From Desulfatiglandales bacterium (lineage in GTDB: Bacteria > Desulfobacterota > DSM-4660 > Desulfatiglandales > Desulfatiglandaceae): 64,000 nucleotides of DNA. Position 1 is the first letter of the stretch, and each line of letters begins with the position of its first letter. The stretch lies in the NCBI GenBank assembly GCA_963662465.1, contig OY759599.1, positions 7,136,001 through 7,200,000 of the forward strand. Direction: 5' to 3'. The notes under the pieces were generated by a model, which saw only the letters and a list, made by a program, of their open reading frames with translations, was not told where the DNA came from and did not search any database. Made by a program: the position numbers and the translations under genes. This document shows, in pieces, positions 1 through 64,000 of this stretch.

Positions 1-206
1 TTTTGGCAAAGCCAGAATCCCTGGCCATCATACCCGAGAATTTTGATGGTGGTCCCTCGTCTATTACGAAAAACAAAAATATACCCGGAGAAGGGATCTG
101 ATTTTAAAACACTGCGGCAAATGCCGGCCAGGCCATCAATGCCTTTTCGAAAATCCACCGGCTTCACCGCCACAAGTATCCGCATTTGGGGGCTGATCTG
201 CATCAT
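1..206 (-). CDS. tnpB: IS66 family accessory protein TnpB (partial, runs off window start)
   Basis: Manual translation MMQISPQMRILVAVKPVDFRKGIDGLAGICR...IFVFRNRRGTTIKILGYDGQGFWLCQK has the VDFRKGIDGL/DGxGFWL motifs; ATGA overlap with the tnpA stop at 203-205. Confidence 0.9.
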   Translation of the reverse strand, partial: MMQISPQMRILVAVKPVDFRKGIDGLAGICRSVLKSDPFSGYIFVFRNRRGTTIKILGYDGQGFWLCQ

Positions 207-570
207 GACTGTTGCCTCCAAAATGTTTGGATCAGGGATGCAACATCAATAGGCCCCTTCACATGGACTTTCATTCTGGCGCCTGCTTGTTCAAGCTCCA
301 GATTCACTTCAACCGAATCAGCTGGTGGGTTGAGTGGTGGCAATTCTATGAATGTGGGTGGAAGAAGTTCTTCGGTCGGGCTGTTCGGAATACTTTCAAT
401 GCGATCCTTCAGGTCACTGTAATTCAGGTGCAATGCTTTGGAAAGTTTATTAATGCTGAAATTATCCACCAGGGAAACAGCAGCATCCCATAAGGACTCA
501 GGAATACGGTCCCGTTTCTTGCGGTTTTTGCGCCAGTCGGAAAACTGGGCTTGTACTGCTTCGAGACGTT

Positions 571-2514
571 GAGGGGTTTGCGCTGTGCTTAAGTCTCTGG
601 TATCCTGGAGGGATTTGGCAGTGTCAAAAAAAACATTACCCCAAAAAAAAGATGGGTGGGCATCCTGAAATCAAGCACTTAGCTAGATCGAGTCGGAATT
701 TTCCATTTTTTCACCCCAAGCGAAAGAACTTGTCGGAATACCTTGATTTTAATACAAAATATTGTACAATGCCTTCATCAGATAACAGGATAGAGTGTTT
801 CTTTAAATATTTGATGGAGGCCGAAACTTGGCAGCAGTGAGTCCGTTTCTTTTTTCGTGGAATGATGTCGAAGCACGCTCGGATTTGGACCGTTTCTATC
901 TGGTGCGCGATAATCTGCCTGATGAGAATATTGTAGCGGCACTTGAAAAGCGTCGCGGCAATGGGAGAGATGATTTTCCGATACGCGCAATGTGGAACGC
1001 GCTTATTGCGGGAGTCGTGTTCCAGCATGCATCCATTGAATCTTTGATTCGCGAATTGTCCAGGAATCCGGCGTTATTAGAGGCATGCGGATTTGATATT
1101 CTGCCGAGGCAAAAAAAACCGGTAGCTGAACTGAGACGCAATGAGGAAACGGGCCGAATGGAAATCATACGGTCTGAGAGCGGAAATGCATATTTTTTGG
1201 TTCCAGGTAGTTGGAATTTCTCAAGATTTTTAAGGAGCGTCATAGAACTGGAAGAATATGGTAATATGGTCAGCGGCATGGTGCGTGGGCTTCGAGAATC
1301 CTTAATGACAGAACTCCCTGATTTTGGTTGTCATTTAGGGTATGACGGCAAGGCTATCAACAGTTATAGTACGGGACAAGAAAGCCGGAAAACCGGTGAA
1401 ACCTCCGATACGGATGCAGATTGGGGCAAGCATGAAACGAAAGGGACAGACAGTAAAACCGGAAAGCAGTGGACAAAAGTAAAAAGCTGGTTTGGATATG
1501 GCCTTCATTTGATCGCTGATACCCTATATGAAATTCCGGTGGCAGTTCATGTAACACCTGCCTCGCATTCGGAACACAAGGAACTGCGAAGCATGATCAA
1601 AGAAATTTTTGAGGAAACACCGCAGCTTGGCGAGCGCTGTGATGATTTTGTGGCGGACCGTGGTTTGGATTCCGGCAAAACTAAGGCTCAGCTGTTGGAT
1701 GAATATGGGATTCGGCCCGGCATTGATACCCGTGAACTGTGGAGAGATGAAAAGAATGAGCCGGGATACGATCCTGCAAAACCGATCACACGACCTCTTT
1801 ATCCTGACCGGGCAGATACCATTGTGTATACTGAGAAAGGGACAGTCCATTGTATTTGTCCGGCTACTGGAGAACAGCGGGACATGGCTTTTTGTGGCTT
1901 TGAAAAAAATCGCAATACCCTGAAATATCGTTGTCCCGCAGCTGCAAACGGCTTTTCCTGTGAAGGATGTGGAGAGTGTTCATCTGCGGGGCAAGTTAAT
2001 CCCGGAGATTATGGGCGAATTGTCAGAATAAATATCACTGAGGAAGATCGGCGAATCTTCACACCCATTCCCTATGGTACGCAGGGTTGGGACCGAGCGT
2101 ATAATCGGCGTTCTTCTTTGGAGAGAATCAACAGTCGGATCGATAATGATTTTGGTTTTGAGAAACATTACATACGCGGCCAAGCCAAAATGCAAACAAG
2201 AGTTTGCTTGGCCACCGCCGTAATGATGGCAATGGCCCTTGGTCATGTAAGGGCTGGCCGTATTGAGCAAATGCGCTCCCTTGTACGGCCAATAGCCAGA
2301 GCCGCCTAATCCAATTTATTTAAAATAGTTATAAATAAATGATTTAATTTAAATTTAAAGGGATTAGCATGTCCAATTATCGGGTTTTTGGGGTATGTCT
2401 TTGGAAACCATAATATTCTGCTGCCATGTCGCCCTCTCAGACCTCGCGCCCGCGTTTTTTTGGGGCCCAGAACACCCCCGGTACGGCACAAAAACGGTAC
2501 AGCGCAAACCTCTC
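571..2514 (+). mobile_element. Complete DDE insertion sequence (IS1182/IS5-like, IS4 superfamily), 1944 bp
   Basis: TIRs GAGGGGTTTGCGCTGT (571-586) and ACAGCGCAAACCTCTC (2499-2514), 15/16 match; 5-bp TSD ACGTT at 566-570 and 2515-2519. Confidence 0.92.
828..2309 (+). CDS. DDE transposase (DUF772-like N-terminus plus DDE_Tnp_1-like core)
   Basis: Motifs GYDGKAI, WFGYGLHLIAD, VADRGLDS, YNRRSSLERINSRID; lies between the TIRs. Confidence 0.9.
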   Translation: MAAVSPFLFSWNDVEARSDLDRFYLVRDNLPDENIVAALEKRRGNGRDDFPIRAMWNALIAGVVFQHASIESLIRELSRNPALLEACGFDILPRQKKPVAELRRNEETGRMEIIRSESGNAYFLVPGSWNFSRFLRSVIELEEYGNMVSGMVRGLRESLMTELPDFGCHLGYDGKAINSYSTGQESRKTGETSDTDADWGKHETKGTDSKTGKQWTKVKSWFGYGLHLIADTLYEIPVAVHVTPASHSEHKELRSMIKEIFEETPQLGERCDDFVADRGLDSGKTKAQLLDEYGIRPGIDTRELWRDEKNEPGYDPAKPITRPLYPDRADTIVYTEKGTVHCICPATGEQRDMAFCGFEKNRNTLKYRCPAAANGFSCEGCGECSSAGQVNPGDYGRIVRINITEEDRRIFTPIPYGTQGWDRAYNRRSSLERINSRIDNDFGFEKHYIRGQAKMQTRVCLATAVMMAMALGHVRAGRIEQMRSLVRPIARAA

Positions 2515-2624
2515 ACGTTGCTTCTCCTTTGATTTTTTCTTCGCCATGGGCTATCCTCCTGAAAGGTTTTAGCCCAAGTTAAGTCCCCCGCCAGCATTTC
2601 ATGCGGGCTTGCCGAAAGGACACG

Positions 2625-2747
2625 ATAATTGAAACAGGAGATAGTGTGATAAGACATCTAACCCCGCTTTCTCAATTGCAACGTGAAATTCTAAAACACT
2701 TTGGACTTAGCGCTTCTATATACGATAATTTAGAAGTTATGCAATAG
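2625..2747 (+). pseudogene. C-terminal remnant of an IS1634-like transposase (element may extend to ~3055)
   Basis: Translation IIETGDSVIRHLTPLSQLQREILKHFGLSASIYDNLEVMQ* resembles IS1634-family C-termini; starts right after the IS66 end. Confidence 0.55.
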
Positions 2748-4368
2748 TAGAATGTTATCGTCATAGCCCTTATAGGTTGTCACAATTGAAATACAGATTT
2801 TACGACAATTCATATCATTGTTGGAGATATGGAACGATGGTGTTTTACGCACAATCCATTCCATTTTCTGCCCTATTGTGTTGTTCCAATATTCGACGTG
2901 TGTTATTTTTCAGGCTTTACTAACCCATGGATGCATGTTGCTCAAAAAGACTCCTGGTAGGCTTTCCGGAAATAGCTTTTCCCCCTGCCAAGAGAGGTAC
3001 CCGCTACCAGATTTCGAAATTAATCGAAGTGCAAATTTAAAACGCGAACGATAAGTAAAGTGTTTAATGATCCGGAAGATGACGCCGATTCCGAAGACGG
3101 CGATAATCCGGAAGATGATCCCGGTCCAAAAGGCGGCAACCCCCCACCGAAAGGCCATGGTCGAAACGGTGCTTCGGCTTTTACCGGCGCCGAAAGAAAG
3201 TTCATAAGCCACGAGAGTCTCAAACATGGTGACCCCTGTCCGGAATGTCCCAGGGGAAAAGTGTATCGGTTAAAAGTTCCCGAAAAGTTAATCCGGATTA
3301 AGGGTTCGCCGCCTTTAACGGGAACGATTTATGAACTGGAAAAGCTTCGCTGCAACCTGTGCGGCCAAATTTTTACCGCAACGCCTCCTGAAGATATGGG
3401 AACTCAGAAACATGATGAAACGGTTGCGGTTTCCATTGCCCTTCTAAAATACGCCAACGGCGTTCCTTTCTATCGGTTGCAGCAGTTTCAAGCCATGATG
3501 GGTGTTCCGGTTCCCGCATCAACCCAGTGGGGTATCGTTGAGCCATTGGGTTTGGAGGCCAAAGGGCCGTATATCGAACTACTGAAACAATCCGCACAGG
3601 GGGAGTTGTTCCACATTGACGATACGACGGGAAAAGTTCTGAGCCTCATGAAGGAAGGTGAAACCAAAAACGGTCGAAAAGGGATTTTTACCACCGGCGT
3701 TATATCCAAAATGGATGACCGCCAGGCGGTTCTTTATTTTACCGGCAGAAATCACGCGGGTGAAAATCTGAAGGCGCTTCTTGAAAATCGCCTGACCGGT
3801 CTCAGTCCACCTCAGCTTATGTGCGATGCCTTGTCTCGAAATTCATCGGAGGATCTGGATGTCATTATGGCAAACTGCCTGACCCATGCCCGCCGATACT
3901 TCGTGGATGTCGCCCCGAGCTTTCCAGAAGAGTGCCGGTTTGTGATCGATACCCTTGCCAAAGTGTATCACAATGATCAGATTGCCAGGGACGAAAACAT
4001 GTCACCCGAAGAGCGTCTGGCCTTCCATCAGGCTGAAAGCAAACCCTTGATGGATAAATTGTATTGCTGGCTCAACAAGCAATTGGACGAAAAACTCGTG
4101 GAACCGAATTCCGGTTTGGGAAAGGCAATTCAGTATATGCTGAATCACTGGAAGGCGTTAACCCGGTTCCTGGAAGTTCCTGGAGCGCCCCTTGACAACA
4201 ACATCTGTTATGCCGCGAGCGGCATAACCATTATAATGCCGACTCCCGGATTATGCCGCATTACAAGAATTTTGTGGGATTATTCGTGCCTTGAAGTAGT
4301 TGCTGACGCGGCATAATTTTTGTGGGATCTTCGGTTTGGCAATCCCGCCAAACGAAAGGAGAGACCAC

Positions 4369-5613
4369 ATGAAAACATTCAGTAATTTCGTATCGAAAAA
4401 CAACCCGCATTCGAACCTATGTCAAACCCATGTCAACTCCTTCCTATCACACCTTCGCACTCTGGGGTATGCAGAACGGACGCTACGGAAAAAGCGTCCA
4501 GTTGCTGCCTCTTTTGCCCGATGGACAGTGGGGAAGCGGCTTACTGTAAACGATCTAAACGAATCCCATCTGACCGAATTCGTGGAGCGTTTGCACAAAA
4601 GGCAAAAAGCCCGGATAAAATTCGAAATGGCTGCCCTGCGGCTTTTTCTCAGCTATCTGCGCCAAGAAGGTGTGGTTCCAAATCCTCCAATACTTGATGC
4701 TTCACCCGTGGATGATTTTAAGCGGACCTACATAGAATACCTGCGAAAGGAGCGAGGACTCGCCGAAAACTCAATTCTTGTTTATTCGCCTTTCATCAGT
4801 GATTTTCTCAATGATCGGTTAGCCCAAACCGGTTGCATCTCTTTCCATGCATTGGATGCCCTGACAATCCAAAATTTCCTCCTCGATCGCATTCAAAACC
4901 GGTCGAGAGAATACTCGAGGCTTCTGGCCGCCGCCCTCCGATCATTCTTGCGGTTTCTTTACCTTCGCAAAGAAATAACAATTGATTTTTCCCTATCGAT
5001 TCCCAGAGTCCGTAAATGGCATCAGTCCGAGGTAATTGGCTTTCTAACCCCCGACCAGGTAGAAAGGATCCTTTCGTCAACCGATCTGTCGACGCCACGT
5101 GGAAGACGCGATTATGCCATTTTGCTTCTTCTTGCACGACTCGGTCTGCGTGCGGGAGAGATAATCACGATAGAACTCGGTGACATCCTCTGGCGGATCG
5201 GGGAGATCGTTATTCGCGGCAAGGGCCAAGTACAGGACCGACTACCATTGGTCTCAGATGTCGGAGATGCTTTAGCGGTTTATCTACGTCAAGACAGAGG
5301 AGATAGCGTATCGCGACGGGTTTTTCTGCGAATGATTGCTCCACGCGTTGGCTTGGCCGGCCCAGGGGCGATTGGCCATATTGTACGCCTTGCATTTGCC
5401 CGAGCCGGCATATGTGCTCCGAGCCGTGGCGCAGCCCATCTCTTCCGCCACGGTCTGGCCACCAGAATGATCCGCCAGGGTGCCTCCATCGCTGAGATCT
5501 CTGAGGTTCTCCGTCATCAATCCCAGAGTTCCACAGCCATTTACGCGAAGGTCGATTTCGAGACACTCCGTGAGATTGCTCCGCCTTGGCCGGGTCAAGG
5601 AGGTGTGCGATGA
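4369..5613 (+). CDS. ritA: RIT tyrosine recombinase A
   Basis: RDYAILLLLARLGLRAGE, HLFRH, LRHQ..TAIY; RBS AAGGAG before ATG 4369. Confidence 0.9.
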   Translation: MKTFSNFVSKNNPHSNLCQTHVNSFLSHLRTLGYAERTLRKKRPVAASFARWTVGKRLTVNDLNESHLTEFVERLHKRQKARIKFEMAALRLFLSYLRQEGVVPNPPILDASPVDDFKRTYIEYLRKERGLAENSILVYSPFISDFLNDRLAQTGCISFHALDALTIQNFLLDRIQNRSREYSRLLAAALRSFLRFLYLRKEITIDFSLSIPRVRKWHQSEVIGFLTPDQVERILSSTDLSTPRGRRDYAILLLLARLGLRAGEIITIELGDILWRIGEIVIRGKGQVQDRLPLVSDVGDALAVYLRQDRGDSVSRRVFLRMIAPRVGLAGPGAIGHIVRLAFARAGICAPSRGAAHLFRHGLATRMIRQGASIAEISEVLRHQSQSSTAIYAKVDFETLREIAPPWPGQGGVR

Positions 5614-6551
5614 CTGCAATCCGTGACGCACTTGCACGGTATTTAACAGTCCGCCGTGCCCTCGGTACTCGTCTACAAGAGCCAGCCACGACACTTGGCT
5701 ATTTTGTAGATTTCCTTGACCTTCAGGGAGCAAAATTCATCACCACTGATCTCGCCCTTCGTTGGGCGTGCCAGCCAAAGCATGTGCAAAGAGCGACATG
5801 GGCACGCCGGCTTACTATGGTCAGGCAGTTTGGTGCTTGGCTGAGTGCATTCGACCCGCGAACGGAAGTACCGCCAAAACGGCTCCTCAATGCCCGTCAT
5901 CGGCGCAGTAAGCCCTACATCTATACCGAACAGGAAATAGAACATCTCATGATCGAGGCCGCTTTGCTCCCGTCACCGATGGGATTGCGCGCATTAACCT
6001 ATGTGACGCTCATAGGTCTTCTTGCCGTTACGGGTATTCGGCCAGGTGAAGTGGTAGCTTTGAATCTGTCTGATGTGGATCTAAAGAACGGTATTCTTGT
6101 AATTCGGCAGACGAAATTTGGAAAGTCCCGTTTTGTTCCGATTGACGATTCGACATGTTCCGCCCTTTTGGATTATGCAAATCGACGCAATAACTTTTAC
6201 ACACGTTTTCAGACCAACAGTTTTTTTGTCTCCGAACGAGGCACAAGACTAAGTCTTGGATCCGCCCGACGTACATTCGCCAAAGTATCATGTGCTGTCG
6301 GTCTTCGAACTGCAAAAGATGGCTGCCGAATCGGTCGCGGACCAAGGCTTCAGGATTTTAGGCATACGTTTGCAACAAGAAGAATTATCAAATGGTATCA
6401 GGCCGGATTGGACGTGAACAGAGAGTTGCCAAAGCTCACTTCCTATCTCGGCCACTCAAACGTCAGTCATACTTATTGGTATATTGAGGCGGTCCCGGAG
6501 CTCCTCCAGCTCGCTTCCGAGCACATGGGCCGGCAAGGAGGTGCACAATGA
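5610..6551 (+). CDS. ritB: RIT tyrosine recombinase B
   Basis: TGIRPGE, TKFGKSR, DFRHTFA, YLGH..TYWY; ATGA overlap. Confidence 0.9.
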   Translation: MTAIRDALARYLTVRRALGTRLQEPATTLGYFVDFLDLQGAKFITTDLALRWACQPKHVQRATWARRLTMVRQFGAWLSAFDPRTEVPPKRLLNARHRRSKPYIYTEQEIEHLMIEAALLPSPMGLRALTYVTLIGLLAVTGIRPGEVVALNLSDVDLKNGILVIRQTKFGKSRFVPIDDSTCSALLDYANRRNNFYTRFQTNSFFVSERGTRLSLGSARRTFAKVSCAVGLRTAKDGCRIGRGPRLQDFRHTFATRRIIKWYQAGLDVNRELPKLTSYLGHSNVSHTYWYIEAVPELLQLASEHMGRQGGAQ

Positions 6552-7543
6552 AAGCCTCCAGCTTTTCATCACTTCTCCAGCGTTTCTTTACGGACAGATT
6601 GCTCGCACAGCTTGGCGCCAGTCCGCACACTGTTGCCGCATACCGGGATACCTTCCGTCTGTTGCTTCGCTTCGCCGCGAAACACTTCGGGCGTTCGCCT
6701 TCTGAACTGCGCATAGAAGAGCTCGATGTTTCTTTCCTGTGCAAGTTTATTCAACACCTTGAACTTGATCGCTGTAATTGCATCCGGACACGGAATAACC
6801 GCCTTTCCGCCCTGCAAGGTTTCTTTCGGTATGTGTCCTTCAGTGAACCCGCACTGTCATTGCACTGTCAGAGGGTTCTGGCGATCCCTGCCAAACGGTA
6901 CGAGCGCCGTCCGGTTGAGTTCCTGTCGGATGAAGAAACTGCCGCTCTTGTTGCAGTTCCCGATTCAAAAAAATGGATCGGCAGGCGTGACCGAGCGCTC
7001 CTGTTGCTCGCCTTACAGACAGGATTGCGAAATAGCGAAATCACATCGCTTCAGTGCAAGGATGTGGAACTCGGCACCGGTGCTCACGTCCGTTGCCTCG
7101 GAAAGGGTCGAAAGATGCGATGTACCCCTTTGCGCCCTGATGTCGTCGCAGTGCTGAAGAAATGGTTAAAGGAGCAAGATGGCCATCCACAAGATCCTCT
7201 CTTCCCAAGCTCACGCGGTTTACGTCTCAGTGCAGATGCTCTCCAGCGACTCGTTGCCAAACATGCAGCCATGGCGAGTCATACATGTCCATCCCTAAAA
7301 GGGAAAACAGTTACACCCCACACCTTGCGGCATTCGGCGGCCATGAGCCTGCTCCGACGTGGTGTTGATCTGACCGTGATTGCTCTCTGGCTCGGGCACG
7401 AATCAAATGAGACAACACAAATCTACTTGCATGCTGATATGGGAATTAAGGAGCAAGCCCTTGCCCATACCACTGCAAGTGGTTCCATACCTGATCGGTA
7501 TCTTCCTGAAGACCCTTTGCTAACATTCCTTGAGAGCCTTTGA
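6548..7543 (+). CDS. ritC: RIT tyrosine recombinase C
   Basis: TGLRNSE, GKGRK, HTLRH, WLGH..TQIY; ATGA overlap. Confidence 0.9.
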   Translation: MKASSFSSLLQRFFTDRLLAQLGASPHTVAAYRDTFRLLLRFAAKHFGRSPSELRIEELDVSFLCKFIQHLELDRCNCIRTRNNRLSALQGFFRYVSFSEPALSLHCQRVLAIPAKRYERRPVEFLSDEETAALVAVPDSKKWIGRRDRALLLLALQTGLRNSEITSLQCKDVELGTGAHVRCLGKGRKMRCTPLRPDVVAVLKKWLKEQDGHPQDPLFPSSRGLRLSADALQRLVAKHAAMASHTCPSLKGKTVTPHTLRHSAAMSLLRRGVDLTVIALWLGHESNETTQIYLHADMGIKEQALAHTTASGSIPDRYLPEDPLLTFLESL

Positions 7544-8559
7544 TTATGCCGATTGAAAGAGCCATGAGAATAAGGGGTCCAACGCAGTTTCGACCAGTTA
7601 AAACGGATAAAATTGGCAATACGGCATAATCCGGGAGTCGGCATTACATCTGCGAAAGGGCTTTGAAAAAGGCCATTCTTCACAGAAAAAACTCCCTGTT
7701 TTACAAAACAGAGCATGGCGCCCTCATTGGAGACATCTTTATGAGCCTTATTCAGACCTGTGCCATGAACGGAGAAAATCCGTACGAATATCTCCTGGCC
7801 ATTCACAAAAATCCCGAGCTGGTAAAGGTAAACCCCGAAAACTGGCTTCCCTGGAATTACAGGCAAAATCTAAATTCCCAGCCTTAGTAACTCACAGATA
7901 ATCAGATCGACAGAAGACGCCGGATAACGGAGCTCGCCACCTAGCGTCTTCCGGCCACCCAAAAAAAAATGAAAAAATTTGCCCTATGCAGGCTTGCAGA
8001 AAGGACACGTTTTAAGTGCAAATCCCAAAACATGTTTTTGGTACACTTCGTTCAGGTGTTCTTAGCATACTGGTATTCGAATTTCACTTTCAGTCCAAGA
8101 CCTCCCCGCTAGGGAACCCTGTTGGCGACCGTTGAAGGGAACTCGGCCATACAGATCATTTGTTTCTGGGTGAAGATCGTAGTCGGAATTGCAAATACCT
8201 AAACCGAATAAATCAAGCATTTTTGTATGCCCCTATACCAAACACGCAGAATTCGCCTCAATTTCATATAAACATTTGCAATAATAAAGTATTTTACTGA
8301 TAGCTATGATCAGACAAGACCGGAGTTCAGATCAATCGCTGATAGGATTTCCACCACAGGGATAAAATCTCCTTATTTATAAAGGGATTGGAGTACAATC
8401 CCCCGTTTCGCGACCATTCGGTTTGGGGGTTTACTTTTTGTTTGGGATAGCTATTTACATCACAGCGAATTGTTCTACTTTTTCAGCTATTTGCCTAGGC
8501 AACCCATCCTAGGACACGACGAAAACTGTATCGAGAAAGGGTCCGGAATGGTCTGTAAT

Positions 8560-8696
8560 ATAGATTGGAATCGGGAGGTGATTTTCCTGGATAAAGAGTT
8601 TCAGCAAATTGCGCGCAATGCTGAAATCGGTAGAAGAACTGCGGATAAGCTGGTTCAGGTTTATACCCTGGATGGTAAAGAAACCTGGGTTCTGAA

Positions 8697-8697
<1 letters not shown>
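8560..8697 (+). pseudogene. Fragment of an Rpn/YadD-like PD-(D/E)XK protein
   Basis: [45 protein letters not shown]; no proper start, and it stops before the expected catalytic HIEVQ-like segment. Confidence 0.6.
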
Positions 8698-9811
<1,114 letters not shown>

Positions 9812-10035
9812 TTATATCGTTACCTCCGGACTTGCCACCAGGAAATCGCGGACCCTGTAGCGGCGGTACTCCGGATGGTCCGGTACGGCATAGATCATGT
9901 AGTCGCCATCAATGGAGCCATTCCATGCCGCAACCACGGTCTTGTATGTTCTTGAACCTCTTTGAGCGCAGCGGTTTTCCCTGCGCCCGCCTATTTGATT
10001 TCTCGCACAATCTGATCCGCGAGTGGCTCTGGCAT
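9812..10035 (-). pseudogene. brxF: Type-3 BREX P-loop protein BrxF relic
   Basis: MPEPLADQI...GAGKTAAL...TVVAAWNGSIDGDYMIYAVPDHPEYRRY; both ends kept, middle deleted; upstream of the brxC-like relic. Confidence 0.7.
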
Positions 10036-13000
10036 TACTGTTCTTTCCTTGTTGCCGGTTCTTTATTTAGACGGCTAACGGTGGCGTCAAATTTCTCGGC
10101 GATGAGAAGTTCATACTCCGTTCCAAAAAACTTGCGGTTTCCCTGCAAACTCCATTTGATGCTTTCCCAGTAGTTTTTCAACTCCTGGGCGTCGAGGATG
10201 TTTTCAAGGATAGCTTCGATCTCTGAAAGTTTTTCCCGTTTCAGGGCATTTTTTCGCATTTCATAAAGGTCGTTTAAGCGGTGTTCCTGTTCACGGGAAA
10301 AACCGATGTCCCTGGATCTTTCAAGCAGGTCGTTCAACAGATTGTAAAGGTCTTCAAAATCTTTGACCAGGTCCATTTGGCTTTGGGTTCGGTCGAGCAT
10401 CATATCGGTGATTTCCGTCATTCTTCTTTCAAAGGCCTTTTCAAGCAGAATCTCGTAATCCTCGGTAAAAAAGGGGTATTTTCTCAGGGACCCCAGGCTG
10501 TAGTGAAAGTATATTTTGAGCTGTTCCAAGTCGTTGATGGATGACATGTGGTCAATTTTCCGAGTGATGGAAACGCGGTTTTGGAAAATGACGGACAGAA
10601 CATTGGGATAGTGTTCTTTTTTGAGAAGAATGCCGGTTTGAGCGCCGAAAAGATGGCTTAGTTGTGAATCGTCTTCCCAGAGTTCCAGCGATGGAATGCC
10701 ATCAAGGCAATCGTTGATGGCTTCGTAGCGTTGTTCGACGGTTTCACTCATGGGCATGAAGTTGAGCGAGATGGGGGCATCGTTTTTTCTGATTTTTCGA
10801 GTGCCTGATAGACCCACCAGCAGTAGTTTGATTTGGTTCTTGTAACTCAAATAGCTGCTGACTTTCTCGTACCCGTAGATACGGACTTTGTCCCCGATCA
10901 ACTCCTCCAGCATGAAATGTCGGATGTCTTCCCGCATGGATTGCAGTGTTTTGTAAATGCGAAAGGCCTCATAAACCTCTTTTTCAAAGGTGGCAAGCCC
11001 CACATTATGAAATTTTCTCTTTTTGTGAATGTATTTCAAGGGGATTTTTATGATGAGTCCGGCCAGATCCCGAAACTCGGCATGTCGGATGCCCCGCATC
11101 CTGAAAATTCTTTCCATGGCCAGTATCATCCTGCCGGCCTGAAGCCGTTTGGACCTGTCAATGTTTCTCCATTCCTTTGAAGCCAGGTATTCGGAGGGTG
11201 TAACGCCTTTGGGCAGGCCGTTCTCCAGGTATTGCTGAATGGCGTAAAAGAGCCGTCCCCGCTTTAAGACAACCCGGTCCATTTGTTCCTGAAGGGTTGT
11301 TTTGCCATTGATGATGCCATGACATACGGCTCTTGTTTTGAAAATCCACAGGGCCAGGTCTTCCAGCATGAGGTCTTCCCTGATGGCGCTTAGCATGATA
11401 AACGTCGTGATGAGGAATGCATCGAAGAGGTCCTTGTCCCGCCTGGCCAGAATGGACGACATGGCGGAAAAGGAGATTTCTCCTTTAATGGTATGGTGAA
11501 GGGCGTCATGGTTTTTGACCAGAAAAATGAGATAGTCCGTGCTTTTTTTATTGAGTCCGTATCGGGGACCGATGTTTTCTTTTGAGAGAAAATGCGCTCC
11601 CGCGTCGGCAAGCTCGGCCGGATTGATTTCCCCTTGATATTTTTTTCGTAAGCGCGGTATTCTTCCTAGATCCTGGAATACGAATGATCGGGTTAAAGCC
11701 TCAAAGAGATCCCTGTTGATTTTGAGTCGGTCTACAATGTTTTCGAGATCTTCCAGCTGGCGCTGGCTGACGCCCATGATGCCGGTTGCCATGGGGCCGA
11801 ATTCTTTTTGGGCAAGTCGGTGTAAAAACCGCTGGTTTTGAAAATTTGCCTTGTCATGGGATACCAGGGCTTGGAATTTTCTGGTGGTAGCCATGATGTA
11901 ATCTGTTACCGGGGATGTCAAATAAAGGTTTCCGGAAAGATCAAGGTTCCGAAGGGCCGTGAATTCAGGGAGTAGGAAGTCCAATAGCGCGGGTGCGTGG
12001 TGGTAAAGAAGATGGATATCGGTGTGAAGATATTCAGGCCTGAACATCACCTTGCTGAAGTTATTTCGAAGGATTTTTCTCATTTTCCGGGTTGACTCAA
12101 ACCAGCGTCTTTGTCTTGCGGGGATTTTCAGTTTATTGCTGGGATACTTCAATACCCTGAGCTGGCTCTGGAAAAAGGTTTCCAGGTCGGCGAATATGGC
12201 CTCCAGATTTCGAAGGTCCTCCAGTGGGATTTTGGAAACAGGTTGGCCCGCAATTCTTTCGGATAGGGCATTGGCCTCTTTGATATTTTTTGAGATGTCT
12301 TTATAGGCGATTTCCAGCGCTTTCGTCTTTTCGGATATCTTGAGTTGAAAGCCGGTTCCCATGATAAATGCGGATCTGTTCTGGTTCAGCTGGTTGCTGA
12401 ATCGGTTGAGGCGTTCCAGATTTAGTTGCTGTACGTTGACGGCTACGGCTTCATGTTCTACCTTCCGGACCCTGTTTTCTATTTCATCGGGCTTTAGGTC
12501 GGCCAGAATAGGATTGAAATTGATTGATTCCCCCTTGGCTAGATTGACCGTGATCCATAGCAGTACGAATACATTCAGGCTGTCCATCCTTTCAAACAGG
12601 TGGCCGGTGCCATGAAACTCCATGCCCAGGAATTTCCGGTAGAAGGCAGGGAGGTGAAGGGGGTCCACTTTGAGATAAATCTCTTCGAATGTTTCTATGG
12701 TCTTAACGAGTTTTATGACCCTTTCGATTCGAGCCAGCTTTCCCTTGTTATAGTCTGCCAGGGCTTCTTTTTCCCTTGAGCCCTTTTTTTTGAGTTCAGG
12801 CCAGTTTTCCAGGAATTCAAAATACCCCATCATCATGAGTATTTTTCTGACAATCCTGTTCCGTATGCCCCCCATGGCGGTTGTTTTTTCTTCCAGAAGC
12901 TGGTCCCAACCCAGCTCCTGGTTTATGACAACGCGAACGGCAGATTCATAAAGTTCAAAGAGCAGGGCAAGCTGTTCACGGGGGGGTTCGGAACCCCTGG

Positions 13001-14549
13001 CGGCCTTTGTTTCCGCCATGGTCATCAAACGGCAGTAGCGGAGCATGTTGAGTGCCTGCCGCGGTTCATAGGCGCCGGCCATATCAGAGACGGGTTCAAG
13101 TGCCTTTTCGGACATTTTTCCGGAGATGATGCGTCCCAGTGGTGTATGCCCCAGTGTAATGAGAACCATTTCTTTCAGTTCATTGTGTGTAAATCCGAAA
13201 CAGGAAAGGGCTTCCAGGTTGGATAACAATCGGGTGTGGGTTCCCTCAATTTTGTCCGGATTCAGGTAGTTCCTTATTTTTTCAAGGCGTTTGATCTTGC
13301 CGGTGAGCTTGATGCAATGGTTGAGTGCGTTGAACCGTCTGTTTTTATTTTCCAGCGGTTGCCGGAGTCGATCGATGAAGACTCGGGGAAGGGAATCATA
13401 ATTCCCCTGTTTGAGAGCGTGAAGGACCCCAAGGGTCCGAATCAGAAATTCCAGGGAATCCCTGTAATCCGCCACAAGTTCCATGGCGCAGCCGGCCAGG
13501 TTGGAATCGGCTACATCCCGTTTAACGTCTTTTACAGTGGTTTCCACCTTTTTCTGCCCCAGGTAGATCAACATGTTGCTAGGTTCGTAGCCTTTGCAGA
13601 AAAACTTTTTTTCCCAGTCTTTTTTGACGCGGTCGGGGACCAGCGGTCTGAGGAATATTTTGTCGAAAAAAATGGAAAGAAGTTCGGACCAGGTTTTTTC
13701 CTGGTCCACAAGGAAAGGGGAAGCCGTTCTCTTTTTTTCCTGTTCCGTCTTGAATGTCAGTTCGGCGGTATGGTTGCTTTCGCCGGTGAAATGGTTGGCG
13801 ATAATAAAGATTTCACCTTCCTTTTTGAGCAGGTTGCAGATTTTCCACAGCATGTAAACGCTGTATTGTTCCAGTCGTTTCTTTGAAATCGTCCGTTGGC
13901 CCAAATGGCTGAATTGCTCCATGATGACGGTTTCAAAGAGATCATTGGTTAATATTACGATATCCAGGTCCGGATCTGTACTCAGGAGCTTTTCGGGAGA
14001 ATCAATGACAAAAAGATGATGGTCCTGGAAGAGGAAAGAGAGTTCGTGAAGGATCAGGTCGTCCTGGCGCGCCAGGACGCCGATTCTGTAATATTCTTTC
14101 AAATACTTTTTTCTGTGATAATCAACAATCCTTCCAATTTCGGAAACTTTGGCCTGAATATGGGCCATGGAAATGGAAATGAGGTGAACCGGGATGAGGT
14201 AGTAAGGATGTCCCAGACTGGAAAACCGGATCAGTAAGCCCATCTTCCGGTGTATTTCATTTAAATCCTTGTAATGAATACGAATGTCTTCAGGGTTGTC
14301 GAGGGTAATGCGGTTGAGCTTTTTGATTTCATCAGGATTTAGCCGATCGTAATCCTCAAAAAAACCGAAACCGTAAGCGTTTCCACCAAACCTGCTCCTC
14401 AATTGCGAGGGATGCTTGAAAGAAATATAGGTTCCCAGGGGCACCGATGCGGGATCGATCCCCAGCGTCTCAAATTGATCCGGGTCGATGAATTGAAAAG
14501 CGTCTTTTTGCCAAAGAACGCTTTTAGGAAAAGGATTGGGGGAATCCAT
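10035..14549 (-). CDS. Large hypothetical protein (1504 aa) with degenerate HD/GlnD-like helical segments
   Basis: Uninterrupted 4.5-kb ORF; segment FQDLGR...AGAHFL...LIFLVKNHD resembles a degenerate HD-domain pattern. Confidence 0.7.
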   Translation of the reverse strand: MDSPNPFPKSVLWQKDAFQFIDPDQFETLGIDPASVPLGTYISFKHPSQLRSRFGGNAYGFGFFEDYDRLNPDEIKKLNRITLDNPEDIRIHYKDLNEIHRKMGLLIRFSSLGHPYYLIPVHLISISMAHIQAKVSEIGRIVDYHRKKYLKEYYRIGVLARQDDLILHELSFLFQDHHLFVIDSPEKLLSTDPDLDIVILTNDLFETVIMEQFSHLGQRTISKKRLEQYSVYMLWKICNLLKKEGEIFIIANHFTGESNHTAELTFKTEQEKKRTASPFLVDQEKTWSELLSIFFDKIFLRPLVPDRVKKDWEKKFFCKGYEPSNMLIYLGQKKVETTVKDVKRDVADSNLAGCAMELVADYRDSLEFLIRTLGVLHALKQGNYDSLPRVFIDRLRQPLENKNRRFNALNHCIKLTGKIKRLEKIRNYLNPDKIEGTHTRLLSNLEALSCFGFTHNELKEMVLITLGHTPLGRIISGKMSEKALEPVSDMAGAYEPRQALNMLRYCRLMTMAETKAARGSEPPREQLALLFELYESAVRVVINQELGWDQLLEEKTTAMGGIRNRIVRKILMMMGYFEFLENWPELKKKGSREKEALADYNKGKLARIERVIKLVKTIETFEEIYLKVDPLHLPAFYRKFLGMEFHGTGHLFERMDSLNVFVLLWITVNLAKGESINFNPILADLKPDEIENRVRKVEHEAVAVNVQQLNLERLNRFSNQLNQNRSAFIMGTGFQLKISEKTKALEIAYKDISKNIKEANALSERIAGQPVSKIPLEDLRNLEAIFADLETFFQSQLRVLKYPSNKLKIPARQRRWFESTRKMRKILRNNFSKVMFRPEYLHTDIHLLYHHAPALLDFLLPEFTALRNLDLSGNLYLTSPVTDYIMATTRKFQALVSHDKANFQNQRFLHRLAQKEFGPMATGIMGVSQRQLEDLENIVDRLKINRDLFEALTRSFVFQDLGRIPRLRKKYQGEINPAELADAGAHFLSKENIGPRYGLNKKSTDYLIFLVKNHDALHHTIKGEISFSAMSSILARRDKDLFDAFLITTFIMLSAIREDLMLEDLALWIFKTRAVCHGIINGKTTLQEQMDRVVLKRGRLFYAIQQYLENGLPKGVTPSEYLASKEWRNIDRSKRLQAGRMILAMERIFRMRGIRHAEFRDLAGLIIKIPLKYIHKKRKFHNVGLATFEKEVYEAFRIYKTLQSMREDIRHFMLEELIGDKVRIYGYEKVSSYLSYKNQIKLLLVGLSGTRKIRKNDAPISLNFMPMSETVEQRYEAINDCLDGIPSLELWEDDSQLSHLFGAQTGILLKKEHYPNVLSVIFQNRVSITRKIDHMSSINDLEQLKIYFHYSLGSLRKYPFFTEDYEILLEKAFERRMTEITDMMLDRTQSQMDLVKDFEDLYNLLNDLLERSRDIGFSREQEHRLNDLYEMRKNALKREKLSEIEAILENILDAQELKNYWESIKWSLQGNRKFFGTEYELLIAEKFDATVSRLNKEPATRKEQ

Positions 14550-15237
14550 GATGTTGCTTCTGTTCTACGATTTTACCATTTTCCATGATATATCCGTGAT
14601 GGGCGATTTGAAGCGCTATGTTGGCGTTTTGTTCGGCTAACAACATGGCGGTTTTTTTTTCAACATTGATATCTTTAATAATTTTAAAAATTTCTTTGAT
14701 TAAAAGCGGTGCAAGTCCCAGGGAAGGTTCATCCAGAAGCAACAGCTTCGGGTGGGCCATGAGGGCTCGCCCAATGGCAAGCATTTGAAGTTCGCCGCTG
14801 CTGCAATGTTCCGCGGGGGATTTTTTTTTGGAAAACAAGGTAGGAAAATAGCGGCAAATCATCTTCAGATCTTTTTTATAGGATTTGCCCGGGCGGGTGG
14901 TTGCCCCGACCCTGAGGTTTTCCTCAACGGTCAGGGATTTAAATTCCTGTCTTCCTTCAAGGACTTGAATGATTCCTTCACGGGTAAGTGCTTCAGGGGG
15001 CGCCTCCCGTATGGATTTCCCATAATAGGAAATGCTTCCTTCCGTGACACGGGCCTTTTCGGGTTCAAGTAATCCGGAAACGGCTTTGAGCAGCGTGGTT
15101 TTTCCGGCGCCGTTGTTGCCCAGAAGCGCCGCGATTTCCCCCTTTGGGATGGTCAGTGATACGCCCTTAAGCACCCGTATGCCGCCGGAATAGACCACGC
15201 TGATATTGTCAACCTGCAAACATTCGTTATTTTCCAT
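14524..15237 (-). CDS. livF: LivF-like ABC ATPase, C-terminus apparently truncated
   Basis: GNNGAGKTT, SSGELQML, LLLDEPSLGLAP; diverges after MENGKIV. Confidence 0.85.
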   Translation of the reverse strand: MENNECLQVDNISVVYSGGIRVLKGVSLTIPKGEIAALLGNNGAGKTTLLKAVSGLLEPEKARVTEGSISYYGKSIREAPPEALTREGIIQVLEGRQEFKSLTVEENLRVGATTRPGKSYKKDLKMICRYFPTLFSKKKSPAEHCSSGELQMLAIGRALMAHPKLLLLDEPSLGLAPLLIKEIFKIIKDINVEKKTAMLLAEQNANIALQIAHHGYIMENGKIVEQKQHHGFPQSFS

Positions 15238-15265
15238 GGCCTTGAACCATCCTCGGTTGGGTTTT

Positions 15266-15292
15266 TAGCTAACAGCTAACGGCTAACAGCTT
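15266..15292. repeat. Short heptamer tandem repeat (GCTAAC[A/G])n
   Basis: tagctaacagctaacggctaacagctt; similar runs at 22436-22461 and ~19646-19668. Confidence 0.6.
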
Positions 15293-16424
15293 AAGAAAAG
15301 GGCCATTTCCTGAAGCCCGATTTGATTGCGCACCATGTGTTTATCAGACCTTTCGGTTTAAAGATGATTACCAGAACAATGGCAAGACCCAATACAAATT
15401 CATGCAGCGGCGTGGTAGCGATGCCGGTAACGGCGTGAGCGCCGGCATTCATGAAATATTCGGTGATGAAGGTCAAAATTTCGTTCAGGGAAACAATGGC
15501 CAGAGCCCCCAGGATTGAACCGGATATGCTGCCGATGCCGCCGATAAGGATGACGGCCAGCAGTTCGATGGACAACTTCAGATTGAACATTGCCGGGGTA
15601 ATGACCGTTGCATTGTAGGCAAAAAGAGCGCCGGCAACGCCCGCGAAAAAAGAGCTGATGGCAAAGGCCAGGAGTTTATGGGGGAAAACGGCAATTCCCA
15701 TGGCCTCTGCTGCCCGATTATTTTGCCGAATGGCAAGAAAAGCACGGCCGGTTTTACTTCGAATGAGGTTGGCTGCCAGCCAGGTCATGAACGTGAGGCA
15801 AATGTAGATGATGTAAAAAACGGTGAGATTCGTCCCCGGATTTAAGCCTGCAAGGGTGGGCGCCGGCACAACAAAACCTTTTGTGCCGCCAGTCAAAGAC
15901 GCCCATTGCACCAGACCATATTCGATAATAAACTGCCCGGCCAGGGTGGCTGCGGCCATATAAATAAATTTGAGGCGAATTGCGGGGAGCGCGAAAATTG
16001 TTCCCACCATGGATGCGACAATTCCCGCAATTGGTATGACAAGGAAAAAAGGAAAACCCGCCTTTGCGGCCAGAAAGGCGCTCGCATAGGCGCCAATCCC
16101 AAAAAAAGCGCCATGGCCCAATGAGAGCTGGCCGGTATATCCGGTAAGAATATTGAGGCCCACCCCGGCAATGGCATAAATTCCGATCATGCTAAGGATG
16201 TGAAGAACATAATTGCTGTTGAAAAATGGCGCCAGGGCGAAGAGACACAAAATGCCGAAAATCATAAATCGCCGGCTAAAATCTGTTTGAAAGAGTTTCA
16301 GGTCTTTCTGGTAGCTGACCTTGAAATTCCCGCATGAATGAAACGGAGGTGGGAATGGTTTCGATCCTTCTGTTCGTTTGATGTGTCGCATGCGATCATA
16401 CCCTTTCGATTTTTGCCTGACCAA
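15291..16424 (-). CDS. livM: LivM-like ABC permease (start uncertain)
   Basis: GLNILTGYTGQLSLGHGAFFGIGAY, SKTGRAFLAIR, IGGIGSISG. Confidence 0.88.
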   Translation of the reverse strand: MVRQKSKGYDRMRHIKRTEGSKPFPPPFHSCGNFKVSYQKDLKLFQTDFSRRFMIFGILCLFALAPFFNSNYVLHILSMIGIYAIAGVGLNILTGYTGQLSLGHGAFFGIGAYASAFLAAKAGFPFFLVIPIAGIVASMVGTIFALPAIRLKFIYMAAATLAGQFIIEYGLVQWASLTGGTKGFVVPAPTLAGLNPGTNLTVFYIIYICLTFMTWLAANLIRSKTGRAFLAIRQNNRAAEAMGIAVFPHKLLAFAISSFFAGVAGALFAYNATVITPAMFNLKLSIELLAVILIGGIGSISGSILGALAIVSLNEILTFITEYFMNAGAHAVTGIATTPLHEFVLGLAIVLVIIFKPKGLINTWCAIKSGFRKWPFS

Positions 16425-17274
16425 AGAGTCCCGAGGGTTTTAGCATAAGGATGAGGAGAAGTGCAATATAAGGTATGATATCCTGTAAAGATTGGGACAA
16501 TCCACCCGAAAAGGTTTCAAGGAGACCGATAATAATGCCGCCCAGGATGGCGCCCCCAATGCTGTTGAGCCCCCCCAGAATGACAACGGGAAAAACCTTG
16601 AGTCCCAGGGTGCTGAGCGTGTGGATATGGACGCCGTTCATCATGCTCAGCATGATGCCGCTTACGGCGCATAAAAGGGCGGCAATGGCCCATGAGAGCG
16701 CAAAGACGCGTTTTACGCGAACCCCCAGTGACTGGGCAGCTATCCGGTTTTCCGCTACGGATCTCATGGAGAGGCCCTGTGATGAGAAGGTAAAGAAAAG
16801 CCGGCAAAGAATCCAGAAGAGGAATCCCACAATGAAAACTGAAATGTGAATGGGTGTGAGGTGAAGATTGCCCCATGTAAGGGAAAGGGTTTCGGGGAGA
16901 AAAACAGGATAATGATAGGTTTCGGTCCCAAAAAGGAAGGACAGCAAACCCTTTAGCATCAGTGCCAGGCCCAGGGTTATCAGGAGGGTCTGAATCAAAT
17001 TGTGTCTTTTGAGAAGAGGCCGCACGAAGCATCGCTCAAGGATCAGTCCCAGGACGAAGCTCCCGGCCAGGGTAATCGCAAAAGACAGGATAATGGGCCA
17101 ACCCGCCCAGGTGGAAAGCATAAGGAATGCCGCCGCGCTGAAGGCAATCATCCCGCCATGTGCAAAGTTCAGCAAACAGCTGGATCTGTAGATCAAAACA
17201 AACCCGATAGCCGATATCCCGTAGAGAAATCCCAGGGAAAGGCCATTCAGCAGAAGTTGAAGAAAAAATGGCAT
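16396..17274 (-). CDS. livH: LivH-like ABC permease
   Basis: LLNGLSLG...LNFAHG, MRSVAEN..AAQSLGV, ILGGLNSIGG. Confidence 0.9.
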   Translation of the reverse strand: MPFFLQLLLNGLSLGFLYGISAIGFVLIYRSSCLLNFAHGGMIAFSAAAFLMLSTWAGWPIILSFAITLAGSFVLGLILERCFVRPLLKRHNLIQTLLITLGLALMLKGLLSFLFGTETYHYPVFLPETLSLTWGNLHLTPIHISVFIVGFLFWILCRLFFTFSSQGLSMRSVAENRIAAQSLGVRVKRVFALSWAIAALLCAVSGIMLSMMNGVHIHTLSTLGLKVFPVVILGGLNSIGGAILGGIIIGLLETFSGGLSQSLQDIIPYIALLLILMLKPSGLFGQAKIERV

Positions 17275-17309
17275 GTTTGAAAAAGCTCCCTCGCCCATAC
17301 GATAATGTC

Positions 17310-18761
17310 CTATTTTCGACCGATTATCGTCAGTTGTCCATCTTTATCAATGTGACCCAGGTCTCCGGTGTGGAGCCAGCCGTCAATCAAAACCCGGCTG
17401 GTGGCGTCGGGGTCCTGGTAATAGCCCACGAAGTTGGATTGGCTTCGAATCAGGATTTCCCGGTTTTCGTTGATTTTGATTTCAGTTCCGGGCAGCGGCT
17501 TGCCGACGGTCCCGGGTTCGACCTCTCCGTCCCGATGGAGATGAATCATGCCGCATGTCTCCGTTAGACCGTAGTAGTGTTTGAGGTTTAGCCCAAGGTT
17601 CCTGAAAAACTGAATAATATCCGAGCGGATGGGTTGTCCGCCCATGTAGGCGGCGCGAAGCCTGTGGCAGCCGATCCGATGAAGAAGGGGTCGGGATATG
17701 ATTCTTTCGAGCAGTTGGGTTTTGAGCTTCAGGCCGATGGAGACGGGTTTTTTTTTAGATTTAAGGGTGGCGATATGATTTCCCGTTTCCAAGGTCGCAT
17801 CAAAAAGGAAGCGATTGAAACGCCCTGAATCCGACATGTTGGTGATGATTTGTGATGCAAGACTTTCCCAGAATCCGGCGGATGCCGTGATGATGGTTGG
17901 ACCGATATCCACAAAATCCTCCAGCAGGGTTTCAGGTCTTTCGGGAAAGTTCGTGGTTAAACCGCCGCAAAGGGCGATACCCACTGCCCAAATATGTTCA
18001 ACCATCCAGGCCATTGGGGATATGGACACCCAGTCAGCCTGGATGCCGATGGGTTCGGTTTCGACCCACTTGGAAGCCGTGTTCGTCACATTGGCATGGC
18101 TCAGCATGACCAGTTTCGGCGGTCCCGCGGCGCCCGAGGTCCTCAGCATGATGGCGATATCTTCCGGCCTGCCGTCCCAGAGTTCTTTGATAAACAGGTC
18201 TGGTTGTTCGTTGTCCAGCTCTTCTCCCAATTCCAGGAGCTGCCTGAAACTGATTAACCAGGGGTTGTCTCGATAAAACTTCATACCGGTGGGATCTACA
18301 TATATAATTTGCTTCACATGGGAGAGATTTTCGCGATGTGTCAGAAGCTTTTCCACCTGCATTTGATTTTGGGCAAAAACGTAGGTCGCTTGTACATGGT
18401 CCAGTTCAAGCGTCAGCACCTCGGCTTTGGCTGAAGCAAAAAGCGGAAGCGCTACGGCGCCGGCCGCGTGTATGCCCAGTTCTCCAAAAAGCCATTCCGG
18501 TCCGTTATCAAGGATGAGACCGACCGTTTCTCCCCGCTCTATCCCCAATGCCATCAACCCCAGCGCCGCATGTTTGGTATGATGAAAGTATGCCGTCCAG
18601 TGTACCGTTTGCCATATGCCATAGGCTTTTTCCCGGATGGCGGTTTTCTGAGACCCGAACCGTTCAGCCTGTTTATACAGGATCTGGGGAAGGGTATATT
18701 GTCCCATGGAGGATAGAATTTCCGGGTCCATGCGCTCAATTTTAGAACTGAAATCATTCAT
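17310..18761 (-). pseudogene. Long-chain acyl-CoA ligase (AMP-binding), C-terminal domain lost
   Basis: TSGAAGPPK, YGLTE, WLHTGDLG; ends IIGRK*(TAG) followed by DIIV, i.e. a stop within the conserved GRKKDII and no C-terminal subdomain. Confidence 0.8.
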
Positions 18762-18805
18762 GTCAGGCTCAATGAAAAAGGGTGTGAATCGACGGGTTGT
18801 CGGTT

Positions 18806-19624
18806 CTATGTATCCCCGAGATAGGCTTTGACGACCTGCGGATGTTTTTGAACAAAATCGGGAGAGCCTTCCGCGATTTTGATCCCAAAATCAAAAACGA
18901 TCACTCTTTTCGAGATACTCATCACAACGGACATGTCATGTTCCACCAGTATGATCGTTTGATGCCATGTTTCATTCAGTTCCAGGAGGAACCGGAGCAT
19001 GTCGTCTTTTTCTTCAAGCGTCATTCCCATAAAGGGTTCATCCAAAATGAGGAGCTTCGGGTTTACGGCAAGGGCTCGGCCCAGATCAACCCGTTTTCGC
19101 ATGCCGATGGGGAGGTTCCCCACATGCTCTTTCCGGATGGCTTGCATGCTCAGGAAATCAATGAGTTCCTCTACGATCTCTCTCTGTCGAACTTCTTCCG
19201 CTTGCATATTTTTGGAGAATAGGCAGGCCGTCCCCACATGGTATTTAAAGTGAACATGGCGTGCCAGCATCATGTTGGTCAGTACCGTCATTTCCGGAAA
19301 AAGTTCAAGGGTTTGATATGTTCTGCCAATCCCTATTTTCGTCCGCCGATGCGGCGATAGATGCGTTATTTCCTCTCCATTCAAGGCAATACTTCCTTTC
19401 TGGGGCTTGTAGTTGCCTGAAATGCAGTTTAACAGGCTCGTTTTGCCGGCGCCGTTAGGACCGATAAGGGAAACCAGTTCTCCGTTTTGAACTGAAATAT
19501 CTATTCTGCTGAGCGCCGTAATGCCGCCGAATTTGAGGGTGAGGTCATTTATTTCCAGGTCCGCCCGTCGTGTTTCGGGGTCGGTGGAGGCGAAGAGGCT
19601 TGGGGCGCCGCGAAAGGCTTTCAT
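18806..19624 (-). CDS. livG: LivG-like ABC ATPase
   Basis: GPNGAGKTS, LILDEP, LVEHDMSVVM, VVKAYLG. Confidence 0.9.
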   Translation of the reverse strand: MKAFRGAPSLFASTDPETRRADLEINDLTLKFGGITALSRIDISVQNGELVSLIGPNGAGKTSLLNCISGNYKPQKGSIALNGEEITHLSPHRRTKIGIGRTYQTLELFPEMTVLTNMMLARHVHFKYHVGTACLFSKNMQAEEVRQREIVEELIDFLSMQAIRKEHVGNLPIGMRKRVDLGRALAVNPKLLILDEPFMGMTLEEKDDMLRFLLELNETWHQTIILVEHDMSVVMSISKRVIVFDFGIKIAEGSPDFVQKHPQVVKAYLGDT

Positions 19625-19787
19625 TGTATGATGGCTACCTTCTCTGTTAACAGATAACCGCTAACGGTCAATTCGGCGCTAGCGACGATGTGTTGAAATC
19701 TAATGCAACAGGCAAATTTTTGTCAAGAACATTTGAATCGGCAATATCGCCATTCTGTGTAATGCCTGGAAACCCGGATAAAAATGC

Positions 19788-19839
19788 TTGACACGAAAAC
19801 CAAGCGATGGTATCAGTTTATGAATGAATAGTCATTCAT
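19788..19839 (+). promoter_or_regulatory. sigma70-type promoter with a downstream FadR-type operator palindrome
   Basis: TTGACA 19788-19793, 17 bp, TATCAG 19811-19816 with extended TG; palindrome ATGAATGAATAGTCATTCAT at 19820-19839. Confidence 0.8.
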
Positions 19840-19853
19840 TAAAGGTGGAGAAT

Positions 19854-20444
19854 GTGAGCAAAAGAAAAGACAATGAGAAGTACCATAGAATTATTGAGGC
19901 GGCCACAAGAGTTTTTGCAAAAAATGGCTTTTACCAGTCAAAAATTTCCGAAATTGCAAAAGAAGCCAAAGTGGCGGATGGGACAATTTACATCTATTTT
20001 GAAAACAAGGATGATATTCTGATCTCTCTTTTTGAAGAACAGATGAAGGCTGTTTTGGACAACATGATGCTTCAGGTTTCGGAAATGGAAGATCCGGCCG
20101 CAAAACTTGAAAAGTTTGCATCAACCCATCTGGGTCTCATCGAAATGAACCAGGATATGGCGGAAATTATTCAGGTGGAGCTCCGGCAGAGCGGCAAATT
20201 CATGAAGGAATATAAGAATGAAAGATTTATAGAATATCTTGATATTATAGAAGATATTGTTAGAGATGGGCAGAAGCGGGGGCTTTTCAGAAAAGACGTG
20301 ATCCCGGGTGTTGCCAAAAGAGCATTTTTTGGCGCTTTGGACGAAGTGTCCCGGTTTTGGGTATTGTCAAGTCGTAAACAGTATGATATTAGAACCGTTG
20401 CTAAGCAGATCAGTGGTTTTTTTTTAAATGGCATAAGGGAATAA
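19854..20444 (+). CDS. fadR: TetR-family regulator, FadR(YsiA)-like
   Basis: IIEAATRVFAKNGFYQSKISEIAKEAKVADGTIYIYFENKDDILISLF; VELRQS; upstream of etfBA. Confidence 0.85.
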   Translation: MSKRKDNEKYHRIIEAATRVFAKNGFYQSKISEIAKEAKVADGTIYIYFENKDDILISLFEEQMKAVLDNMMLQVSEMEDPAAKLEKFASTHLGLIEMNQDMAEIIQVELRQSGKFMKEYKNERFIEYLDIIEDIVRDGQKRGLFRKDVIPGVAKRAFFGALDEVSRFWVLSSRKQYDIRTVAKQISGFFLNGIRE

Positions 20445-20495
20445 TAAGTTCATGCATGGCGTTAACTTGAAACAGTTGTAAGGAAGGAGGACAAA

Positions 20496-21290
20496 GTGAA
20501 CATTATAGTCTGTCTGAAACAGGTACCGGATACCGAAAGCCAGATCAAGATTGGACCGGACGGGGCGTCAATTATGACGGATGACGTCAAATGGGTGATG
20601 AATCCCTATGATGAGTACGGCGTTGAAGAGGCTTTGCGTCTGAAAGAAAAACACGGCGGCGAGGTGACCGTGGTGGGTCTTGGGCCCAAAAGAGTAACGG
20701 AATCTATCCGCACGGCGTTGGCCATGGGTGCGGACAAGGGAATCCTGGTCAGTGACGAGGCCCTGGACGGCAGTGATGCGCTTGGGACGGCCAAGGCCAT
20801 TGCCGCCGCCATCAAAGATCTTGAGGCTGATATTATTTTTACAGGTCAGCGGGGCGTGGATGATGATCAGGGATTGGTCGGCGCGGCCATCGCGGAGCTG
20901 CTGAACATTCCGCAGCTTTCCCTGATTGTCAAGGTTGAAGTGGCCGAGGATGGAAAGACTGTGAAGGTGGACCGACCCATTGAAGGGGAGACCCTTGTCA
21001 TTGAGTCTTCGTTGCCCGCTCTTATTACGGCTCAAAAAGGGTTGAATGAGCCCCGATATGCGTCTCTTCCCGGAATCATGAAGGCCAAGAAAAAGCCCCT
21101 TGCGGAAAAAAGCCTTGGGGACCTGGGCCTGGATGCCGCGGAATTCGGTGTGGGCGCAAGGAAATTGAAAATTTTGGAACTGATTCCGCCTCCCTCGCGA
21201 AAGGCCGGCATCATCGTTCCGGGCGATACGCCTCAGGACAAGGCCGCCGCGCTGGCAAAGCTGCTTCACGACGAGGCCAAGGTTTTATAA
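20496..21290 (+). CDS. etfB: Electron transfer flavoprotein beta subunit
   Basis: MNIIVCLKQVPD, MNPYDEYGVEEA, ALAMGAD, LNEPRYASLPGIMKAKKK. Confidence 0.97.
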   Translation: MNIIVCLKQVPDTESQIKIGPDGASIMTDDVKWVMNPYDEYGVEEALRLKEKHGGEVTVVGLGPKRVTESIRTALAMGADKGILVSDEALDGSDALGTAKAIAAAIKDLEADIIFTGQRGVDDDQGLVGAAIAELLNIPQLSLIVKVEVAEDGKTVKVDRPIEGETLVIESSLPALITAQKGLNEPRYASLPGIMKAKKKPLAEKSLGDLGLDAAEFGVGARKLKILELIPPPSRKAGIIVPGDTPQDKAAALAKLLHDEAKVL

Positions 21291-21370
21291 TCCCTTCCCT
21301 TTTCTGATCTTTTCAAATGGGATGGGTGTGCGAATATTAATGTTTTGGATGATTGTGTAAGGAGAAAAAA

Positions 21371-22354
21371 ATGGCACAGGGAGTTTGGACGATTGCCGAG
21401 CAGAGGGATGGCGCAATTCGGAAAATCACTTACGAAATTGTGAGTGAAGGAAGACGTCTGGCGGATGCCCTTGGTCAGGAACTGACCGTGATACTGCTGG
21501 GTTCTAATATCAAGGACAAGGCCGCTGAACTGGGCCAATATGGCGCGGACAAGGTTTTGGTTTGTGATGACCCGAAACTGGAACCCTATACCACCGATGC
21601 TTATGTGTCTGTCATTTCGGGTCTGGTTAAGGCCGGAGATCCGGCTATACTGCTCGTGGGCGCCTCTGTGGAAGGAAAGGATCTCTCTTCGAGACTGGCG
21701 GCGCGTCTTGATGTGGGAATGGCTCAGGACTGCACCGCTTTTGCCGTTGAAGATGGAAACCTTGTGGCAACCCGGCCCATATATGCCGGTAAGGCCTATG
21801 CAAGGGTAAGCTTTGAAAACAGCTTCCCACAGATGGCCGCGGCCAGGCCGAAGGTCATGGAAATGAATGAACCTGATGCATCCAAATCCGCCGAGGTGAT
21901 AGACGCTGATTTCAGCTTGGATGACGGGGATTTGAAAACCAAGGTTTTGGAAGTGCTTAAGGATGAAAGCGGCAAGGTAGACCTGACGGAAGCGGACAAA
22001 ATCGTTTCAGGCGGGCGGGGCATGAAAGGCCCTGAAAATTATAAGATTCTGGAAGATCTGGCGGACTTGATCGGCGCCAGCATCGGCGCCTCCCGTTCGG
22101 CTGTTGACGCGGGATGGCGGCCTCATACGGATCAAGTGGGACAAACGGGAAAAGTGGTTTCCCCCAACCTGTATGTGGCTTGTGGTATATCCGGCGCCAT
22201 TCAGCATTTGGCGGGCATGAGTACTTCGAAAGTGATTGTCGCCATCAATAAGGACGAGGATGCTCCCATTTTCCAGAAGGCCGATTATGGTGTTGTGGGA
22301 GACCTTTTTGATGTGGTTCCGGCATTGACCGAAGAGGTGAAGAAATACCTGTAA
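21371..22354 (+). CDS. etfA: Electron transfer flavoprotein alpha subunit
   Basis: SGGRG, ASRSAVDAGW, QVGQTGK, GISGAIQHLAGM. Confidence 0.97.
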   Translation: MAQGVWTIAEQRDGAIRKITYEIVSEGRRLADALGQELTVILLGSNIKDKAAELGQYGADKVLVCDDPKLEPYTTDAYVSVISGLVKAGDPAILLVGASVEGKDLSSRLAARLDVGMAQDCTAFAVEDGNLVATRPIYAGKAYARVSFENSFPQMAAARPKVMEMNEPDASKSAEVIDADFSLDDGDLKTKVLEVLKDESGKVDLTEADKIVSGGRGMKGPENYKILEDLADLIGASIGASRSAVDAGWRPHTDQVGQTGKVVSPNLYVACGISGAIQHLAGMSTSKVIVAINKDEDAPIFQKADYGVVGDLFDVVPALTEEVKKYL

Positions 22355-22376
22355 GAGAATCAGAACGTCATTTAAT

Positions 22377-22413
22377 GGGCGTCCCGGGCGTGTTTTACTC
22401 GGGGCGCTCTTTT
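22377..22413 (+). terminator. Probable intrinsic terminator after etfA
   Basis: GGGCGTCCCGGG...CTCGGGGCGCTC stem followed by a T run. Confidence 0.6.
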
Positions 22414-22461
22414 AGCTTTTAGCCATTAGCTCAAGAGCTAACAGCTAACGGCTAATAGCTT

Positions 22462-23130
22462 TTAAAGTAACTCCAGGAAGTCCTCCAGGTCCAGATTCTT
22501 GAGTTCCTCCAAGGCAATCTCTTCGCTGACAGGCTGTTGATCCACTTCCATGGCGCCGGGTTGAACCAGCAATTCCAAGGCTTTTTCGTTCGGCTCCCTA
22601 AGCCATTGTTTTATCCGTTCCGCGGGTTGACGAATTTCTTCCAGTTCTTCCCACATGTTGCTGGTGATGTCGCGGGCTTCGCCGGAAGCCAGATGAGGGG
22701 CCCCGAAAAAGCGATCGAGAATGACGGCGATGGGAATGTACACCTCTTTTTCCAGTAAATAACTTAGCTTTTGCATATAAGCAGACGCATAGATGTGTTC
22801 ATTCACGGGAACTGATCCCACTTCTTTTTGAATGACCACGCCGTATTTGAGTCGCATGCGTCTGTCCCCTTTAAGTGGTTCAGGAATCCAGTAAATGCCT
22901 TCCAAAGGGTTTGAAGTCTCTTCCTGAATTTGCCTTGCTGAGGTAAATTCAGTGCTTTGTGGCTGTATTCGTTCCGGTTCCGTTTCATCCATTATGACAA
23001 CCCGGGTTCCGGGTTTGAGAGGGTGAAAAATGCCATTTTCAGAGATTAGACCTATTTCGTGGTGCCCACAAGTAGGGCAGTTTCTGGCAGTGACGGTGCC
23101 TGAAAATGGACCCCCTTTACTATTTGCCAT
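22462..23130 (-). CDS. Hypothetical protein with an N-terminal CxxC (CPTCGHHE) motif
   Basis: 222-aa ORF with a GGAG RBS. Confidence 0.7.
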   Translation of the reverse strand: MANSKGGPFSGTVTARNCPTCGHHEIGLISENGIFHPLKPGTRVVIMDETEPERIQPQSTEFTSARQIQEETSNPLEGIYWIPEPLKGDRRMRLKYGVVIQKEVGSVPVNEHIYASAYMQKLSYLLEKEVYIPIAVILDRFFGAPHLASGEARDITSNMWEELEEIRQPAERIKQWLREPNEKALELLVQPGAMEVDQQPVSEEIALEELKNLDLEDFLELL

Positions 23131-23415
23131 TTTTGTCTCCTTGATAATTTTGTCGGGCTTGCGTGCCGACGCCATGGATTTACAAATTTATCCTAACAAA
23201 ATATCGTATCCGATTATTAAGGGGCAAGTAAAGAAGGTGGTCTGAAAATTAACAGGGAGATGGTAAATATCAATTTTTGCCGGAACATTTAGTCAGGCGC
23301 CGTTGCAATATTATTTCCTTATATTTCAATAACTTTGGAAATGTTTTTTTCATTGGAGTATTATTTGGTTGACAAAAAGATAAAATTGCATACATTTAGG
23401 CCCCAGATCGCTAAC

Positions 23416-23492
23416 GGCGGTGTAGCTCAGTTGGTCAGAGCATGCGGCTCATATCCGCAGGGTCACTGGTTCAAATCCAGTCACCGCCACCA
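23416..23492 (+). tRNA. tRNA-Met (CAT), probably elongator type
   Basis: Acceptor GGCGGTG/CACCGCC plus ACCA; anticodon stem TGCGG/CCGCA with loop CTCATAT; T-loop TTCAAAT; TTGACA at 23369. Confidence 0.95.
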
Positions 23493-23578
23493 GCAAAAAC
23501 CCAGCCCGGCGTTGACATTTTCCTGTCCGACCTTATTTTTTTCGTATTGTTACGCCAATACGGACCTTTGATGTCACT

Positions 23579-24100
23579 ATGGCCTCTTTCAAAGAAAATG
23601 ATCTTACGATTGTCAGCGACGCTCTGGAAATTGCGGAAGACGCCACGGGCGATTTTTATAAGTTTTCGCTGAGGCAATGGAAAAGGCATCGTTATGATGT
23701 CAAGACCCGGTTTTCTCTAAAATCCGAAGGTTTGAACGCTTCCGCATTGGCGGTCCTGTTCAAAGGCATCCGGATGATGGACGATTTTGAACCGAAAACA
23801 AAATGCAGAGATTTTTACCTCATCTGTTTGCAGGACCACTTTATCCTGGAGGTTTTAAAAAGGGATCGTTATCTTACGCTTTTGCCGCTTCTCATTTATG
23901 TTTTTACCCATGAATTGGTTCATATCGTGAGGTTTTGTAACTTTTTTCAACGGTTCGATGTGTCCGAAAAAAACAGAGACAAAGAAGAAGAAATTGTTCA
24001 CAAGACTACTTTTGAAATTCTAAAGAAGTTTTCTTTGCCGAATTTGAATTACGTCCTTGATTCTTATCAGGGGCACAGGATGTGCGAGATTGTTTTTTGA
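23579..24100 (+). CDS. Hypothetical protein with an HExxH (HELVH) motif
   Basis: 173-aa ORF; YVFTHELVHIVRF. Confidence 0.75.
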   Translation: MASFKENDLTIVSDALEIAEDATGDFYKFSLRQWKRHRYDVKTRFSLKSEGLNASALAVLFKGIRMMDDFEPKTKCRDFYLICLQDHFILEVLKRDRYLTLLPLLIYVFTHELVHIVRFCNFFQRFDVSEKNRDKEEEIVHKTTFEILKKFSLPNLNYVLDSYQGHRMCEIVF

Positions 24101-24124
24101 ATGTGAAGAAGGAGGTATTTAGGA

Positions 24125-24445
24125 ATGCCGATTTATGAATATGAATGCGATAAATGCGGGCACCATGTGGAGGCCTTGCAGAAAATCACGGACCCCCCGC
24201 TTATGGAGTGTGAACAGTGCCATTCAAAGATGAAAAAGCTCATAAGTCAGAGTACTTTTCACCTGAAAGGGACAGGGTGGTATGTGACCGACTACGCCTC
24301 TAAGGATAAAAACAGCCAGGTGGAGACCAAGGAAAAGGCGTCTTCCGGCACTGGTGATGCGCCGGCAACAAAAGTCGAAGCAAAAACCGCGACGGAAACG
24401 GCGACCCAAAAGGAAGTATCAACTACTTCCAAAGCTAAAGATTAA
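24125..24445 (+). CDS. FmdB-family zinc-ribbon protein
   Basis: MPIYEYECDKCGH...CEQC...FHLKGTGWYVTDY. Confidence 0.92.
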   Translation: MPIYEYECDKCGHHVEALQKITDPPLMECEQCHSKMKKLISQSTFHLKGTGWYVTDYASKDKNSQVETKEKASSGTGDAPATKVEAKTATETATQKEVSTTSKAKD

Positions 24446-24472
24446 CCTCAATGTGAATGGTGAAGGTTTCCT

Positions 24473-25030
24473 ATGCATACCAGGGATAGCGGCAGGGTTC
24501 ACGAAAAATTGGTCAACCGGCTGGAGCGCCAGGAAAAGAAGCGTGCTTTTCAGCAGGGAAGGTTCTTCAAGTTTAAACTGGATGAAATCCACGGCAAACT
24601 GATGCAGACACTGCTGCAAGAAAAGATCATCGAAACAGACAATTCAGCGGCTGTTTCCGGTGCTCTCATGAAGGGCATGAAAAAAGCGGCAAACAGTACG
24701 GAATTTGATTTCACATATTTTATTTCACCGATCCGTACGCTGGTTTCCCGTCCAAACCCTTATTCTCTCTACATGACGCAGTATCTCATGGAAGTCCTCA
24801 TTAATGATCCTGGTGTTATTGAAATCTATGGTACGGACGAGGAAATATACCATGTGATCAACAGGGTTATCAGCCGGAGCAGCATAAAATTCGATGAGAT
24901 GGAGCGGGAGATCGAGGCACAGCTGGCACGCAACCAAAATCTGGCGCCGGGATCGCCGGCTTATCAGGTGGCAAAGGATCAGTTGTTTCAGCAAAAAGTG
25001 GGTGGTCCCAAAGACGGCCCCCGTTCCTAG
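24473..25030 (+). CDS. Hypothetical protein (DUF507-like)
   Basis: 185-aa ORF in the operon; IEIYGTDEEIY and PGSPAY motifs. Confidence 0.65.
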   Translation: MHTRDSGRVHEKLVNRLERQEKKRAFQQGRFFKFKLDEIHGKLMQTLLQEKIIETDNSAAVSGALMKGMKKAANSTEFDFTYFISPIRTLVSRPNPYSLYMTQYLMEVLINDPGVIEIYGTDEEIYHVINRVISRSSIKFDEMEREIEAQLARNQNLAPGSPAYQVAKDQLFQQKVGGPKDGPRS

Positions 25031-25150
25031 AGACATGCCGATGGAATAAACACTTTTCCTATAGTGTTCTATTCGGTTGCCACTGATGTCGGTTTTTTTC
25101 CGCCAATTGTTTTTGGATGATGTTGTTTGTTGTTTTGACGGGAGTTTTTC

Positions 25151-26092
25151 ATGGGAGAGACGGTAGCGTTTTTATTTCCGGGACAAGGCTCGCAGGTTGT
25201 GGGTATGGGGCGGGGCCTGCTGGATCGGTTCCCAGGCCTTGAACACATCTTTAAGGAAGCGGACCTGATTTGCGGAAAGCCCATCTCCAAACTCTGCTTT
25301 GAGGGGCCTATGTCTGAGTTGACCCTCACGGAAAATTGTCAGCCGGCTATTACCGCCGTCAGTTTGGCTTGTCTTTCCGTCCTGAATGAATCGGGCATCA
25401 GTGCAGCGGTTTCAGCCGGCCACAGTGTGGGTGAATACGCGGCTATGGTTTCAGCGGGTATCGTCAGCGAAAGCGACGCCCTCCGCTTGGTTCAAAAAAG
25501 GGGTGCGTTGATGCATCGGGAGGCCTTGGCGAACCCCGGCCTCATGGCAGCGGTGGTTGGCTTGGATATGGATGTGGTGCTTGCGATTGTGGCGGAAGCA
25601 AAAAAAGGCGATATCCTCGATGTTGCCAACCACAATGCAGCCCGGCAGATCGTCATTACCGGACAAAAGGACCCTTTGGACCGGGCTGTTCAACTGGCTA
25701 AAAAGAAAAAGGCCAAGGCCATCCCCCTGAAGGTCAGCGGCGCCTGGCATTCCAGGCTGATGCGGGGCGGTGTGGATGAGTTCAGGGCGTTCATGGAAGA
25801 TATCCCTTTTTCATCCCCCCAATCGGAAATGCTCTTTAATGCGACAGCCCGGTGTGAAACCGATCCAGAGCGCATCAAGGATATTATGGCCAACCAGCTG
25901 GTGAGCCCGGTGAGGTGGTACGATATCATGCGGAAAATGCTGGATGATGGGGTGGACACCTTTGTGGAGGTGGGACCCAAGAATGTATTGGCCGGCTTGC
26001 TTAAAAAAATTGTCTCCCCCGATGATGTCATCAGCGTGTTCAGCGTCCAGGACCCCAAGGGTCTGGAAAGCGTTCTGGAAAAGATTTCCTGA
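25151..26092 (+). CDS. fabD: Malonyl-CoA:ACP transacylase
   Basis: FPGQGSQ, GHSVGEY, VSGAWHS, QLVSPVRW, EVGP. Confidence 0.95.
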   Translation: MGETVAFLFPGQGSQVVGMGRGLLDRFPGLEHIFKEADLICGKPISKLCFEGPMSELTLTENCQPAITAVSLACLSVLNESGISAAVSAGHSVGEYAAMVSAGIVSESDALRLVQKRGALMHREALANPGLMAAVVGLDMDVVLAIVAEAKKGDILDVANHNAARQIVITGQKDPLDRAVQLAKKKKAKAIPLKVSGAWHSRLMRGGVDEFRAFMEDIPFSSPQSEMLFNATARCETDPERIKDIMANQLVSPVRWYDIMRKMLDDGVDTFVEVGPKNVLAGLLKKIVSPDDVISVFSVQDPKGLESVLEKIS

Positions 26093-26137
26093 AGCCCCTC
26101 TTTAGTCTGTTCCGCTTCTCGCCTGATAACGGCGCCA

Positions 26138-26512
26138 TTATCCCCTTATCCCGGGACATTCCGCGATGGCTTGCGCCTTGTGCTTCCTGAAATAATCCCA
26201 GAAGGGGAATTGTCGGCATTGAAGGGGTCTAACCTCGTAGATTGAACATCTGTTTCGCGACCCTTCCAGGAAGATACATTCAAAATCGTGTCCGTTAAAT
26301 CGTTCTTTGATGGATAGCCTGTTGTTGATCCGGTTGAGATACATTTGGATGAAGTCGATGGCATTCATCTTCAAAAAGCCGCGGATTTGATGAATTTCCC
26401 GTTGGTTTAACCAAACACGGCCCGATTTCCCACGGCAACAGTGGCTTGGACAGGTGGTACATGCGTCGGGGTCGAAGCCGAAATCAAATCCATCCTTTCG
26501 TATGATGCTCAC
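26138..26512 (-). CDS. YkgJ-family cysteine cluster protein
   Basis: CTTCPSHCC, CIFL, CSIYEVRPLQCRQFPFW. Confidence 0.9.
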   Translation of the reverse strand: MSIIRKDGFDFGFDPDACTTCPSHCCRGKSGRVWLNQREIHQIRGFLKMNAIDFIQMYLNRINNRLSIKERFNGHDFECIFLEGSRNRCSIYEVRPLQCRQFPFWDYFRKHKAQAIAECPGIRG

Positions 26513-27003
26513 TGCCCTGTCTCTTTCCGTATTTTAGCTTCATGTGCCAGCAGATATTGTTTTACGTCCAGTCCGCTGCTGAATCCCCCGAGTCCCCCGG
26601 CGGCAAGAATCCGGTGTCACGGAAAAATGAGGGGCAGGGGATTTCGGCCCATGGCTTGTCCCACGGCCCTGGCCCCCTTGGGTTTCCCGACCATGGTTGC
26701 TACCTCTTTGTAGGTCCTGGTTTCTCCGAAAGGGATTTTCGCGATCGTTTCCATGACTGACCATTGAAAGGGGGTGCAGGCAATATCCAGGGCCGGCTTT
26801 TCGGGAGGCGTCCTATTGGAAAAGGCCGCTTCAACCGCCTGCTGAAGGGGTCGGTCGGCATCATGGTTTTCCAGTAATTCCGAATTTGAGTAAAAGACCT
26901 TGAAAAAAGTTTTTGCATCGAGTTTTGCATCCCAGCCAAGACCAATGCGAAGCGCCCCCTTTTCCGTGGAAGCCAAATAGACATAAAGGCGATCCATCTT
27001 CAT
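26509..27003 (-). CDS. ogt: O6-methylguanine-DNA methyltransferase, probable selenoprotein (P-U-H-R; UGA at 26617-26619)
   Basis: IPFGETRTY, ARAVGQAMGRNPLPLIFP[UGA]HRILAAGGLGGFSSGLDVKQYLLAHE; the extended stop overlaps the ykgJ start (GTGA). Confidence 0.9.
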
Positions 27004-27929
27004 GCGCCGGCAGTAGATGGGTCGTATAGACGTCCCTGCCATGTTTGTTTCCTTTCCAGCGTATCCTGAATGGTTTTCAGGTTTTCCATTTTGTGAATTG
27101 CCCAGTCCGGCGCAACCAGGTCGGATTTTCCGGGATCCCCGGTCAGCCGTTGAATGACCACTTCAGGGGGCAGAAGTTCCAGAAAATCCACCACCCGGTT
27201 CGCATATTCATCCCTTTCCAAACAACGAAAATCCCCTTTTGCATAAAGTTGCGCCAGGGGGGTTCCGCGAATCACGTAAAGGAGATGGATCTTGACCCCT
27301 TGAACGGGCAGCTCGGCGAGGAATCGGGCCGTTTCCAGCATCATCCGGCGGTTTTCACCGGGAAGCCCCAGAATCACGTGGGCACATACGTTCAGGCTGA
27401 AGTCATGGGCCAGGCGAACCCCCTGTTCGAAACAGGCCACGGAGTGTCCCCGGTTGATGGTTTGAAGGGTTTTGTCGTGGGCCGACTGAAGACCGTATTC
27501 CATCCAGACCAGATGATCCTTTCGGTAGGCGCTGATCATTTCAAGGATTTCTTCATTGACGCAATCGGGCCGGGTGGCCACCGAGAGACCCACCATTTCC
27601 GAATGGCTTAATGCCTCATCGTAGAGCTTTTGTAAATGGGAAACCGGCGCGTAGGTGTTGGTGAAAGATTGAAAATAGGCGATGAACTTGTGCGCCTTAT
27701 ACCGTTTTCGGATGAATCCTTTGGCCCTTTCGATTTGTCGGGAGATGGATTCTCGGTCTTCCGTAAAAGCCCCCGTGCCGGACCCCCGGCCATCACAGAA
27801 GATGCATCCGCCCTCGGAAACGGTTCCATCGCGATTGGGGCACCCGAGTCCGGCGTCCAATGAGATGCGTTGTACTCGTTCCCCGAATTGTTCCCTGAGG
27901 TAGGTGTTGAAATCCCGGTATCGTTTCAT
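27000..27929 (-). CDS. TIGR01212/YhcC-type radical SAM protein
   Basis: CPNRDGT..GGCIFC, YFQSFTNTY, TRPDC, EYGLQS. Confidence 0.92.
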   Translation of the reverse strand: MKRYRDFNTYLREQFGERVQRISLDAGLGCPNRDGTVSEGGCIFCDGRGSGTGAFTEDRESISRQIERAKGFIRKRYKAHKFIAYFQSFTNTYAPVSHLQKLYDEALSHSEMVGLSVATRPDCVNEEILEMISAYRKDHLVWMEYGLQSAHDKTLQTINRGHSVACFEQGVRLAHDFSLNVCAHVILGLPGENRRMMLETARFLAELPVQGVKIHLLYVIRGTPLAQLYAKGDFRCLERDEYANRVVDFLELLPPEVVIQRLTGDPGKSDLVAPDWAIHKMENLKTIQDTLERKQTWQGRLYDPSTAGA

Positions 27930-28227
27930 GAAGAATCCGCTCAATTGGATTGACTTAAAATGATTGGGGGTTATGATACGAGATGAATGTGTTTTTGAGC
28001 AAGCGCTTTTCTGTTTTGCCATGATTTTTGTTGGTTTACTTCAGAATTTATGTCGCCGCTTATTGGGTGAGAGTTTTAAATCTGTTTATGAGCTGTTAAT
28101 GGCTAGAGGCTAAGCGTTAATCACAATTAACATTTCTGTGATTTTACTTGAATTTTGGAGAATAGTCATATATAGGTCCTGTTTAGATTCCTTTCATGAT
28201 ACATCTTCTGGAGGATTACTTGTTTAG

Positions 28228-30309
28228 ATGAAGCAGCGCATCCGTACGGCCTTGAAATCTCTTGCTGATCCGAAAAAGTGGACCGGTTTTCCCGGAAAAA
28301 CCCATCGCACCAGTCCTGAAAAAACAGAAGCGGCCTTACCGGCAACCCCTCTGTTTACCGTGGAACGTCTAAATGAATCAATCCGAAGAGCCCGAGATCG
28401 TTTTTTGAATATTCAGAGCGACAAAGGATATTGGGTGTTTGATCTGGAGGCGGACACGACCATTCCGTCGGAGTATATCCTGCTCCAGAGATTTCTGGGG
28501 CGTGAGATTTCCATGGAACTCAAAGCCCGGTTCGCCAATTATTTGCGCAACCGGCAGCTTGATAGCGGCGGCTGGCCGTTGTATTATGAGGGTGAAGGCA
28601 ATGTCAGCGCTTCGGTTAAAGCTTATTTTGCCTTAAAACACCTGGGAGACTCTCCCGATGCATCCCATATGGCCAGAGCCAGGGCTTTTGTTCTGAGTCG
28701 GGGGGGGGCTTCGGAAGCCAACGTTTTTACTCGATTCATGTTGGCGCTTTTTGGTCAGATTCCCTGGGAAACCACCCCGGCCATGCCCATTGAGATTATG
28801 CTTTTGCCGAGATGGTTTTTTTTCCATCTTCATAAGATATCTTACTGGTCTCGCACCGTTATTGTTCCCCTTTTGCTCCTCAGTGCAAAGCGACCCGTTT
28901 GTCGTCTGAAGCCGGAGGAAGGGGTTTTCGAGCTTTTTGTGTCGCCGCCACACGCGCTTCGACATCTGGATCATTTTGTTCCGGGCAGTTTTTTTAAAAA
29001 CTGTTTTTTGATTCTGGATCGTATTTTGAAAAAAGTTGACCCCATGATGCCTCGTGTCCTGAGAAAAAAAGGGCTTAAACTGGCTGAGGCATGGACCCTT
29101 GAACGGATGAAGGGCGAGGGCGGTATCGGGGCCATTTTTCCGGCCATGGCCAATGCGGTGATGGCCCTGAGGGTTCTGGGATATCCGGACGATCATCCGG
29201 AATTTGTTCGAGGGATTCAGGCCATAGAAGATTTGTTGGTGACCCACGGCGAGGAATCTTACTGCCAACCCTGTTTGAGTCCCATCTGGGATACCTGCTT
29301 AAGTCTTTCCGCCGTGCTTGAGGGGGGGCTGCCCTCAAACCATGAAGCCGTTCAGGCGGCTATCGACTGGCTTTTTAAACAACTGATCCTTGTTCCCGGG
29401 GACTGGGCTTATCGTGCGCCGGATCTGACGCCTGCCGGCTGGGCCTTCCAGTTTGAAAACACGCTTTACCCGGATGTAGATGATACACCGATGGTTCTCA
29501 TGGCGCTCCTGCGGGGCGGCGCCTTGAATGAAGACAAATACAGGGATAGAATTGCCAAAGCTGTGAACTGGGTGATCGGTCTGCAGAGTTCTGATGGGGG
29601 ATGGGGCGCTTTTGATATCGACAACAATTACCTCTATCTCAATGAGATCCCCTTTGCCGATCACGGGGCGCTCCTGGATCCCGGCACATCCGATTTAACG
29701 GGCAGGTGTATTGAGTTATTGGCCATGTTAGGATATGGGGTTGATTTTCCACCCATTTCCAGAGGTCTTGATTTTCTGAAAAGAGAACAGGAAGATTGCG
29801 GGGCCTGGTTTGGACGCTGGGGCGTCAATTATATTTACGGCACATGGTCTGTTTTGAAAGGCCTGGGTTGCTTGGGTGAAGATCCGTCGCAGCCCTATAT
29901 CCGGCGGGCGGTTCAGTGGTTGAAAACATGTCAGAACTCGGATAATGGCTGGGGTGAAACATGTTACTCTTATACGGATCCCCGTCTTGCGGGGAAGGGG
30001 AAAAGCACCGCTTCCCAAACCGCATGGGCGCTCCTTGGGCTCATGGCCGCCGGTGAAGTGGGGAGTTCCGCGGTACAGCGGGGGGTTCACTACCTTCTCA
30101 AGCAACAGACTAAACAGGGAAAATGGGACGAAATGCTCTATACCGGAACGGGCTTTCCCAGTGTGTTTTACCTGCGTTATCATGGGTATGCTCAGTTTTT
30201 TCCCTTATGGGCACTGGGTGAATACCGTCGATTACGTTCGGACAAAATGACCCTTCAAGATAAAGTTAGCCTGAAATGCTCTGTGGATTTATCCCTGCCG
30301 GCTTTATAA
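28228..30309 (+). CDS. shc: Squalene-hopene cyclase
   Basis: DxDD motif PDVDDT, QW repeats, GRWGVNYIYGT, GTGFP..FYLRYH. Confidence 0.97.
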   Translation: MKQRIRTALKSLADPKKWTGFPGKTHRTSPEKTEAALPATPLFTVERLNESIRRARDRFLNIQSDKGYWVFDLEADTTIPSEYILLQRFLGREISMELKARFANYLRNRQLDSGGWPLYYEGEGNVSASVKAYFALKHLGDSPDASHMARARAFVLSRGGASEANVFTRFMLALFGQIPWETTPAMPIEIMLLPRWFFFHLHKISYWSRTVIVPLLLLSAKRPVCRLKPEEGVFELFVSPPHALRHLDHFVPGSFFKNCFLILDRILKKVDPMMPRVLRKKGLKLAEAWTLERMKGEGGIGAIFPAMANAVMALRVLGYPDDHPEFVRGIQAIEDLLVTHGEESYCQPCLSPIWDTCLSLSAVLEGGLPSNHEAVQAAIDWLFKQLILVPGDWAYRAPDLTPAGWAFQFENTLYPDVDDTPMVLMALLRGGALNEDKYRDRIAKAVNWVIGLQSSDGGWGAFDIDNNYLYLNEIPFADHGALLDPGTSDLTGRCIELLAMLGYGVDFPPISRGLDFLKREQEDCGAWFGRWGVNYIYGTWSVLKGLGCLGEDPSQPYIRRAVQWLKTCQNSDNGWGETCYSYTDPRLAGKGKSTASQTAWALLGLMAAGEVGSSAVQRGVHYLLKQQTKQGKWDEMLYTGTGFPSVFYLRYHGYAQFFPLWALGEYRRLRSDKMTLQDKVSLKCSVDLSLPAL

Positions 30310-30550
30310 ACCGGATAAGCGGTGCTTCCGCCCTCATTCTGAAATCCTTATTTGCCTGATATTAATCTCGGTTCCTACCTATCTGCCGGTAAGATTTTAA
30401 ACTTCTCTTTTTGGTGGGATTTAAATTTTTTCCCCAGTCTGTTCCAGAGCGTCAATGAGTTTCACCTTTTTTCTATAAACATCATTCATAATGATAGCTT
30501 AAATAATGGTGCGGTCTAAAAACGATTTATCCGGTTTTATAAACCGGAAC

Positions 30551-31309
30551 ATGAATTCAACCATAGGCGTTGTGGCGGCGCTTCCTGGTGAGGCAAAGGC
30601 GTTGGTTGGGCGACGGGACTGGCAAGAAGCGGAAGGACTTTTGTATTGCCGATCGTTTTTAAAAGACGGAACCGAGTTGCTGGTGGTCCAGTCCGGTATG
30701 GGAATGGATAATGCCTTTTCCGCCGCCATGTGGCTGGTCGGTAAAAACCTGAGAGCGTTGGGGGGGGTCGGTGTTTCAGGTGGGTTGGATCCGGGGTTGG
30801 GGCCAGGCGACATGGTGTTTGCCGATGCGGTTTTCATGGAGCGGGAAGATGGGGTTTATCGGGTCTGGAAAAGGGATGAGAGTGGTTCTAAAGGGGCATT
30901 GGATGGTTTAGCCGCGAAAGGCGTAACTGCCCGTTGGGGACCGATCGTTACGGTTCGCCGGGCGGTTTTGAATGCCGCGAGTAAAAAGGCGCTTTTTGAC
31001 CGAACAGGAGCGATGGCTGTTGATATGGAGACCGCGGGTGTGGCGCAGGTTGCGAACCAATCAGACCTTCCCTTTTTTGCCGTCCGGGCCGTCTGTGATT
31101 CAGCGGATGTTTCCATCCCTGAAGTCCTCTATCAATGTGTTGATCAGAAAGGCTCTCCCCGGATTTTTTATCTTTTTCGGCTGCTTCTTCGAAGGCCTTT
31201 ACTGCTATCTCATTTATTGCGCATGAAAAGAGATTTTGCCGCGGCCCTTGGTGGTGTGGCGTACGTGCGGCGTTATTTATCAAGTTATGGGGGTGAGGTC
31301 AATGAATGA
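30551..31309 (+). CDS. hpnG: Hopanoid-associated nucleoside phosphorylase (HpnG-like)
   Basis: GVVAALPGEA, GVSGGLDP, AVDMETA, VRAVCD; directly after shc. Confidence 0.8.
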   Translation: MNSTIGVVAALPGEAKALVGRRDWQEAEGLLYCRSFLKDGTELLVVQSGMGMDNAFSAAMWLVGKNLRALGGVGVSGGLDPGLGPGDMVFADAVFMEREDGVYRVWKRDESGSKGALDGLAAKGVTARWGPIVTVRRAVLNAASKKALFDRTGAMAVDMETAGVAQVANQSDLPFFAVRAVCDSADVSIPEVLYQCVDQKGSPRIFYLFRLLLRRPLLLSHLLRMKRDFAAALGGVAYVRRYLSSYGGEVNE

Positions 31310-31580
31310 TGAAAAATACGAGAGGGCAAGAAAAAGAGTTGAGGAACTGAAAAAATTTTATGGGAACCTGATTTCCTATGCTGTTATCAATGTCATGCTG
31401 ATTGTTATCAATCTCCTGACAAGTCCTGATCATTTGTGGTTTTATTGGGTGACCATTTTTTGGGGTCTATCCATTCTGCTTCATGCTTCACGGGTTTTTC
31501 TGGTCAAAGGAAAGCCGCTCGGTAAAGGGTGGGAAGAAAAGAAAATAAAAGAGATCCTGGAAAAGGAAGAAAACCTTTGA
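31302..31580 (+). CDS. 2TM domain-containing membrane protein
   Basis: YERARKRVEELKKFY...WFYWVTIFWG...WEEKKIKE. Confidence 0.85.
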   Translation: MNDEKYERARKRVEELKKFYGNLISYAVINVMLIVINLLTSPDHLWFYWVTIFWGLSILLHASRVFLVKGKPLGKGWEEKKIKEILEKEENL

Positions 31581-31664
31581 AAATGACGGTGTCCTTCATT
31601 CCCTGCTTCTCATCCACCAGCGTCGGAATTTTTGTTTCCCTGAACAGCAAAAAGGAGGATAGCA

Positions 31665-32816
31665 ATGAACAAGTATGTGCCAATAATTTTTTCGGTTATT
31701 CTTTTTCTCATGGTTGTTTTTCCCTGGCAGGCATTGGCGGTCAACATTACGCAAACAAAAGCCGCAATAGGCGAAAGTTGTCAAGCGACGGGGGATAATT
31801 CGACCGCCATGGGCTTGTCTACCAAAGCGATCGGGTTAGTTTCCACAGCCATGGGTAATGGAAGTTTCGCGCAAGGGAACTACTCCACCTCAATGGGCTT
31901 TGGCACTTTTGCAAGCGGGGTAGCTTCTACCGCCATGGGCAATTATGCTATAGCAAGTGGGGGGAGCTCCACAGCTACGGGTTATGACACAGAAGCTGGT
32001 GGTGCAGTTTCCACAGCCATGGGCGCTTCCACCAAGGCCGGTGGTGATTATTCCTTTGCGGCCGGCAAACACATGCAGCTAACCGCCGATGCTCACCACA
32101 CCTTTGTCTGGGGTTATTCCGAATATGACGAACAAGAGCTTAGCGAGCCCAACGCATTCCTTATTTTTCCAGCAGGCACGGCGGGCCATGTGGGAATCGG
32201 CACACCCAGTCCCGTGGAAAGGCTGCATATCCGCGAAAGGTCCGCTACCCTCGGGGCAGCAATACTATTAGACAGTACCGGAGGAACAGGCGGGCGGCAG
32301 TATTATGTTGGGAGTACACTGTCATCGAACATCGGCGGAGCAGGACTGTTTCAAATCTATGATGACACGGCTAACCAGGCCAGGTTCAATATTAACTCAG
32401 TAGGCAATGTCGGCATCGGCACGGCGAGTCCCGATTATACGTTAGAGGTTGCCGGCAATGCCGCCAAGAGTTCGGGAGGCACTACATGGATCAATAGTTC
32501 TGATGAGCGGTTGAAAGATATTACGGGTGAATACAACCGGGGTTTGGATGCCATTATGAACCTGCGACCGGTTACGTTCTTTTATAAGGACAGCAACCCA
32601 AGAGGGCTTCCAACCGAGGAAGAGAATATTGGTTTTATCGCCCAGGAAGTGAGAAAAGTATTTCCGGAGGCAGTAAGTGAGGGAGCCGATGGATACCTCG
32701 ATTTCAACATGCACCCTGTTAATGTAGCGCTTGTAAACGCCGTAAAAGAACTCAAAGCCGAAAACGATGCGCTACGGCAGGAAATCAAGCAAATCAAAGC
32801 GGCACTGGGACTATAG
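31665..32816 (+). CDS. Secreted protein with YadA-head-like repeats and a C-terminal S74-type intramolecular chaperone
   Basis: Signal peptide; about six 14-aa STAMGxxT-type repeats; GNVGIGT motifs; SDERLKDI cleavage motif; GFIAQEV; terminal coiled coil. Confidence 0.85.
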   Translation: MNKYVPIIFSVILFLMVVFPWQALAVNITQTKAAIGESCQATGDNSTAMGLSTKAIGLVSTAMGNGSFAQGNYSTSMGFGTFASGVASTAMGNYAIASGGSSTATGYDTEAGGAVSTAMGASTKAGGDYSFAAGKHMQLTADAHHTFVWGYSEYDEQELSEPNAFLIFPAGTAGHVGIGTPSPVERLHIRERSATLGAAILLDSTGGTGGRQYYVGSTLSSNIGGAGLFQIYDDTANQARFNINSVGNVGIGTASPDYTLEVAGNAAKSSGGTTWINSSDERLKDITGEYNRGLDAIMNLRPVTFFYKDSNPRGLPTEEENIGFIAQEVRKVFPEAVSEGADGYLDFNMHPVNVALVNAVKELKAENDALRQEIKQIKAALGL

Positions 32817-33199
32817 TGGCTGTTTGGGTGGCAAAAAACCTTGCTTGTGCTTTCCAGAAAGGTTGATTTCAAACTCCACAACCTCAGGGTTTTATGAAAG
32901 CGAATTGTGTAAGATTGATCCGGCAATCTTACACGATTTTGGTACTCCCAGGGTGCGGATTAAAACAAGTTGTTTTTTTGGTATAGTCAATGTATCACAG
33001 GTTGAACGTTGAAAGCCTGAATACAATATATGGTGTCCGCCGCATTTTTTTCGAATCGGGACTTTCGTTTGCAATCTGACGGGACCTTTATATAATATTG
33101 AGGGCTAAATATTATTTCTATTCTTATCTATTCTTAAATCTCACATTTGATGTTCCATCAGCGTTCTATTGATGCATCAGGAGGCTCTATGGAAGGGCA

Positions 33200-33625
33200 T
33201 CAAAACCCATAGGGCGTTGAATGTCCTTTGGGTATTTTTCGTTGTCGTTGACGACCTAAGGAGCCCTCTTCTTGTGCAGGGGTGGCTTCTTTTCCGATGC
33301 TTTGCCACCCGTCTTGGGTAGCGGGTTCGGATTTCGGCGCTGGCTCTGCGGGTGGCTGTGTGGCGATGGTCATGGCCTGTTTCATAGCCCCATCCAATTC
33401 CGTCTGATCCTGACCTGACATGATAACCTCGCCGACCGCACCGGCGTCGCGGGCGGCCTGTGCCATTTCCTGCAGCATTTGTTTTGCTTTGGCATTTTGT
33501 TCAATGTCGTACCCTACTGCCACCACATTGATCAGGTTCCGTTTTACGGGTTGTTCGGCCAGGGCGTTGACGGCACAGATACCGGTTATCGCAATCGAAA
33601 ATAGCCATGCATGTATGGTTTTCAT
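33200..33625 (-). CDS. Small secreted protein resembling the C-terminal part of a vWA domain
   Basis: AAGGAGG RBS; signal peptide ending ALA; INVVAVGYD...LQEMAQAA...ELDGAMKQA. Confidence 0.75.
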   Translation of the reverse strand: MKTIHAWLFSIAITGICAVNALAEQPVKRNLINVVAVGYDIEQNAKAKQMLQEMAQAARDAGAVGEVIMSGQDQTELDGAMKQAMTIATQPPAEPAPKSEPATQDGWQSIGKEATPAQEEGSLGRQRQRKIPKGHSTPYGF

Positions 33626-33634
33626 GTTTCCTCC

Positions 33635-35452
33635 TTACCAGTTTACGGTCATGTCGTTCAGTCGGCGGACCTCTTCCGGTGGGTTGCCGCCCCCCGTTTC
33701 TTCACCGTCCGAAAGCACAATCAAAGTGAGTTTTTGGCCGCGGGCGTTTCGTCGCATATAAGCACCGGCCTCCCGTATGCCGGCCGCCAGCGGCGTGCCG
33801 CCATCGGCATTGATGCCGTCAACGGCAGCCTGAGCGCGCTCACGGCCAGCGGAATTCATCGGCGCAAAAGCTGATTTTACGGCATTGCCGCTGAACGCAA
33901 TCACCGCCAATTCGGTATCGGATCCCAGACCGGCGATTTGCCGATTGGCAGTCGCCTTGGCATTCGCAATCTTGGTCCCTTTCATACTGCCGGAGGCATC
34001 GATGAGTATCACAACCGAGTTCGCGATGGGCCCGCCGGAAACGTCAGTTGCGGATGCATTGTCGCCATCCGGGGCGGCATAGCGGAACCCCTTCGCTTCG
34101 AAAATATATTTATTGTAATAGAACTTCGTGCTTTGGAATTGAATCTGATCACCAACCTTTCGGATATTAAAGCGCCCCTTTCTGGCTTCCGGGTTTGAGC
34201 CGGGCCACAATATATGGCCAGCGCAGTCGCCCTGGATCTGGCCACCGTCTTCCCAGCCCCCCATGAGTTTTCCCGTCAATTGCATCCGCGCACCCGGTAA
34301 TCGTACATTGGATTGCATAACATACGGGGCATAAAGCTCGCCGGTCACCTGTGCGCCCTTGAATGTGAGCGACAAGGTCGCCTTCAGGTTGAAATCCACC
34401 TCAACGTATCCCTTGTATGAGACTTGAGATACTTGAGCGGCGCCGCCGGACTCGGCGGATACCTTTACCGCACGGGCATCGACTAAAATTATCCGTGTTT
34501 TATCAGCGCCCATCACCCAAGGCGGCGGTGCGCCGGACGAAGGCTGTCCCAGGGGTGTCGACACCGGGTCGCCACTACCCGGCACCGGGGTGCTGGCCCC
34601 AGCGGATGCCGGACTTGGTGAAATATGATAATCCAACCGATCCATCTGCCCGGACGCAGCTTGGTTTTCCACGGATGCCATTTGGATATTCCCGACATTC
34701 AAGTTGAGGCAGTTATCATGATTTAGATCAACCAAATATCTGTGAATCGGCCATAAATCCTCCATCACTGAATCTACCCGGCCAACATTGTCGGAAGGCT
34801 TTCGCACAAAAACCTCATAACGATCCACGGAGAGCATATTGTCAGCTGTGATCACAAACCGGCCGTCGCTCTTGGTGCGCCAGTTGCGGCGTTTCAAGCC
34901 GCTCCTTTCGCCGTGCAACTCGACCATCGCTCCCGCCACGCCTTCCCCGGTTCCGCGCATCACCGCGCGTCCGGTGATCACCGCTCGAGGGAGGTCAGGC
35001 AACGTCGGAGAGGCACCCGCTGAATCTTCATTGACGATGAGCGACCACGTACAGATGACGCAAAACCTTCCTGTTTTTCCATTTTCCATCATGGTCCCGC
35101 AGCGTCGGCCCATAACATATCCGACCCCGGGTCCTGCGGCCCGAATCGTGACCGATGTGGCGCCCTTTGTAGTCAACTCGCCGGGATAGCTGACATAAAA
35201 CTGTGCCTCCGGGTCCCAGCTCAAGATTTTGCCTTGCATCTGTTTTTGCGTACCCTGAAAATAAAATGGGCCTGTTGTCGAAAAGTAAAAGGTCTTGGTT
35301 TCATCGGGTTTGAGCGCAATCCGCCCCACAACCGTCCCCGCTTGACCCGCTGGCACGCGCTCCCCACGCGGCGTTTCTCCCTGAGCTTGGAGCGGCACCC
35401 AAACCAGCCACAGAAGACATATCCATAATAAAGCCCGCAACGTTGTTTTCAT
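33635..35452 (-). CDS. Secreted multidomain protein with a C-terminal, incomplete vWA domain
   Basis: Signal peptide; MIDAS residues DASGS, GGTP, LSDG; ends MTVNW. Confidence 0.85.
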   Translation of the reverse strand: MKTTLRALLWICLLWLVWVPLQAQGETPRGERVPAGQAGTVVGRIALKPDETKTFYFSTTGPFYFQGTQKQMQGKILSWDPEAQFYVSYPGELTTKGATSVTIRAAGPGVGYVMGRRCGTMMENGKTGRFCVICTWSLIVNEDSAGASPTLPDLPRAVITGRAVMRGTGEGVAGAMVELHGERSGLKRRNWRTKSDGRFVITADNMLSVDRYEVFVRKPSDNVGRVDSVMEDLWPIHRYLVDLNHDNCLNLNVGNIQMASVENQAASGQMDRLDYHISPSPASAGASTPVPGSGDPVSTPLGQPSSGAPPPWVMGADKTRIILVDARAVKVSAESGGAAQVSQVSYKGYVEVDFNLKATLSLTFKGAQVTGELYAPYVMQSNVRLPGARMQLTGKLMGGWEDGGQIQGDCAGHILWPGSNPEARKGRFNIRKVGDQIQFQSTKFYYNKYIFEAKGFRYAAPDGDNASATDVSGGPIANSVVILIDASGSMKGTKIANAKATANRQIAGLGSDTELAVIAFSGNAVKSAFAPMNSAGRERAQAAVDGINADGGTPLAAGIREAGAYMRRNARGQKLTLIVLSDGEETGGGNPPEEVRRLNDMTVNW

Positions 35453-35761
35453 GGGTTTCTCCTTATGCCAAGAGGTGAGATGATAAGAACTAACTTTTTG
35501 GTGAGAGAGTAACGAAAATGGATTTGGGCGTCAAGGAAAAACGGTCCACAAAATCTATTGTTAAGGCAACCGTAATGCAAATAAATAATTAGAATTGTTT
35601 GGCTTTATTTCAAATAGCTTTTTGCCATGTTGAAATTATCCTTTCATCTTTTCCAAAAAATCTTTGAATCAAGGATTCAACGGATCAGCAATTCCATGCA
35701 ATACTTTGTATTTTTTGGGCTGAAAATCGTTGTTTCATGAACAAAATACCTTTTTTTAAGA

Positions 35762-35797
35762 CCGAGGCAGCGTGTGCACTGCCCCGGCTTGTTTTTT
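35762..35797. terminator. Hairpin, possible terminator downstream of the rnfB-fusion gene
   Basis: CCGAGGCAG...CTGCCCCGG stem with T/A runs nearby. Confidence 0.45.
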
Positions 35798-35800
35798 GAA

Positions 35801-37903
35801 TCAGCCTGCGCTTGCCTGATTGCAGGATGCCGCTTCCGATTCCACATCCATACTGTAACAGGTAATGCCGCAAGAGAGGCATCTTCTGCTTTCTTCTAAC
35901 GCCTGTTCCTCTGTAAGGACTTGATCCACTTCCACAAAGGAGTGGATTCTTTCATCGGGAGGCAACTCCTCCATGGGGGATCTGGGTTTCTTGACAATGC
36001 CAATCACATGGTCCATGTCCGACTCAGGGATAAGGCCTTTGCCCAGTTCCCTGGGTGAAGCCTTCACTTCCTCATTCATGACATACTGGTGGATCGACCT
36101 GGCTGCCCGTCTGCCGCCGCCGATGGCGGTTACCACCAGGGCAGGACCCGTGGCCGAATCGCCGCCCGCAAAGAGGTAGGGGATATTGGTTTGCAGCGTC
36201 TTGGGATCGGCATCTATCGTATTCCGGCGGGTGGTTTTCAACTCGGCCAGGCGTTTCTGATCCCGTTCTACAAACGATACGTCCGGGGCCTGTCCGATGG
36301 CGGTAATGATCATATCCGTCTGCAGCCGTGTTTCCGACCCTTCGATGGGAACGGGGCGCCGTCTGCCGCTGGCATCCGGTTCACCCAATTCCATTTTCAG
36401 GTATTCCAGATGGGTACAGTGCCCTTTATCATCGCTCACCACTTCCTTGGGCGCCGTCAGGAAAATGAATTCCACGCCTTCCTCATCCGCCGCTTCGACC
36501 TCAACCGGGTTGGCGGGCATCTCTTTTCGGGTTCTTCGATACGCCAGGTAGACCTTTTTGACGCCATAGCGAAGGAGGTTTCGGGTACAGTCGATGGCGG
36601 TGTTTCCTCCACCGACGACCACCGCTGTTTCTCCCATGGGAAGCTTTTCGCCGCCTGCCAGACGGGAAAGAAAATCAATGCCCGTGTAGCACCCTTCCAG
36701 GTTCTCGCCTTCTACGCGCAACAGGGAGTCTTTCCAGGCTCCGATCCCCATGAAAATGGCATCATAACCGGCTGCCACAAGAGATGTCAGGTCAAAATCC
36801 ACACCGAATTTCACCCGGGTATGACATTCAATCCCCAGATTGAGGATGCCTTCAATTTCCCAGTCCACGATCTTTTTGGGAAGGCGGTATTCGGGGATGC
36901 CGTAACGGATCATGCCGCCCAGTTTGGGCATGGCTTCGTATATGGTGACCTCGTGGCCCATTCGGCGAAGGAAAAAGGCGCAGCTCAATCCCGCGGGACC
37001 TCCGCCGACGACAGCGATCTTTTTGTTGGTGAGCGGCGCCACGGAAATGGGAAACCGTTTGCCCGAATTCATCTCATAGTCGGCTGCAAAGCGTTTCAAC
37101 TGGTTGATGGAAACCGGCTCGTCTTCTATGCCTCTGCGGCAGTTTGTTTCACAGGGATGGGGACATACCCTGCCGCAGGAGAGGAGCAGGGGGTTGCGTT
37201 CTCGGATTGTATGGACGGCGCCCTCGTAATCCCCTTTTCGAATCTGAGCAATGTAGAGTGGGATGTTGATCTGTGCCGGGCAGGTTTGTCGGCATGGCGC
37301 CAGGCAGTCTCCTTCCTCGTTAAAGTGAAGCAGCCGTTCCGAGGGGGTTTTAACCTTTAAGATGTTTTTCGGGCAGGTCCGTTCGCAGGCGCCGCAGCCC
37401 ACACATTTTTCCTCGTCCACAACGGGGAACCCCTCAGGTCCTATTTTCAGGGCGCCAAACAGACAGGCCCTTACGCAGTCGCCGTAACCGAGACACCCGA
37501 TATCGCATTGGCGTTTGCCGTCGTCCAACATCATCTGTGCCCGGCATGAGGGGATGCCCTCGTAAAGATACCTTAGCGGCGCCCGATTTCCCCCGGTACA
37601 GGGGTTCGAGCAAGTGGCTGCTTCCGCAACACCGCCTGCCATTCCCATGATCGCCGCAACGGCTTTGGTAGATTCTTCCCCCCCGACGATGCAAACATTG
37701 GCGGGCGCATCTCCCTGGACCACGGCAACCGCCGCGGCTGAACATCCCGCAAACCCGCATCCGCCGCAATTGGCGCCGGCCAGACAATCTTCCACCTGCC
37801 CGATTCTCGGGTCTTCATAAACGTAAAAAATTTTGGATGCGAGGCTCAGAACAATACCTAATACCGCTCCCAGACCACACATAACAAGCAAGGCTGGAAC
37901 CAT
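35801..37903 (-). CDS. RnfB-like membrane-anchored polyferredoxin fused to a GltD/NfnB-like FAD/NAD(P)-binding oxidoreductase
   Basis: N-terminal hydrophobic helix, LAGANCGGCGFAGC, CLGYGDCVRAC, CVGCGACERTCP; then CGRVCPHPCE, GGGPAG, GGGNTAID; AGGAG RBS. Confidence 0.9.
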   Translation of the reverse strand: MVPALLVMCGLGAVLGIVLSLASKIFYVYEDPRIGQVEDCLAGANCGGCGFAGCSAAAVAVVQGDAPANVCIVGGEESTKAVAAIMGMAGGVAEAATCSNPCTGGNRAPLRYLYEGIPSCRAQMMLDDGKRQCDIGCLGYGDCVRACLFGALKIGPEGFPVVDEEKCVGCGACERTCPKNILKVKTPSERLLHFNEEGDCLAPCRQTCPAQINIPLYIAQIRKGDYEGAVHTIRERNPLLLSCGRVCPHPCETNCRRGIEDEPVSINQLKRFAADYEMNSGKRFPISVAPLTNKKIAVVGGGPAGLSCAFFLRRMGHEVTIYEAMPKLGGMIRYGIPEYRLPKKIVDWEIEGILNLGIECHTRVKFGVDFDLTSLVAAGYDAIFMGIGAWKDSLLRVEGENLEGCYTGIDFLSRLAGGEKLPMGETAVVVGGGNTAIDCTRNLLRYGVKKVYLAYRRTRKEMPANPVEVEAADEEGVEFIFLTAPKEVVSDDKGHCTHLEYLKMELGEPDASGRRRPVPIEGSETRLQTDMIITAIGQAPDVSFVERDQKRLAELKTTRRNTIDADPKTLQTNIPYLFAGGDSATGPALVVTAIGGGRRAARSIHQYVMNEEVKASPRELGKGLIPESDMDHVIGIVKKPRSPMEELPPDERIHSFVEVDQVLTEEQALEESRRCLSCGITCYSMDVESEAASCNQASAG

Positions 37904-38118
37904 TATGAACTCCTCCAATAGGCTGGGCGGAAAAATTTGTAATTTATTCATTGCCGGCGGGGGCCGCCCACAAATACCCCTCAAGGCGATTTTGGAATTT
38001 GAAACCTTAAAGCATAAAATTGAAGAAAACGCAGGGGAAAACCTATCTATCCCACTTTCAACACATATAGGAAAACAGGGTTCATATGTCAACCACAAAG
38101 CGGTTTTGAAATTTAAAG

Positions 38119-38146
38119 GTAGAGACAAGGCATGCCTTGTCTCCGC
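38119..38146. repeat. REP-like palindrome (GTAG type), imperfect copy
   Basis: GTAGAGACAAGGCATGCCTTGTCTCCGC. Confidence 0.8.
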
Positions 38147-38215
38147 AAGAGGCATGCTTTGTATCAACAATAAGGAATTTGAGAACACGGAAAGCAGGGG
38201 GGGGGTAACACGGGC

Positions 38216-39247
38216 CTATTCATATTTTCGATCGGTTTTGAAAACGGAAGGAACATCGAAGCAGTCCTGGATGGTTTTAATGGCGCTTTCCAGGTGCGAT
38301 GATAAAACAACCCCTGTAATGGAAGCAATGGTGCAGCTCAATCCCATAAGATTAACCCCGTTTGTTTCCAGGGCCGTCAAAAGGTCCCTGACGATGCCGT
38401 AACGATCTCCGAAATGGGGGCCATTCATGGAGAATGTGCCGACGGATTTGCGCGTTTCGATTTTTGATTGGGGAACTGAACGAGCAATGGTTTCTTTGTT
38501 GGAGTTCCTTTCGGTCATGGGCAAACAAAACGTTATGGCGCCGAGTTGCCCTTGTGAGCGGCTTGCGGCCAGGAAGGTAAGATCAAGTCCTTGCCGGGAA
38601 AAGGCTTCAAAGGCAATGTTCAGTACTCCCATGTTTGAATGCGCCAGGGCGATCCGCAACAACTCTTGCCGGTCCTGGTATTCAAGTCCGTATACTTTTG
38701 GGCGTTTTTCCTGGTAGGACGCGACGACTTCCTTGTAAAGTTTTTCTTTGCCCTTCTGAGCCAGTTTCCAGTCTTCAGGCGTTCGATAAGCGCTGAAAGC
38801 AAAGGGACCAAAAAGGGAACGGCCGGCGCGGGCCAGTACCTGCTCGTCAAGTATCACCGAAATAGCCGATGGTGAATGGGCCATGACGTCCGGGTGGATG
38901 CCTTCGCGGTCAAAGGCTTCAAAAAGGGCGCCGGCGATGGCTGGCTTTTTTCGGTGGGGAAATATGGAAAGGATGGCTGTGTTTGACCGCTGAATGAGAT
39001 TTTGCTCAAGGGCTTTCTGAATGAGACCGCTTGCCGTGCGGGCGTCTCCGGTTTCCACCACCAAATCGATGATCCACCCATCCGAATTGTTCCGGACGCA
39101 GGTGACGTAGGGTAGGTTGATGTGATGTTCCGCAAGGATGCGAAATAACGCCGCGGGCGACAGCCTGTCCGGCATAAAGGGCGCTGGCGAGATGAGCGAC
39201 ACCTCCTTTAAAATTTTGAATCCTCCCAGCTTTTCCTGAGTGACCAT
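38216..39247 (-). CDS. Stand-alone multi-ACT-domain protein (aspartokinase regulatory-domain-like)
   Basis: Repeated beta-alpha-beta units (LFRILAEHHINL; AGALFEAFDREGIHP..HSPSAISVIL; GPHFGDRYGIV); no kinase domain. Confidence 0.65.
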   Translation of the reverse strand: MVTQEKLGGFKILKEVSLISPAPFMPDRLSPAALFRILAEHHINLPYVTCVRNNSDGWIIDLVVETGDARTASGLIQKALEQNLIQRSNTAILSIFPHRKKPAIAGALFEAFDREGIHPDVMAHSPSAISVILDEQVLARAGRSLFGPFAFSAYRTPEDWKLAQKGKEKLYKEVVASYQEKRPKVYGLEYQDRQELLRIALAHSNMGVLNIAFEAFSRQGLDLTFLAASRSQGQLGAITFCLPMTERNSNKETIARSVPQSKIETRKSVGTFSMNGPHFGDRYGIVRDLLTALETNGVNLMGLSCTIASITGVVLSSHLESAIKTIQDCFDVPSVFKTDRKYE

Positions 39248-39270
39248 GAAAATCCCATTTAAGGGGGGGG

Positions 39271-39298
39271 GTAGAGACAAGGCATGCCTTGTCTCTAC
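39271..39298. repeat. REP-like perfect 28-bp palindrome
   Basis: GTAGAGACAAGGCATGCCTTGTCTCTAC. Confidence 0.85.
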
Positions 39299-39307
39299 GG
39301 CATTTTT

Positions 39308-39688
39308 TTAAAATAGATTGGTGACCACTTCCCACAACCCTTCCGTATCAATGGGTTTGGCAATATAGTCATCCGCTTCGGTGGACATGCCGTCGGCATG
39401 GGTGTAGGTGGTGGTGGGTACGGCTTCCCCCACGGCGGTCAAAAGAACCACCGGGATGGTCGCCGTCTCAGCGTTCGCTTTCAGTTCGGCGCAGAGTACA
39501 TACCCATCCTTTCGGGGCATCATGACATCGAGAACAACCAGGTCGGGACGTCGTTCTTTTATGGACGCTTCTCCTTCCACGCCGTCATAGGCTCTGCCCA
39601 CCTCACATCCTTTGCTTTCCAGCATCATGGCCACGGTTTCCACCAGATCAGGATCATCATCAACCACCAGTACATATTTCTTATCCAT
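39308..39688 (-). CDS. Single-domain response regulator
   Basis: VLVVDDD, LDVMMP, LLTA, YIAKP. Confidence 0.92.
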   Translation of the reverse strand: MDKKYVLVVDDDPDLVETVAMMLESKGCEVGRAYDGVEGEASIKERRPDLVVLDVMMPRKDGYVLCAELKANAETATIPVVLLTAVGEAVPTTTYTHADGMSTEADDYIAKPIDTEGLWEVVTNLF

Positions 39689-39801
39689 AACGAAACCTCC
39701 TTCCACTGATTATTGTTAAATGCGCGCATTTACATCGATGCCGCATATTTTTGGCTGTTGCCGATTCTTTTGTTAAAGAGGCGGCATCAGCTTGTTTATT
39801 C

Positions 39802-40737
39802 TCATTCTACATCTTCAGGCCTGGGATAAAGTCCGCTTCGCTCCACGATTTCCGGGACTTTTTCTTCCCATTCAATGGCCATGATGTGAAATCCCCTGAC
39901 CCCTTCACATTCCTTTAACCGCTCGATGGTTTCAACGCAGATGTTGATTCCCTCTTCCGCCTGTTTCTCCTTGGGGACGCCGGCCATCCGTTTGACCACC
40001 TCGTCGGGTACATCCATTCCCGGAACGCGGTTTTTCATGTATTTGGCCATGCCCGCGGATTTAAAAGGCGTTACCCCAGCCAGAATATGGACTTTCTCGT
40101 GGAGGCCGCGATCACGGGCCTGTTGCATCCAGAGTTCGAACTTTTCCAGGTTGTAGATGCACTGGGTCTGAATGAACTCAACGCCGGCGGCTATTTTTTT
40201 GGCCAGGCGGGGCGTACGGATTTCAAAGGGATCCGCAAAGGGGTTGGCCGCTGCGCCCACAAACATCCGGGGGGGGCGCTTGATATCATCGCCGCCCAGG
40301 AATTTGCCTTCGTCCCGCATGTGTCTCACCGTTTGGATCAGCTGCATGGAATCGATATCAAAGACATTTTGTCCCTGGGCCGAGTCACCGAATTGCTGAT
40401 GGTCCCCTGATAAGCACAGCATATTGTGGATATCAAAGGATGCGGCGCCCAGAATATCGCTTTGAAGGGCGATTCTGTTTCGATCTCTGGTCACCATCTG
40501 CAGGATCGGTTCCAGCCCCATCAGTTTCAAGTGAATGCAGGCGGCCAGACTGCACAGACGGGTGACGCTGGTCTGGTTGTCGGTGATGTTGATGGCATCC
40601 ACGTGATGCTTGATCATCTCCGCCTTTTGGGTGATGGCCTCCGGGTCGCTGCCTCTTGGGGGCCCGCATTCCGATGTGACGGCCGGAAGTCTTTCGCTCA
40701 GAATCTTTTCCAGTTTACTGGGGGTTTTTGTCTTCAT
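39802..40737 (-). CDS. metF: Methylenetetrahydrofolate reductase, MetF subunit
   Basis: SECGPPRG, NITDNQ, RDRNRIALQSD, SGDH, FIQTQ. Confidence 0.93.
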   Translation of the reverse strand: MKTKTPSKLEKILSERLPAVTSECGPPRGSDPEAITQKAEMIKHHVDAINITDNQTSVTRLCSLAACIHLKLMGLEPILQMVTRDRNRIALQSDILGAASFDIHNMLCLSGDHQQFGDSAQGQNVFDIDSMQLIQTVRHMRDEGKFLGGDDIKRPPRMFVGAAANPFADPFEIRTPRLAKKIAAGVEFIQTQCIYNLEKFELWMQQARDRGLHEKVHILAGVTPFKSAGMAKYMKNRVPGMDVPDEVVKRMAGVPKEKQAEEGINICVETIERLKECEGVRGFHIMAIEWEEKVPEIVERSGLYPRPEDVE

Positions 40738-41402
40738 TGCATTAAGTCCTCCCTCACCACTTTTCTGGGGCCGCCGGCCCGCTCCGTGGACCAGTCCTTG
40801 ATGGGTATGAGGATTTCATAGTCGTTCAGCCTGCCCAGTTTTGTTAACCGTTCCACGATGAGCTGCCAGCCGCAAACAAGATTTTTATCGATTTCGCAAT
40901 GGCCTTTGGTGGAACCGCCGCAGGGCCCGTTGAAAAGCCGTTTGGCGCAGCGGGAAACCGGGCAGATGCCCCCGGTCTTGGCCAGCATGCAGTGACCGCA
41001 ACCCTGGCAGCGCTCGGACCAAACGCCCCTTTCTTCCGTGACGCCCATGAAACAGGTGTCGACGCCCGGAAGGATCGGGGTACTCATGTATTTTTCCGCC
41101 ATGAACTGAACCCCAACCCCGCAGGCAAGGGATACCACCGCATCGTAACGGTCGATGCTGTTTCGCAATTCTTCCAGGTATTCATGGTCGCACTGTCGTT
41201 CCAGGGTGGTCTCGTCGATTTTTACGTCCTTTCTCTCGTTCATGAAGTGCATCCGCAGGGCTGAGGCCAGAACCGCCACTTCCTTTTTACCGCCCGCTTC
41301 ACATACTGTGACGCATTCGTTGCATCCGACTATGAGTATCTTTCCATACCCCTGCGTTTCCTCAATGATTTCCTCTATGGGCTTTCTTTTGGCCACAATC
41401 AT
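40734..41402 (-). CDS. metV: MetV (Fe-S/Zn MTHFR partner subunit)
   Basis: GCNECVTVC, RQCD, ACGVG, CQGCGHC..TGGICPVSRCAKRLFNGPCGG. Confidence 0.92.
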   Translation of the reverse strand: MIVAKRKPIEEIIEETQGYGKILIVGCNECVTVCEAGGKKEVAVLASALRMHFMNERKDVKIDETTLERQCDHEYLEELRNSIDRYDAVVSLACGVGVQFMAEKYMSTPILPGVDTCFMGVTEERGVWSERCQGCGHCMLAKTGGICPVSRCAKRLFNGPCGGSTKGHCEIDKNLVCGWQLIVERLTKLGRLNDYEILIPIKDWSTERAGGPRKVVREDLMQ

Positions 41403-41440
41403 AATGACATTTCCTCCTGTGGGTTATGAAATCACTTCGC

Positions 41441-41872
41441 TCATGCCGCCATGCGTTTAATGGCTGTTTTTATGGGGTTGGGACCCATTTTCTTAATCTT
41501 TTCCGTCATTTCAGTGATGACCTTGACGAACTGAGGCGCTTCACTGGAACTCAGGTTGAACATTTGCACCCGTCCTCCGTCCATTTGGATGCTGTCAAGA
41601 ATTCGCTGTGCTTCCGTCACCCGTTTTCGAGCGCGGATGTTGCCGTTGGTAAACTGGCAGGCCCCTTCCAGGCAGCCCACCACGCAAACCCCATCCGCCC
41701 CTTTTTCAATGGAACGCAGCAGATGGATCAGATCCACTCTTCCGGTGCAGGGCAGTTTGATGATCCTGACGTTACTGGGATATTGAAGTCGCATGGAACC
41801 TGCCAGGTCCGCGGCGGTATAGCCTCAAAACTGGCAGCAAAAGGCAATGATAGTCGGTTCGAATCTGTCCAT
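41441..41872 (-). CDS. mvhD: MvhD/FlpD [2Fe-2S] subunit, probable selenoprotein (UGA at 41825-41827)
   Basis: [15 protein letters not shown][UGA]GYTAADLAG...PCTGRVD...GCLEGAC; TAATG overlap with hdrA; hairpin GACCT-GGC-AGGTT after the UGA. Confidence 0.93.
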
Positions 41873-44800
41873 TACAGTGCTCCTTCCAGTAAAGCTTCCA
41901 CTTTGCTCATGACTTGATCATCTTCATACCAGTTTAATTGAATGACTTTGGCTGGGCACTCGGAGGCGCAGACCCCGCAGCCCCGGCACAGGGCCGGATC
42001 AATTTCGCTGACCCCGTCCTGGTTGATTCTGGGCACCCCATAGGGGCAGGACCGAACGCAAACCAGACAAGCAGCGCATTTTTCTTGATCCACCGTGGCT
42101 GTAACCACGGAAAGGGTGATGTTATCCTGGGCCAGGAAGGTGACGGCCCTTGCCGCCGCCGCCATGGCCTGGCTGATGGATTCGGATATCAGTTTCGGGC
42201 TGTGGGCCGTGCCGCATACAAAAAAGGCGTCGTTTTGCATATCCACCGGACGCAGTTTCACATGGGCTTCCATGAAATAACCGTACTGGTCCTGCGTCAC
42301 CCTGAGGATGGATGACAGTTCTTCGTTTTCTTCAGCGCGCATGCCCGTACTGAGTGCGACGATGTCTGCTTTAGCCTGGATTTCCCGTTGCAGCACATGG
42401 TCTTTAAAGCGCACCATCAGACCGCTTTCGGTGTTTTTCACCTCAGGCGGATGATCCCGGTCAAAGCTGAAAAAGAGGACTCCCAAACGCCTGGCTTCAC
42501 GGTAGTATTTTTCCATAAGTCCGTAGGTTCGGATATCCCGGTAGAGAATATACACGTCCGTTTCCGGGTTTTGCCGTTTGATCTGAAGGGCGTTTTTAAT
42601 GGCGCTCTGGCAGCAGATACGGGAACAATTCGGGTTCTCCTCGTTTCTGGAACCCACGCATTGAATCATGATCACCCGTTCCAGATTTTCGGCGCCTCTC
42701 TCATACAGCCGCCGGTCCAGTTCGATCTGGGTGATGACTCGGTCGTTTTGGCCGTATAGAAACTCGGTGGGTTTGTATTCCCGAGCGCCCGTGGCCAGAA
42801 TGACCGCCCCATGGTCGATTTTCCGTTCATACATTCCCGGGCCTACCATCACTTCCGTGGTGAAATTCCCTTTGAAACCGTTGAAATCAACAATGAGAGT
42901 CTCGGTTAACACCTGAATCTTTTCGTGTCGTTCCACCATGGAAATGACGTCGGACAGGTGGGCCTGAATGTTGCCCCCTTCGATGGTGTCCGTGAGTTCT
43001 TTGGCAAGTCCTCCCAGTTGAGGGCTTTTCTCGATGAGTACCACTTCAAACCCCTGGTTCGCCACTCCCAGGGCTGCGGTCATACCGGCGATGCCGCCGC
43101 CGATCACCAGTGCCCGTTTGTTAACGGTGATGGTTTTGGCCCTGAGGGGTTCCAGCAGGGAAGCCCTGGCTACGGCCATGCGAACCAAATCCTTGGCTTT
43201 GTTGGTGGCGGCCTCGGGGTCGTCCCGGTGAACCCAGGAATCGTGATTGCGGATATTGGCCATCTCAAAGAGATATTTGTTGAGGCCGCTTTCCTGAAGG
43301 CTGTCTTGAAAGAGCGCTTCATGGGTGGTCGGCGAGCAGGCGGCCACCACCACGCGGTTGATGTTGTTTTCCTGGATGACCCGCTTGATCTTTTCCTGGG
43401 TGTCCTGGGAGCAGGTGAACAGGTTCTGGTCCGTCAGGACCACATTGGGTAGCGATGCTGCATATTCGGCTACCGCCGGGACGTCCACAACTCCCCCGAT
43501 GTTGATGCCGCAGTTGCAGACAAATACGCCGATCCTGGGCGTCAGGTCCTCCACGTCCATTTCATCGGGAATGATTTTGGTGCGAACTTCGGTTCCCCGG
43601 GTTTCGCTCAAGATCATGCTTGAGGCGCAAGCCGCGGCACTCGCTTCAACCACCGATTGGGGGATATCCTTGGGCCCTTGAAAAGCGCCGCATACATATA
43701 CCCCTTCAATGGACCCGTTGACCGGATGAAACGGTTCCGTGGCGCAGAAATTATCTTCGTTGATATCCAGTCCGATGTCTTCGGCGAGCTGTACCACCTT
43801 TGGGCTTATTTCCATACCCACGGAGAGCACCACCAGGTCAAAGGTTTCCTCAATTAATTCACCGTTTTCCGTAACGTATTTCAGGGTCAGCGAATCATTA
43901 TCAACTTGCGGGTCGATGGTGTGTATCCGACTCCTGATGAAGCGAACCCCGTGTTTGTCGCGGGCATTGTTGTAATAGACCTCAAAATCCTTTCCATGGG
44001 TGCGCATGTCCATGAAGAAGATGGCGCAGTCCAGGTCGTTTCCCGCATGTTCCTTGGCAATGACCGCTTCCTTGATGGCGTACATGCAGCACACGTTGGA
44101 ACAGTACGAGTGGTCGCATTGATTGATGTCCCGAGACCCCACGCATTGAATCCATGCGATTTTCTTGGGTTCCTTGTGGTCCGAAATTCTTACCAAATGG
44201 CCCATGGTGGGGCCGGAAGCAGAGAGAATGCGCTCAAATTCCATGGCGGTGATCACATTGGGATGATCCGTATAATGATAGGTGTCAAACCGTGATGGAT
44301 CAAAGGGTTGAAACCCCGGCGCCAGAATAATGGACCCGGTGTGGAGTTCCAGGGTTTCGGGTTTTTCCCCATGGGTGATTAGCGTTACGGCCTCTGCTTT
44401 GCAGGCTTCCACGCACTGGTAGCATTCGCAACAGTAGCCGCAGTTTAAACATCGCTTTGCTTCCTGCTGACCTTGCTGTTCCCCATAGCCCAGCTCCACC
44501 TCCCTGAAGTTTCCGGCTCGGTCCGGCACGGGGAGTTCAGGCATGGTTTCCCTCCGTGCTGCAGGCATAAGCGCGGGGATCGGACGATATTCGGGCATTT
44601 CCGGCAGCAGGGGTTCCCGACCTTCGGCCATGTCCGCACCGTTCAGAAAACGTTCGATGGAGCAGGCCGCTTCCCGTCCCGCCGCAATGGCCATAATGGC
44701 CTGGGCCGGTCCGGTCTGAAGGTCCCCTCCCGCAAAGACGCCTTCCCGTTCGGTGGCAAAGGTCAAGGGATCTGTTTCAGCGGTTCCCCGGGATGAAAAG

Positions 44801-46323
44801 CCTAAATCTCTCACATGTTCCAGGGCGGAAAGATCCGGTCTCTGGCCGATCGCGGAGATGAGCTGATCAATTTCCAGGTCATATTCGCTGCCCTGGATGG
44901 GTACGGGTCTTCTTCTCCCGGATTTATCGGGTTCTCCCAATTCCATCCGCAGACACCGCAGTCCCGCCACTTTGCCTTCCTGTACCAGGACTTCTTGAGG
45001 CGCCGCCAGATAGGCGATCTGAACGCCTTCCGCTTCCGCCGCCTCTATCTCCTCTTCCCAGGCGGGCATTTCGGCGCGTGTTCTTCGATATATGATATGG
45101 ACCGCTTCGGCGCCCAGGCGGATGGCAGCGCGAGAAACGTCGATGGCCACGTTGCCGCCGCCGATGATGGCGACCCGTTTACCAACGCTGGTTTTTCCAT
45201 CCAGGTTCAGTTCGCGCAGAAAATCCACGCCCTGCCGAGCGCCTTTGGCATCCTCTCCGGGAATGCCCAATTCAATTCCTTTGTGGGCGCCGATGGCCAG
45301 ATAGACGGCCTTATAGCCCTGGTTGAACAGGTCATCCACGGAATAATCCACGCCCAGGCGCATGTTGGTTTTGATTTTTTGACCCAGGTTGGTAATGATT
45401 TCAATCTCCCTGTCCAGGATATCCTGGGGCAGTCGGTGATCGGGAATGCCCACTCGCAGCATGCCGCCGGGTTTGGAGAGCGCCTCAAAAATGGTACACG
45501 AAATTCCTTTTCGCGCCAGATGATAGGCCGCGGAAAGTCCCGCCGGTCCGGAACCGATGATGGCCACCTTTTCTTCCCTTAAAGGCAGGCAATCGATCTT
45601 GATATTTCTGGGATCAAACTGATCGGCTGCCAGGCGTTTCAGGTTCCGAATGGCCACGGGGTCATCGGCTTCACATCTCCGGCAGGCTTCTTCGCAAGCA
45701 TGGGGACAGATGCGGCCCAACACGCCGGGAAGGGGCAGATCATCCATGATGATGTTCAGGGCCGCCTCATATTTTCCCATGCCTACCATCTGGACGTAGC
45801 CTTGAACGTTTAATCCCGCTGGACAGGCCAGGCGGCATGGGGCTTTGTCCGCTTTATGAACGGCAAAGGCGCTGGGGATGGCCTGTGCGTATTTCTTGAA
45901 AATGGCATGTTTCTGGCTTAATCCCTGATCATATTCATTGGGTAGCGCTACGGGGCACACTTCGGCGCAATCACCGCAGGCTGTGCATTTGGATGCGTCA
46001 ATAAATCGCGGTGTTTTTTGAACTGTGACCCTGAAATTTCCCGCAGCGCCTTCTACTTTTTTCACCTCGGCGGAGGTGATCAAATCGATGTTGAGATGCC
46101 GGCCGACCTCGACCAGTTTTGGTGAGATAATTCACATGGCGCAGTCATTGGTGGGGAATGTTTTGTCCAGCTCGGACATGACCCCGCCAATGGCTGAAGA
46201 CGCTTCAATGAGCTGAACATGATAGCCCGAATTGGCCAGGTCCAGAGCCGACTGCATGCCGGCGATGCCGCCGCCGACGACCATGATCGATCCTGATTTT
46301 TGTTGAGACTCGGTTTTCGACAT
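41872..46323 (-). CDS. hdrA: Large HdrA/HdrL-type flavoprotein (1483 aa) with an inserted GltD-like NAD(P)H module, probable selenoprotein (UGA at 46132-46134)
   Basis: ORFs 46132-46323 and 41872-46083 are in frame: [12 protein letters not shown][UGA][12 protein letters not shown]; two QCVGSR/CSxxCC modules; hairpin CTGGTCG-AGGT-CGGCCGG after the UGA. Confidence 0.93.
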
Positions 46324-46345
46324 GATTTAGGGTTCCTTTCCGCTC

Positions 46346-47221
46346 TTAAAGCTGTGCCTCGTCCAAGATTAGGGGGAGCTTGCTTTCCCAACCCACGGTG
46401 GAAATCAAAACGCCGGCCATTCCCATTGCTTTGACCCGTTTCAGGGTGTCGCCGGCGATGCGGATGCACTCTTTGATTTTATCCGGGGCTTTCTGTATCC
46501 CTCGGGTGATGTCGGGAGGGATGGAAATCCCCCTGACATTGCGGTCAATGTAGCGCGCCATGCCGGCCGATTTGAGCAGCAGGATGGTGGGCAGTACGGC
46601 AATTTTTGAGGTGTCCACCCGCTTGATAAACTGCTCAAAACGCCGCAGGTCAAAAACAGGATTGGTAATGACGTAATTCACGCCCATTGCGATCATTTTT
46701 TCAAGATTTTCCATTTCCACGTCCAGCAGATTCCCCGCGGCGCCGGCATTAACGGTGGAACCGATGCAGAAAGAAGGGGCGCCCTTAAGTTCAACCCCTG
46801 CCAGATCTTTTCCCTTTTGGAGGGTTTGTACCATCTGAATCAATTCCATCAGATCCAGATCATTGACGATTCTTGCCTGGGGGTGGTCGCCGAACCGGGT
46901 TTCCACGCCGCTTACCGCCATGATGTTTCCGACCCCCAAGGCTGCCGCGGATAGGATATCCGCCTGAAGCGCAAGACGATTACGGTCCCGGCAGCAGACT
47001 TGAAGCACCGACTCAATTCCCTCCCTTTCCAGACAGGCGCAACCCCCAAGGGAACTGGCTTTTAATACTGCATTGGCCATTTCCGGCGCCACAATGGCAT
47101 CCACCCTGCCCCTTACAAGGTTGGCGTCCTTGATGAAGGGATCGAAATCAGCGCCTTTGGGGGGTTCGAATTCTCCCAGAACAATAAATTTTCCAGTTTC
47201 AAATTTTTCCTTTAACGGCAT
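46346..47221 (-). CDS. Second, divergent MetF-like protein
   Basis: EFEPPKG, CRDRNRLALQADIL, FGDHP; lacks the canonical NITD and TQ motifs (has VAPE and TN). Confidence 0.8.
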   Translation of the reverse strand: MPLKEKFETGKFIVLGEFEPPKGADFDPFIKDANLVRGRVDAIVAPEMANAVLKASSLGGCACLEREGIESVLQVCCRDRNRLALQADILSAAALGVGNIMAVSGVETRFGDHPQARIVNDLDLMELIQMVQTLQKGKDLAGVELKGAPSFCIGSTVNAGAAGNLLDVEMENLEKMIAMGVNYVITNPVFDLRRFEQFIKRVDTSKIAVLPTILLLKSAGMARYIDRNVRGISIPPDITRGIQKAPDKIKECIRIAGDTLKRVKAMGMAGVLISTVGWESKLPLILDEAQL

Positions 47222-47237
47222 GGTTCGGACCTCCAAG

Positions 47238-47612
47238 TTAATGTGATAACCCGTTGACGGCGTTGGAAATGGCCATTACGAGATCTTCGATTCCAAAGGA
47301 TTTGATATGGTAATAGAAAATCTGATGTTTACGGATTTTACTTTCCAGTTGAGGGGTGTTTTTTTCCGCGCAAACGATGATGGGAAGCTCTTTCTCCATC
47401 CCCTTAATTACAGAGATGAAACCGCAGTCTTCCGCCAGCAGGGAAGCATCCAGCACCAGCGCATCAATTCTGTTTTCCTGCAGGGTTAAAAGCACATCCT
47501 TGAGATTGCCGGCTTTCAACAGTTCATAACCCCGATCCGTTGCAAAAATTTCCAGTGCTTTGGGGGTGCTTCCCGTCTGTTCCGCTATGAGGATGGTTTT
47601 GTTTGCGCCCAT
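47238..47612 (-). CDS. Atypical (pseudo-)receiver domain protein
   Basis: TILIAE, ALVLD, PIIVCA, HIKSF receiver-like pattern with a degenerate acidic pocket. Confidence 0.65.
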   Translation of the reverse strand: MGANKTILIAEQTGSTPKALEIFATDRGYELLKAGNLKDVLLTLQENRIDALVLDASLLAEDCGFISVIKGMEKELPIIVCAEKNTPQLESKIRKHQIFYYHIKSFGIEDLVMAISNAVNGLSH

Positions 47613-47705
47613 TGTGTGTTGGTTGTGCTCCTGTTGGAAGCGGCTGATTGAACCCGATATTCGTATTCCTGGAAGCGGTTGCGTTTTTCCATTTGCCATT
47701 GATAA

Positions 47706-47764
47706 AGCAAATACCATGCCTGTGTTGAATGTGTGGGTATTGTCCAATATAAATCAATGAGTTG
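47706..47764 (-). promoter_or_regulatory. sigma54 -24/-12 promoter plus IHF site for the met/hdr operon
   Basis: Minus strand AGGCATGGTATTTGCT (GG-N10-GC) at 47706-47721; AATCAATGAGTTG at 47752-47764 matches WATCAANNNNTTR. Confidence 0.75.
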
Positions 47765-47939
47765 AAGATAATGAGCGGGTTCAAAGCAATGCAGATCGAT
47801 TTGGGATGTTTTGTAGCGAAAACTGTGGATATGCTAATGTAAGCATTTGATATATATTATAAATAAGCGATTTGGGTAAAAATACCCCAAATGTTGCAAA
47901 ATTACCCATTTGTCTCTGACCGACAGTAAATGATGTCGC

Positions 47940-49517
47940 TCAAGGGGCGATTTTTGCTGACACAGGCTTAAACCGTCTGTAATTCCGGCCAAAAGGGATG
48001 TTGAGCTTCTTCATACGATACTGCAGGGTTCTCGGATGAACCCCCAAAAGCCGTGCGGCCCCGCGTTTTCCCTCCACTCGACCGCCGGTCATATCCAGCA
48101 CCTTTCTGATATGCAATGTAATGGCCCGGTCCAGGTCCAGGGAGCGCTCAGCCATTCGCTCAACGGGTATGTCGATGTTTTCCGGCATGGTTGAAAACAG
48201 AGATGAAAAGGTCAGCGGTTTGCCGCGGTTTATGATGAGTTCCCGTTCCACCGCGTTTTTCAATTCTCGGATATTTCCAGGCCACTGATAACCCATAAGG
48301 CTGTCAATAACACCCGGCGCCAGGGTGGCGATGGATGACAATTTCATCTTTCGGCTCATGACATTGATAAAGTGATCCACGAACCGGGGAATATCTTCCT
48401 TGCGATCCCGCAAGGGCGGAATGGAAATGGGAAACACATTCAGCCGAAAAAAGAGATCTTTTCGAAATTTCCCGTTTGGCAACATGGACTCCAGGGACCT
48501 GTGGGTGGCGGCAATGACCCGAATGTCTATGTTGATCACTTCAGATCCCCCGATCCGTTCAATCACACTGTCCTGAAGGACCCTGAGAAGCTTTTTCTGA
48601 GCTTCCGGAGAGAGTTCTCCAATTTCATCCAAAAACAGGGTGCCGCCGTTGGCTCGCTCAAAACGACCGTACACCTGGGAGAACGCCCCGGTAAACGATC
48701 CTTTTTCATGGCCGAAAAGTTCGCTTTCCACCAGATTGTCCGGAATGGCCGCACAATCCACCTTGATGAGTGGATTGTTTTTTCGTAAAGAGAGCCGGTG
48801 TATGGTATTGGCAATGACCTCTTTGCCCACGCCCGTCTCTCCCAGAAGGAGCACCGGGGTATCGGTGGGCGCCACGTGATGGATCAACTCCAGAACCCCC
48901 TTGAGGCCGAAACCGGCGCCGATCACCTCATTGCCTGTGAGATTGATAAAATCCTCCTGCAGCAGTCGGTAATTTTCGGCCAAACGCTCGCTGAGTTCTT
49001 TCAGCTCCCTTTGCCTCAAAAAGTTGGCACAGGCCATGGCCAGGGGATTGTGGAGCAAAAGCAGCAATCGGGCGTGTTCGTCGCTGAATTTTTCGCCCCG
49101 ACTGCTGGTGGCGGCTACAACCCCCAGGTATTCACCCTCCAGAATGATATCCAGTAAAAGGCCTGACTCTTCCATCGCATTCAAATCCCGGGCCACGAGG
49201 CGCGCCATATCATCATCTTTCAGTCGATCAATGATTTGACAGGCGGGCTTTCCCTCAAGATCTTCTATGAATATGCGGAACTGCTCTCGAATTGGGGCGG
49301 GTAACCGGGTTTTAACGGCAGTGGGTTTACCTCCTCTAAAGGTGGCTATGGCCACGGTTTCAATAAATCCGAGTCCGGGATCAAATAAAAGCAACGTCAT
49401 GGCGTCGGCGGGAATATCCGATTGAATGTACCGCAGGCACCTCCAGATGGCTGTTTCAATGTTGGGACTGCTGCAGATTTTAAACCGGTCCTCATAACAG
49501 GGACTGTCTGTTTCCAA
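47940..49517 (-). CDS. sigma54-dependent activator (GAF-AAA+-HTH, FhlA/NifA-like)
   Basis: GETGVGKE, ESELFGHEKGSFTGA, LFLDEIGE, WPGNIREL, C-terminal HTH. Confidence 0.93.
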   Translation of the reverse strand: METDSPCYEDRFKICSSPNIETAIWRCLRYIQSDIPADAMTLLLFDPGLGFIETVAIATFRGGKPTAVKTRLPAPIREQFRIFIEDLEGKPACQIIDRLKDDDMARLVARDLNAMEESGLLLDIILEGEYLGVVAATSSRGEKFSDEHARLLLLLHNPLAMACANFLRQRELKELSERLAENYRLLQEDFINLTGNEVIGAGFGLKGVLELIHHVAPTDTPVLLLGETGVGKEVIANTIHRLSLRKNNPLIKVDCAAIPDNLVESELFGHEKGSFTGAFSQVYGRFERANGGTLFLDEIGELSPEAQKKLLRVLQDSVIERIGGSEVINIDIRVIAATHRSLESMLPNGKFRKDLFFRLNVFPISIPPLRDRKEDIPRFVDHFINVMSRKMKLSSIATLAPGVIDSLMGYQWPGNIRELKNAVERELIINRGKPLTFSSLFSTMPENIDIPVERMAERSLDLDRAITLHIRKVLDMTGGRVEGKRGAARLLGVHPRTLQYRMKKLNIPFGRNYRRFKPVSAKIAP

Positions 49518-49730
49518 GAGGCCTCCTTGTTTTGTCGGAAAAAGTATCTCTCATATCTCGGTGTATATCTGTAAACCGATAAATGCGAGAGTGAATTCCG
49601 CTAAATATGAGAGAAATACCGCTTTATTTCAAGTAAAAAATTGGATTTTTTTATAAACAATTGAAAATACAGCATAAAAAATCTAATCAAAATCCGGCAC
49701 GGTGTTTGCCGAGAAGCAAACCAAAGTCCG
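49518..49730 (+). repeat. sigma54 enhancer/promoter cassette, copy 1
   Basis: CTCTCATAT plus two AAAT[AG][TC]GAGAG boxes 22 bp apart; CGGCACGGTGTTTGC (GG 49696, GC 49708). Confidence 0.85.
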
Positions 49731-49798
49731 TTTCAAAACAGATGACGGGTCAAATTTATAGCCCCTAAATCAGGAGAGGGAAATGAGATTCGACATGT

Positions 49799-49990
49799 AG
49801 GCCGCTTTGTTTTACGGGAAAAAAACCTCTCATATTTTAGAGTATATTCGCAAACCACTAAATATGAGAGCGAATTCCGATAAATACGAGAGAAATATCG
49901 ATTTATTTCAATTAAGTAATGGAATGATTGTTGTAACTATCTGAAAAAATACACAAAAAATTTGATCAGAATGTGGCATATTTTTTGCTT
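49799..49990 (+). repeat. sigma54 enhancer/promoter cassette, copy 2
   Basis: Same boxes (49860, 49882); TGGCATATTTTTTGC (GG 49975, GC 49987); upstream of the rhodanese. Confidence 0.85.
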
Positions 49991-50150
49991 GGAATAATGA
50001 GTATTTCAGCAGTCTTTAGAGTGATGGGGGGTGATAAAATACTGATTTTGTAGCTGAGGGAAAAGATAAAAACGCCTTGTTAACCAGGCAAAACGGTACC
50101 AACTGTGATTTTTTTTCACAAAAAAATCTAAAACGGAAAGGAGTTCATTG

Positions 50151-50927
50151 ATGTATAGAAAAATCTCAATCCTGATTTTATCCCTGTTGTTTACTATCGC
50201 ATTTTCAACATTTACGCTTGCGGCCAAGGTTCCTGCCCCTTTAAAGGGGGGGGATGGTTTTAAAGCAGTGAGTCTGAAAGAAGCAAAGCAACTTCACCAA
50301 GATGGCGCAACTATGATTGCATGTCACAGTCACACGACTGATTTCATGAAAGGTCATCCTTCCGGCACCATACACATAACCTGTTTGGTTCCAAAAGACC
50401 ACAAACGCATGGATTTGCCCTTATGTGATGTTGACTTTGACGTATTACAGCTTCCGAAAGATAAAAACACACCCATTGTTACCTATTGCGCGTCGAGTAC
50501 ATGATGGAAATCCTATCACGCCGCCAGGTTGGCGGTTGAAAATGGCTACAAAAATGTCTACTGGATGAGAGACGGCATTCAAGGTTGGAAAAAAGCGGAT
50601 TACAAAACGGTAGGGGATCAAGAACTTCTGAATGCACTCATTGCGGTAAACAAGAATAATTTTGCTGAAATTATTATTACTGAAACGGATGCACGGAAGT
50701 TAAAAAATTGCACGTTCGTTGATTTTCGGGATGAAGAAAAATATAAAAAAGGTCATGTTGCATCAGCGAATCGTGTTGATTACGCCAACATGTTCTCAAA
50801 ACCAATGATGGAGGAGTTAAATAAGAGCAACAACCTCATCATTGTTCACGATGTTCCGGCGGTGGCGGGTGTCATTGCGGCCACGTTGAAGCTTATGGAC
50901 TATCCGAATGTTTATATCCTGAAATAG
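50151..50927 (+). CDS. Secreted tandem-rhodanese protein, probable selenoprotein (UGA at 50502-50504)
   Basis: ORFs 50148-50504 and 50529-50927 are in frame: IVTYCASST[UGA]WKSYHAARLAVENGYKNVYWMRDGIQGW; hairpin CCGCCA-GGT-TGGCGG after the UGA; signal peptide. Confidence 0.9.
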
Positions 50928-51224
50928 ATATGTTTCGATGAAATGGGGTCAGTTCTACCATTGCCTTTTGACCCCATTTCACAATACTCAACAGGTTTTT
51001 TTAACTGAGCGCTCCGATGAACCTTGTCATAATCAAGTAATCCTATCATCCTTTTTAATCATGGTTCAAGACGATGCCGGCAACGCCGAATTGCAAGGGA
51101 ACGAGCGCTTCCTAATAGGTTACCGGTACTGCAAAGACAATGGCTTCTATCCTCCAACTCGCCAGGGAACATTCTTACGAATACGGAACTTAAGCATTGA
51201 AGTAAACAGCTGCGGCTTCCATGA

Positions 51225-51446
51225 TCAACCGGAAAGCCTTTCCACCAACCGAACAACCATTTTGATATCGGTTGATTTGAGTTGATACCTTCGCAAAACA
51301 TTGACCAAGTTGTCCTTCTTGGGTGGGATAAACCATTCAGCATCGTGCCAATAACCCTCGGTCGTTTCTGGAACATCAGAAAAATCGATATCTTCATCCG
51401 AGAGCCGATGGACTCTTTCCCAATCTGTCTGAGAGATATTTTTCAT
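51225..51446 (-). pseudogene. BrnA-type antitoxin, internally deleted
   Basis: MKNISQTDWERVHRLSDEDIDFSDVPE...PPKKD joins directly to NLVNVLRRY; the ribbon-helix-helix core is absent. Confidence 0.65.
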
Positions 51447-51699
51447 AGGTTTTCCTCTCCCGCCTTGTCGCCTTTCGAATCGATATGATGCGGATTGTTT
51501 CTTCATCATGTTCGGTAAACACAACTAAAACAACGCATCGATGTGTCATGCCCAGTGCAATCCAGCGCTCTTCATTATAATACCGTTTGTCGATTTTGGA
51601 TAGTAGGGGATTTCCGAAAATCTCATGGGCCTCTCTGAAATCAATCCCATGTTTTCGCAAATTGATTTGGCGTTTTTTCTCATCCCATTCTAATTTCAC
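51394..51699 (-). CDS. brnT: BrnT-family toxin
   Basis: LEWDEKKRQINLRKHGIDF, EERWIALG, IRIISIRKATRRE. Confidence 0.92.
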   Translation of the reverse strand: MKLEWDEKKRQINLRKHGIDFREAHEIFGNPLLSKIDKRYYNEERWIALGMTHRCVVLVVFTEHDEETIRIISIRKATRRERKTYEKYLSDRLGKSPSALG

Positions 51700-51829
51700 G
51701 TTTATCTTTTTTCGACTTCCTTTTGTTCACAAACTTCCCTCCACCGGGTATCCTACTTCCACGCCATTCCACGTTCGCTTGTCCCTCGCTCACGTTCCAT
51801 GGTGTTTCAGTACGGATGCCCTCCCTGCT

Positions 51830-52376
51830 CATCAACTCGCCGCGTTTTACGGCAACGGTGGAATGGAGGACACCCTCAGGAGCCTGCAAAAACTCAAAGA
51901 CGCCGGTTTATCCTATCAGCCCCTCCTGGTCGTGCCTTTCAAGGACGTGGTGGCGTGCAAGGACGATGAAAGCCTGCGGGTACTCCAGAGCATATACGCC
52001 ATCGACATGTATTATGCGGCGGTGTTCGGCAAAAAGCGGCAATACCTGGATACCCGAAGGTTCATCGACACGGAAATCGAACTGCGGCTCCCGGTCAATG
52101 ACGATGCGCTGGAACCCGTGGACCCGGCCGTGGTGCGTGCCTTTGTTCAAGACCTTGAAAACCTGAACAAACGTGATGCCCTGTTGGCGGCCATGGGCAA
52201 ACGCGCTGAACAACTGTTCAAAATGGCTGAGACCGATCCGGCCTCTCTAGACCACATTGTTGATGCCTTTTACGGGTTTCTGCTGGAGGGTACATATCTG
52301 GCCTTTTCCCTGGCCAGGGACGAGAAGATATCCCCGGAACTGACCGCTCTGTTCAAATCCGGAATCAACCGGATTT
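51830..52376 (+). pseudogene. Start-less fragment of a hypothetical protein
   Basis: Coding-like GC-rich open frame within ORF 51587-52408, with no RBS or start, truncated by a duplicated activator 5' end. Confidence 0.4.
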
Positions 52377-52660
52377 CTAGAAGGCCGTTTCATAGTTTTG
52401 AATGCTGAAGATTATAAACCAGTCCTCATAATAGTGGCTGTCTATTTGCAAGAGGCCGCCTTGTTCTGCCGGAAATCAACTCTCATATGTAAGAGCATAT
52501 CCGCAAGCCGATAAATATGAGAGCGAATTCGAATAAATATGAGAGAAATAGCGCTTTATTTAAACCCAAAAATTAAAGATCTTTGTAAACACTTGAAAAT
52601 GCATAATAAAATGTTCAAGTAAAATGTGGCGCAGTGTTTGCCGAGAAAGAAGCGAAAGTC
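52377..52660 (+). repeat. sigma54 cassette copy 3, including a decayed duplicate of the activator's first ~25 codons (52377-52451, minus)
   Basis: ttgcaaatagacagccactattatgaggactgg vs activator ttggaaacagacagtccctgttatgaggaccgg; boxes at 52513 and 52535; TGGCGCAGTGTTTGC (GG 52628, GC 52640). Confidence 0.85.
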
Positions 52661-52687
52661 TTTAAAGCAAACAGCGAGGAGAATATT

Positions 52688-53455
52688 ATGAAAAGAAGAA
52701 TACTGAATTGTTCTGCCGTTTTCGTATTGTTTACCGCTTTAATACTCTTGCTGCTGCCGCCCAGCGCTATGGCCGATGGCGCCGGCGCCTGGACCACGAC
52801 GGCTTCCCCGGGATACATATTCCTGACGGAAGAAGGCATGGTTGATGGTGTGAGCCACCTTGCGCTTACGGTGATCGAGCCAGGGTATAAAAATGTCGAA
52901 ATCTACTGAGGATCGGAACTGGAGAAAGGGACGTACAAGTACGAGCTGAAGCCTCTGAATGATAAAACAAGCGACATGACGGTAACATTGGAATTTACGA
53001 GTGTTACCCGGGCGACAGTGACGGTGAATCCATGGATGAGCAACAGTGCTATCCAGGCGAAAGAGACCGTGAATCCATGGACGAGTACCAGTTCATGGAC
53101 CGGGGAACCGATAATTTTAAACAAGTTTTTTGGGAATACCGGCGCTGCAAGCCTGCCCAGGACCGGGCAGACTGAAAGCTATGCCGACTATGATGATGGA
53201 TACTATCAAAAGGGCGTTGCCGCGGCGGGTCCACGGTTTACGGACAATGACAATGGGACGGTAACCGATAACCAGACTGGATTGATCTGGCTGAAGGAAG
53301 GCAACTGTTTCGGAGCAAGGAATTGGAATGATGCCTTGTCGGCCTGTCACAATCTGGCCAGTGGTTCCTACGGGCTTACCGACGGTTCGAAAGCCGGCGA
53401 CTGGAACGGTGAGTCCTACGGCAGTTACGTTCGGGCGGTTCGCGGTGGACAGTGA
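52688..53455 (+). pseudogene. Secreted Lcl/DUF1566-domain protein, with an in-frame TGA and an internal deletion
   Basis: Signal peptide; TGA at 52907-52909; LPRTGQ..RFTDNDNGTVTDNQTGLIW..GDW jumps to YVRAVRGG, missing the RLP..EL/YWSS core. Confidence 0.75.
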
Positions 53456-53607
53456 TCGATTATTGGGCCATTTGATCCTTTGGTTATTCGGGATAATAAA
53501 ACATTTTGAGCCAAGGTAAAAATTCTTTGACCTTTTGATGAAAAGCCTTAATGGCATTCGATGCATGAATGAGGAGCATGCGGATTTAATATGATTTTTA
53601 AAGGAGT

Positions 53608-53930
53608 TTGACCGGCTCTTGGAAGCAGGCCGCTCAAAAGGGATTGGCGCTTCAAAACTACCTGAATGCTGCGACCCCGGCTGAGATGCGTGATGTTCCA
53701 TTTGAGACGATCATTGAAGCAAGCGCAAAACTCGGTGGTTTTTTCGGGCCGGTCATGGATGGCGTGATACTGAGCCAAGACCCGCGACAAACGCCGTTTA
53801 CGATTCAACATGCGCCCATGATTCTTGGAACGGTCAAGGATGAGGGTTCTTTGTTTGTTTATGAATATAATATCAAAACGATATCCGACTACGAACAGGC
53901 ACTGCGCCATTTACAGGAATACGGCGGAGA
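53608..53930 (+). pseudogene. Type-B carboxylesterase internal fragment
   Basis: FGPVMDGVIL...PMILGTVKDEG; no GxSxG region. Confidence 0.55.
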
Positions 53931-54110
53931 CCGAAGCCGGCCGTGCGCTGGGCAATGTATTCCAGTATATGTTCGAAGGGGGGCCGGACCCGATGATGCA
54001 GGCAATCATTACAAACCTGATCGCCATTCGGAAGGGGATTATCAAAATCGATCAGGATCTGAACAATTTCTGAGCGCACATGGAAAGAGAATTGAAAGAC
54101 CTCAAGCGCA

Positions 54111-54803
54111 TCACCCTAAACAAGAAGGATCCAAAACGTCTTCAAAATCCCGCTTTCTTGAATTCATGAGGCTGCACACAAGGCGATAGTTCTTCCACTC
54201 GTAAGCATAGTCGGGGTGTTTCATTTTTGGCGCAAAATGCTCCACGGACCGCCCTCCCGTAACAGGAGGAATCAGCACGCAGGCATAGGCGCAGATGCCG
54301 TTATAAAGGCTGTAGAGTTCGTTCAGACAACGCCAGCCGTTCATGAAGCGTTCTGAGTGTCTGTGAATCCATGTCAAACCGGTTGATTGCCGCCAGTGTC
54401 TCCTGAATGGCTTTTTCCGCTTCCAGGGAACGGGCAGCCCCCAACCCGAAAATTTCGGAAGTAAGCCATGAAGAAACATCCTCGTCAAAAAGAACAACCA
54501 TCTGGTTCGAAGGCGCTTTACGGGTAACGGCCATGTCTGCTTTTCAAAAGAGAACCGGGACTCCAGGGGACTCGTATGCGCGGCATCATATTGCAGAAAG
54601 GAGATGGTGGGTTGCGCCGAATTGTCGGGGTCGGGCAGCGCCTGCAGGTCGGCCCACTTACGGGCCAGCGCCCACCAGGCAATGTCCGGGATGAATGTTT
54701 TCCCCAAACCGTTGTCCCCGGTCAGCAGGTTGAGCCGGGGCATAAAATCCACCTTCATATGCTGCGAAGGTCCCAGGTTGTGTAATTCAATCGATTTCAG
54801 CAT
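54111..54803 (-). pseudogene. Fused relic of an AAA-ATPase + HNH nuclease pair (Septu PtuA/PtuB-like)
   Basis: RLNLLTGDNGLGKTF Walker A; frameshifted WLTSEIFGLGAARSLEAE; HNH part ICAY..SVEHFAPK..YEWKNYRLVC..MNSRK..VLDP. Confidence 0.7.
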
Positions 54804-54918
54804 GACAACGCTCCGTTCTTGGAAAATTTCCGGGTTTGTGTTGTTGATACGGTTTTTTCTTCCCTGCAATGAATTGCCGGATTATTTTCTTCGAATCAGA
54901 CTCCGGCCCAAGGTCTGG

Positions 54919-57138
54919 TCAAAAGGCCTCAGGCAAAGAGGGGGTGTTCCTGAAAGCAGTTTCATCTTCCTTGTTTTTCTTCCCCAAAAACCGATGCGAT
55001 CCCGGCTTTGTTCGGGTTCCAATTATAATTGTTAATGCCTCCACAAACTTTTTCATCTGTGTCCCCTGAGCGCTCATTTCCTCAGAGGTTGCAGCGCTCT
55101 CTTCCGCATTGGCTGCATTTTGTTGCGTCACGCCGTCTATTTCGGTAATGGCGATGTTGACTTGCTCAATACCTTTCTTTTGTTCATTGGAAGCGGAGGC
55201 GATTTCAGCTACAAGAACACCAATCTTTTCACTACTGTCGGTTACTTCATGGAAATCGTGGGATGTTAGATCTATTAACGTCGTACTTTCTTGGATTTTC
55301 TTTACCACGGAATCAATGAGTCTGGAAGTGTCCTTTGCGGCTTCAGCTGCCCGCATTGCGAGGTTTCGAACTTCATTTGCTACCACCGCAAAACCGGCGC
55401 CGGCTTCACCGGCCCTGGCGGCTTCAACGGCTGCATTCAAGGCCAGCAGATTGGTTTGAAAGGCGATTTCATCAACCGTTTTAATGATTTTGGAGGTCTC
55501 ATGGCTGGCTTCTGATACCTCGGCGATGGCGCTTGCCAAGCGGCTCATTGACTCATTTGCCTTAATAACCACCTGCTTGCTTTCCCGCATGTGCAGGTCT
55601 GCCTGGCCGGCATTCTCCGCGGTTTGTTTGGTCATGGAAGACACCTCTTCCAGAGATGAGGAGATTTCTTCGATCCCGGCAGCTTGCTGGGATGCCCCGG
55701 CGGCAAGTGCCTGGCTGGTGGATGCAACTTCATGGGATCCGGTGTCCACTTGATCAGCTGCCTCGGTAAGTCCTTCGATGACGGGGGCAATCCCTCTCTG
55801 AATGCTTCGTGTAATGAAAAAACAAAGCAAAAGGCCAAAGAACATGCTGACCGCTGCTCCACCAATCATAAACCTGTTGGCGCTTATAATCTGGGAAAGC
55901 ATTCTTTGTTGCTGATTACTTTGGATTTCTTTGCAGGCTTTCTCTGCTGCCCGTGCGGCTGCCAGCATGTTTTTGTTGGCAGCCATTTGCTGATCCATCA
56001 GACCGGCGAACAGGTCAAAGGCTTCTTTGTAAGCCATAACCGATGCGAGAGCTTCATCGATTTGAAGAATGCCGACGTCCGATTTAAATTGAGTTTTCAA
56101 GTCTTGTCCAAGTTTGACAATTCGGGAAATCTGCTCATTCACCATTGTCTGATATGTATCGTCTTTGCTAATAATCATTTCCTTTTCGTTTTTCCGGGTA
56201 TCCAAAAACCATTTTAACATCCGGTTTGCGTCATCCGCTGTTTTCAATCGAATGGCATTTTGCTTGGAAGACTCAACTCGGACCGCGGCCAGTTTTTCTC
56301 TTTGGTTTTTGCGGATGGTCAGTGCTGCTACTTGCATATCTTTGGCGTATTGCAGCATACTTTTTAAATTGAAATCATTTTTTTCGTGCAGATAATTTGA
56401 AAAAGCCACCACGTAACCCGTTGTCTGGTCCCCCATTTTTTGGACTATTTTTTTATCCCCACCTTCGGTTAGTCGAGGGAGCATTCGGTCATTAATGTCA
56501 AAAACAACATTAATGGTTCCAATGGATCGTTCAAAAGCCTCATTGTTCCCGGTCAACAGGTAGTCCTTCTCTGCGATGCGTGCTTCCAGGACATGTTTGA
56601 CAATCAGGTTGGCGTCATCGACAATGGCCAGGCTTTCGTTCAGAAACCGCTCCAGATTTTTGCGGCTCTCGGCCAACTGTTTTCCCTGGTCTGATTCGAT
56701 ATCTTCAAGCTTTTCCATTGCCGTACGCGTTTTATCCTGCATCTTGGCCATTGTTTTGTCCTTGAGCGTCTCCAGATGATCATAAGCGTCAAATGCGACC
56801 CCATATGCCGACAATTGATTGGAAACCATCGCTATCTTTTCTTTATCCTTTTTTTGGTCAAATTTGTTTTTAATCGCGATGGTTTCTTTTTTTAGTTGCT
56901 CAAGACTCTTATGCACTTTATCCCCATGCAAACGATCACCCAGGATAATAAAATCCTTCTCCTGCTGACGAATGGCTGACAGGTCCTGGACCAAGTCATT
57001 GACGTCGTTCACTTTTGAAACGCTGTTCACCACGCTGGAAAGGCTTCGGCGCCCTATAGCTGCCACGAATCCTGTTAGTAAAATCAGGATAACGGCGAGA
57101 CTGACAATTTTTGAACTCAATTTCATTTTTTTGAACAT
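54919..57138 (-). CDS. Methyl-accepting chemotaxis protein
   Basis: Two TM helices; [37 protein letters not shown]. Confidence 0.95.
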
Positions 57139-57165
57139 AGAATCGTTCTCCCTGAAAAAAAACGT

Positions 57166-57633
57166 TTAGGCGAGATCGATCGGATGCTTACGACGGATTG
57201 ATTGAATTATTTCGTCGAGCTGTTGAAGAAAACGTGATCTGTCGCGTTTTTTTAGCGGCGGCGGCCCACCTGTTATCTCACCCGCGTCTCGAAGTTCCGA
57301 CAACAGGTCCCGCGTTGCGATGGAGTGACCGATGTTGTCTTCCGTGAATGGTTTTCCGGTTGGGCCGATTACTCGGGCGCCTCTATTAAGACAGCGGCTC
57401 GCAAGGGGAATGTCGGCGGTAATCACGATGTCATGCGGTTGCACGTGTTCGACAATCCAATCGTCGGCCGCGTCCAATCCGTTCTCCACAACTTCGAGAG
57501 CAATCCATGGCTCATTCGGAGTTCGCATCCGGGAGTTGGCCACCAATGTGACATCAAGGCCGCATCGGCTTGCGACGCGGTACACTTCCTGTTTGACCGG
57601 GCACGCATCAGCATCGATAAATATATGGAGCAA
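57166..57633 (-). CDS. yaiI: YaiI/YqxD family protein
   Basis: IFIDADACPVK, DAADDWI, VITADIPLA. Confidence 0.93.
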   Translation of the reverse strand: MLHIFIDADACPVKQEVYRVASRCGLDVTLVANSRMRTPNEPWIALEVVENGLDAADDWIVEHVQPHDIVITADIPLASRCLNRGARVIGPTGKPFTEDNIGHSIATRDLLSELRDAGEITGGPPPLKKRDRSRFLQQLDEIIQSIRRKHPIDLA

Positions 57634-57728
57634 GTGAAGATCCTTTCCATTTTTCTTTACGGGTTTCCCTCTGTTTCAAGTGGTTAATTGATTGAAATGT
57701 GACAGGTGTTTACCTCCCAAAGACCCGT

Positions 57729-58817
57729 TCAGCCAAGATCCCTCGTGGTGACCAAATTACGGCCCGCATTTTTGGATGCATATAAAGCATCATCCGCTGC
57801 TTTGACAAGATCTTCAGCATTACCGCCTTCCATGGGAGGAACCATCGTGGCAACCCCGAAGCTTAATGTGATAAAATCGTTCACATCCGAACGGATATGC
57901 TCCCGTTTCATGGAAACAATTGCCGTCCGAATTGTTTCAGCGAGATGATGCGCTCCTTTGGAAGTGGTATTCGGCAATATTAAAATAAACTCCTCTCCGC
58001 CATATCGGGCTGCAAGGTCAGCAGGTCTAAGCATACAACTTTTCATGCATTTAGCCACAGCTTTAAGGCATTCATCGCCTTCCTGGTGTCCATAGTAATC
58101 GTTGTAGCGTTTAAAAAAATCAACATCACAAAGAATCAGCGAAAATGGTTGCTGTTCCCGTTTCATCCTCAGCCATTCCGTTCGTAATGTTTCATCAAAA
58201 AGACGTCGGTTTGCAAGCTGTGTCAGACCGTCAACGGTTGCCAGTCGCTTTAATTCCAAATTGGCTTTCTCCAAAGCTTCTTCGTGGCGTTTACGATCGG
58301 TAATGTCCTTGTATTGTTCGACAATTCCAATGATTTCAGCTGTTAAACCAAACAGTGGCGTGGTGGTAAGCCAAAAAGGAACCCTTTTGCCCTTCGTAAT
58401 TTCCAGCTCAATGTCAAGTTCAATCCGCGGATTCCGCTTCCGGATATGTTTTAACGGACATCTTTCCGTATGGCATAAATCAGAAGTTATTATTTCATAA
58501 CACTTTTTACCAATGGCATCTGTTTTACTCTTTAATTTGAGGAGTTCTACAAAGGCATTATTAATACGCAAAACTGTTTTATGGTTATCAATGACCCAAA
58601 TAGCGTCATCTATTGCGTTAAATACCTGATTGAATTCCAGATGAGAAACTTCTACCGCTACTTGAAGTGAGTTGGAACGTGCAATAATCTCCTCAAACTG
58701 ATCCAATAGTTCCTGATTTTCTTCTTTAAGAGCGATCAGCTCCTCTTCAACCGTATCTCTAATTTCTGATTCATGTTGTACGTGAACCTGGCCATCATTG
58801 CATGTTTGTTCACTCAT
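57729..58817 (-). CDS. PAS-GGDEF diguanylate cyclase
   Basis: DGLTQLANRR, DVDFFKRYND, RPAD I-site, RYGGEEF. Confidence 0.95.
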   Translation of the reverse strand: MSEQTCNDGQVHVQHESEIRDTVEEELIALKEENQELLDQFEEIIARSNSLQVAVEVSHLEFNQVFNAIDDAIWVIDNHKTVLRINNAFVELLKLKSKTDAIGKKCYEIITSDLCHTERCPLKHIRKRNPRIELDIELEITKGKRVPFWLTTTPLFGLTAEIIGIVEQYKDITDRKRHEEALEKANLELKRLATVDGLTQLANRRLFDETLRTEWLRMKREQQPFSLILCDVDFFKRYNDYYGHQEGDECLKAVAKCMKSCMLRPADLAARYGGEEFILILPNTTSKGAHHLAETIRTAIVSMKREHIRSDVNDFITLSFGVATMVPPMEGGNAEDLVKAADDALYASKNAGRNLVTTRDLG

Positions 58818-58881
58818 GATTTATCGAACCCCAGGATTATGGAAAATTATTTTTTTCGATTGGTTTTCCCCTGTATCAGAA

Positions 58882-60243
58882 TTATTGTAACCCGTATTTA
58901 TTGATCTTGGCTGAAAGAGTTTTTCGGTTAATGCCCAAAATCCTGGCGGCTTCGATCTTTTTGCCTTTGGCTTTTTTCATTACAAAGGTGATGTATTTTT
59001 TTTCCAGCTCTTCAAGGGTAGTGGGGTTGTCGGGGAAAAGCTGTAGCTCTCCCTGTTGCTGGATGATATAAGCAGGAAGGTTTCTTTCCTGGATAATATC
59101 CGTATCTTCAAGAATCAGAATCCTTTCGATGGCGTGTTCAAGTTCCCTGACATTGCCGGGCCACGGGTATTCTTTTAGAACTTCAATGGCCTCGGGTGAT
59201 ATCGCCGTCGGCGGTTTTTTCATTTTGCGGCTTAGTTTTTCCAGGAAATACTCAATCAAAAGGGGAATGTCCTCTTTTCTTTCCCTGAGTGAAGGGAGAT
59301 CGAGGGGGACCACGCTCAGGCGATAGAAGAGGTCTTCTCGAAATGTTCCCTTCTGAATGGCTTCGGGAAGGGGTGTGTTGGAAGCGGCGATGATGCGAAC
59401 GTCGAGCTTTATGCGGTGCTGATCGCCCACCTTCATGAATTCCCGTTCCTGAAGGACCCTTAGAAGTTTGGCTTGAATTTTCAGGCTCAGGTTCGTAATT
59501 TCATCAAAGAAAAAGGTTCCATGGTTGGCCAGCTCAAAGAGACCATGTTTGGTTTGATGAGCGCCGGTAAAGGACCCCTTTATATGGCCGAAAAGCTCAC
59601 TTTCAAGGAGCGTTTCAACCAGCGCGGAACAGTCAACCGCCACAAATTCCTTGTCTTTCCGATTGCTGTTGGCATGAATGGCGCGGGCCACCAGTTCTTT
59701 CCCCGTGCCGCTTTCTCCGGATATCAACACAGAGCTTTCGGTGGGGGCAACCCGCTTTATTTTTTCAAAAATTTTTTTCATGGGCGCGCTTTGACCGACA
59801 ATGAGGTGTTTGGGGGAATCCTGTTTTAACCCACTGCATCCGGTGGATAGCTCTCGGTTTAAGGTTTTGCCACTGTAGACCTTGCTGATGGCCGCATCCA
59901 GGTCATCGAGGCTGAAAGGTTTGGTCAGGTAGTCCAGGGCGCCCAATTTTGTACAATGGACCGCCGTGGCAATGGTGGGATATCCTGTAATCATGACGAC
60001 GTTTGTTTCAGGGTATTTTCGACGTATCTGTTTGAGGATTTCAATGCCGTCCATATCCTCCATTTTGATATCCAGGAGGACCATATCAAAGACCTGTGCA
60101 TCGAGGCACGCCAAGGCCTCTTTTCCATTGGCCGCTTCCGTGGCGTGCATCTTGCGGTTGACAAGGGCCCGGCTAATCCCTTTCCTGACCACCGACTCGT
60201 CATCGACGATCAGCACATGTTTTATTTTTTTTCCGTGGGCCAT
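58882..60243 (-). CDS. sigma54-dependent response regulator (NtrC family)
   Basis: Receiver domain, GESGTGKE, ESELFGHIKGSFTGA, HTH. Confidence 0.95.
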   Translation of the reverse strand: MAHGKKIKHVLIVDDESVVRKGISRALVNRKMHATEAANGKEALACLDAQVFDMVLLDIKMEDMDGIEILKQIRRKYPETNVVMITGYPTIATAVHCTKLGALDYLTKPFSLDDLDAAISKVYSGKTLNRELSTGCSGLKQDSPKHLIVGQSAPMKKIFEKIKRVAPTESSVLISGESGTGKELVARAIHANSNRKDKEFVAVDCSALVETLLESELFGHIKGSFTGAHQTKHGLFELANHGTFFFDEITNLSLKIQAKLLRVLQEREFMKVGDQHRIKLDVRIIAASNTPLPEAIQKGTFREDLFYRLSVVPLDLPSLRERKEDIPLLIEYFLEKLSRKMKKPPTAISPEAIEVLKEYPWPGNVRELEHAIERILILEDTDIIQERNLPAYIIQQQGELQLFPDNPTTLEELEKKYITFVMKKAKGKKIEAARILGINRKTLSAKINKYGLQ

Positions 60244-60254
60244 TCAGCGCAATT

Positions 60255-61733
60255 TCATCCCTTGACGACGATAACCGGAAGCAATACCTTGAAAGTGGTT
60301 CCCGCATCCGGAATGCTCTCCACCTGAATCGAACCTTGATGGGCGTCCACCACCCCTTTGACGATGGCCAGTCCCAGTCCCGTCCCGATGACCTGGCGGG
60401 TTTTGGGATGTTTGACCCGGTAGAATTTGTCAAATATCTTGGGTAATTCCTCGGTAGGTATGCCCACCCCCGTATCTTCAACCCGGATTTCCATATATTC
60501 ACCCAACCCTTTGGCGGAGACGGTGACGCGGCCCCCCTCGGGAGAATAATTGATGGCATTGCTGATGAGGTTGTTGAAAATTTCTTCGATTCTCTTGGGG
60601 TCCGCCTGGACCGGTTTCATATCTTCGCATAAATGGGTTAGAACAATTCCCTGTTCTTGAGCCCTCGGTTCCATGAGGACAATGATATCTTCAATAATCT
60701 TACCGATATCCGTGGGCGCCTGGTGTTGGACAAATTTTCCCGCTTCAATTTTAGCAATGTCTAAAAGGTCGTTGATAAGGCTTAGGAGGGAATCGATTTT
60801 GTTCATGCCCCGTTTGACAAAATCCTGCTGCTTCTCTTGAAGGGGGCCAGCCAGTCCTTCCAGCAAGACACTGTTGATCTGCCGAATGGCCACGAGCGGG
60901 CTGCGCAGCTCATGGGCGACCATATTGACAAAATCCGACTTCATTTGATCGAGCTGTTTAAATGCGGTAATGTCTTCCAGGACGGTTACCGTGCCCACAA
61001 CGGCCCTGTCCGGATCAATGGCCGGCGCCGACAGGGCGCGGAGGGTGCTTTTTTCCAATTGGATTTCCTGGGAAACCGATTCGTCTTTCATGGTTTCGCC
61101 GCCGAGAAGTTGTTTAAGGGTGTCGATCAGGAACTCATCCTTAATGATTTCAGAAAGGGGCGTGGGACTTTCCCGCCTGTCGGCAATTTCCATCAGGCGC
61201 ATGAGGGCCGGGTTGTGAAGCACCACTTCCAGGTTGCGGTTGGTGACCATGATGCCGTTGGCCATGTGATTGATGATGGTTTTCAGCCGGCTTTTTTCCA
61301 GATTAAGATCGTAGAGGTTTCGAATGTTTTCCGCCTCAAACTGCTTGGCTTTTAATTCCAGGCGCCTTTTTTCCGCAGCCCTCGCGATGGTGATCAGAAA
61401 TTGGTCGATTTGGAACGGCTTGGTGATGAAGTCATAAGCCCCTTTTTTCATGCATTCCACAGCTGTATCCACTGTGCCATGGCCGGTAATCACGATGACG
61501 GGAATATCGGGATAGGCATCGCGGGTTTTTTCCAGGACCTCTTCGCCGCCCATAACCGGCATTTTGAGATCCAGCAGCATGATATCGATGCTTGCTTCGG
61601 CCAGCACGTCTAAAGCCCGGTTTCCGTCTTCAGCGGTGAAAATCTCATACCCTTTGCCGTTAAGTACGCGGCGGCATCCTTCCCTGACCACTTTTTCATC
61701 ATCTACAACCAGAACACATGTTTTTTCAGCCAT
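60255..61733 (-). CDS. Hybrid receiver-PAS-histidine kinase
   Basis: VVDDE/LDLKMP; VAHELRSPL; NLISNAINY; DTGVG; GTGLGL. Confidence 0.93.
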   Translation of the reverse strand: MAEKTCVLVVDDEKVVREGCRRVLNGKGYEIFTAEDGNRALDVLAEASIDIMLLDLKMPVMGGEEVLEKTRDAYPDIPVIVITGHGTVDTAVECMKKGAYDFITKPFQIDQFLITIARAAEKRRLELKAKQFEAENIRNLYDLNLEKSRLKTIINHMANGIMVTNRNLEVVLHNPALMRLMEIADRRESPTPLSEIIKDEFLIDTLKQLLGGETMKDESVSQEIQLEKSTLRALSAPAIDPDRAVVGTVTVLEDITAFKQLDQMKSDFVNMVAHELRSPLVAIRQINSVLLEGLAGPLQEKQQDFVKRGMNKIDSLLSLINDLLDIAKIEAGKFVQHQAPTDIGKIIEDIIVLMEPRAQEQGIVLTHLCEDMKPVQADPKRIEEIFNNLISNAINYSPEGGRVTVSAKGLGEYMEIRVEDTGVGIPTEELPKIFDKFYRVKHPKTRQVIGTGLGLAIVKGVVDAHQGSIQVESIPDAGTTFKVLLPVIVVKG

Positions 61734-63670
61734 TATTCATCCAATCCAATAAAGAGGGGTTCTTGAACGGAAATTTCGGTGGATTCGAGCGGCAATTCAA
61801 TGGTGAAAGTGGTCCCGCCTTCCGGAGGGCATTCAAATCGAATGTTGCCGCCATGCAGGTTAATAATGTTCCGTGAAATACTAAGACCCAAACCGGTGCC
61901 TTTACCCACGGGTTTGGACGTGTAAAAAATATCAAATATTTTGTCCCGCATTTCCACGGGTATGCCGGGACCTTCGTCGGAAACCTGGACAACGAATTTT
62001 GATTCGTCAGCTTGGTATCCGGCCTTGATATGCAGCTTTCCAACCCCTTCCATGGCATCTGAAGCATTGGTGAAAAGGTTGGTAAAGACCTGCTGCAACT
62101 GTCCCATATCTCCCAGCATGGTGGGCATGTTCCGTTCGATCTCCTTGTGAACGCGAATATCCTGAAAAGCGGCCTGTTTGATGAGCAGGTTTAAACAGGT
62201 GTCGATAAGCTTTTCCAGTTCGAAGGCGGATTGTTTGCCGGTGGATTGCCGGCTGAACTCCAGTAATTCGGAAACGATTTTTTTGCATCTGAGGGTTTGC
62301 TTGATTATTTCGTTAATGTCTTCAAGGTGTTGCGGATTGTCCGCGAAGCTTTCTTTGAGGAGTTCCGCATAGATCAGCACGCCGGCCAGGGGATTATTGA
62401 TTTCGTGCGCAACGCCGGCCGCCATCCGTCCCACTGAAGCGATCTTGTCCGACTGCACCAGTTGAAGATGGGCATCTTCCAATTCCCGGCGCATCTGGAG
62501 AATCTCTCGCATATCGGTGAATGCGCCGACGCTTCCTATTTCCTTGCCTTCGCTTCTGATGATGGATGCGGACAGGGTGACCGGAATTTCTTCCCCTGAT
62601 TTATGGATGATGTTCATACTGGTAGGATTCAGTTTGCCTACGGGACCGTGTTCGTTGCTGCGCATCTTCTGCATGTTTTCCTTGGCGATGTCAATGTCGT
62701 AAAAACGGCTGAGATGACCGTACTTCATGATTTCCTCGGCGGAATATCCGGTTAGCCGCTCCATTCCGCCATTGAAAATCAAGACATGGCCTTTGGTGTC
62801 CACCACAACGATGCCGTCCACCGAACTTTGAATGACGTTTTGGAAGAAGGCATTGGATTTCTGGGCCTCCCGCTGCAGCTTGATCCTTTCCGTGATATCC
62901 CTGGCCGCTTCGATAACCTGCACGATTCGTCCCTGGTCGTCGAAGATGGGGGAGACCGTGACCACGTCGAAATGCGATTCCCCGTCGTCGCATTTCTTTT
63001 CAAGGATGGTGCTTATGGTTTTACCATGCTTTTTGACTTCGTTGAGATAACAGCGTTTTCCCATCTCATAGCAGGGCCAATGGTGGTGGTAGCGTACTTT
63101 GTAGCAGTGTCTTTGGAGCGCTTCCTCGTAGGTGATGTTGTTTTTTTTGAGAAATGTCTTGTTGACCATGCTGATGGTCATGTCCTCATTGACCACCATG
63201 AGCCGGTAAGGAAGAGAATCGAGAATCGTCTGGGTATGCTGTCTTGCTTTTTCTTCATCCCGCAAATGGGCTTCGGCAATCCATAGCATTCGGGTGGTTT
63301 TGTGATCCAGGAGGGCAGCGCCTCTGGGTTTGGTCCGCAGCAATTCTTTTACTATGTTCTCGGACCCGGTCAGTTCAATGATGAGGTTCAGACCATTGAT
63401 GGTATAGAGGTCATGGTAGTCGGAGGTGGTAAAAATGCCCATTTCCGCGGCATAGATAAATCCTTTGGCATGGGGGTCCGGGCTCGAAACACCCATGACT
63501 TTCATGTTCATCTGATCCAGTTGTCCTTCCCGATATTGTTTCAGGATTTCATAGCAGGAGATTCCGCCACCGACAATGGCTGTGATGAGAGCAGGGGCAT
63601 CGTGCTGGTCAGTTTCGAAATCCGGCACGACTGCCGTCGGTTTGGGAAGATCAGGGGATTTGGATTTCAT
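61733..63670 (-). CDS. PAS-PAS histidine kinase with an N-terminal Rossmann-like domain
   Basis: AIVGGG...LIIELTG N-terminus; AHEINNPL; NLFTNA; GKGTGLGL. Confidence 0.92.
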   Translation of the reverse strand: MKSKSPDLPKPTAVVPDFETDQHDAPALITAIVGGGISCYEILKQYREGQLDQMNMKVMGVSSPDPHAKGFIYAAEMGIFTTSDYHDLYTINGLNLIIELTGSENIVKELLRTKPRGAALLDHKTTRMLWIAEAHLRDEEKARQHTQTILDSLPYRLMVVNEDMTISMVNKTFLKKNNITYEEALQRHCYKVRYHHHWPCYEMGKRCYLNEVKKHGKTISTILEKKCDDGESHFDVVTVSPIFDDQGRIVQVIEAARDITERIKLQREAQKSNAFFQNVIQSSVDGIVVVDTKGHVLIFNGGMERLTGYSAEEIMKYGHLSRFYDIDIAKENMQKMRSNEHGPVGKLNPTSMNIIHKSGEEIPVTLSASIIRSEGKEIGSVGAFTDMREILQMRRELEDAHLQLVQSDKIASVGRMAAGVAHEINNPLAGVLIYAELLKESFADNPQHLEDINEIIKQTLRCKKIVSELLEFSRQSTGKQSAFELEKLIDTCLNLLIKQAAFQDIRVHKEIERNMPTMLGDMGQLQQVFTNLFTNASDAMEGVGKLHIKAGYQADESKFVVQVSDEGPGIPVEMRDKIFDIFYTSKPVGKGTGLGLSISRNIINLHGGNIRFECPPEGGTTFTIELPLESTEISVQEPLFIGLDE

Positions 63671-63709
63671 GGGGCCTCGATGAGCAAGGTCTGCTGTTTT
63701 ACGGGTGGT

Positions 63710-63735
63710 GAGTACGAATAATGATTCGCCCCTAC
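63710..63735. repeat. REP-like imperfect palindrome (GTAGGGGCGAAT type)
   Basis: GAGTACGAATAATGATTCGCCCCTAC, intergenic. Confidence 0.5.
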
Positions 63736-63737
63736 CG

Positions 63738-63989
63738 CTATGTTTTTTGCAATCGGGTGGCTACTTTTTTTTCCATATCCTTGCAAATGGCTTTCAGGGC
63801 CGGCCCCGGAGCGACGGGGCCTGAACCGTTCCAGCCATCGTTCAGGGCTTTTTTTTTCTTTTCTCGAAACTGCAAAACGGATTCAGACATGGTTTCCCAC
63901 GCAAAAAGCTTCTGCAGAATATGCCTTTCGGGTCCTGTCAGATCCCGGTCGGTATCAAAATGCTTGCCGTTTTTTGTTTTGATGATCAC
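63738..63989 (-). CDS. Small hypothetical protein
   Basis: 83-aa ORF co-oriented with the kinase cluster. Confidence 0.6.
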   Translation of the reverse strand: MIIKTKNGKHFDTDRDLTGPERHILQKLFAWETMSESVLQFREKKKKALNDGWNGSGPVAPGPALKAICKDMEKKVATRLQKT

Positions 63990-64000
63990 GGATGCCCTTT

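Follow-up and report, generated by a model that had tools for sequence, protein, structure and literature searches.

Domains of the vWA fold that carry a MIDAS are textbook single-chain modules of adhesion and mechanosensing. In the available part of PMC12607857, the vWA domain of Caulobacter CpaL is described as consisting of residues 148-203 and 384-626, and in integrin alpha-I domains the C-terminal helix is coupled to the state of the MIDAS (PMC12422189, available excerpt). Completion of an incomplete exported fold by a partner is known from chaperone-usher and type V pili, whose pilins have Ig-like or transthyretin-like folds and polymerize with an usher, a chaperone or a protease (PMC7616799, in the portion at hand). 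Here we describe two adjacent genes that probably share a single vWA domain between them. Literature searches returned no description of such a split vWA pair.

The window, that is, the whole stretch of 64,000 nucleotides analyzed, carries the two genes on its minus strand with the following features.

33635-35452, minus strand: gene A (P0001), 605 aa, predicted to be exported; cargo domains and the N-terminal two-thirds of a vWA domain (ORF, Pfam, homologues)
35378-35452, minus strand: predicted signal peptide of gene A, about residues 1-25 (sequence and hydropathy heuristic)
34796-34978, minus strand: CarboxypepD_reg-like (prealbumin-like beta-sandwich) cargo domain of gene A, residues 159-219, below the Pfam cut-off
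34073-34420, minus strand: conserved beta-rich cargo domain of gene A, about residues 345-460, without Pfam match
33638-34021, minus strand: N-half ("socket") of the vWA domain in gene A, with strands 1-4, the helices through the post-strand-4 helix, and the MIDAS
33986-34000, 33791-33802 and 33704-33712, minus strand: the five MIDAS residues of gene A, all within the N-half
33638-33649, minus strand: C-terminal four-residue stub of gene A, a short strand at the strand-5 position in the monomer model
33626-33637, minus strand: gene A stop codon and, overlapping it, the gene B Shine-Dalgarno sequence; spacer of 9 nt
33200-33625, minus strand: gene B (P0002), 141 aa, predicted to be exported; signal peptide, vWA-completing module and disordered tail
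33557-33625, minus strand: predicted signal peptide of gene B, residues 1-23, with predicted cleavage after ALA (hydropathy heuristic)
33356-33538, minus strand: C-module ("plug") of the vWA domain in gene B, residues 30-90, with strand 5, a helix, strand 6 and the C-terminal helix
33203-33337, minus strand: tail of gene B, WxSIG...IPKGHSTxYGF, common to five other, otherwise unrelated proteins of the genome

The two genes share one reading frame with a lone TAA between them, and the junction reads TAA-GGAGGAAAC-ATG. A preliminary description of this DNA had pointed to the ribosome-binding site overlapping the gene A stop and to a signal peptide belonging to gene B itself; the former is evident at the junction, and the hydropathy heuristic agreed with the latter, both N-termini having the look of Sec-type signal peptides. 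Promoter and terminator scans gave consensus matches only. The ORFs and motifs were likewise as described, i.e. a 605-aa protein ending in RRLNDMTVNW with all MIDAS residues (DASGS at residue 485, GGTP at 551 and SDG at 581). Pfam VWA matched residues 480-603 of P0001 at profile positions 2-132 of 174 (E 6e-12, above the cut-off), and strands 5 and 6 and the last two helices are absent from the chain. The best Foldseek and VIA-align matches of the AlphaFold2 model of the N-half were all vWA domains (Z up to 15.6). Because its alignments with residues 42-175 of the ANTXR2 vWA domain (Z 15.2, rmsd 2.2, 125 residues aligned, 177-residue chain) and residues 132-268 of the CR3 I-domain (Z 13.8, rmsd 2.5, 127 aligned, 184-residue chain) end early, about 45 C-terminal vWA residues are missing. 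Although the N-half alone was modelled confidently (pLDDT 88), it came out as an incomplete domain with a short fifth strand of its own, formed by the last four residues of P0001 and duplicating the first strand of the partner. The outcome is mixed with respect to the earlier refuting condition, complete folding of the truncated vWA by itself, and dependence on the partner is presumptive. The earlier view that the chain stops before strand 5 is therefore right as to the incompleteness, but the end falls just inside that strand. The stub is limited to the sub-branch of the window. Homologues P0010-P0018 have the architecture of the gene A protein, and all 14 closest homologues stop 14-27 residues past the MIDAS xDG (counted by eye). 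The DxSxS and xDG motifs were retained in 25 of the 25 members checked; the Thr position is conserved as well. In the cargo, the CarboxypepD_reg-like piece gave E 3.5e-5 when isolated, and its feature matches in the Atlas reached only 0.79.

The small protein had been proposed to supply the missing beta5-alpha-beta6-alpha elements, and this was borne out by homology to the C-terminal third of intact vWA domains. At the sequence level this homology rests on a stepping stone, the module type of loci L058 and L083: the window-type module profile matched this type with a probability of 93% (E 2.8e-7), and the profile of the L058/L083 type in turn matched the strand-5-to-end segment of an intact vWA domain at the top of the 45,625 ORFs of the present genome (G000; E 2.6e-7). 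From 69 matches to the L058/L083-type profile, 30 loci were fetched, and 26 encode intact vWA proteins. Direct hhalign comparison of the window-type module with 18 mixed intact vWA domains was weak (probability 2-2.5%) but in the right register, and its scores of 17.0-17.7 compared with at most 15.9 in 40 shuffled or reversed controls. Searched by itself against Pfam, NCBIfam and PDB sequences, the window-type module matched no vWA domain, and it gave no usable match in the ESM Atlas, where the cargo gave leads below 0.9 only; none of nine modules matched Pfam VWA. In a structure search with a model of module plus Ig-like domain, the matches were taken up by the Ig part (purple-acid-phosphatase N-terminal/SKICH-like; Z 12.2, rmsd 1.9, 92 aligned). 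Among 1.84 billion cluster representatives, 20 of 21 profile matches are proteins of 139-279 aa with the module directly behind the N-terminus, and the remaining one (P0058) was rejected as a chance match to PAS repeats. A signal-peptide-like N-terminus was present in 20 of the 21 module proteins tested (hydropathy heuristic).

Structure prediction of the N-half with the module of the 141-aa partner gave a confident heterodimer, with an ipSAE of 0.89 against 0.06 for the best control; such scores can arise from likeness to solved single-chain vWA domains, which this one may reflect, and binding by the window copy stays predicted. The ipSAE mark applied was reached by 116 of 157 solved pairs and by 2 of 215 mismatched pairs. 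Contacts agreed between runs to at least 97%, the pLDDT of the partner was at least 88, and the predicted interface comprises 126 contacts, including the core strand. The best contacts join N-half residues 99-104 (strand 4) to module residues 6-11, and the confident part of the interface does not include the stub (residues 126-129), unnamed residues being uncertain.

We then weighed whether the arrangement is simply one gene broken by a nonsense mutation, a sequencing artefact, or a gene read through at the in-frame TAA. This explanation, which we regard as scarcely credible, would fit the window, where both ORFs lie in frame with one stop between them, and the existence of single-chain relatives (P0069, P0075 and L147); moreover, decay or mis-assembly does occur in the family, since L012 carries a small frameshifting deletion and L051 an internal one. 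However, the reads confirm the stop of gene A. A contig of run X1, from which the assembly may derive, runs across the entire stretch with 0 differences, and a contig of run X3, from another sample of the same study, covers 33553-33924 with 0 differences; because these contigs agree and the 14 closest homologues are also truncated, the stop is no assembly error. A joint from 33924 to 33406 in the X3 contig, which would be an in-frame rearrangement, was rejected as an artefact with a GATC site at both ends, the signature of a proximity-ligation library. Furthermore, 19 of 21 loci of the lineage with upstream DNA, including the window and the frameshifted L012, are two-gene pairs, ranging down to 34% and 19% identity; one is a single chain and one has the internal deletion. 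The last (L051, one ORF, in G344) was rejected as a fused homologue, being an in-frame deletion of strands 3-5 of which P0016 is the undeleted truncated form. A truncated vWA gene stands directly upstream of the module gene in nine of nine collection loci with upstream DNA (L005-L009 and L011-L014; L010, lacking such DNA, lies outside this count), and additional split pairs were found at L048, L049, L050, L052, L058, L083 and L144-L146, the one at L083 through its tail alone. L053 (G403:C78, matching profile positions 59-191) was left out of the counts. The spacers between the halves are 5, 6, 8, 9 and -4 nt, among others, and mostly out of frame, and in four loci (L052 and L144-L146) whole domains and a second signal peptide have been added at the cut. 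Because the junction frames vary and four loci carry added domains, a nonsense mutation or read-through is excluded as a general explanation. It had been argued that the ribosome-binding site and signal peptide of gene B already preclude a simple nonsense mutation; the lone in-frame TAA of the window could in fact be one, and it is the relatives that rule it out. In addition, both halves are under purifying selection (dN/dS in eight pairs 0.04-0.25 at the N-half, 0.05-0.22 at the module), which counts against this explanation.

The halves might also be independent of each other, the N-half being a reduced stand-alone vWA domain and gene B having another job, with only a historical linkage. The confident monomer model is compatible with this, a reduced vWA domain has been reported in Giardia Rpn10 (PMC4352536, available part), and four further truncated proteins (P0019, P0020, P0022 and P0023) are known as protein sequences alone, outside a genomic context. 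Nevertheless, we consider independence quite improbable: none of the 21 module genes with upstream DNA lacked an N-half, pairwise identities of N-half and module co-vary across 13 loci (Mantel r 0.87, reached in 0 of 2000 permutations, kin not being independent), residues buried in strand 5 and in both helices are conserved in the module, and a lone module, about 60 residues with two strands, would not obviously form a fold. In the tree, split, truncated and insert-bearing forms fall on one side of a branch (98/82) opposite 17 intact domains, in keeping with a single origin, and a score gap (168 vs ≤80 bits) also separates the lineage from intact domains. Its spread is patchy. The module occurred in 1 of 61 relatives with a single-protein query and in 2 of 401 phylum genomes with a wider profile, a Verrucomicrobiota-wide sample yielded no additional module locus, and within the family of G537 it was present in 1 of 26, with nothing new. 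The next-best matches in the class of G537 were intact domains at all 29 loci fetched, and no relatives were found in viral contigs and plasmids.

As judged from the sequences, the cargo is interchangeable on both halves, in support of the modular docking suggested earlier; Ig-like domains, a transmembrane segment with FHA, LCCL or a C-terminal PKGHSTxYGF tail occur. The Ig-like C-terminal domain behind the module also terminates many other exported proteins of Kiritimatiellia, and the module-transmembrane-FHA arrangement was seen in three cluster representatives. In L052, the beta-rich domain still precedes the vWA half, and the Ig/CarboxypepD domains have been relocated behind that half. The N-terminal cargo of the split locus L014 is shared with P0074 (E 6e-27), an intact vWA protein of another subfamily with the same Ig tail, so one cargo exists in both one-chain and two-chain form. 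The profile of the PKGHSTxYGF tail matched 6 of the 45,625 ORFs of G000, every one at the C-terminus (next match E 2.2), and the tail is present in 4 of 104 other genomes of the family. C-terminal sorting tags (PEP-CTERM, GlyGly-CTERM and the T9SS CTD) are likewise shared motifs that form the very end of several exported proteins unrelated to one another. Assignment of the gene B tail to the PEP-CTERM or GlyGly-CTERM type was rejected, as it has no transmembrane segment. By its position the tail is a candidate localization or docking tag and may point to an undescribed sorting or docking signal.

Taking these results together, we think it highly probable that the split vWA domain is a 1:1 extracytoplasmic connector working by fold complementation, by which a metal-dependent adhesion or binding protein is attached to an address in the envelope; conserved pairing, selection, homology and the predicted heterodimer all favor the complementation in trans that had been suggested. 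A single vWA domain would be encoded as two pieces, cut between the post-strand-4 helix and strand 5, and Sec would export each by its own signal peptide. Once exported, the small protein is predicted to align its first strand in parallel with strand 4 of the large one and to pack its two helices against the two faces of the sheet. The Rossmann fold would thereby be complete, and a 1:1 non-covalent heterodimer would result. The large chain would then hold the entire MIDAS, with its presumed ligand, and the cargo. The small chain would bring the C-terminal helix together with the parts behind it, which could in each case plausibly act as an address or anchor: LCCL, an Ig-like C-terminal domain, a transmembrane helix leading to a cytoplasmic FHA domain, or, in the window, the shared tail. 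The cut would also have freed two new chain ends, where further domains were added.

The preliminary description had further raised polymerization, and a fiber growing by strand exchange would resemble chaperone-usher and type V pili, which grow by strand donation among exported subunits (PMC7616799, available portion). We judge this extremely unlikely. Polymer growth requires donor and acceptor on one subunit, and here they lie on different proteins with one site each; no protein was seen to bear an unpaired N-half at one end and an unpaired C-module at the other. Most genomes hold one pair: an N-half profile search found one N-half of the window type in 9 of 10 split-pair genomes, while G1140 has two complete pairs (single N-half genomes are G000, G061-G064, G265, G155, G234, G306 and G537, and the deletion-type G344 is also single). 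ORF reading beside the window pair recognized no usher, pilin or sortase gene, nor a chaperone or processing protease among the neighboring ORFs. Alternatively, the small protein could be a transient folding helper or an on/off switch of the MIDAS that displaces the stub, with the FHA versions signaling across the inner membrane. The stub occupies the strand-5 slot in the monomer model and lies outside the confident interface of the complex, in which unnamed residues are uncertain; the small chain carries the helix that, in integrin I domains, couples to the state of the MIDAS (PMC12422189, excerpt), and the module-transmembrane-FHA representatives fit signaling. Yet the stub is missing from L048, L049 and L050 and replaced by other domains in L052 and L144-L146, and the large predicted interface suggests a stable complex, which makes such a role unlikely in our view.

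A broader form of the connector reading, which we put forward only tentatively and hold to be rather doubtful, is that this single ancient vWA lineage became a general two-chain envelope connector, at first as one chain cut by signal peptidase before strand 5 and later as two genes, with the small chain lending a lineage-specific address and relaying MIDAS ligand or force. The one-chain cut state might still be seen in P0069, P0075 and L147, the last on the deepest branch. All three are single chains (Pfam VWA positions 2-169 of 174 in L147) with a signal-peptide-cleavage-like segment ending in P-x-x-A-[WY]-A exactly at the split point of their relatives. Its best 10-residue hydropathy mean was 1.3-1.6 in P0069 and P0075, vs 2.0-3.9 in 20 of 21 module signal peptides, and in P0069 about 900 residues are inserted behind the first vWA helix. 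An AU test of the single-chain insert forms as precursors or re-fusions gave p 0.125, with L147 and P0069 on long branches, and a regular-expression search of G000 for internal signal-like motifs gave 9, compared with 1-11 in shuffles, i.e. no enrichment. The addresses would be the PKGHSTxYGF tag in the window, the Ig-like domain in Kiritimatiellia and a transmembrane-FHA receptor in Acidobacteriota, and the small chain, owning the C-terminal helix, could relay ligand binding or force from the MIDAS to the anchor.

A natural two-chain vWA domain would mean that proteins can be joined through this fold, and the pair offers a clean system for asking if the metal site of bacterial vWA domains is under the control of the C-terminal helix. 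The split also accounts for a set of proteins whose annotation, as "truncated vWA" or "hypothetical", takes them to be unrelated or broken. With about 125 and 60 residues, a MIDAS, and fusions tolerated at four ends, the pair is a candidate coupling tag for protein engineering.

Compared with known systems, the pair shares fold, MIDAS, export signal and Ig-like neighbors with single-chain bacterial vWA/MIDAS domains (PF00092 and PF13519), and the module aligns with their strand-5-to-end segment; the difference is that the domain is here cut before strand 5 into two genes with two signal peptides, in a lineage set apart by tree and score. The closest single-chain subfamily, which we take to be YwmD-like, has SDG-x-E-T-C-x-x-[DN]-P after strand 4 (for example G000 2244019-2245470). 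Bradyrhizobium FbcH is a bacterial precursor cut at an internal signal-peptidase site, and P0069, P0075 and L147 resemble it in the cleavage-site-like segment at the cut, although this segment falls short of the hydrophobicity of a transmembrane helix and its cleavage is putative. The MoxR-vWA chaperone/ternary conflict system (PMC7159879) was considered and rejected since both proteins have predicted signal peptides and would not be cytoplasmic; ORF reading found no AAA+ gene adjoining the pair in the window or in L005-L014, and the words split, truncated, signal peptide and secreted occur 0 times in the available part of that article.

Like the pilins of PMC7616799, as presented in its available portion, the large protein is an incomplete exported fold completed, here by prediction, by a strand from the N-terminal region of a partner. 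Unlike donor-strand pilins, which carry donor and acceptor on the same subunit, the pair has them on different genes in 19 loci, the fold is the alpha/beta vWA fold, the donated unit is a strand-helix-strand-helix of 60 residues, and a dimer is expected. CpaL, in the part of PMC12607857 at hand, also assembles a vWA domain from sequence-distant segments (compare the insertion in P0069), but as one polypeptide interrupted near the N-terminus of the domain with the MIDAS itself divided, whereas the pair has a late cut that leaves the MIDAS undivided on one chain, and its two pieces are encoded separately. Finally, the pair has the vWA fold and DxSxS MIDAS of the integrin alpha-I domains described in the excerpt of PMC12422189; those are eukaryotic and single-chain, and here the C-terminal helix lies on a separate protein.

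The split vWA domain is encoded by two consecutive ORFs:

33635-35452, minus strand: gene A, 605 aa, product P0001
33200-33625, minus strand: gene B, 141 aa, the ORF after gene A, product P0002

The junction between them reads TAA-GGAGGAAAC-ATG. All five MIDAS residues are in the gene A protein, where residues 480-603 matched only positions 2-132 of the 174 of the Pfam VWA profile. Strands and helices are numbered by the usual vWA convention. Modeled alone by AlphaFold2 (pLDDT 88), this N-half overlaid solved vWA domains over their first three quarters (Z 15.2 against ANTXR2 residues 42-175 and 13.8 against CR3 I-domain residues 132-268). The preliminary description placed the stop of gene A where strand 5 should begin; however, the last four residues (the stub) were modeled as a short strand, and the chain therefore stops just inside strand 5. 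The stop was confirmed by contigs of two samples from one study, one of which may be the assembly's source. A circular contig of 519 bases from run X3 (window 33406-33924) was bounded by GATC sites and was rejected as a proximity-ligation artefact, not a genomic rearrangement.

The module in the gene B protein (strand 5, helix, strand 6, and C-terminal helix) was too diverged to be recognised as vWA in Pfam or PDB searches. When its profile was compared directly with intact vWA domains of mixed kinds, the alignment was weak though in the right register. The gap was closed by the module type of two other split pairs, L058 and L083, as a stepping stone. The window-type profile matched this type with a probability of 93%, and at E 8e-4 in a separate HMM search; the best match of the latter type among 45,625 ORFs of the window's genome was the segment from strand 5 to the end in an intact vWA protein (E 2.6e-7), and it also found that segment of intact vWA domains in 26 of 30 matching loci examined. 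By these profile comparisons, the module is the missing part of the vWA domain, as its pattern of elements had suggested. Predicted as a complex, the two pieces from the window scored 0.89 (0.06 for the best control) against a mark passed by 116/157 solved and 2/215 mismatched pairs, with contacts agreeing at 97% or more, a partner pLDDT of 88 or more, and strand 4 of A paired, in parallel orientation, with B's first strand. Because split-domain halves tend to pass by likeness to solved structures, this score shows compatibility, not binding.

Each of the 14 proteins closest to the vWA part (P0010-P0023, E at most 1e-11) stops 14-27 residues past the MIDAS xDG, and three of the nearest N-half homologues carry unrelated N-terminal cargo. 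Gene B has stand-alone homologues: searching 1.84 billion representatives with the module profile gave 21 matches, 20 of them short proteins in which the module follows immediately on the N-terminus. Judged by a simple heuristic, the N-termini of 20 of the 21 module proteins tested look like signal peptides (in the remaining one the start is probably mis-called), in line with the signal peptide read earlier in gene B. A truncated vWA gene lies directly upstream of the module gene in all nine collection loci having upstream DNA (L010 has none; L011 is nearly identical to L006, and L012 has a small frameshifting deletion). Further split pairs were found in four additional genomes from L005's class (L048, L049, L050, and L052), in another family of the window's phylum (L058), at L083 (with the C-terminal tail as sole query), and at L144-L146, one of which is in the window's genus. 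In total, 19 of 21 loci are split, window included; the other two are L147, a single chain, and L051, with an internal deletion. No module gene without an N-half was found among loci having upstream DNA.

Since the two ORFs happen to share a frame in the window's genome, the window sequence alone could not exclude decay of one gene by a nonsense mutation. Across the loci, however, the spacers vary (5, 6, 8, 9, and -4 nt among them) and mostly put the two genes in different frames; eight pairwise comparisons gave dN/dS values of 0.04-0.25 (N-half) and 0.05-0.22 (module), and the pairwise identities of the two halves rise and fall together in a set of 13 loci (r 0.87, with the caveat that kin loci are not independent), down to 34% and 19%. 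Where others have the stop, L052 continues after the N-half with Ig-like and CarboxypepD-like domains. In L144-L146, a domain without a Pfam match, in which an HExxH motif was read by eye, comes after the N-half, and the module stands behind a signal peptide and a weakly matching NTF2-like domain (DUF4440); both chain ends created by the cut have thus gained domains. The split is not decay: the pair is real, conserved, and selected.

Carriers, by name, are Kiritimatiellia and Verrucomicrobiota; Acidobacteriota also supplied module proteins, and Brocadiae and Phycisphaerae supplied truncated N-halves, as proteins alone without genomic context. The genes around the window's pair point to an anaerobic deltaproteobacterium as its host. 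The distribution of split pairs is patchy. The window's pair stands at a variable site, because a close relative (G010) keeps the same flanks, a hopanoid-related gene cluster on one side and a flavoprotein-ferredoxin gene on the other, around a different 7-kb gene set (window 31597-35752 versus L186). Also missing at this site in G010 is the convergent neighbour (31665-32816, plus strand), whose exported product has YadA head repeats and, at its C-terminus, a Peptidase_S74 intramolecular chaperone, but lacks an autotransporter anchor.

A tree built from 42 N-halves set 17 intact domains apart from all the others (17 split, 6 truncated, and 2 insert-bearing) on a branch supported at 98/82, with the bootstrap not fully settled and long branches present. 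In each of the insert-bearing single chains, P0069 (with P0075 in its cluster) and L147, a segment ending in P-x-x-A-[WY]-A sits precisely at the cut, with a short spacer and then strand 5 behind it; the segment resembles the cleavage end of a signal peptide without the full hydrophobic core. L147 was the deepest branch and P0069 fell among split forms, and placing both outside the split forms was not rejected (AU test, p 0.125). Such chains represent either precursors that signal peptidase cleaves or re-fusions through loss of a stop, and an in-frame junction like the window's would allow re-fusion in one step. P0069 and P0075 also have a ~900-residue insertion after the first vWA helix.

The C-terminal parts of the small proteins vary (Ig-like domains, a transmembrane helix with FHA, LCCL, helical tails, or a PKGHSTxYGF tail), and the cargo of the large chains is as varied. 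Three representatives have the transmembrane helix and FHA behind the module, and one has LCCL.

L013:660-1406, P0045, P0049: module, then transmembrane helix and cytoplasmic FHA
L065-L074 (genomes G070, G254, G306, G063, G236, G403, G265), P0067-P0073: carriers of the Ig-like domain
G000 (the window's genome), contig C1, 1598163, 2864569, 3845430, 6228854, 6237018, and window 33203-33337: WxSIG...(R)xIPKGHSTxYGF tail
L054, L081, L082, L083: the same tail, other loci

The first architecture could possibly be a transmembrane receptor with one third of a vWA domain outside. The Ig-like domain, similar to purple-acid-phosphatase N-terminal/SKICH domains, recurs at the end of many further exported proteins from the same class; it stands at the end, sometimes the start, of many large exported Kiritimatiellia proteins, clusters near CsgG/LpoB-like lipoprotein operons, and may be a C-terminal targeting domain. 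The tail ends six otherwise unrelated G000 proteins, most with signal peptides, and its profile matched nothing else in that genome; found patchily in the family, in 4 of 104 further genomes, it is a candidate for a new tag used in sorting or docking. The cargo of L014, a split locus, is also seen in a single chain, P0074, in which the vWA domain is intact and belongs to a different subfamily, with the same Ig tail. Cargo shared by L014:1-1569 and L071:1154-3505 had no Pfam match, and its His/Asp motifs resemble those of zinc-dependent phospholipase C or S1/P1 nuclease folds.

From this architecture we infer what the pair does. The simplest mechanism would be a 1:1 plug-and-socket joint, in which the large chain, the socket, would hold the metal site and cargo and the small chain, the plug, the address. 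Fold complementation in trans, as proposed in the preliminary description, is supported by the conserved and selected split and by the predicted complex. The polymerisation suggested with it was not seen, as it needs both sites on one subunit and no such subunit was observed. By analogy, a switch role for the plug is possible: the helix whose coupling to the MIDAS is described for integrin I domains (PMC12422189) belongs to the plug here, whereas the stub, a potential placeholder, occurs in part of the family only.

A full-text literature search, with subscription journals mostly outside its scope, found no two-gene, separately exported vWA domain, nor did passages of PMC7159879 and PMC7824862 describe one. 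Pili provide a known case of strand donation from one exported protein to another (PMC7616799). An interrupted vWA domain is known from CpaL (PMC12607857), but there the interruption lies inside a single chain, whereas here the domain is divided between two genes and two exported proteins; new here is the predicted fold complementation in trans by such a two-gene, separately exported vWA domain.

Follow-up and report, generated by a model that had tools for sequence, protein, structure and literature searches.

Which electron donor serves a methylene-THF reductase whose operon encodes HdrA and MvhD without HdrBC, and what do the additional genes of that operon do? These questions are raised by a minus-strand gene run in a 64,000-nucleotide window (the whole stretch of DNA that was analysed) of a Desulfatiglandales genome. 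Complete-oxidising sulfate reducers are abundant in marine sediment, and our literature search found no characterised electron partner for their methylene/methyl-THF step. The best explanation, held with reserve and a little short of probable, is that this sigma-54 operon encodes a regulated, HdrBC-independent, NADPH-linked methylene-THF reductase of the Moorella type with a non-catalytic MetF2 partner.

The core of the run consists of hdrL (41872-46323; minus strand, as for all genes given here), mvhD (41441-41872; FlpD, 1e-46), the start of which overlaps the hdrL stop, metV (40734-41402; Pfam PF12225, 2e-35) and metF (39802-40737). HdrL, a Moorella-type tandem HdrA, reaches 1483 aa when TGA is read as U. 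MetV gave no solved relative in a sequence-based search, and MetF carries the full catalytic signature in an intact active site (T21, E23, T52, D112, K181, Q192, H284). The core is preceded by a receiver gene (rec1) and metF2, and followed by a second receiver gene (rec2), a four-ACT gene and rnfB::gltD; this order and the gene identities had been predicted and were all confirmed by open reading frames and profile matches. Among the best 80 of 112 ACT-anchored loci, synteny was found for rec2 in 67/67, metF in 62/62, metV in 58/58, mvhD in 56/56, hdrA in 47/47 and metF2 in 39/41, and hdrBC occurred in cis in 0/41 related loci; the predicted HdrA(L)-MvhD-MetVF set without adjacent hdrBC is thus conserved.

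The UGA selenocysteine codons proposed for both redox subunits are real: Sec64 of HdrL corresponds to the TGA at 46132-46134 and Sec16 of MvhD to that at 41825-41827, the aligned codons of related loci alternate between TGA and TGC/TGT (44 and 18 in HdrA; 63 and 16 in MvhD), and the genome encodes tRNA-Sec and SelA. Where a SECIS hairpin would be expected, most of the 60 folds listed have a short stem 13-16 nt 3' of the TGA, inside conserved coding sequence and in unshuffled folds.

Judged by its sequence, the hdrL-mvhD-metV-metF core belongs to the methylene-THF reductases of the Moorella type (type IV). This type, also termed 6S or Hdr-type MTHFR, comprises the MetVF-HdrCBA-MvhD enzymes of Moorella thermoacetica and Sporomusa ovata (PMC9430772, PMC8760232, PMC8515935). 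As in those systems, hdrA and mvhD stand directly 5' of metV and metF, the HdrA is a tandem one, and a GltD domain lies in its first module. The layout matches the available description of Moorella HdrA, a protein of 1487 aa whose TrxR domain is interrupted by a GltD domain (PMC9430772), and E697/K751 of HdrL correspond to E696/K750 of the latter. Unlike the type IV systems, as far as the accounts at hand describe them, the operon lacks hdrC and hdrB (present elsewhere in the genome instead of in the same transcription unit), has Sec in HdrA and MvhD, appears to be under sigma-54 control, lies outside the acs cluster, additionally encodes MetF2 as well as two receivers and a four-ACT protein, and has a cassette predicted to be NADP-type. 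The idea of a new redox architecture is not supported by this comparison, as the HdrL layout is that published for Moorella, and hdrA-mvhD-metVF without adjacent hdrBC has already been published for type I Acetothermia, with hdrBC elsewhere (PMC9586279); unlike here, MvhAG is the partner proposed there, and the portion available mentions neither a degenerate MetF nor receivers or an ACT protein. In Desulfobacterium autotrophicum HRM2, HdrL is likewise an HdrA/glutamate-synthase fusion with an NADH site and, in some copies, Sec, followed by mvhD, but a metVF link is absent from the available HRM2 account, in which DsrABC and formate dehydrogenases are the proposed partners (PMC2702500).

Regarding control, the predicted sigma-54 and IHF sites are present: a -24/-12 promoter-like site with one mismatch (47706-47721, minus strand) and, some 30 nt upstream of the -24 element, an exact match to the IHF consensus WATCAANNNNTTR (47752-47764, plus strand). 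In the window as a whole, both motifs occur at chance level (sigma-54, 10 found vs 9.7 expected; IHF, 5 found vs 3.1 expected). Across related loci, the sigma-54 motif lies upstream in 21/23 loci in which the first receiver was detected, vs 2/30 of those in which it was not, and in 0/53 in-gene controls, while exact IHF matches occur in 10/53 upstream regions vs 0/53 controls. A sigma-54-dependent activator (47940-49517; AAA and Fis-type HTH domains; Pfam Sigma54_activat, 1e-66) likely drives the operon; its best NCBIfam matches are NifA/FhlA-like, under the family cut-offs, and several related loci (e.g., L011, L015, L033, L036, L039, L073) have such an activator directly upstream. This gene lies outside the span covered by the original prediction. 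The single run claimed behind the sigma-54 promoter probably comprises the genes from rec1 to the four-ACT gene; membership of rnfB::gltD was left unconfirmed by a 312-nt gap and a promoter-like site of its own.

The NAD(P)H cassette of HdrL (44434-45882, GltD/NfnB-like) has been repeatedly swapped or lost, a pattern that our literature search did not find described. In 66 full-length HdrAs, the cassette is of YRR form in 29, of CLE form in 16 and absent in 21; at least 13 changes are placed on a 64-row tree on which the minimum would be 2, and close relatives share 84-93% identity on either side of the cassette vs 42-43% within it. The YRR form, carried by the window, is predicted to be NADP-type, and YRR is present in the five best solved relatives among the alignments listed. 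By Rossmann-fold rules, the CLE form is probably NAD-type. This call is weakened because GXGXXA, a motif taken as NADP-preferring (PMC12054007), occurs in both YRR and CLE cassettes. Without the cassette, the protein (about 1010 aa) is similar to Sporomusa HdrA, as far as the latter is described, and is probably ferredoxin-linked.

Complex formation by HdrL, MvhD and MetVF, as well as the electron path, direction, cofactor and regulation of the enzyme, are what we infer from these sequences. From NADPH, electrons would enter the GltD cassette at its FAD and Fe-S clusters, pass to the ferredoxin-like domain in which it is inserted and on to the first HdrA flavin (E697/K751), and then travel through the MvhD [2Fe-2S] cluster and MetV to the MetF flavin, which would reduce methylene-THF. 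The cassette position would thereby act as an exchangeable port of low potential, which is NADP-type in some forms, probably NAD-type in others and, where empty, probably ferredoxin-dependent. Reduction is the one direction that runs downhill in each of the three forms with no additional partner; the most likely role of the enzyme is therefore methyl-THF supply, which would leave acetyl-CoA oxidation to the other metVF loci of the genome. Such an enzyme would resemble the type III MetVF-RnfC2 of Acetobacterium woodii in having a pyridine-nucleotide module on MetVF and no bifurcation, and would differ from it in that a GltD cassette within HdrA takes the place of RnfC2 (the available text of PMC8760232). 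Forms that occur naturally with or without HdrBC, and with an NADP-type, a CLE-type or no cassette, offer a comparison series for the second electron partner and the role of HdrBC in type IV MTHFRs, questions that date from 2014, and the four-subunit soluble form should purify more easily than the Moorella complex.

The main alternative, possible although doubtful, is a bifurcating oxidative Wood-Ljungdahl enzyme with its high-potential arm in trans: MvhD would take up electrons from methyl-THF, and the first HdrA flavin would split them, sending one uphill through the cassette to NADP+ and the other downhill to HdrBC/HdrD (DsrC or quinone). Several observations speak for it and, in part, against the preferred reading. 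E697/K751, the equivalents of E356/K409 of electron-bifurcating HdrA, are invariant in 74/74 readable rows, and a plain wire would not obviously need them. The predicted absence of HdrBC is true of the operon and false of the genome, which has four hdrC-hdrB pairs, one of them inside another metVF operon, and 43 CCG matches, all of which could act in trans; moreover, hdrCB lies between metF2 and hdrA in 11/40 phylum-wide loci. With dsrA and a cluster for acetyl-CoA synthase, the host may above all need to oxidise methyl-THF. The scheme mirrors the confurcation model of Sporomusa, and HdrABC is often not co-localised with metFV-mvhD, according to the accounts available. Against NADPH as the donor in the preferred reading, Moorella HdrA oxidises NADH, not NADPH, in the same accounts.

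Against this alternative stands the second flavin module, in which D1203 occupies the E356 site by structural offset. The equivalent residue is Glu in 8/8 loci with hdrCB in the operon vs 1/52 readable loci without it (i.e., gone in 51/52), counts behind which lie about two independent losses. The pattern suggests that the HdrBC arm has really been lost in hdrBC-less loci. However, one HdrA of the same genome with hdrCB downstream carries Asp at this site, and the second Moorella pair as described, E1204/K1246 (spacing 42), would map to E1201/K1243, kept in the window. Cassette-less forms without hdrBC occur as well; in these, the same coupling, to ferredoxin, would demand a more positive acceptor than sulfate reducers are known to have. 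Finally, another locus of the genome already carries nuoE-nuoF-nuoG/gltD-hdrCBA-mvhD-metVF.

Within the preferred reading of an NADPH-linked reductase, MetF2 (46346-47221) is a likely pseudoenzyme and non-catalytic partner, which our literature search did not find described; this follows from the loss of folate-anchoring residues in a protein whose ortholog is expressed (330 FPKM and 8 peptides in a published proteome). Its model is a (beta/alpha)8 MTHFR barrel (TM about 0.7-0.78). In MTHFR, according to the text at hand, Asp and Gln anchor the pterin, and Ser, His, Glu and Thr form a quartet (PMC9900621). In MetF2, the former (E. coli Asp120 and Gln183) are Val106 and Asn187, and the quartet is broken by Leu15 (for Ser/Thr), Leu272 (for His) and Pro46 (for Thr). 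The MetF2 clade (53 rows, phylum-wide, SH-aLRT 97) keeps both Asp and Gln in 0/53 rows vs 67/67 other MetFs, has Thr replaced by Pro in 51/53 vs 0/67, and keeps His in 7/53 vs 63/67. These losses support the suggestion that MetF2 is structural or regulatory. Synonymous codon changes exceed replacements in 6/6 pairs.

Instead of a regulator or scaffold, MetF2 could be an enzyme whose substrate has changed or an electron carrier that binds flavin, but this is unlikely. Such a reading draws on the catalytic Glu (Glu17; E. coli Glu28), kept in 50/53 rows and making another activity conceivable, on the many invariant barrel positions of the clade and on its nearest relatives in the tree, which are metV-metF pairs, intact and located upstream of hdrCBA (L176, L192). 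Nevertheless, the residues that replace Asp, Gln and His vary (6, 5 and 9 kinds, respectively), whereas a new active site would have fixed replacements; the position that we take to be the flavin-binding Lys varies among the clade; loop 48-64 of the model has low confidence; and a metV of its own lies upstream of only 1/36 degenerate copies (L173), among 40 phylum loci. Databases label MetF2 as active MTHFR, and a published reconstruction counts it as a Wood-Ljungdahl enzyme; the pseudoenzyme reading would correct many such annotations.

MetF2 likely works as a regulator with two sensor-type proteins. The atypical receiver rec1 (47238-47612; Pfam Response_reg, 3.5e-7) retains Asp55 in the alignment, with a non-canonical acidic pair and Thr/Ser. 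The canonical single-domain receiver rec2 (39308-39688) has a family-specific insert, and rec2-like receivers are fused to MetF elsewhere in three architectures; neither this fusion nor the adjoining four-ACT protein was found in print by our literature search. The stand-alone four-ACT protein (38216-39247) is, by its modelled fold, a likely amino-acid sensor: its four ACT domains match the aspartate-kinase regulatory region (3L76) over the full length (TM 0.71-0.72). It differs from aspartate kinase in lacking the kinase domain (a complete aspartate kinase is encoded elsewhere in the genome) and is, like CASTOR1, stand-alone, with an overall TM to CASTOR1 of only about 0.3. Activity would be tuned to signals and amino-acid level by MetF2 together with the phosphorylatable receiver and the four-ACT protein. 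It is conceivable, albeit speculative, that in Desulfobacterota a dedicated pseudo-MTHFR, a phosphorylatable receiver and a CASTOR-like four-ACT sensor gate methylene-THF reductases post-translationally, on an HdrBC-free HdrA with a lineage-exchanged cassette port. If so, this would be protein-level control of a bacterial MTHFR, of which our literature search found no description, and gating by a pseudo-MTHFR would be a bacterial counterpart of the eukaryotic MTHFR regulatory domain.

It is improbable that HdrL-MvhD-MetVF couples methylene/methyl-THF to both NAD(P)H and ferredoxin in a three-way scheme that does without an Hdr arm. The energetics of 2 NADH to methylene-THF plus ferredoxin are near equilibrium, as far as the source describes them (PMC5861303), the first flavin has the bifurcation signature, and the cassette is NfnB-like. 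However, the prediction for an inserted GltD domain is that it keeps ferredoxin from its site (available text of PMC12054007), which also speaks against ferredoxin as originally proposed for this HdrL copy; ferredoxin is unconfirmed for the Moorella enzyme in the accounts at hand, and no second ferredoxin port was identified in HdrL-MvhD-MetVF.

The last gene, rnfB::gltD (35801-37903; 700 aa), encodes an N-terminal hydrophobic membrane helix (mean hydropathy 2.5), RnfB Fe-S domains and an NAD(P)-binding flavin domain, and by this make-up is the published large Tol2-type RnfB. It is the only RnfB of the genome, whose rnf operon (rnfCDGEA) lacks rnfB, ends at rnfA and lies about 440 kb away. The host RnfC, like that of the Tol2 type, appears to lack the usual NADH/FMN motif. 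A gap of 312 nt separates rnfB::gltD from the ACT gene and holds a sigma-70-like promoter (TTGACA-N17-TATATG, 38064-38092, minus strand) that is present in 6/7 closest loci, moves with the gene and is absent from the list of a consensus scan; TTGACA-N16-TATAAT precedes 7 orphan homologs. Because rnfB::gltD follows the ACT gene in only 6/57 related loci and has this promoter-like site, it is probably not part of the MTHFR system but a separately transcribed Rnf subunit serving rnfCDGEA. That the protein is co-transcribed with the MTHFR complex and anchors it in the membrane, as the original prediction suggested, is very improbable despite the shared strand, the adjacency here and in the closest relatives (L011-L017; same-genus G040 and G067) and the common cassette family (YRR), given also that, of 29 other best homologs, 2 follow an ACT gene, 3 follow rnfA and 24 have neither within 1.5 kb. 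The Rnf of Desulfobacula toluolica Tol2 shares the RnfB of about 700 aa with a pyridine-nucleotide domain and the cytochrome c gene in the rnf cluster, as far as described (PMC5109826); unlike it, the host has no rnfB in its rnf operon, and its sole RnfB falls into a YRR subgroup of mostly orphan genes, with a flavin domain 31% identical to the operon-encoded type of L121/L122.

All nine minus-strand genes of the original prediction are present as given: an atypical receiver (rec1), metF2, hdrL (encoding an HdrA), mvhD, metV, metF, a second receiver (rec2), an ACT gene and rnfB::gltD. The hdrL gene is a single 1483-aa frame with one TGA (codon 64); in mvhD, codon 16 is TGA. At the aligned sites of related loci, TGA alternates with a Cys codon in both HdrA (44 vs. 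18) and MvhD (63 vs. 16), L154, L158 and L159 being examples of loci with Cys codons; together with the tRNA-Sec and SelA encoded in the genome, this alternation identifies HdrL and MvhD as predicted selenoproteins. Likewise, the sigma-54 and IHF sites proposed upstream of the operon exist as motif matches (47706-47721 and 47752-47764, respectively), and a sigma-54 activator gene lies directly upstream (47940-49517). Within the window alone, both motifs occur at chance level; among related loci with a detected rec1, the sigma-54 motif lies upstream in 21 of 23, vs. 0 of 53 in-gene controls.

From rec1 through the ACT gene, no intergenic gap exceeds 113 nt, and the ACT-to-rnfB gap is 312 nt. 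In two metatranscriptome assemblies from one study (less than 10% of words shared), contigs of relatives (approximately 82-86% alike) cover metF2 and span the metF/metV and metV/mvhD/hdrL joins, but were set aside as evidence because contigs cannot prove a single transcript. A 28-nt, REP-like palindrome is located between genes at 39271-39298, with partial relatives at 38138-38154 and 35865-35882 and 34 genome matches at up to three substitutions.

The best 80 of 112 ACT-gene-anchored loci, which include kin and, hence, are not independent, were used for synteny, each gene being counted only in loci long enough. Besides the ACT gene, these loci carry rec2 (67/67), metF (62/62), metV (58/58), mvhD (56/56), hdrA (47/47) and metF2 (39/41; in both exceptions a duplicated hdrA-mvhD takes up the flank), and hdrBC occurred in the operon in none of the 41 readable loci. 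A conserved hdrA-mvhD-metV-metF set without hdrBC in cis is thus supported; rnfB lies 3' of the ACT gene in just 6 of 57. From a 401-genome search of the phylum, 40 top-scoring loci were hand-picked across families, not at random: (i) in 22, a degenerate metF2 directly precedes hdrA; (ii) in 11, hdrCB lies in between; (iii) three carry metF2-rec2 without hdr genes; and (iv) four have intact MetFs. Therefore, MetF2 accompanies the Hdr-type enzyme with or without HdrBC.

Of the sensor-like partners, rec2 belongs to the canonical receivers and carries a conserved insert. Receivers like it are fused to MetF in two public proteins (P0419, 43% identity over 113 aa, gap-free; P0338, 28%) and, in a relative (L167, 26%), form the N-terminal domain of a fused MetF-MetV protein; these fusions point to a direct link between rec2 and MetF. 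The ACT protein model (pLDDT 87) matches, along its whole length, the part of the Synechocystis aspartate kinase that holds four ACT domains. That it is the missing piece of a split aspartate kinase was ruled out, as the whole kinase is encoded at another place.

The redox core is of a known type, contrary to the new architecture that had been proposed. HdrL has the layout of the 1487-aa Moorella HdrA, in which an extra TrxR domain is split by a GltD domain, and its first-flavin residues E697/K751 correspond to E696/K750 (PMC9430772, in excerpt). HdrL with Sec-MvhD has already been described (PMC2702500, in excerpt), and so has hdrA-mvhD-metVF with hdrBC at another place in the genome (PMC9586279, in excerpt). 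Type IV MTHFRs have hdrBC in the operon, which the window core lacks, although it is predicted to work in a type IV-like manner. The core and the RnfB fusion are less new than first suggested; what deserves follow-up is the likely pseudoenzyme MetF2, the plug-in cassette (the GltD/NfnB-like module within HdrL) and the sensor partners. PMC8515935 (in excerpt) lists five MTHFR types, none with the MetF2, receiver or ACT extras, and a literature search covering few subscription journals found no account of the operon, of any degenerate MetF or of MetVF regulation.

The 8.16-Mb genome, a single contig, carries dsrA and, at another place, an acetyl-CoA synthase cluster; its closest relatives are labelled Desulfatiglandales/Desulfobacteraceae. 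It has four mvhD-metV-metF loci, the window's included, and four hdrC-hdrB pairs, so that the claimed lack of HdrBC is right for the operon and wrong for the genome. The other three loci are: (i) nuoE-nuoF-nuoG/gltD-hdrC-hdrB-hdrA-mvhD-metV-metF (L001:6191-19686; also in L002); (ii) a short hdrA-mvhD-metV-metF with a 912-aa HdrA just past the window's right end (L003:9196-14049); and (iii) glnA, an MvhD-like gene, metV, metF and glutamate-synthase subunits as one run (L005:11459-17890; G000:C1 approximately 7,525,000-7,532,000). The first directly precedes an aldehyde-oxidoreductase-family gene and, judging by domains, a cluster resembling class II benzoyl-CoA reductase (Bam). After the second (with window 58885-63670) come genes of the PAS kinase, receiver-kinase and NtrC types, and similar kinases flank many metF2 loci. 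The third, present in two further genomes (L215, L219), may possibly link MetVF to nitrogen assimilation as electron source.

With potentials of -320 mV for NADH and -200 mV for methylene-THF (PMC9430772, in excerpt) and near -420 mV for ferredoxin (PMC5861303, in excerpt), a two-port enzyme would run downhill toward methyl-THF with all three port states, and the reverse direction would be uphill and, for the ferredoxin form, infeasible unless a strong oxidant is at hand. Given these energetics, the amino-acid-sensor fold and the inducible promoter, the operon is tentatively read as a regulated, HdrBC-independent, NADPH-linked reductase. The main rival, an enzyme that bifurcates electrons with trans-encoded HdrBC or HdrD while acetyl-CoA is oxidised, is unlikely, though a serious contender: hdrABC genes are frequently not co-localised (PMC6085437, in excerpt), and the first-flavin E/K pair, of bifurcation type, is kept in 74 of 74 readable rows. 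The structurally equivalent Glu at the second flavin occurs in 8/8 loci with in-operon hdrCB vs. 1/52 without, a tally that omits L171 (Asp; hdrCB approximately 5 kb downstream) and 13 loci of unknown hdrCB state. This pattern corresponds to about two losses; the published Moorella numbering would instead place that Glu at E1201, which the window retains.

MetF2 was modelled as an MTHFR barrel (pLDDT 82) whose best structural matches are the Thermus, human and E. coli MTHFRs; against solved structures, a single-sequence search gave no match and a profile search did. By alignment, the operon MetF keeps the full active-site residue set; MetF2 retains Glu17 and has Val106, Asn187, Leu272, Pro46 and Leu15 at the other positions. 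Degenerate MetFs form a 53-row clade in a 120-row tree (SH-aLRT 97; all trees were quick searches with this support only), and Asp and Gln are both kept in 0/53 of its members vs. 67/67 outside. Since the replacements vary, loss would fit better than a new site. Synonymous changes exceed replacement changes in 6/6 pairs and many homologs are more than 70% identical, which argues that metF2 is under selection. That MetF2 is an enzyme with other specificity is rather improbable.

In a supplementary table of PMC6849830 (proteome deposited as PXD010151), gene a640013, labelled a Wood-Ljungdahl MTHFR, has 330 FPKM and 8 peptides, and its coordinates are those of the MetF2 ortholog of L087; no row was found there for the metF of that operon. 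A second degenerate MetF of this organism (L231, upstream of nuoG-like genes) corresponds, by offset and gene order, to a1120002 (723 FPKM, 8 peptides; same supplement). A sister group of degenerate MetFs (L027:11567, L047:14751, L082:11962, L163:13667, L231:1495), with Gln replaced by Thr and Thr mostly by Pro, is encoded ahead of other metVF modules, among them the NuoEFG "X type" (PMC8515935, in excerpt). One possible MetF2 match outside Desulfobacterota is labelled Spirochaetales. Of 150 representative matches, 16 sequences were inspected by eye and eight scanned with Pfam. In the public proteins P0352, P0379 and P0396, MetF is fused to FolD or the acetyl-CoA synthase delta subunit.

In 66 full-length HdrAs, the GltD insert has YRR (29) or CLE (16) behind its Rossmann strand, or is absent (21), and on a tree of the C-terminal part (64 rows) its state changes at least 13 times, vs. 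a minimum of two. HdrLs of L012, L014 and L015 are 84-93% identical to the window's on both flanks and 42-43% in the insert. L012 and L014 are of the CLE form, and L017 (NaphS2, a cultured relative with the window's gene layout) is of the YRR form. As YRR is common to the five solved relatives with alignments displayed, two NfnB-type subunits included, the window cassette is probably of NADP type; the CLE form, by general Rossmann-fold rules, would use NAD, and GXGXXA is kept in both. Conservation of the NfnB-type Arg close to the cassette flavin was left out of the argument because this residue also occurs in non-bifurcating GltD. Ferredoxin coupling, the next rival to an NADPH-linked reductase, we hold to be quite improbable; a GltD insert of such kind is predicted to block the ferredoxin site (PMC12054007, in excerpt).

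RnfB::GltD had been proposed as a membrane link of the complex, which is not supported: it is the large RnfB known from Desulfobacula toluolica and Desulfococcus multivorans (PMC5109826, in excerpt), rarely adjoins the operon and has its own promoter-like site. Of the 121 genomes from the order, 91 contain matches to its N-terminal part, mostly in approximately 700-aa frames; the other best 29 loci follow the ACT gene (2), rnfA (3) or neither (24). TTGACA-N17-TATATG lies upstream in the window and 6/7 closest loci, and TTGACA-N16-TATAAT upstream of seven orphan homologs (12 of that list's 27 rows match, window included), both counts being without shuffle control; a promoter consensus scan of the window did not return the rnfB sigma-70-like site. 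The genome's single rnf operon (G000:C1:7,611,054-7,615,602; cytochrome c-rnfC-rnfD-rnfG-rnfE-rnfA) ends at rnfA, and no further RnfB was found in the genome. Its RnfC appears to be without what we take as the usual NADH/FMN motif. Most likely, RnfB::GltD serves Rnf and became a neighbour of the operon by relocation; that it anchors the MTHFR complex, despite adjoining it here, is very improbable.

Elsewhere in the window, two ORFs at 50148-50927 (+) are connected by a single in-frame TGA and give a frame of 259 aa, a possible selenoprotein, with an exact sigma-54-like motif ahead of it (49974-49989). Its first half has no Pfam match, and the frame looks presumably rhodanese-like. Two small ORFs at 51225-51699 (-) resemble what we take to be a BrnT/BrnA toxin-antitoxin pair, and two tandem genes at 28228-31309 (+) are presumably squalene-hopene-cyclase-like and nucleoside-phosphorylase-like, in that order.
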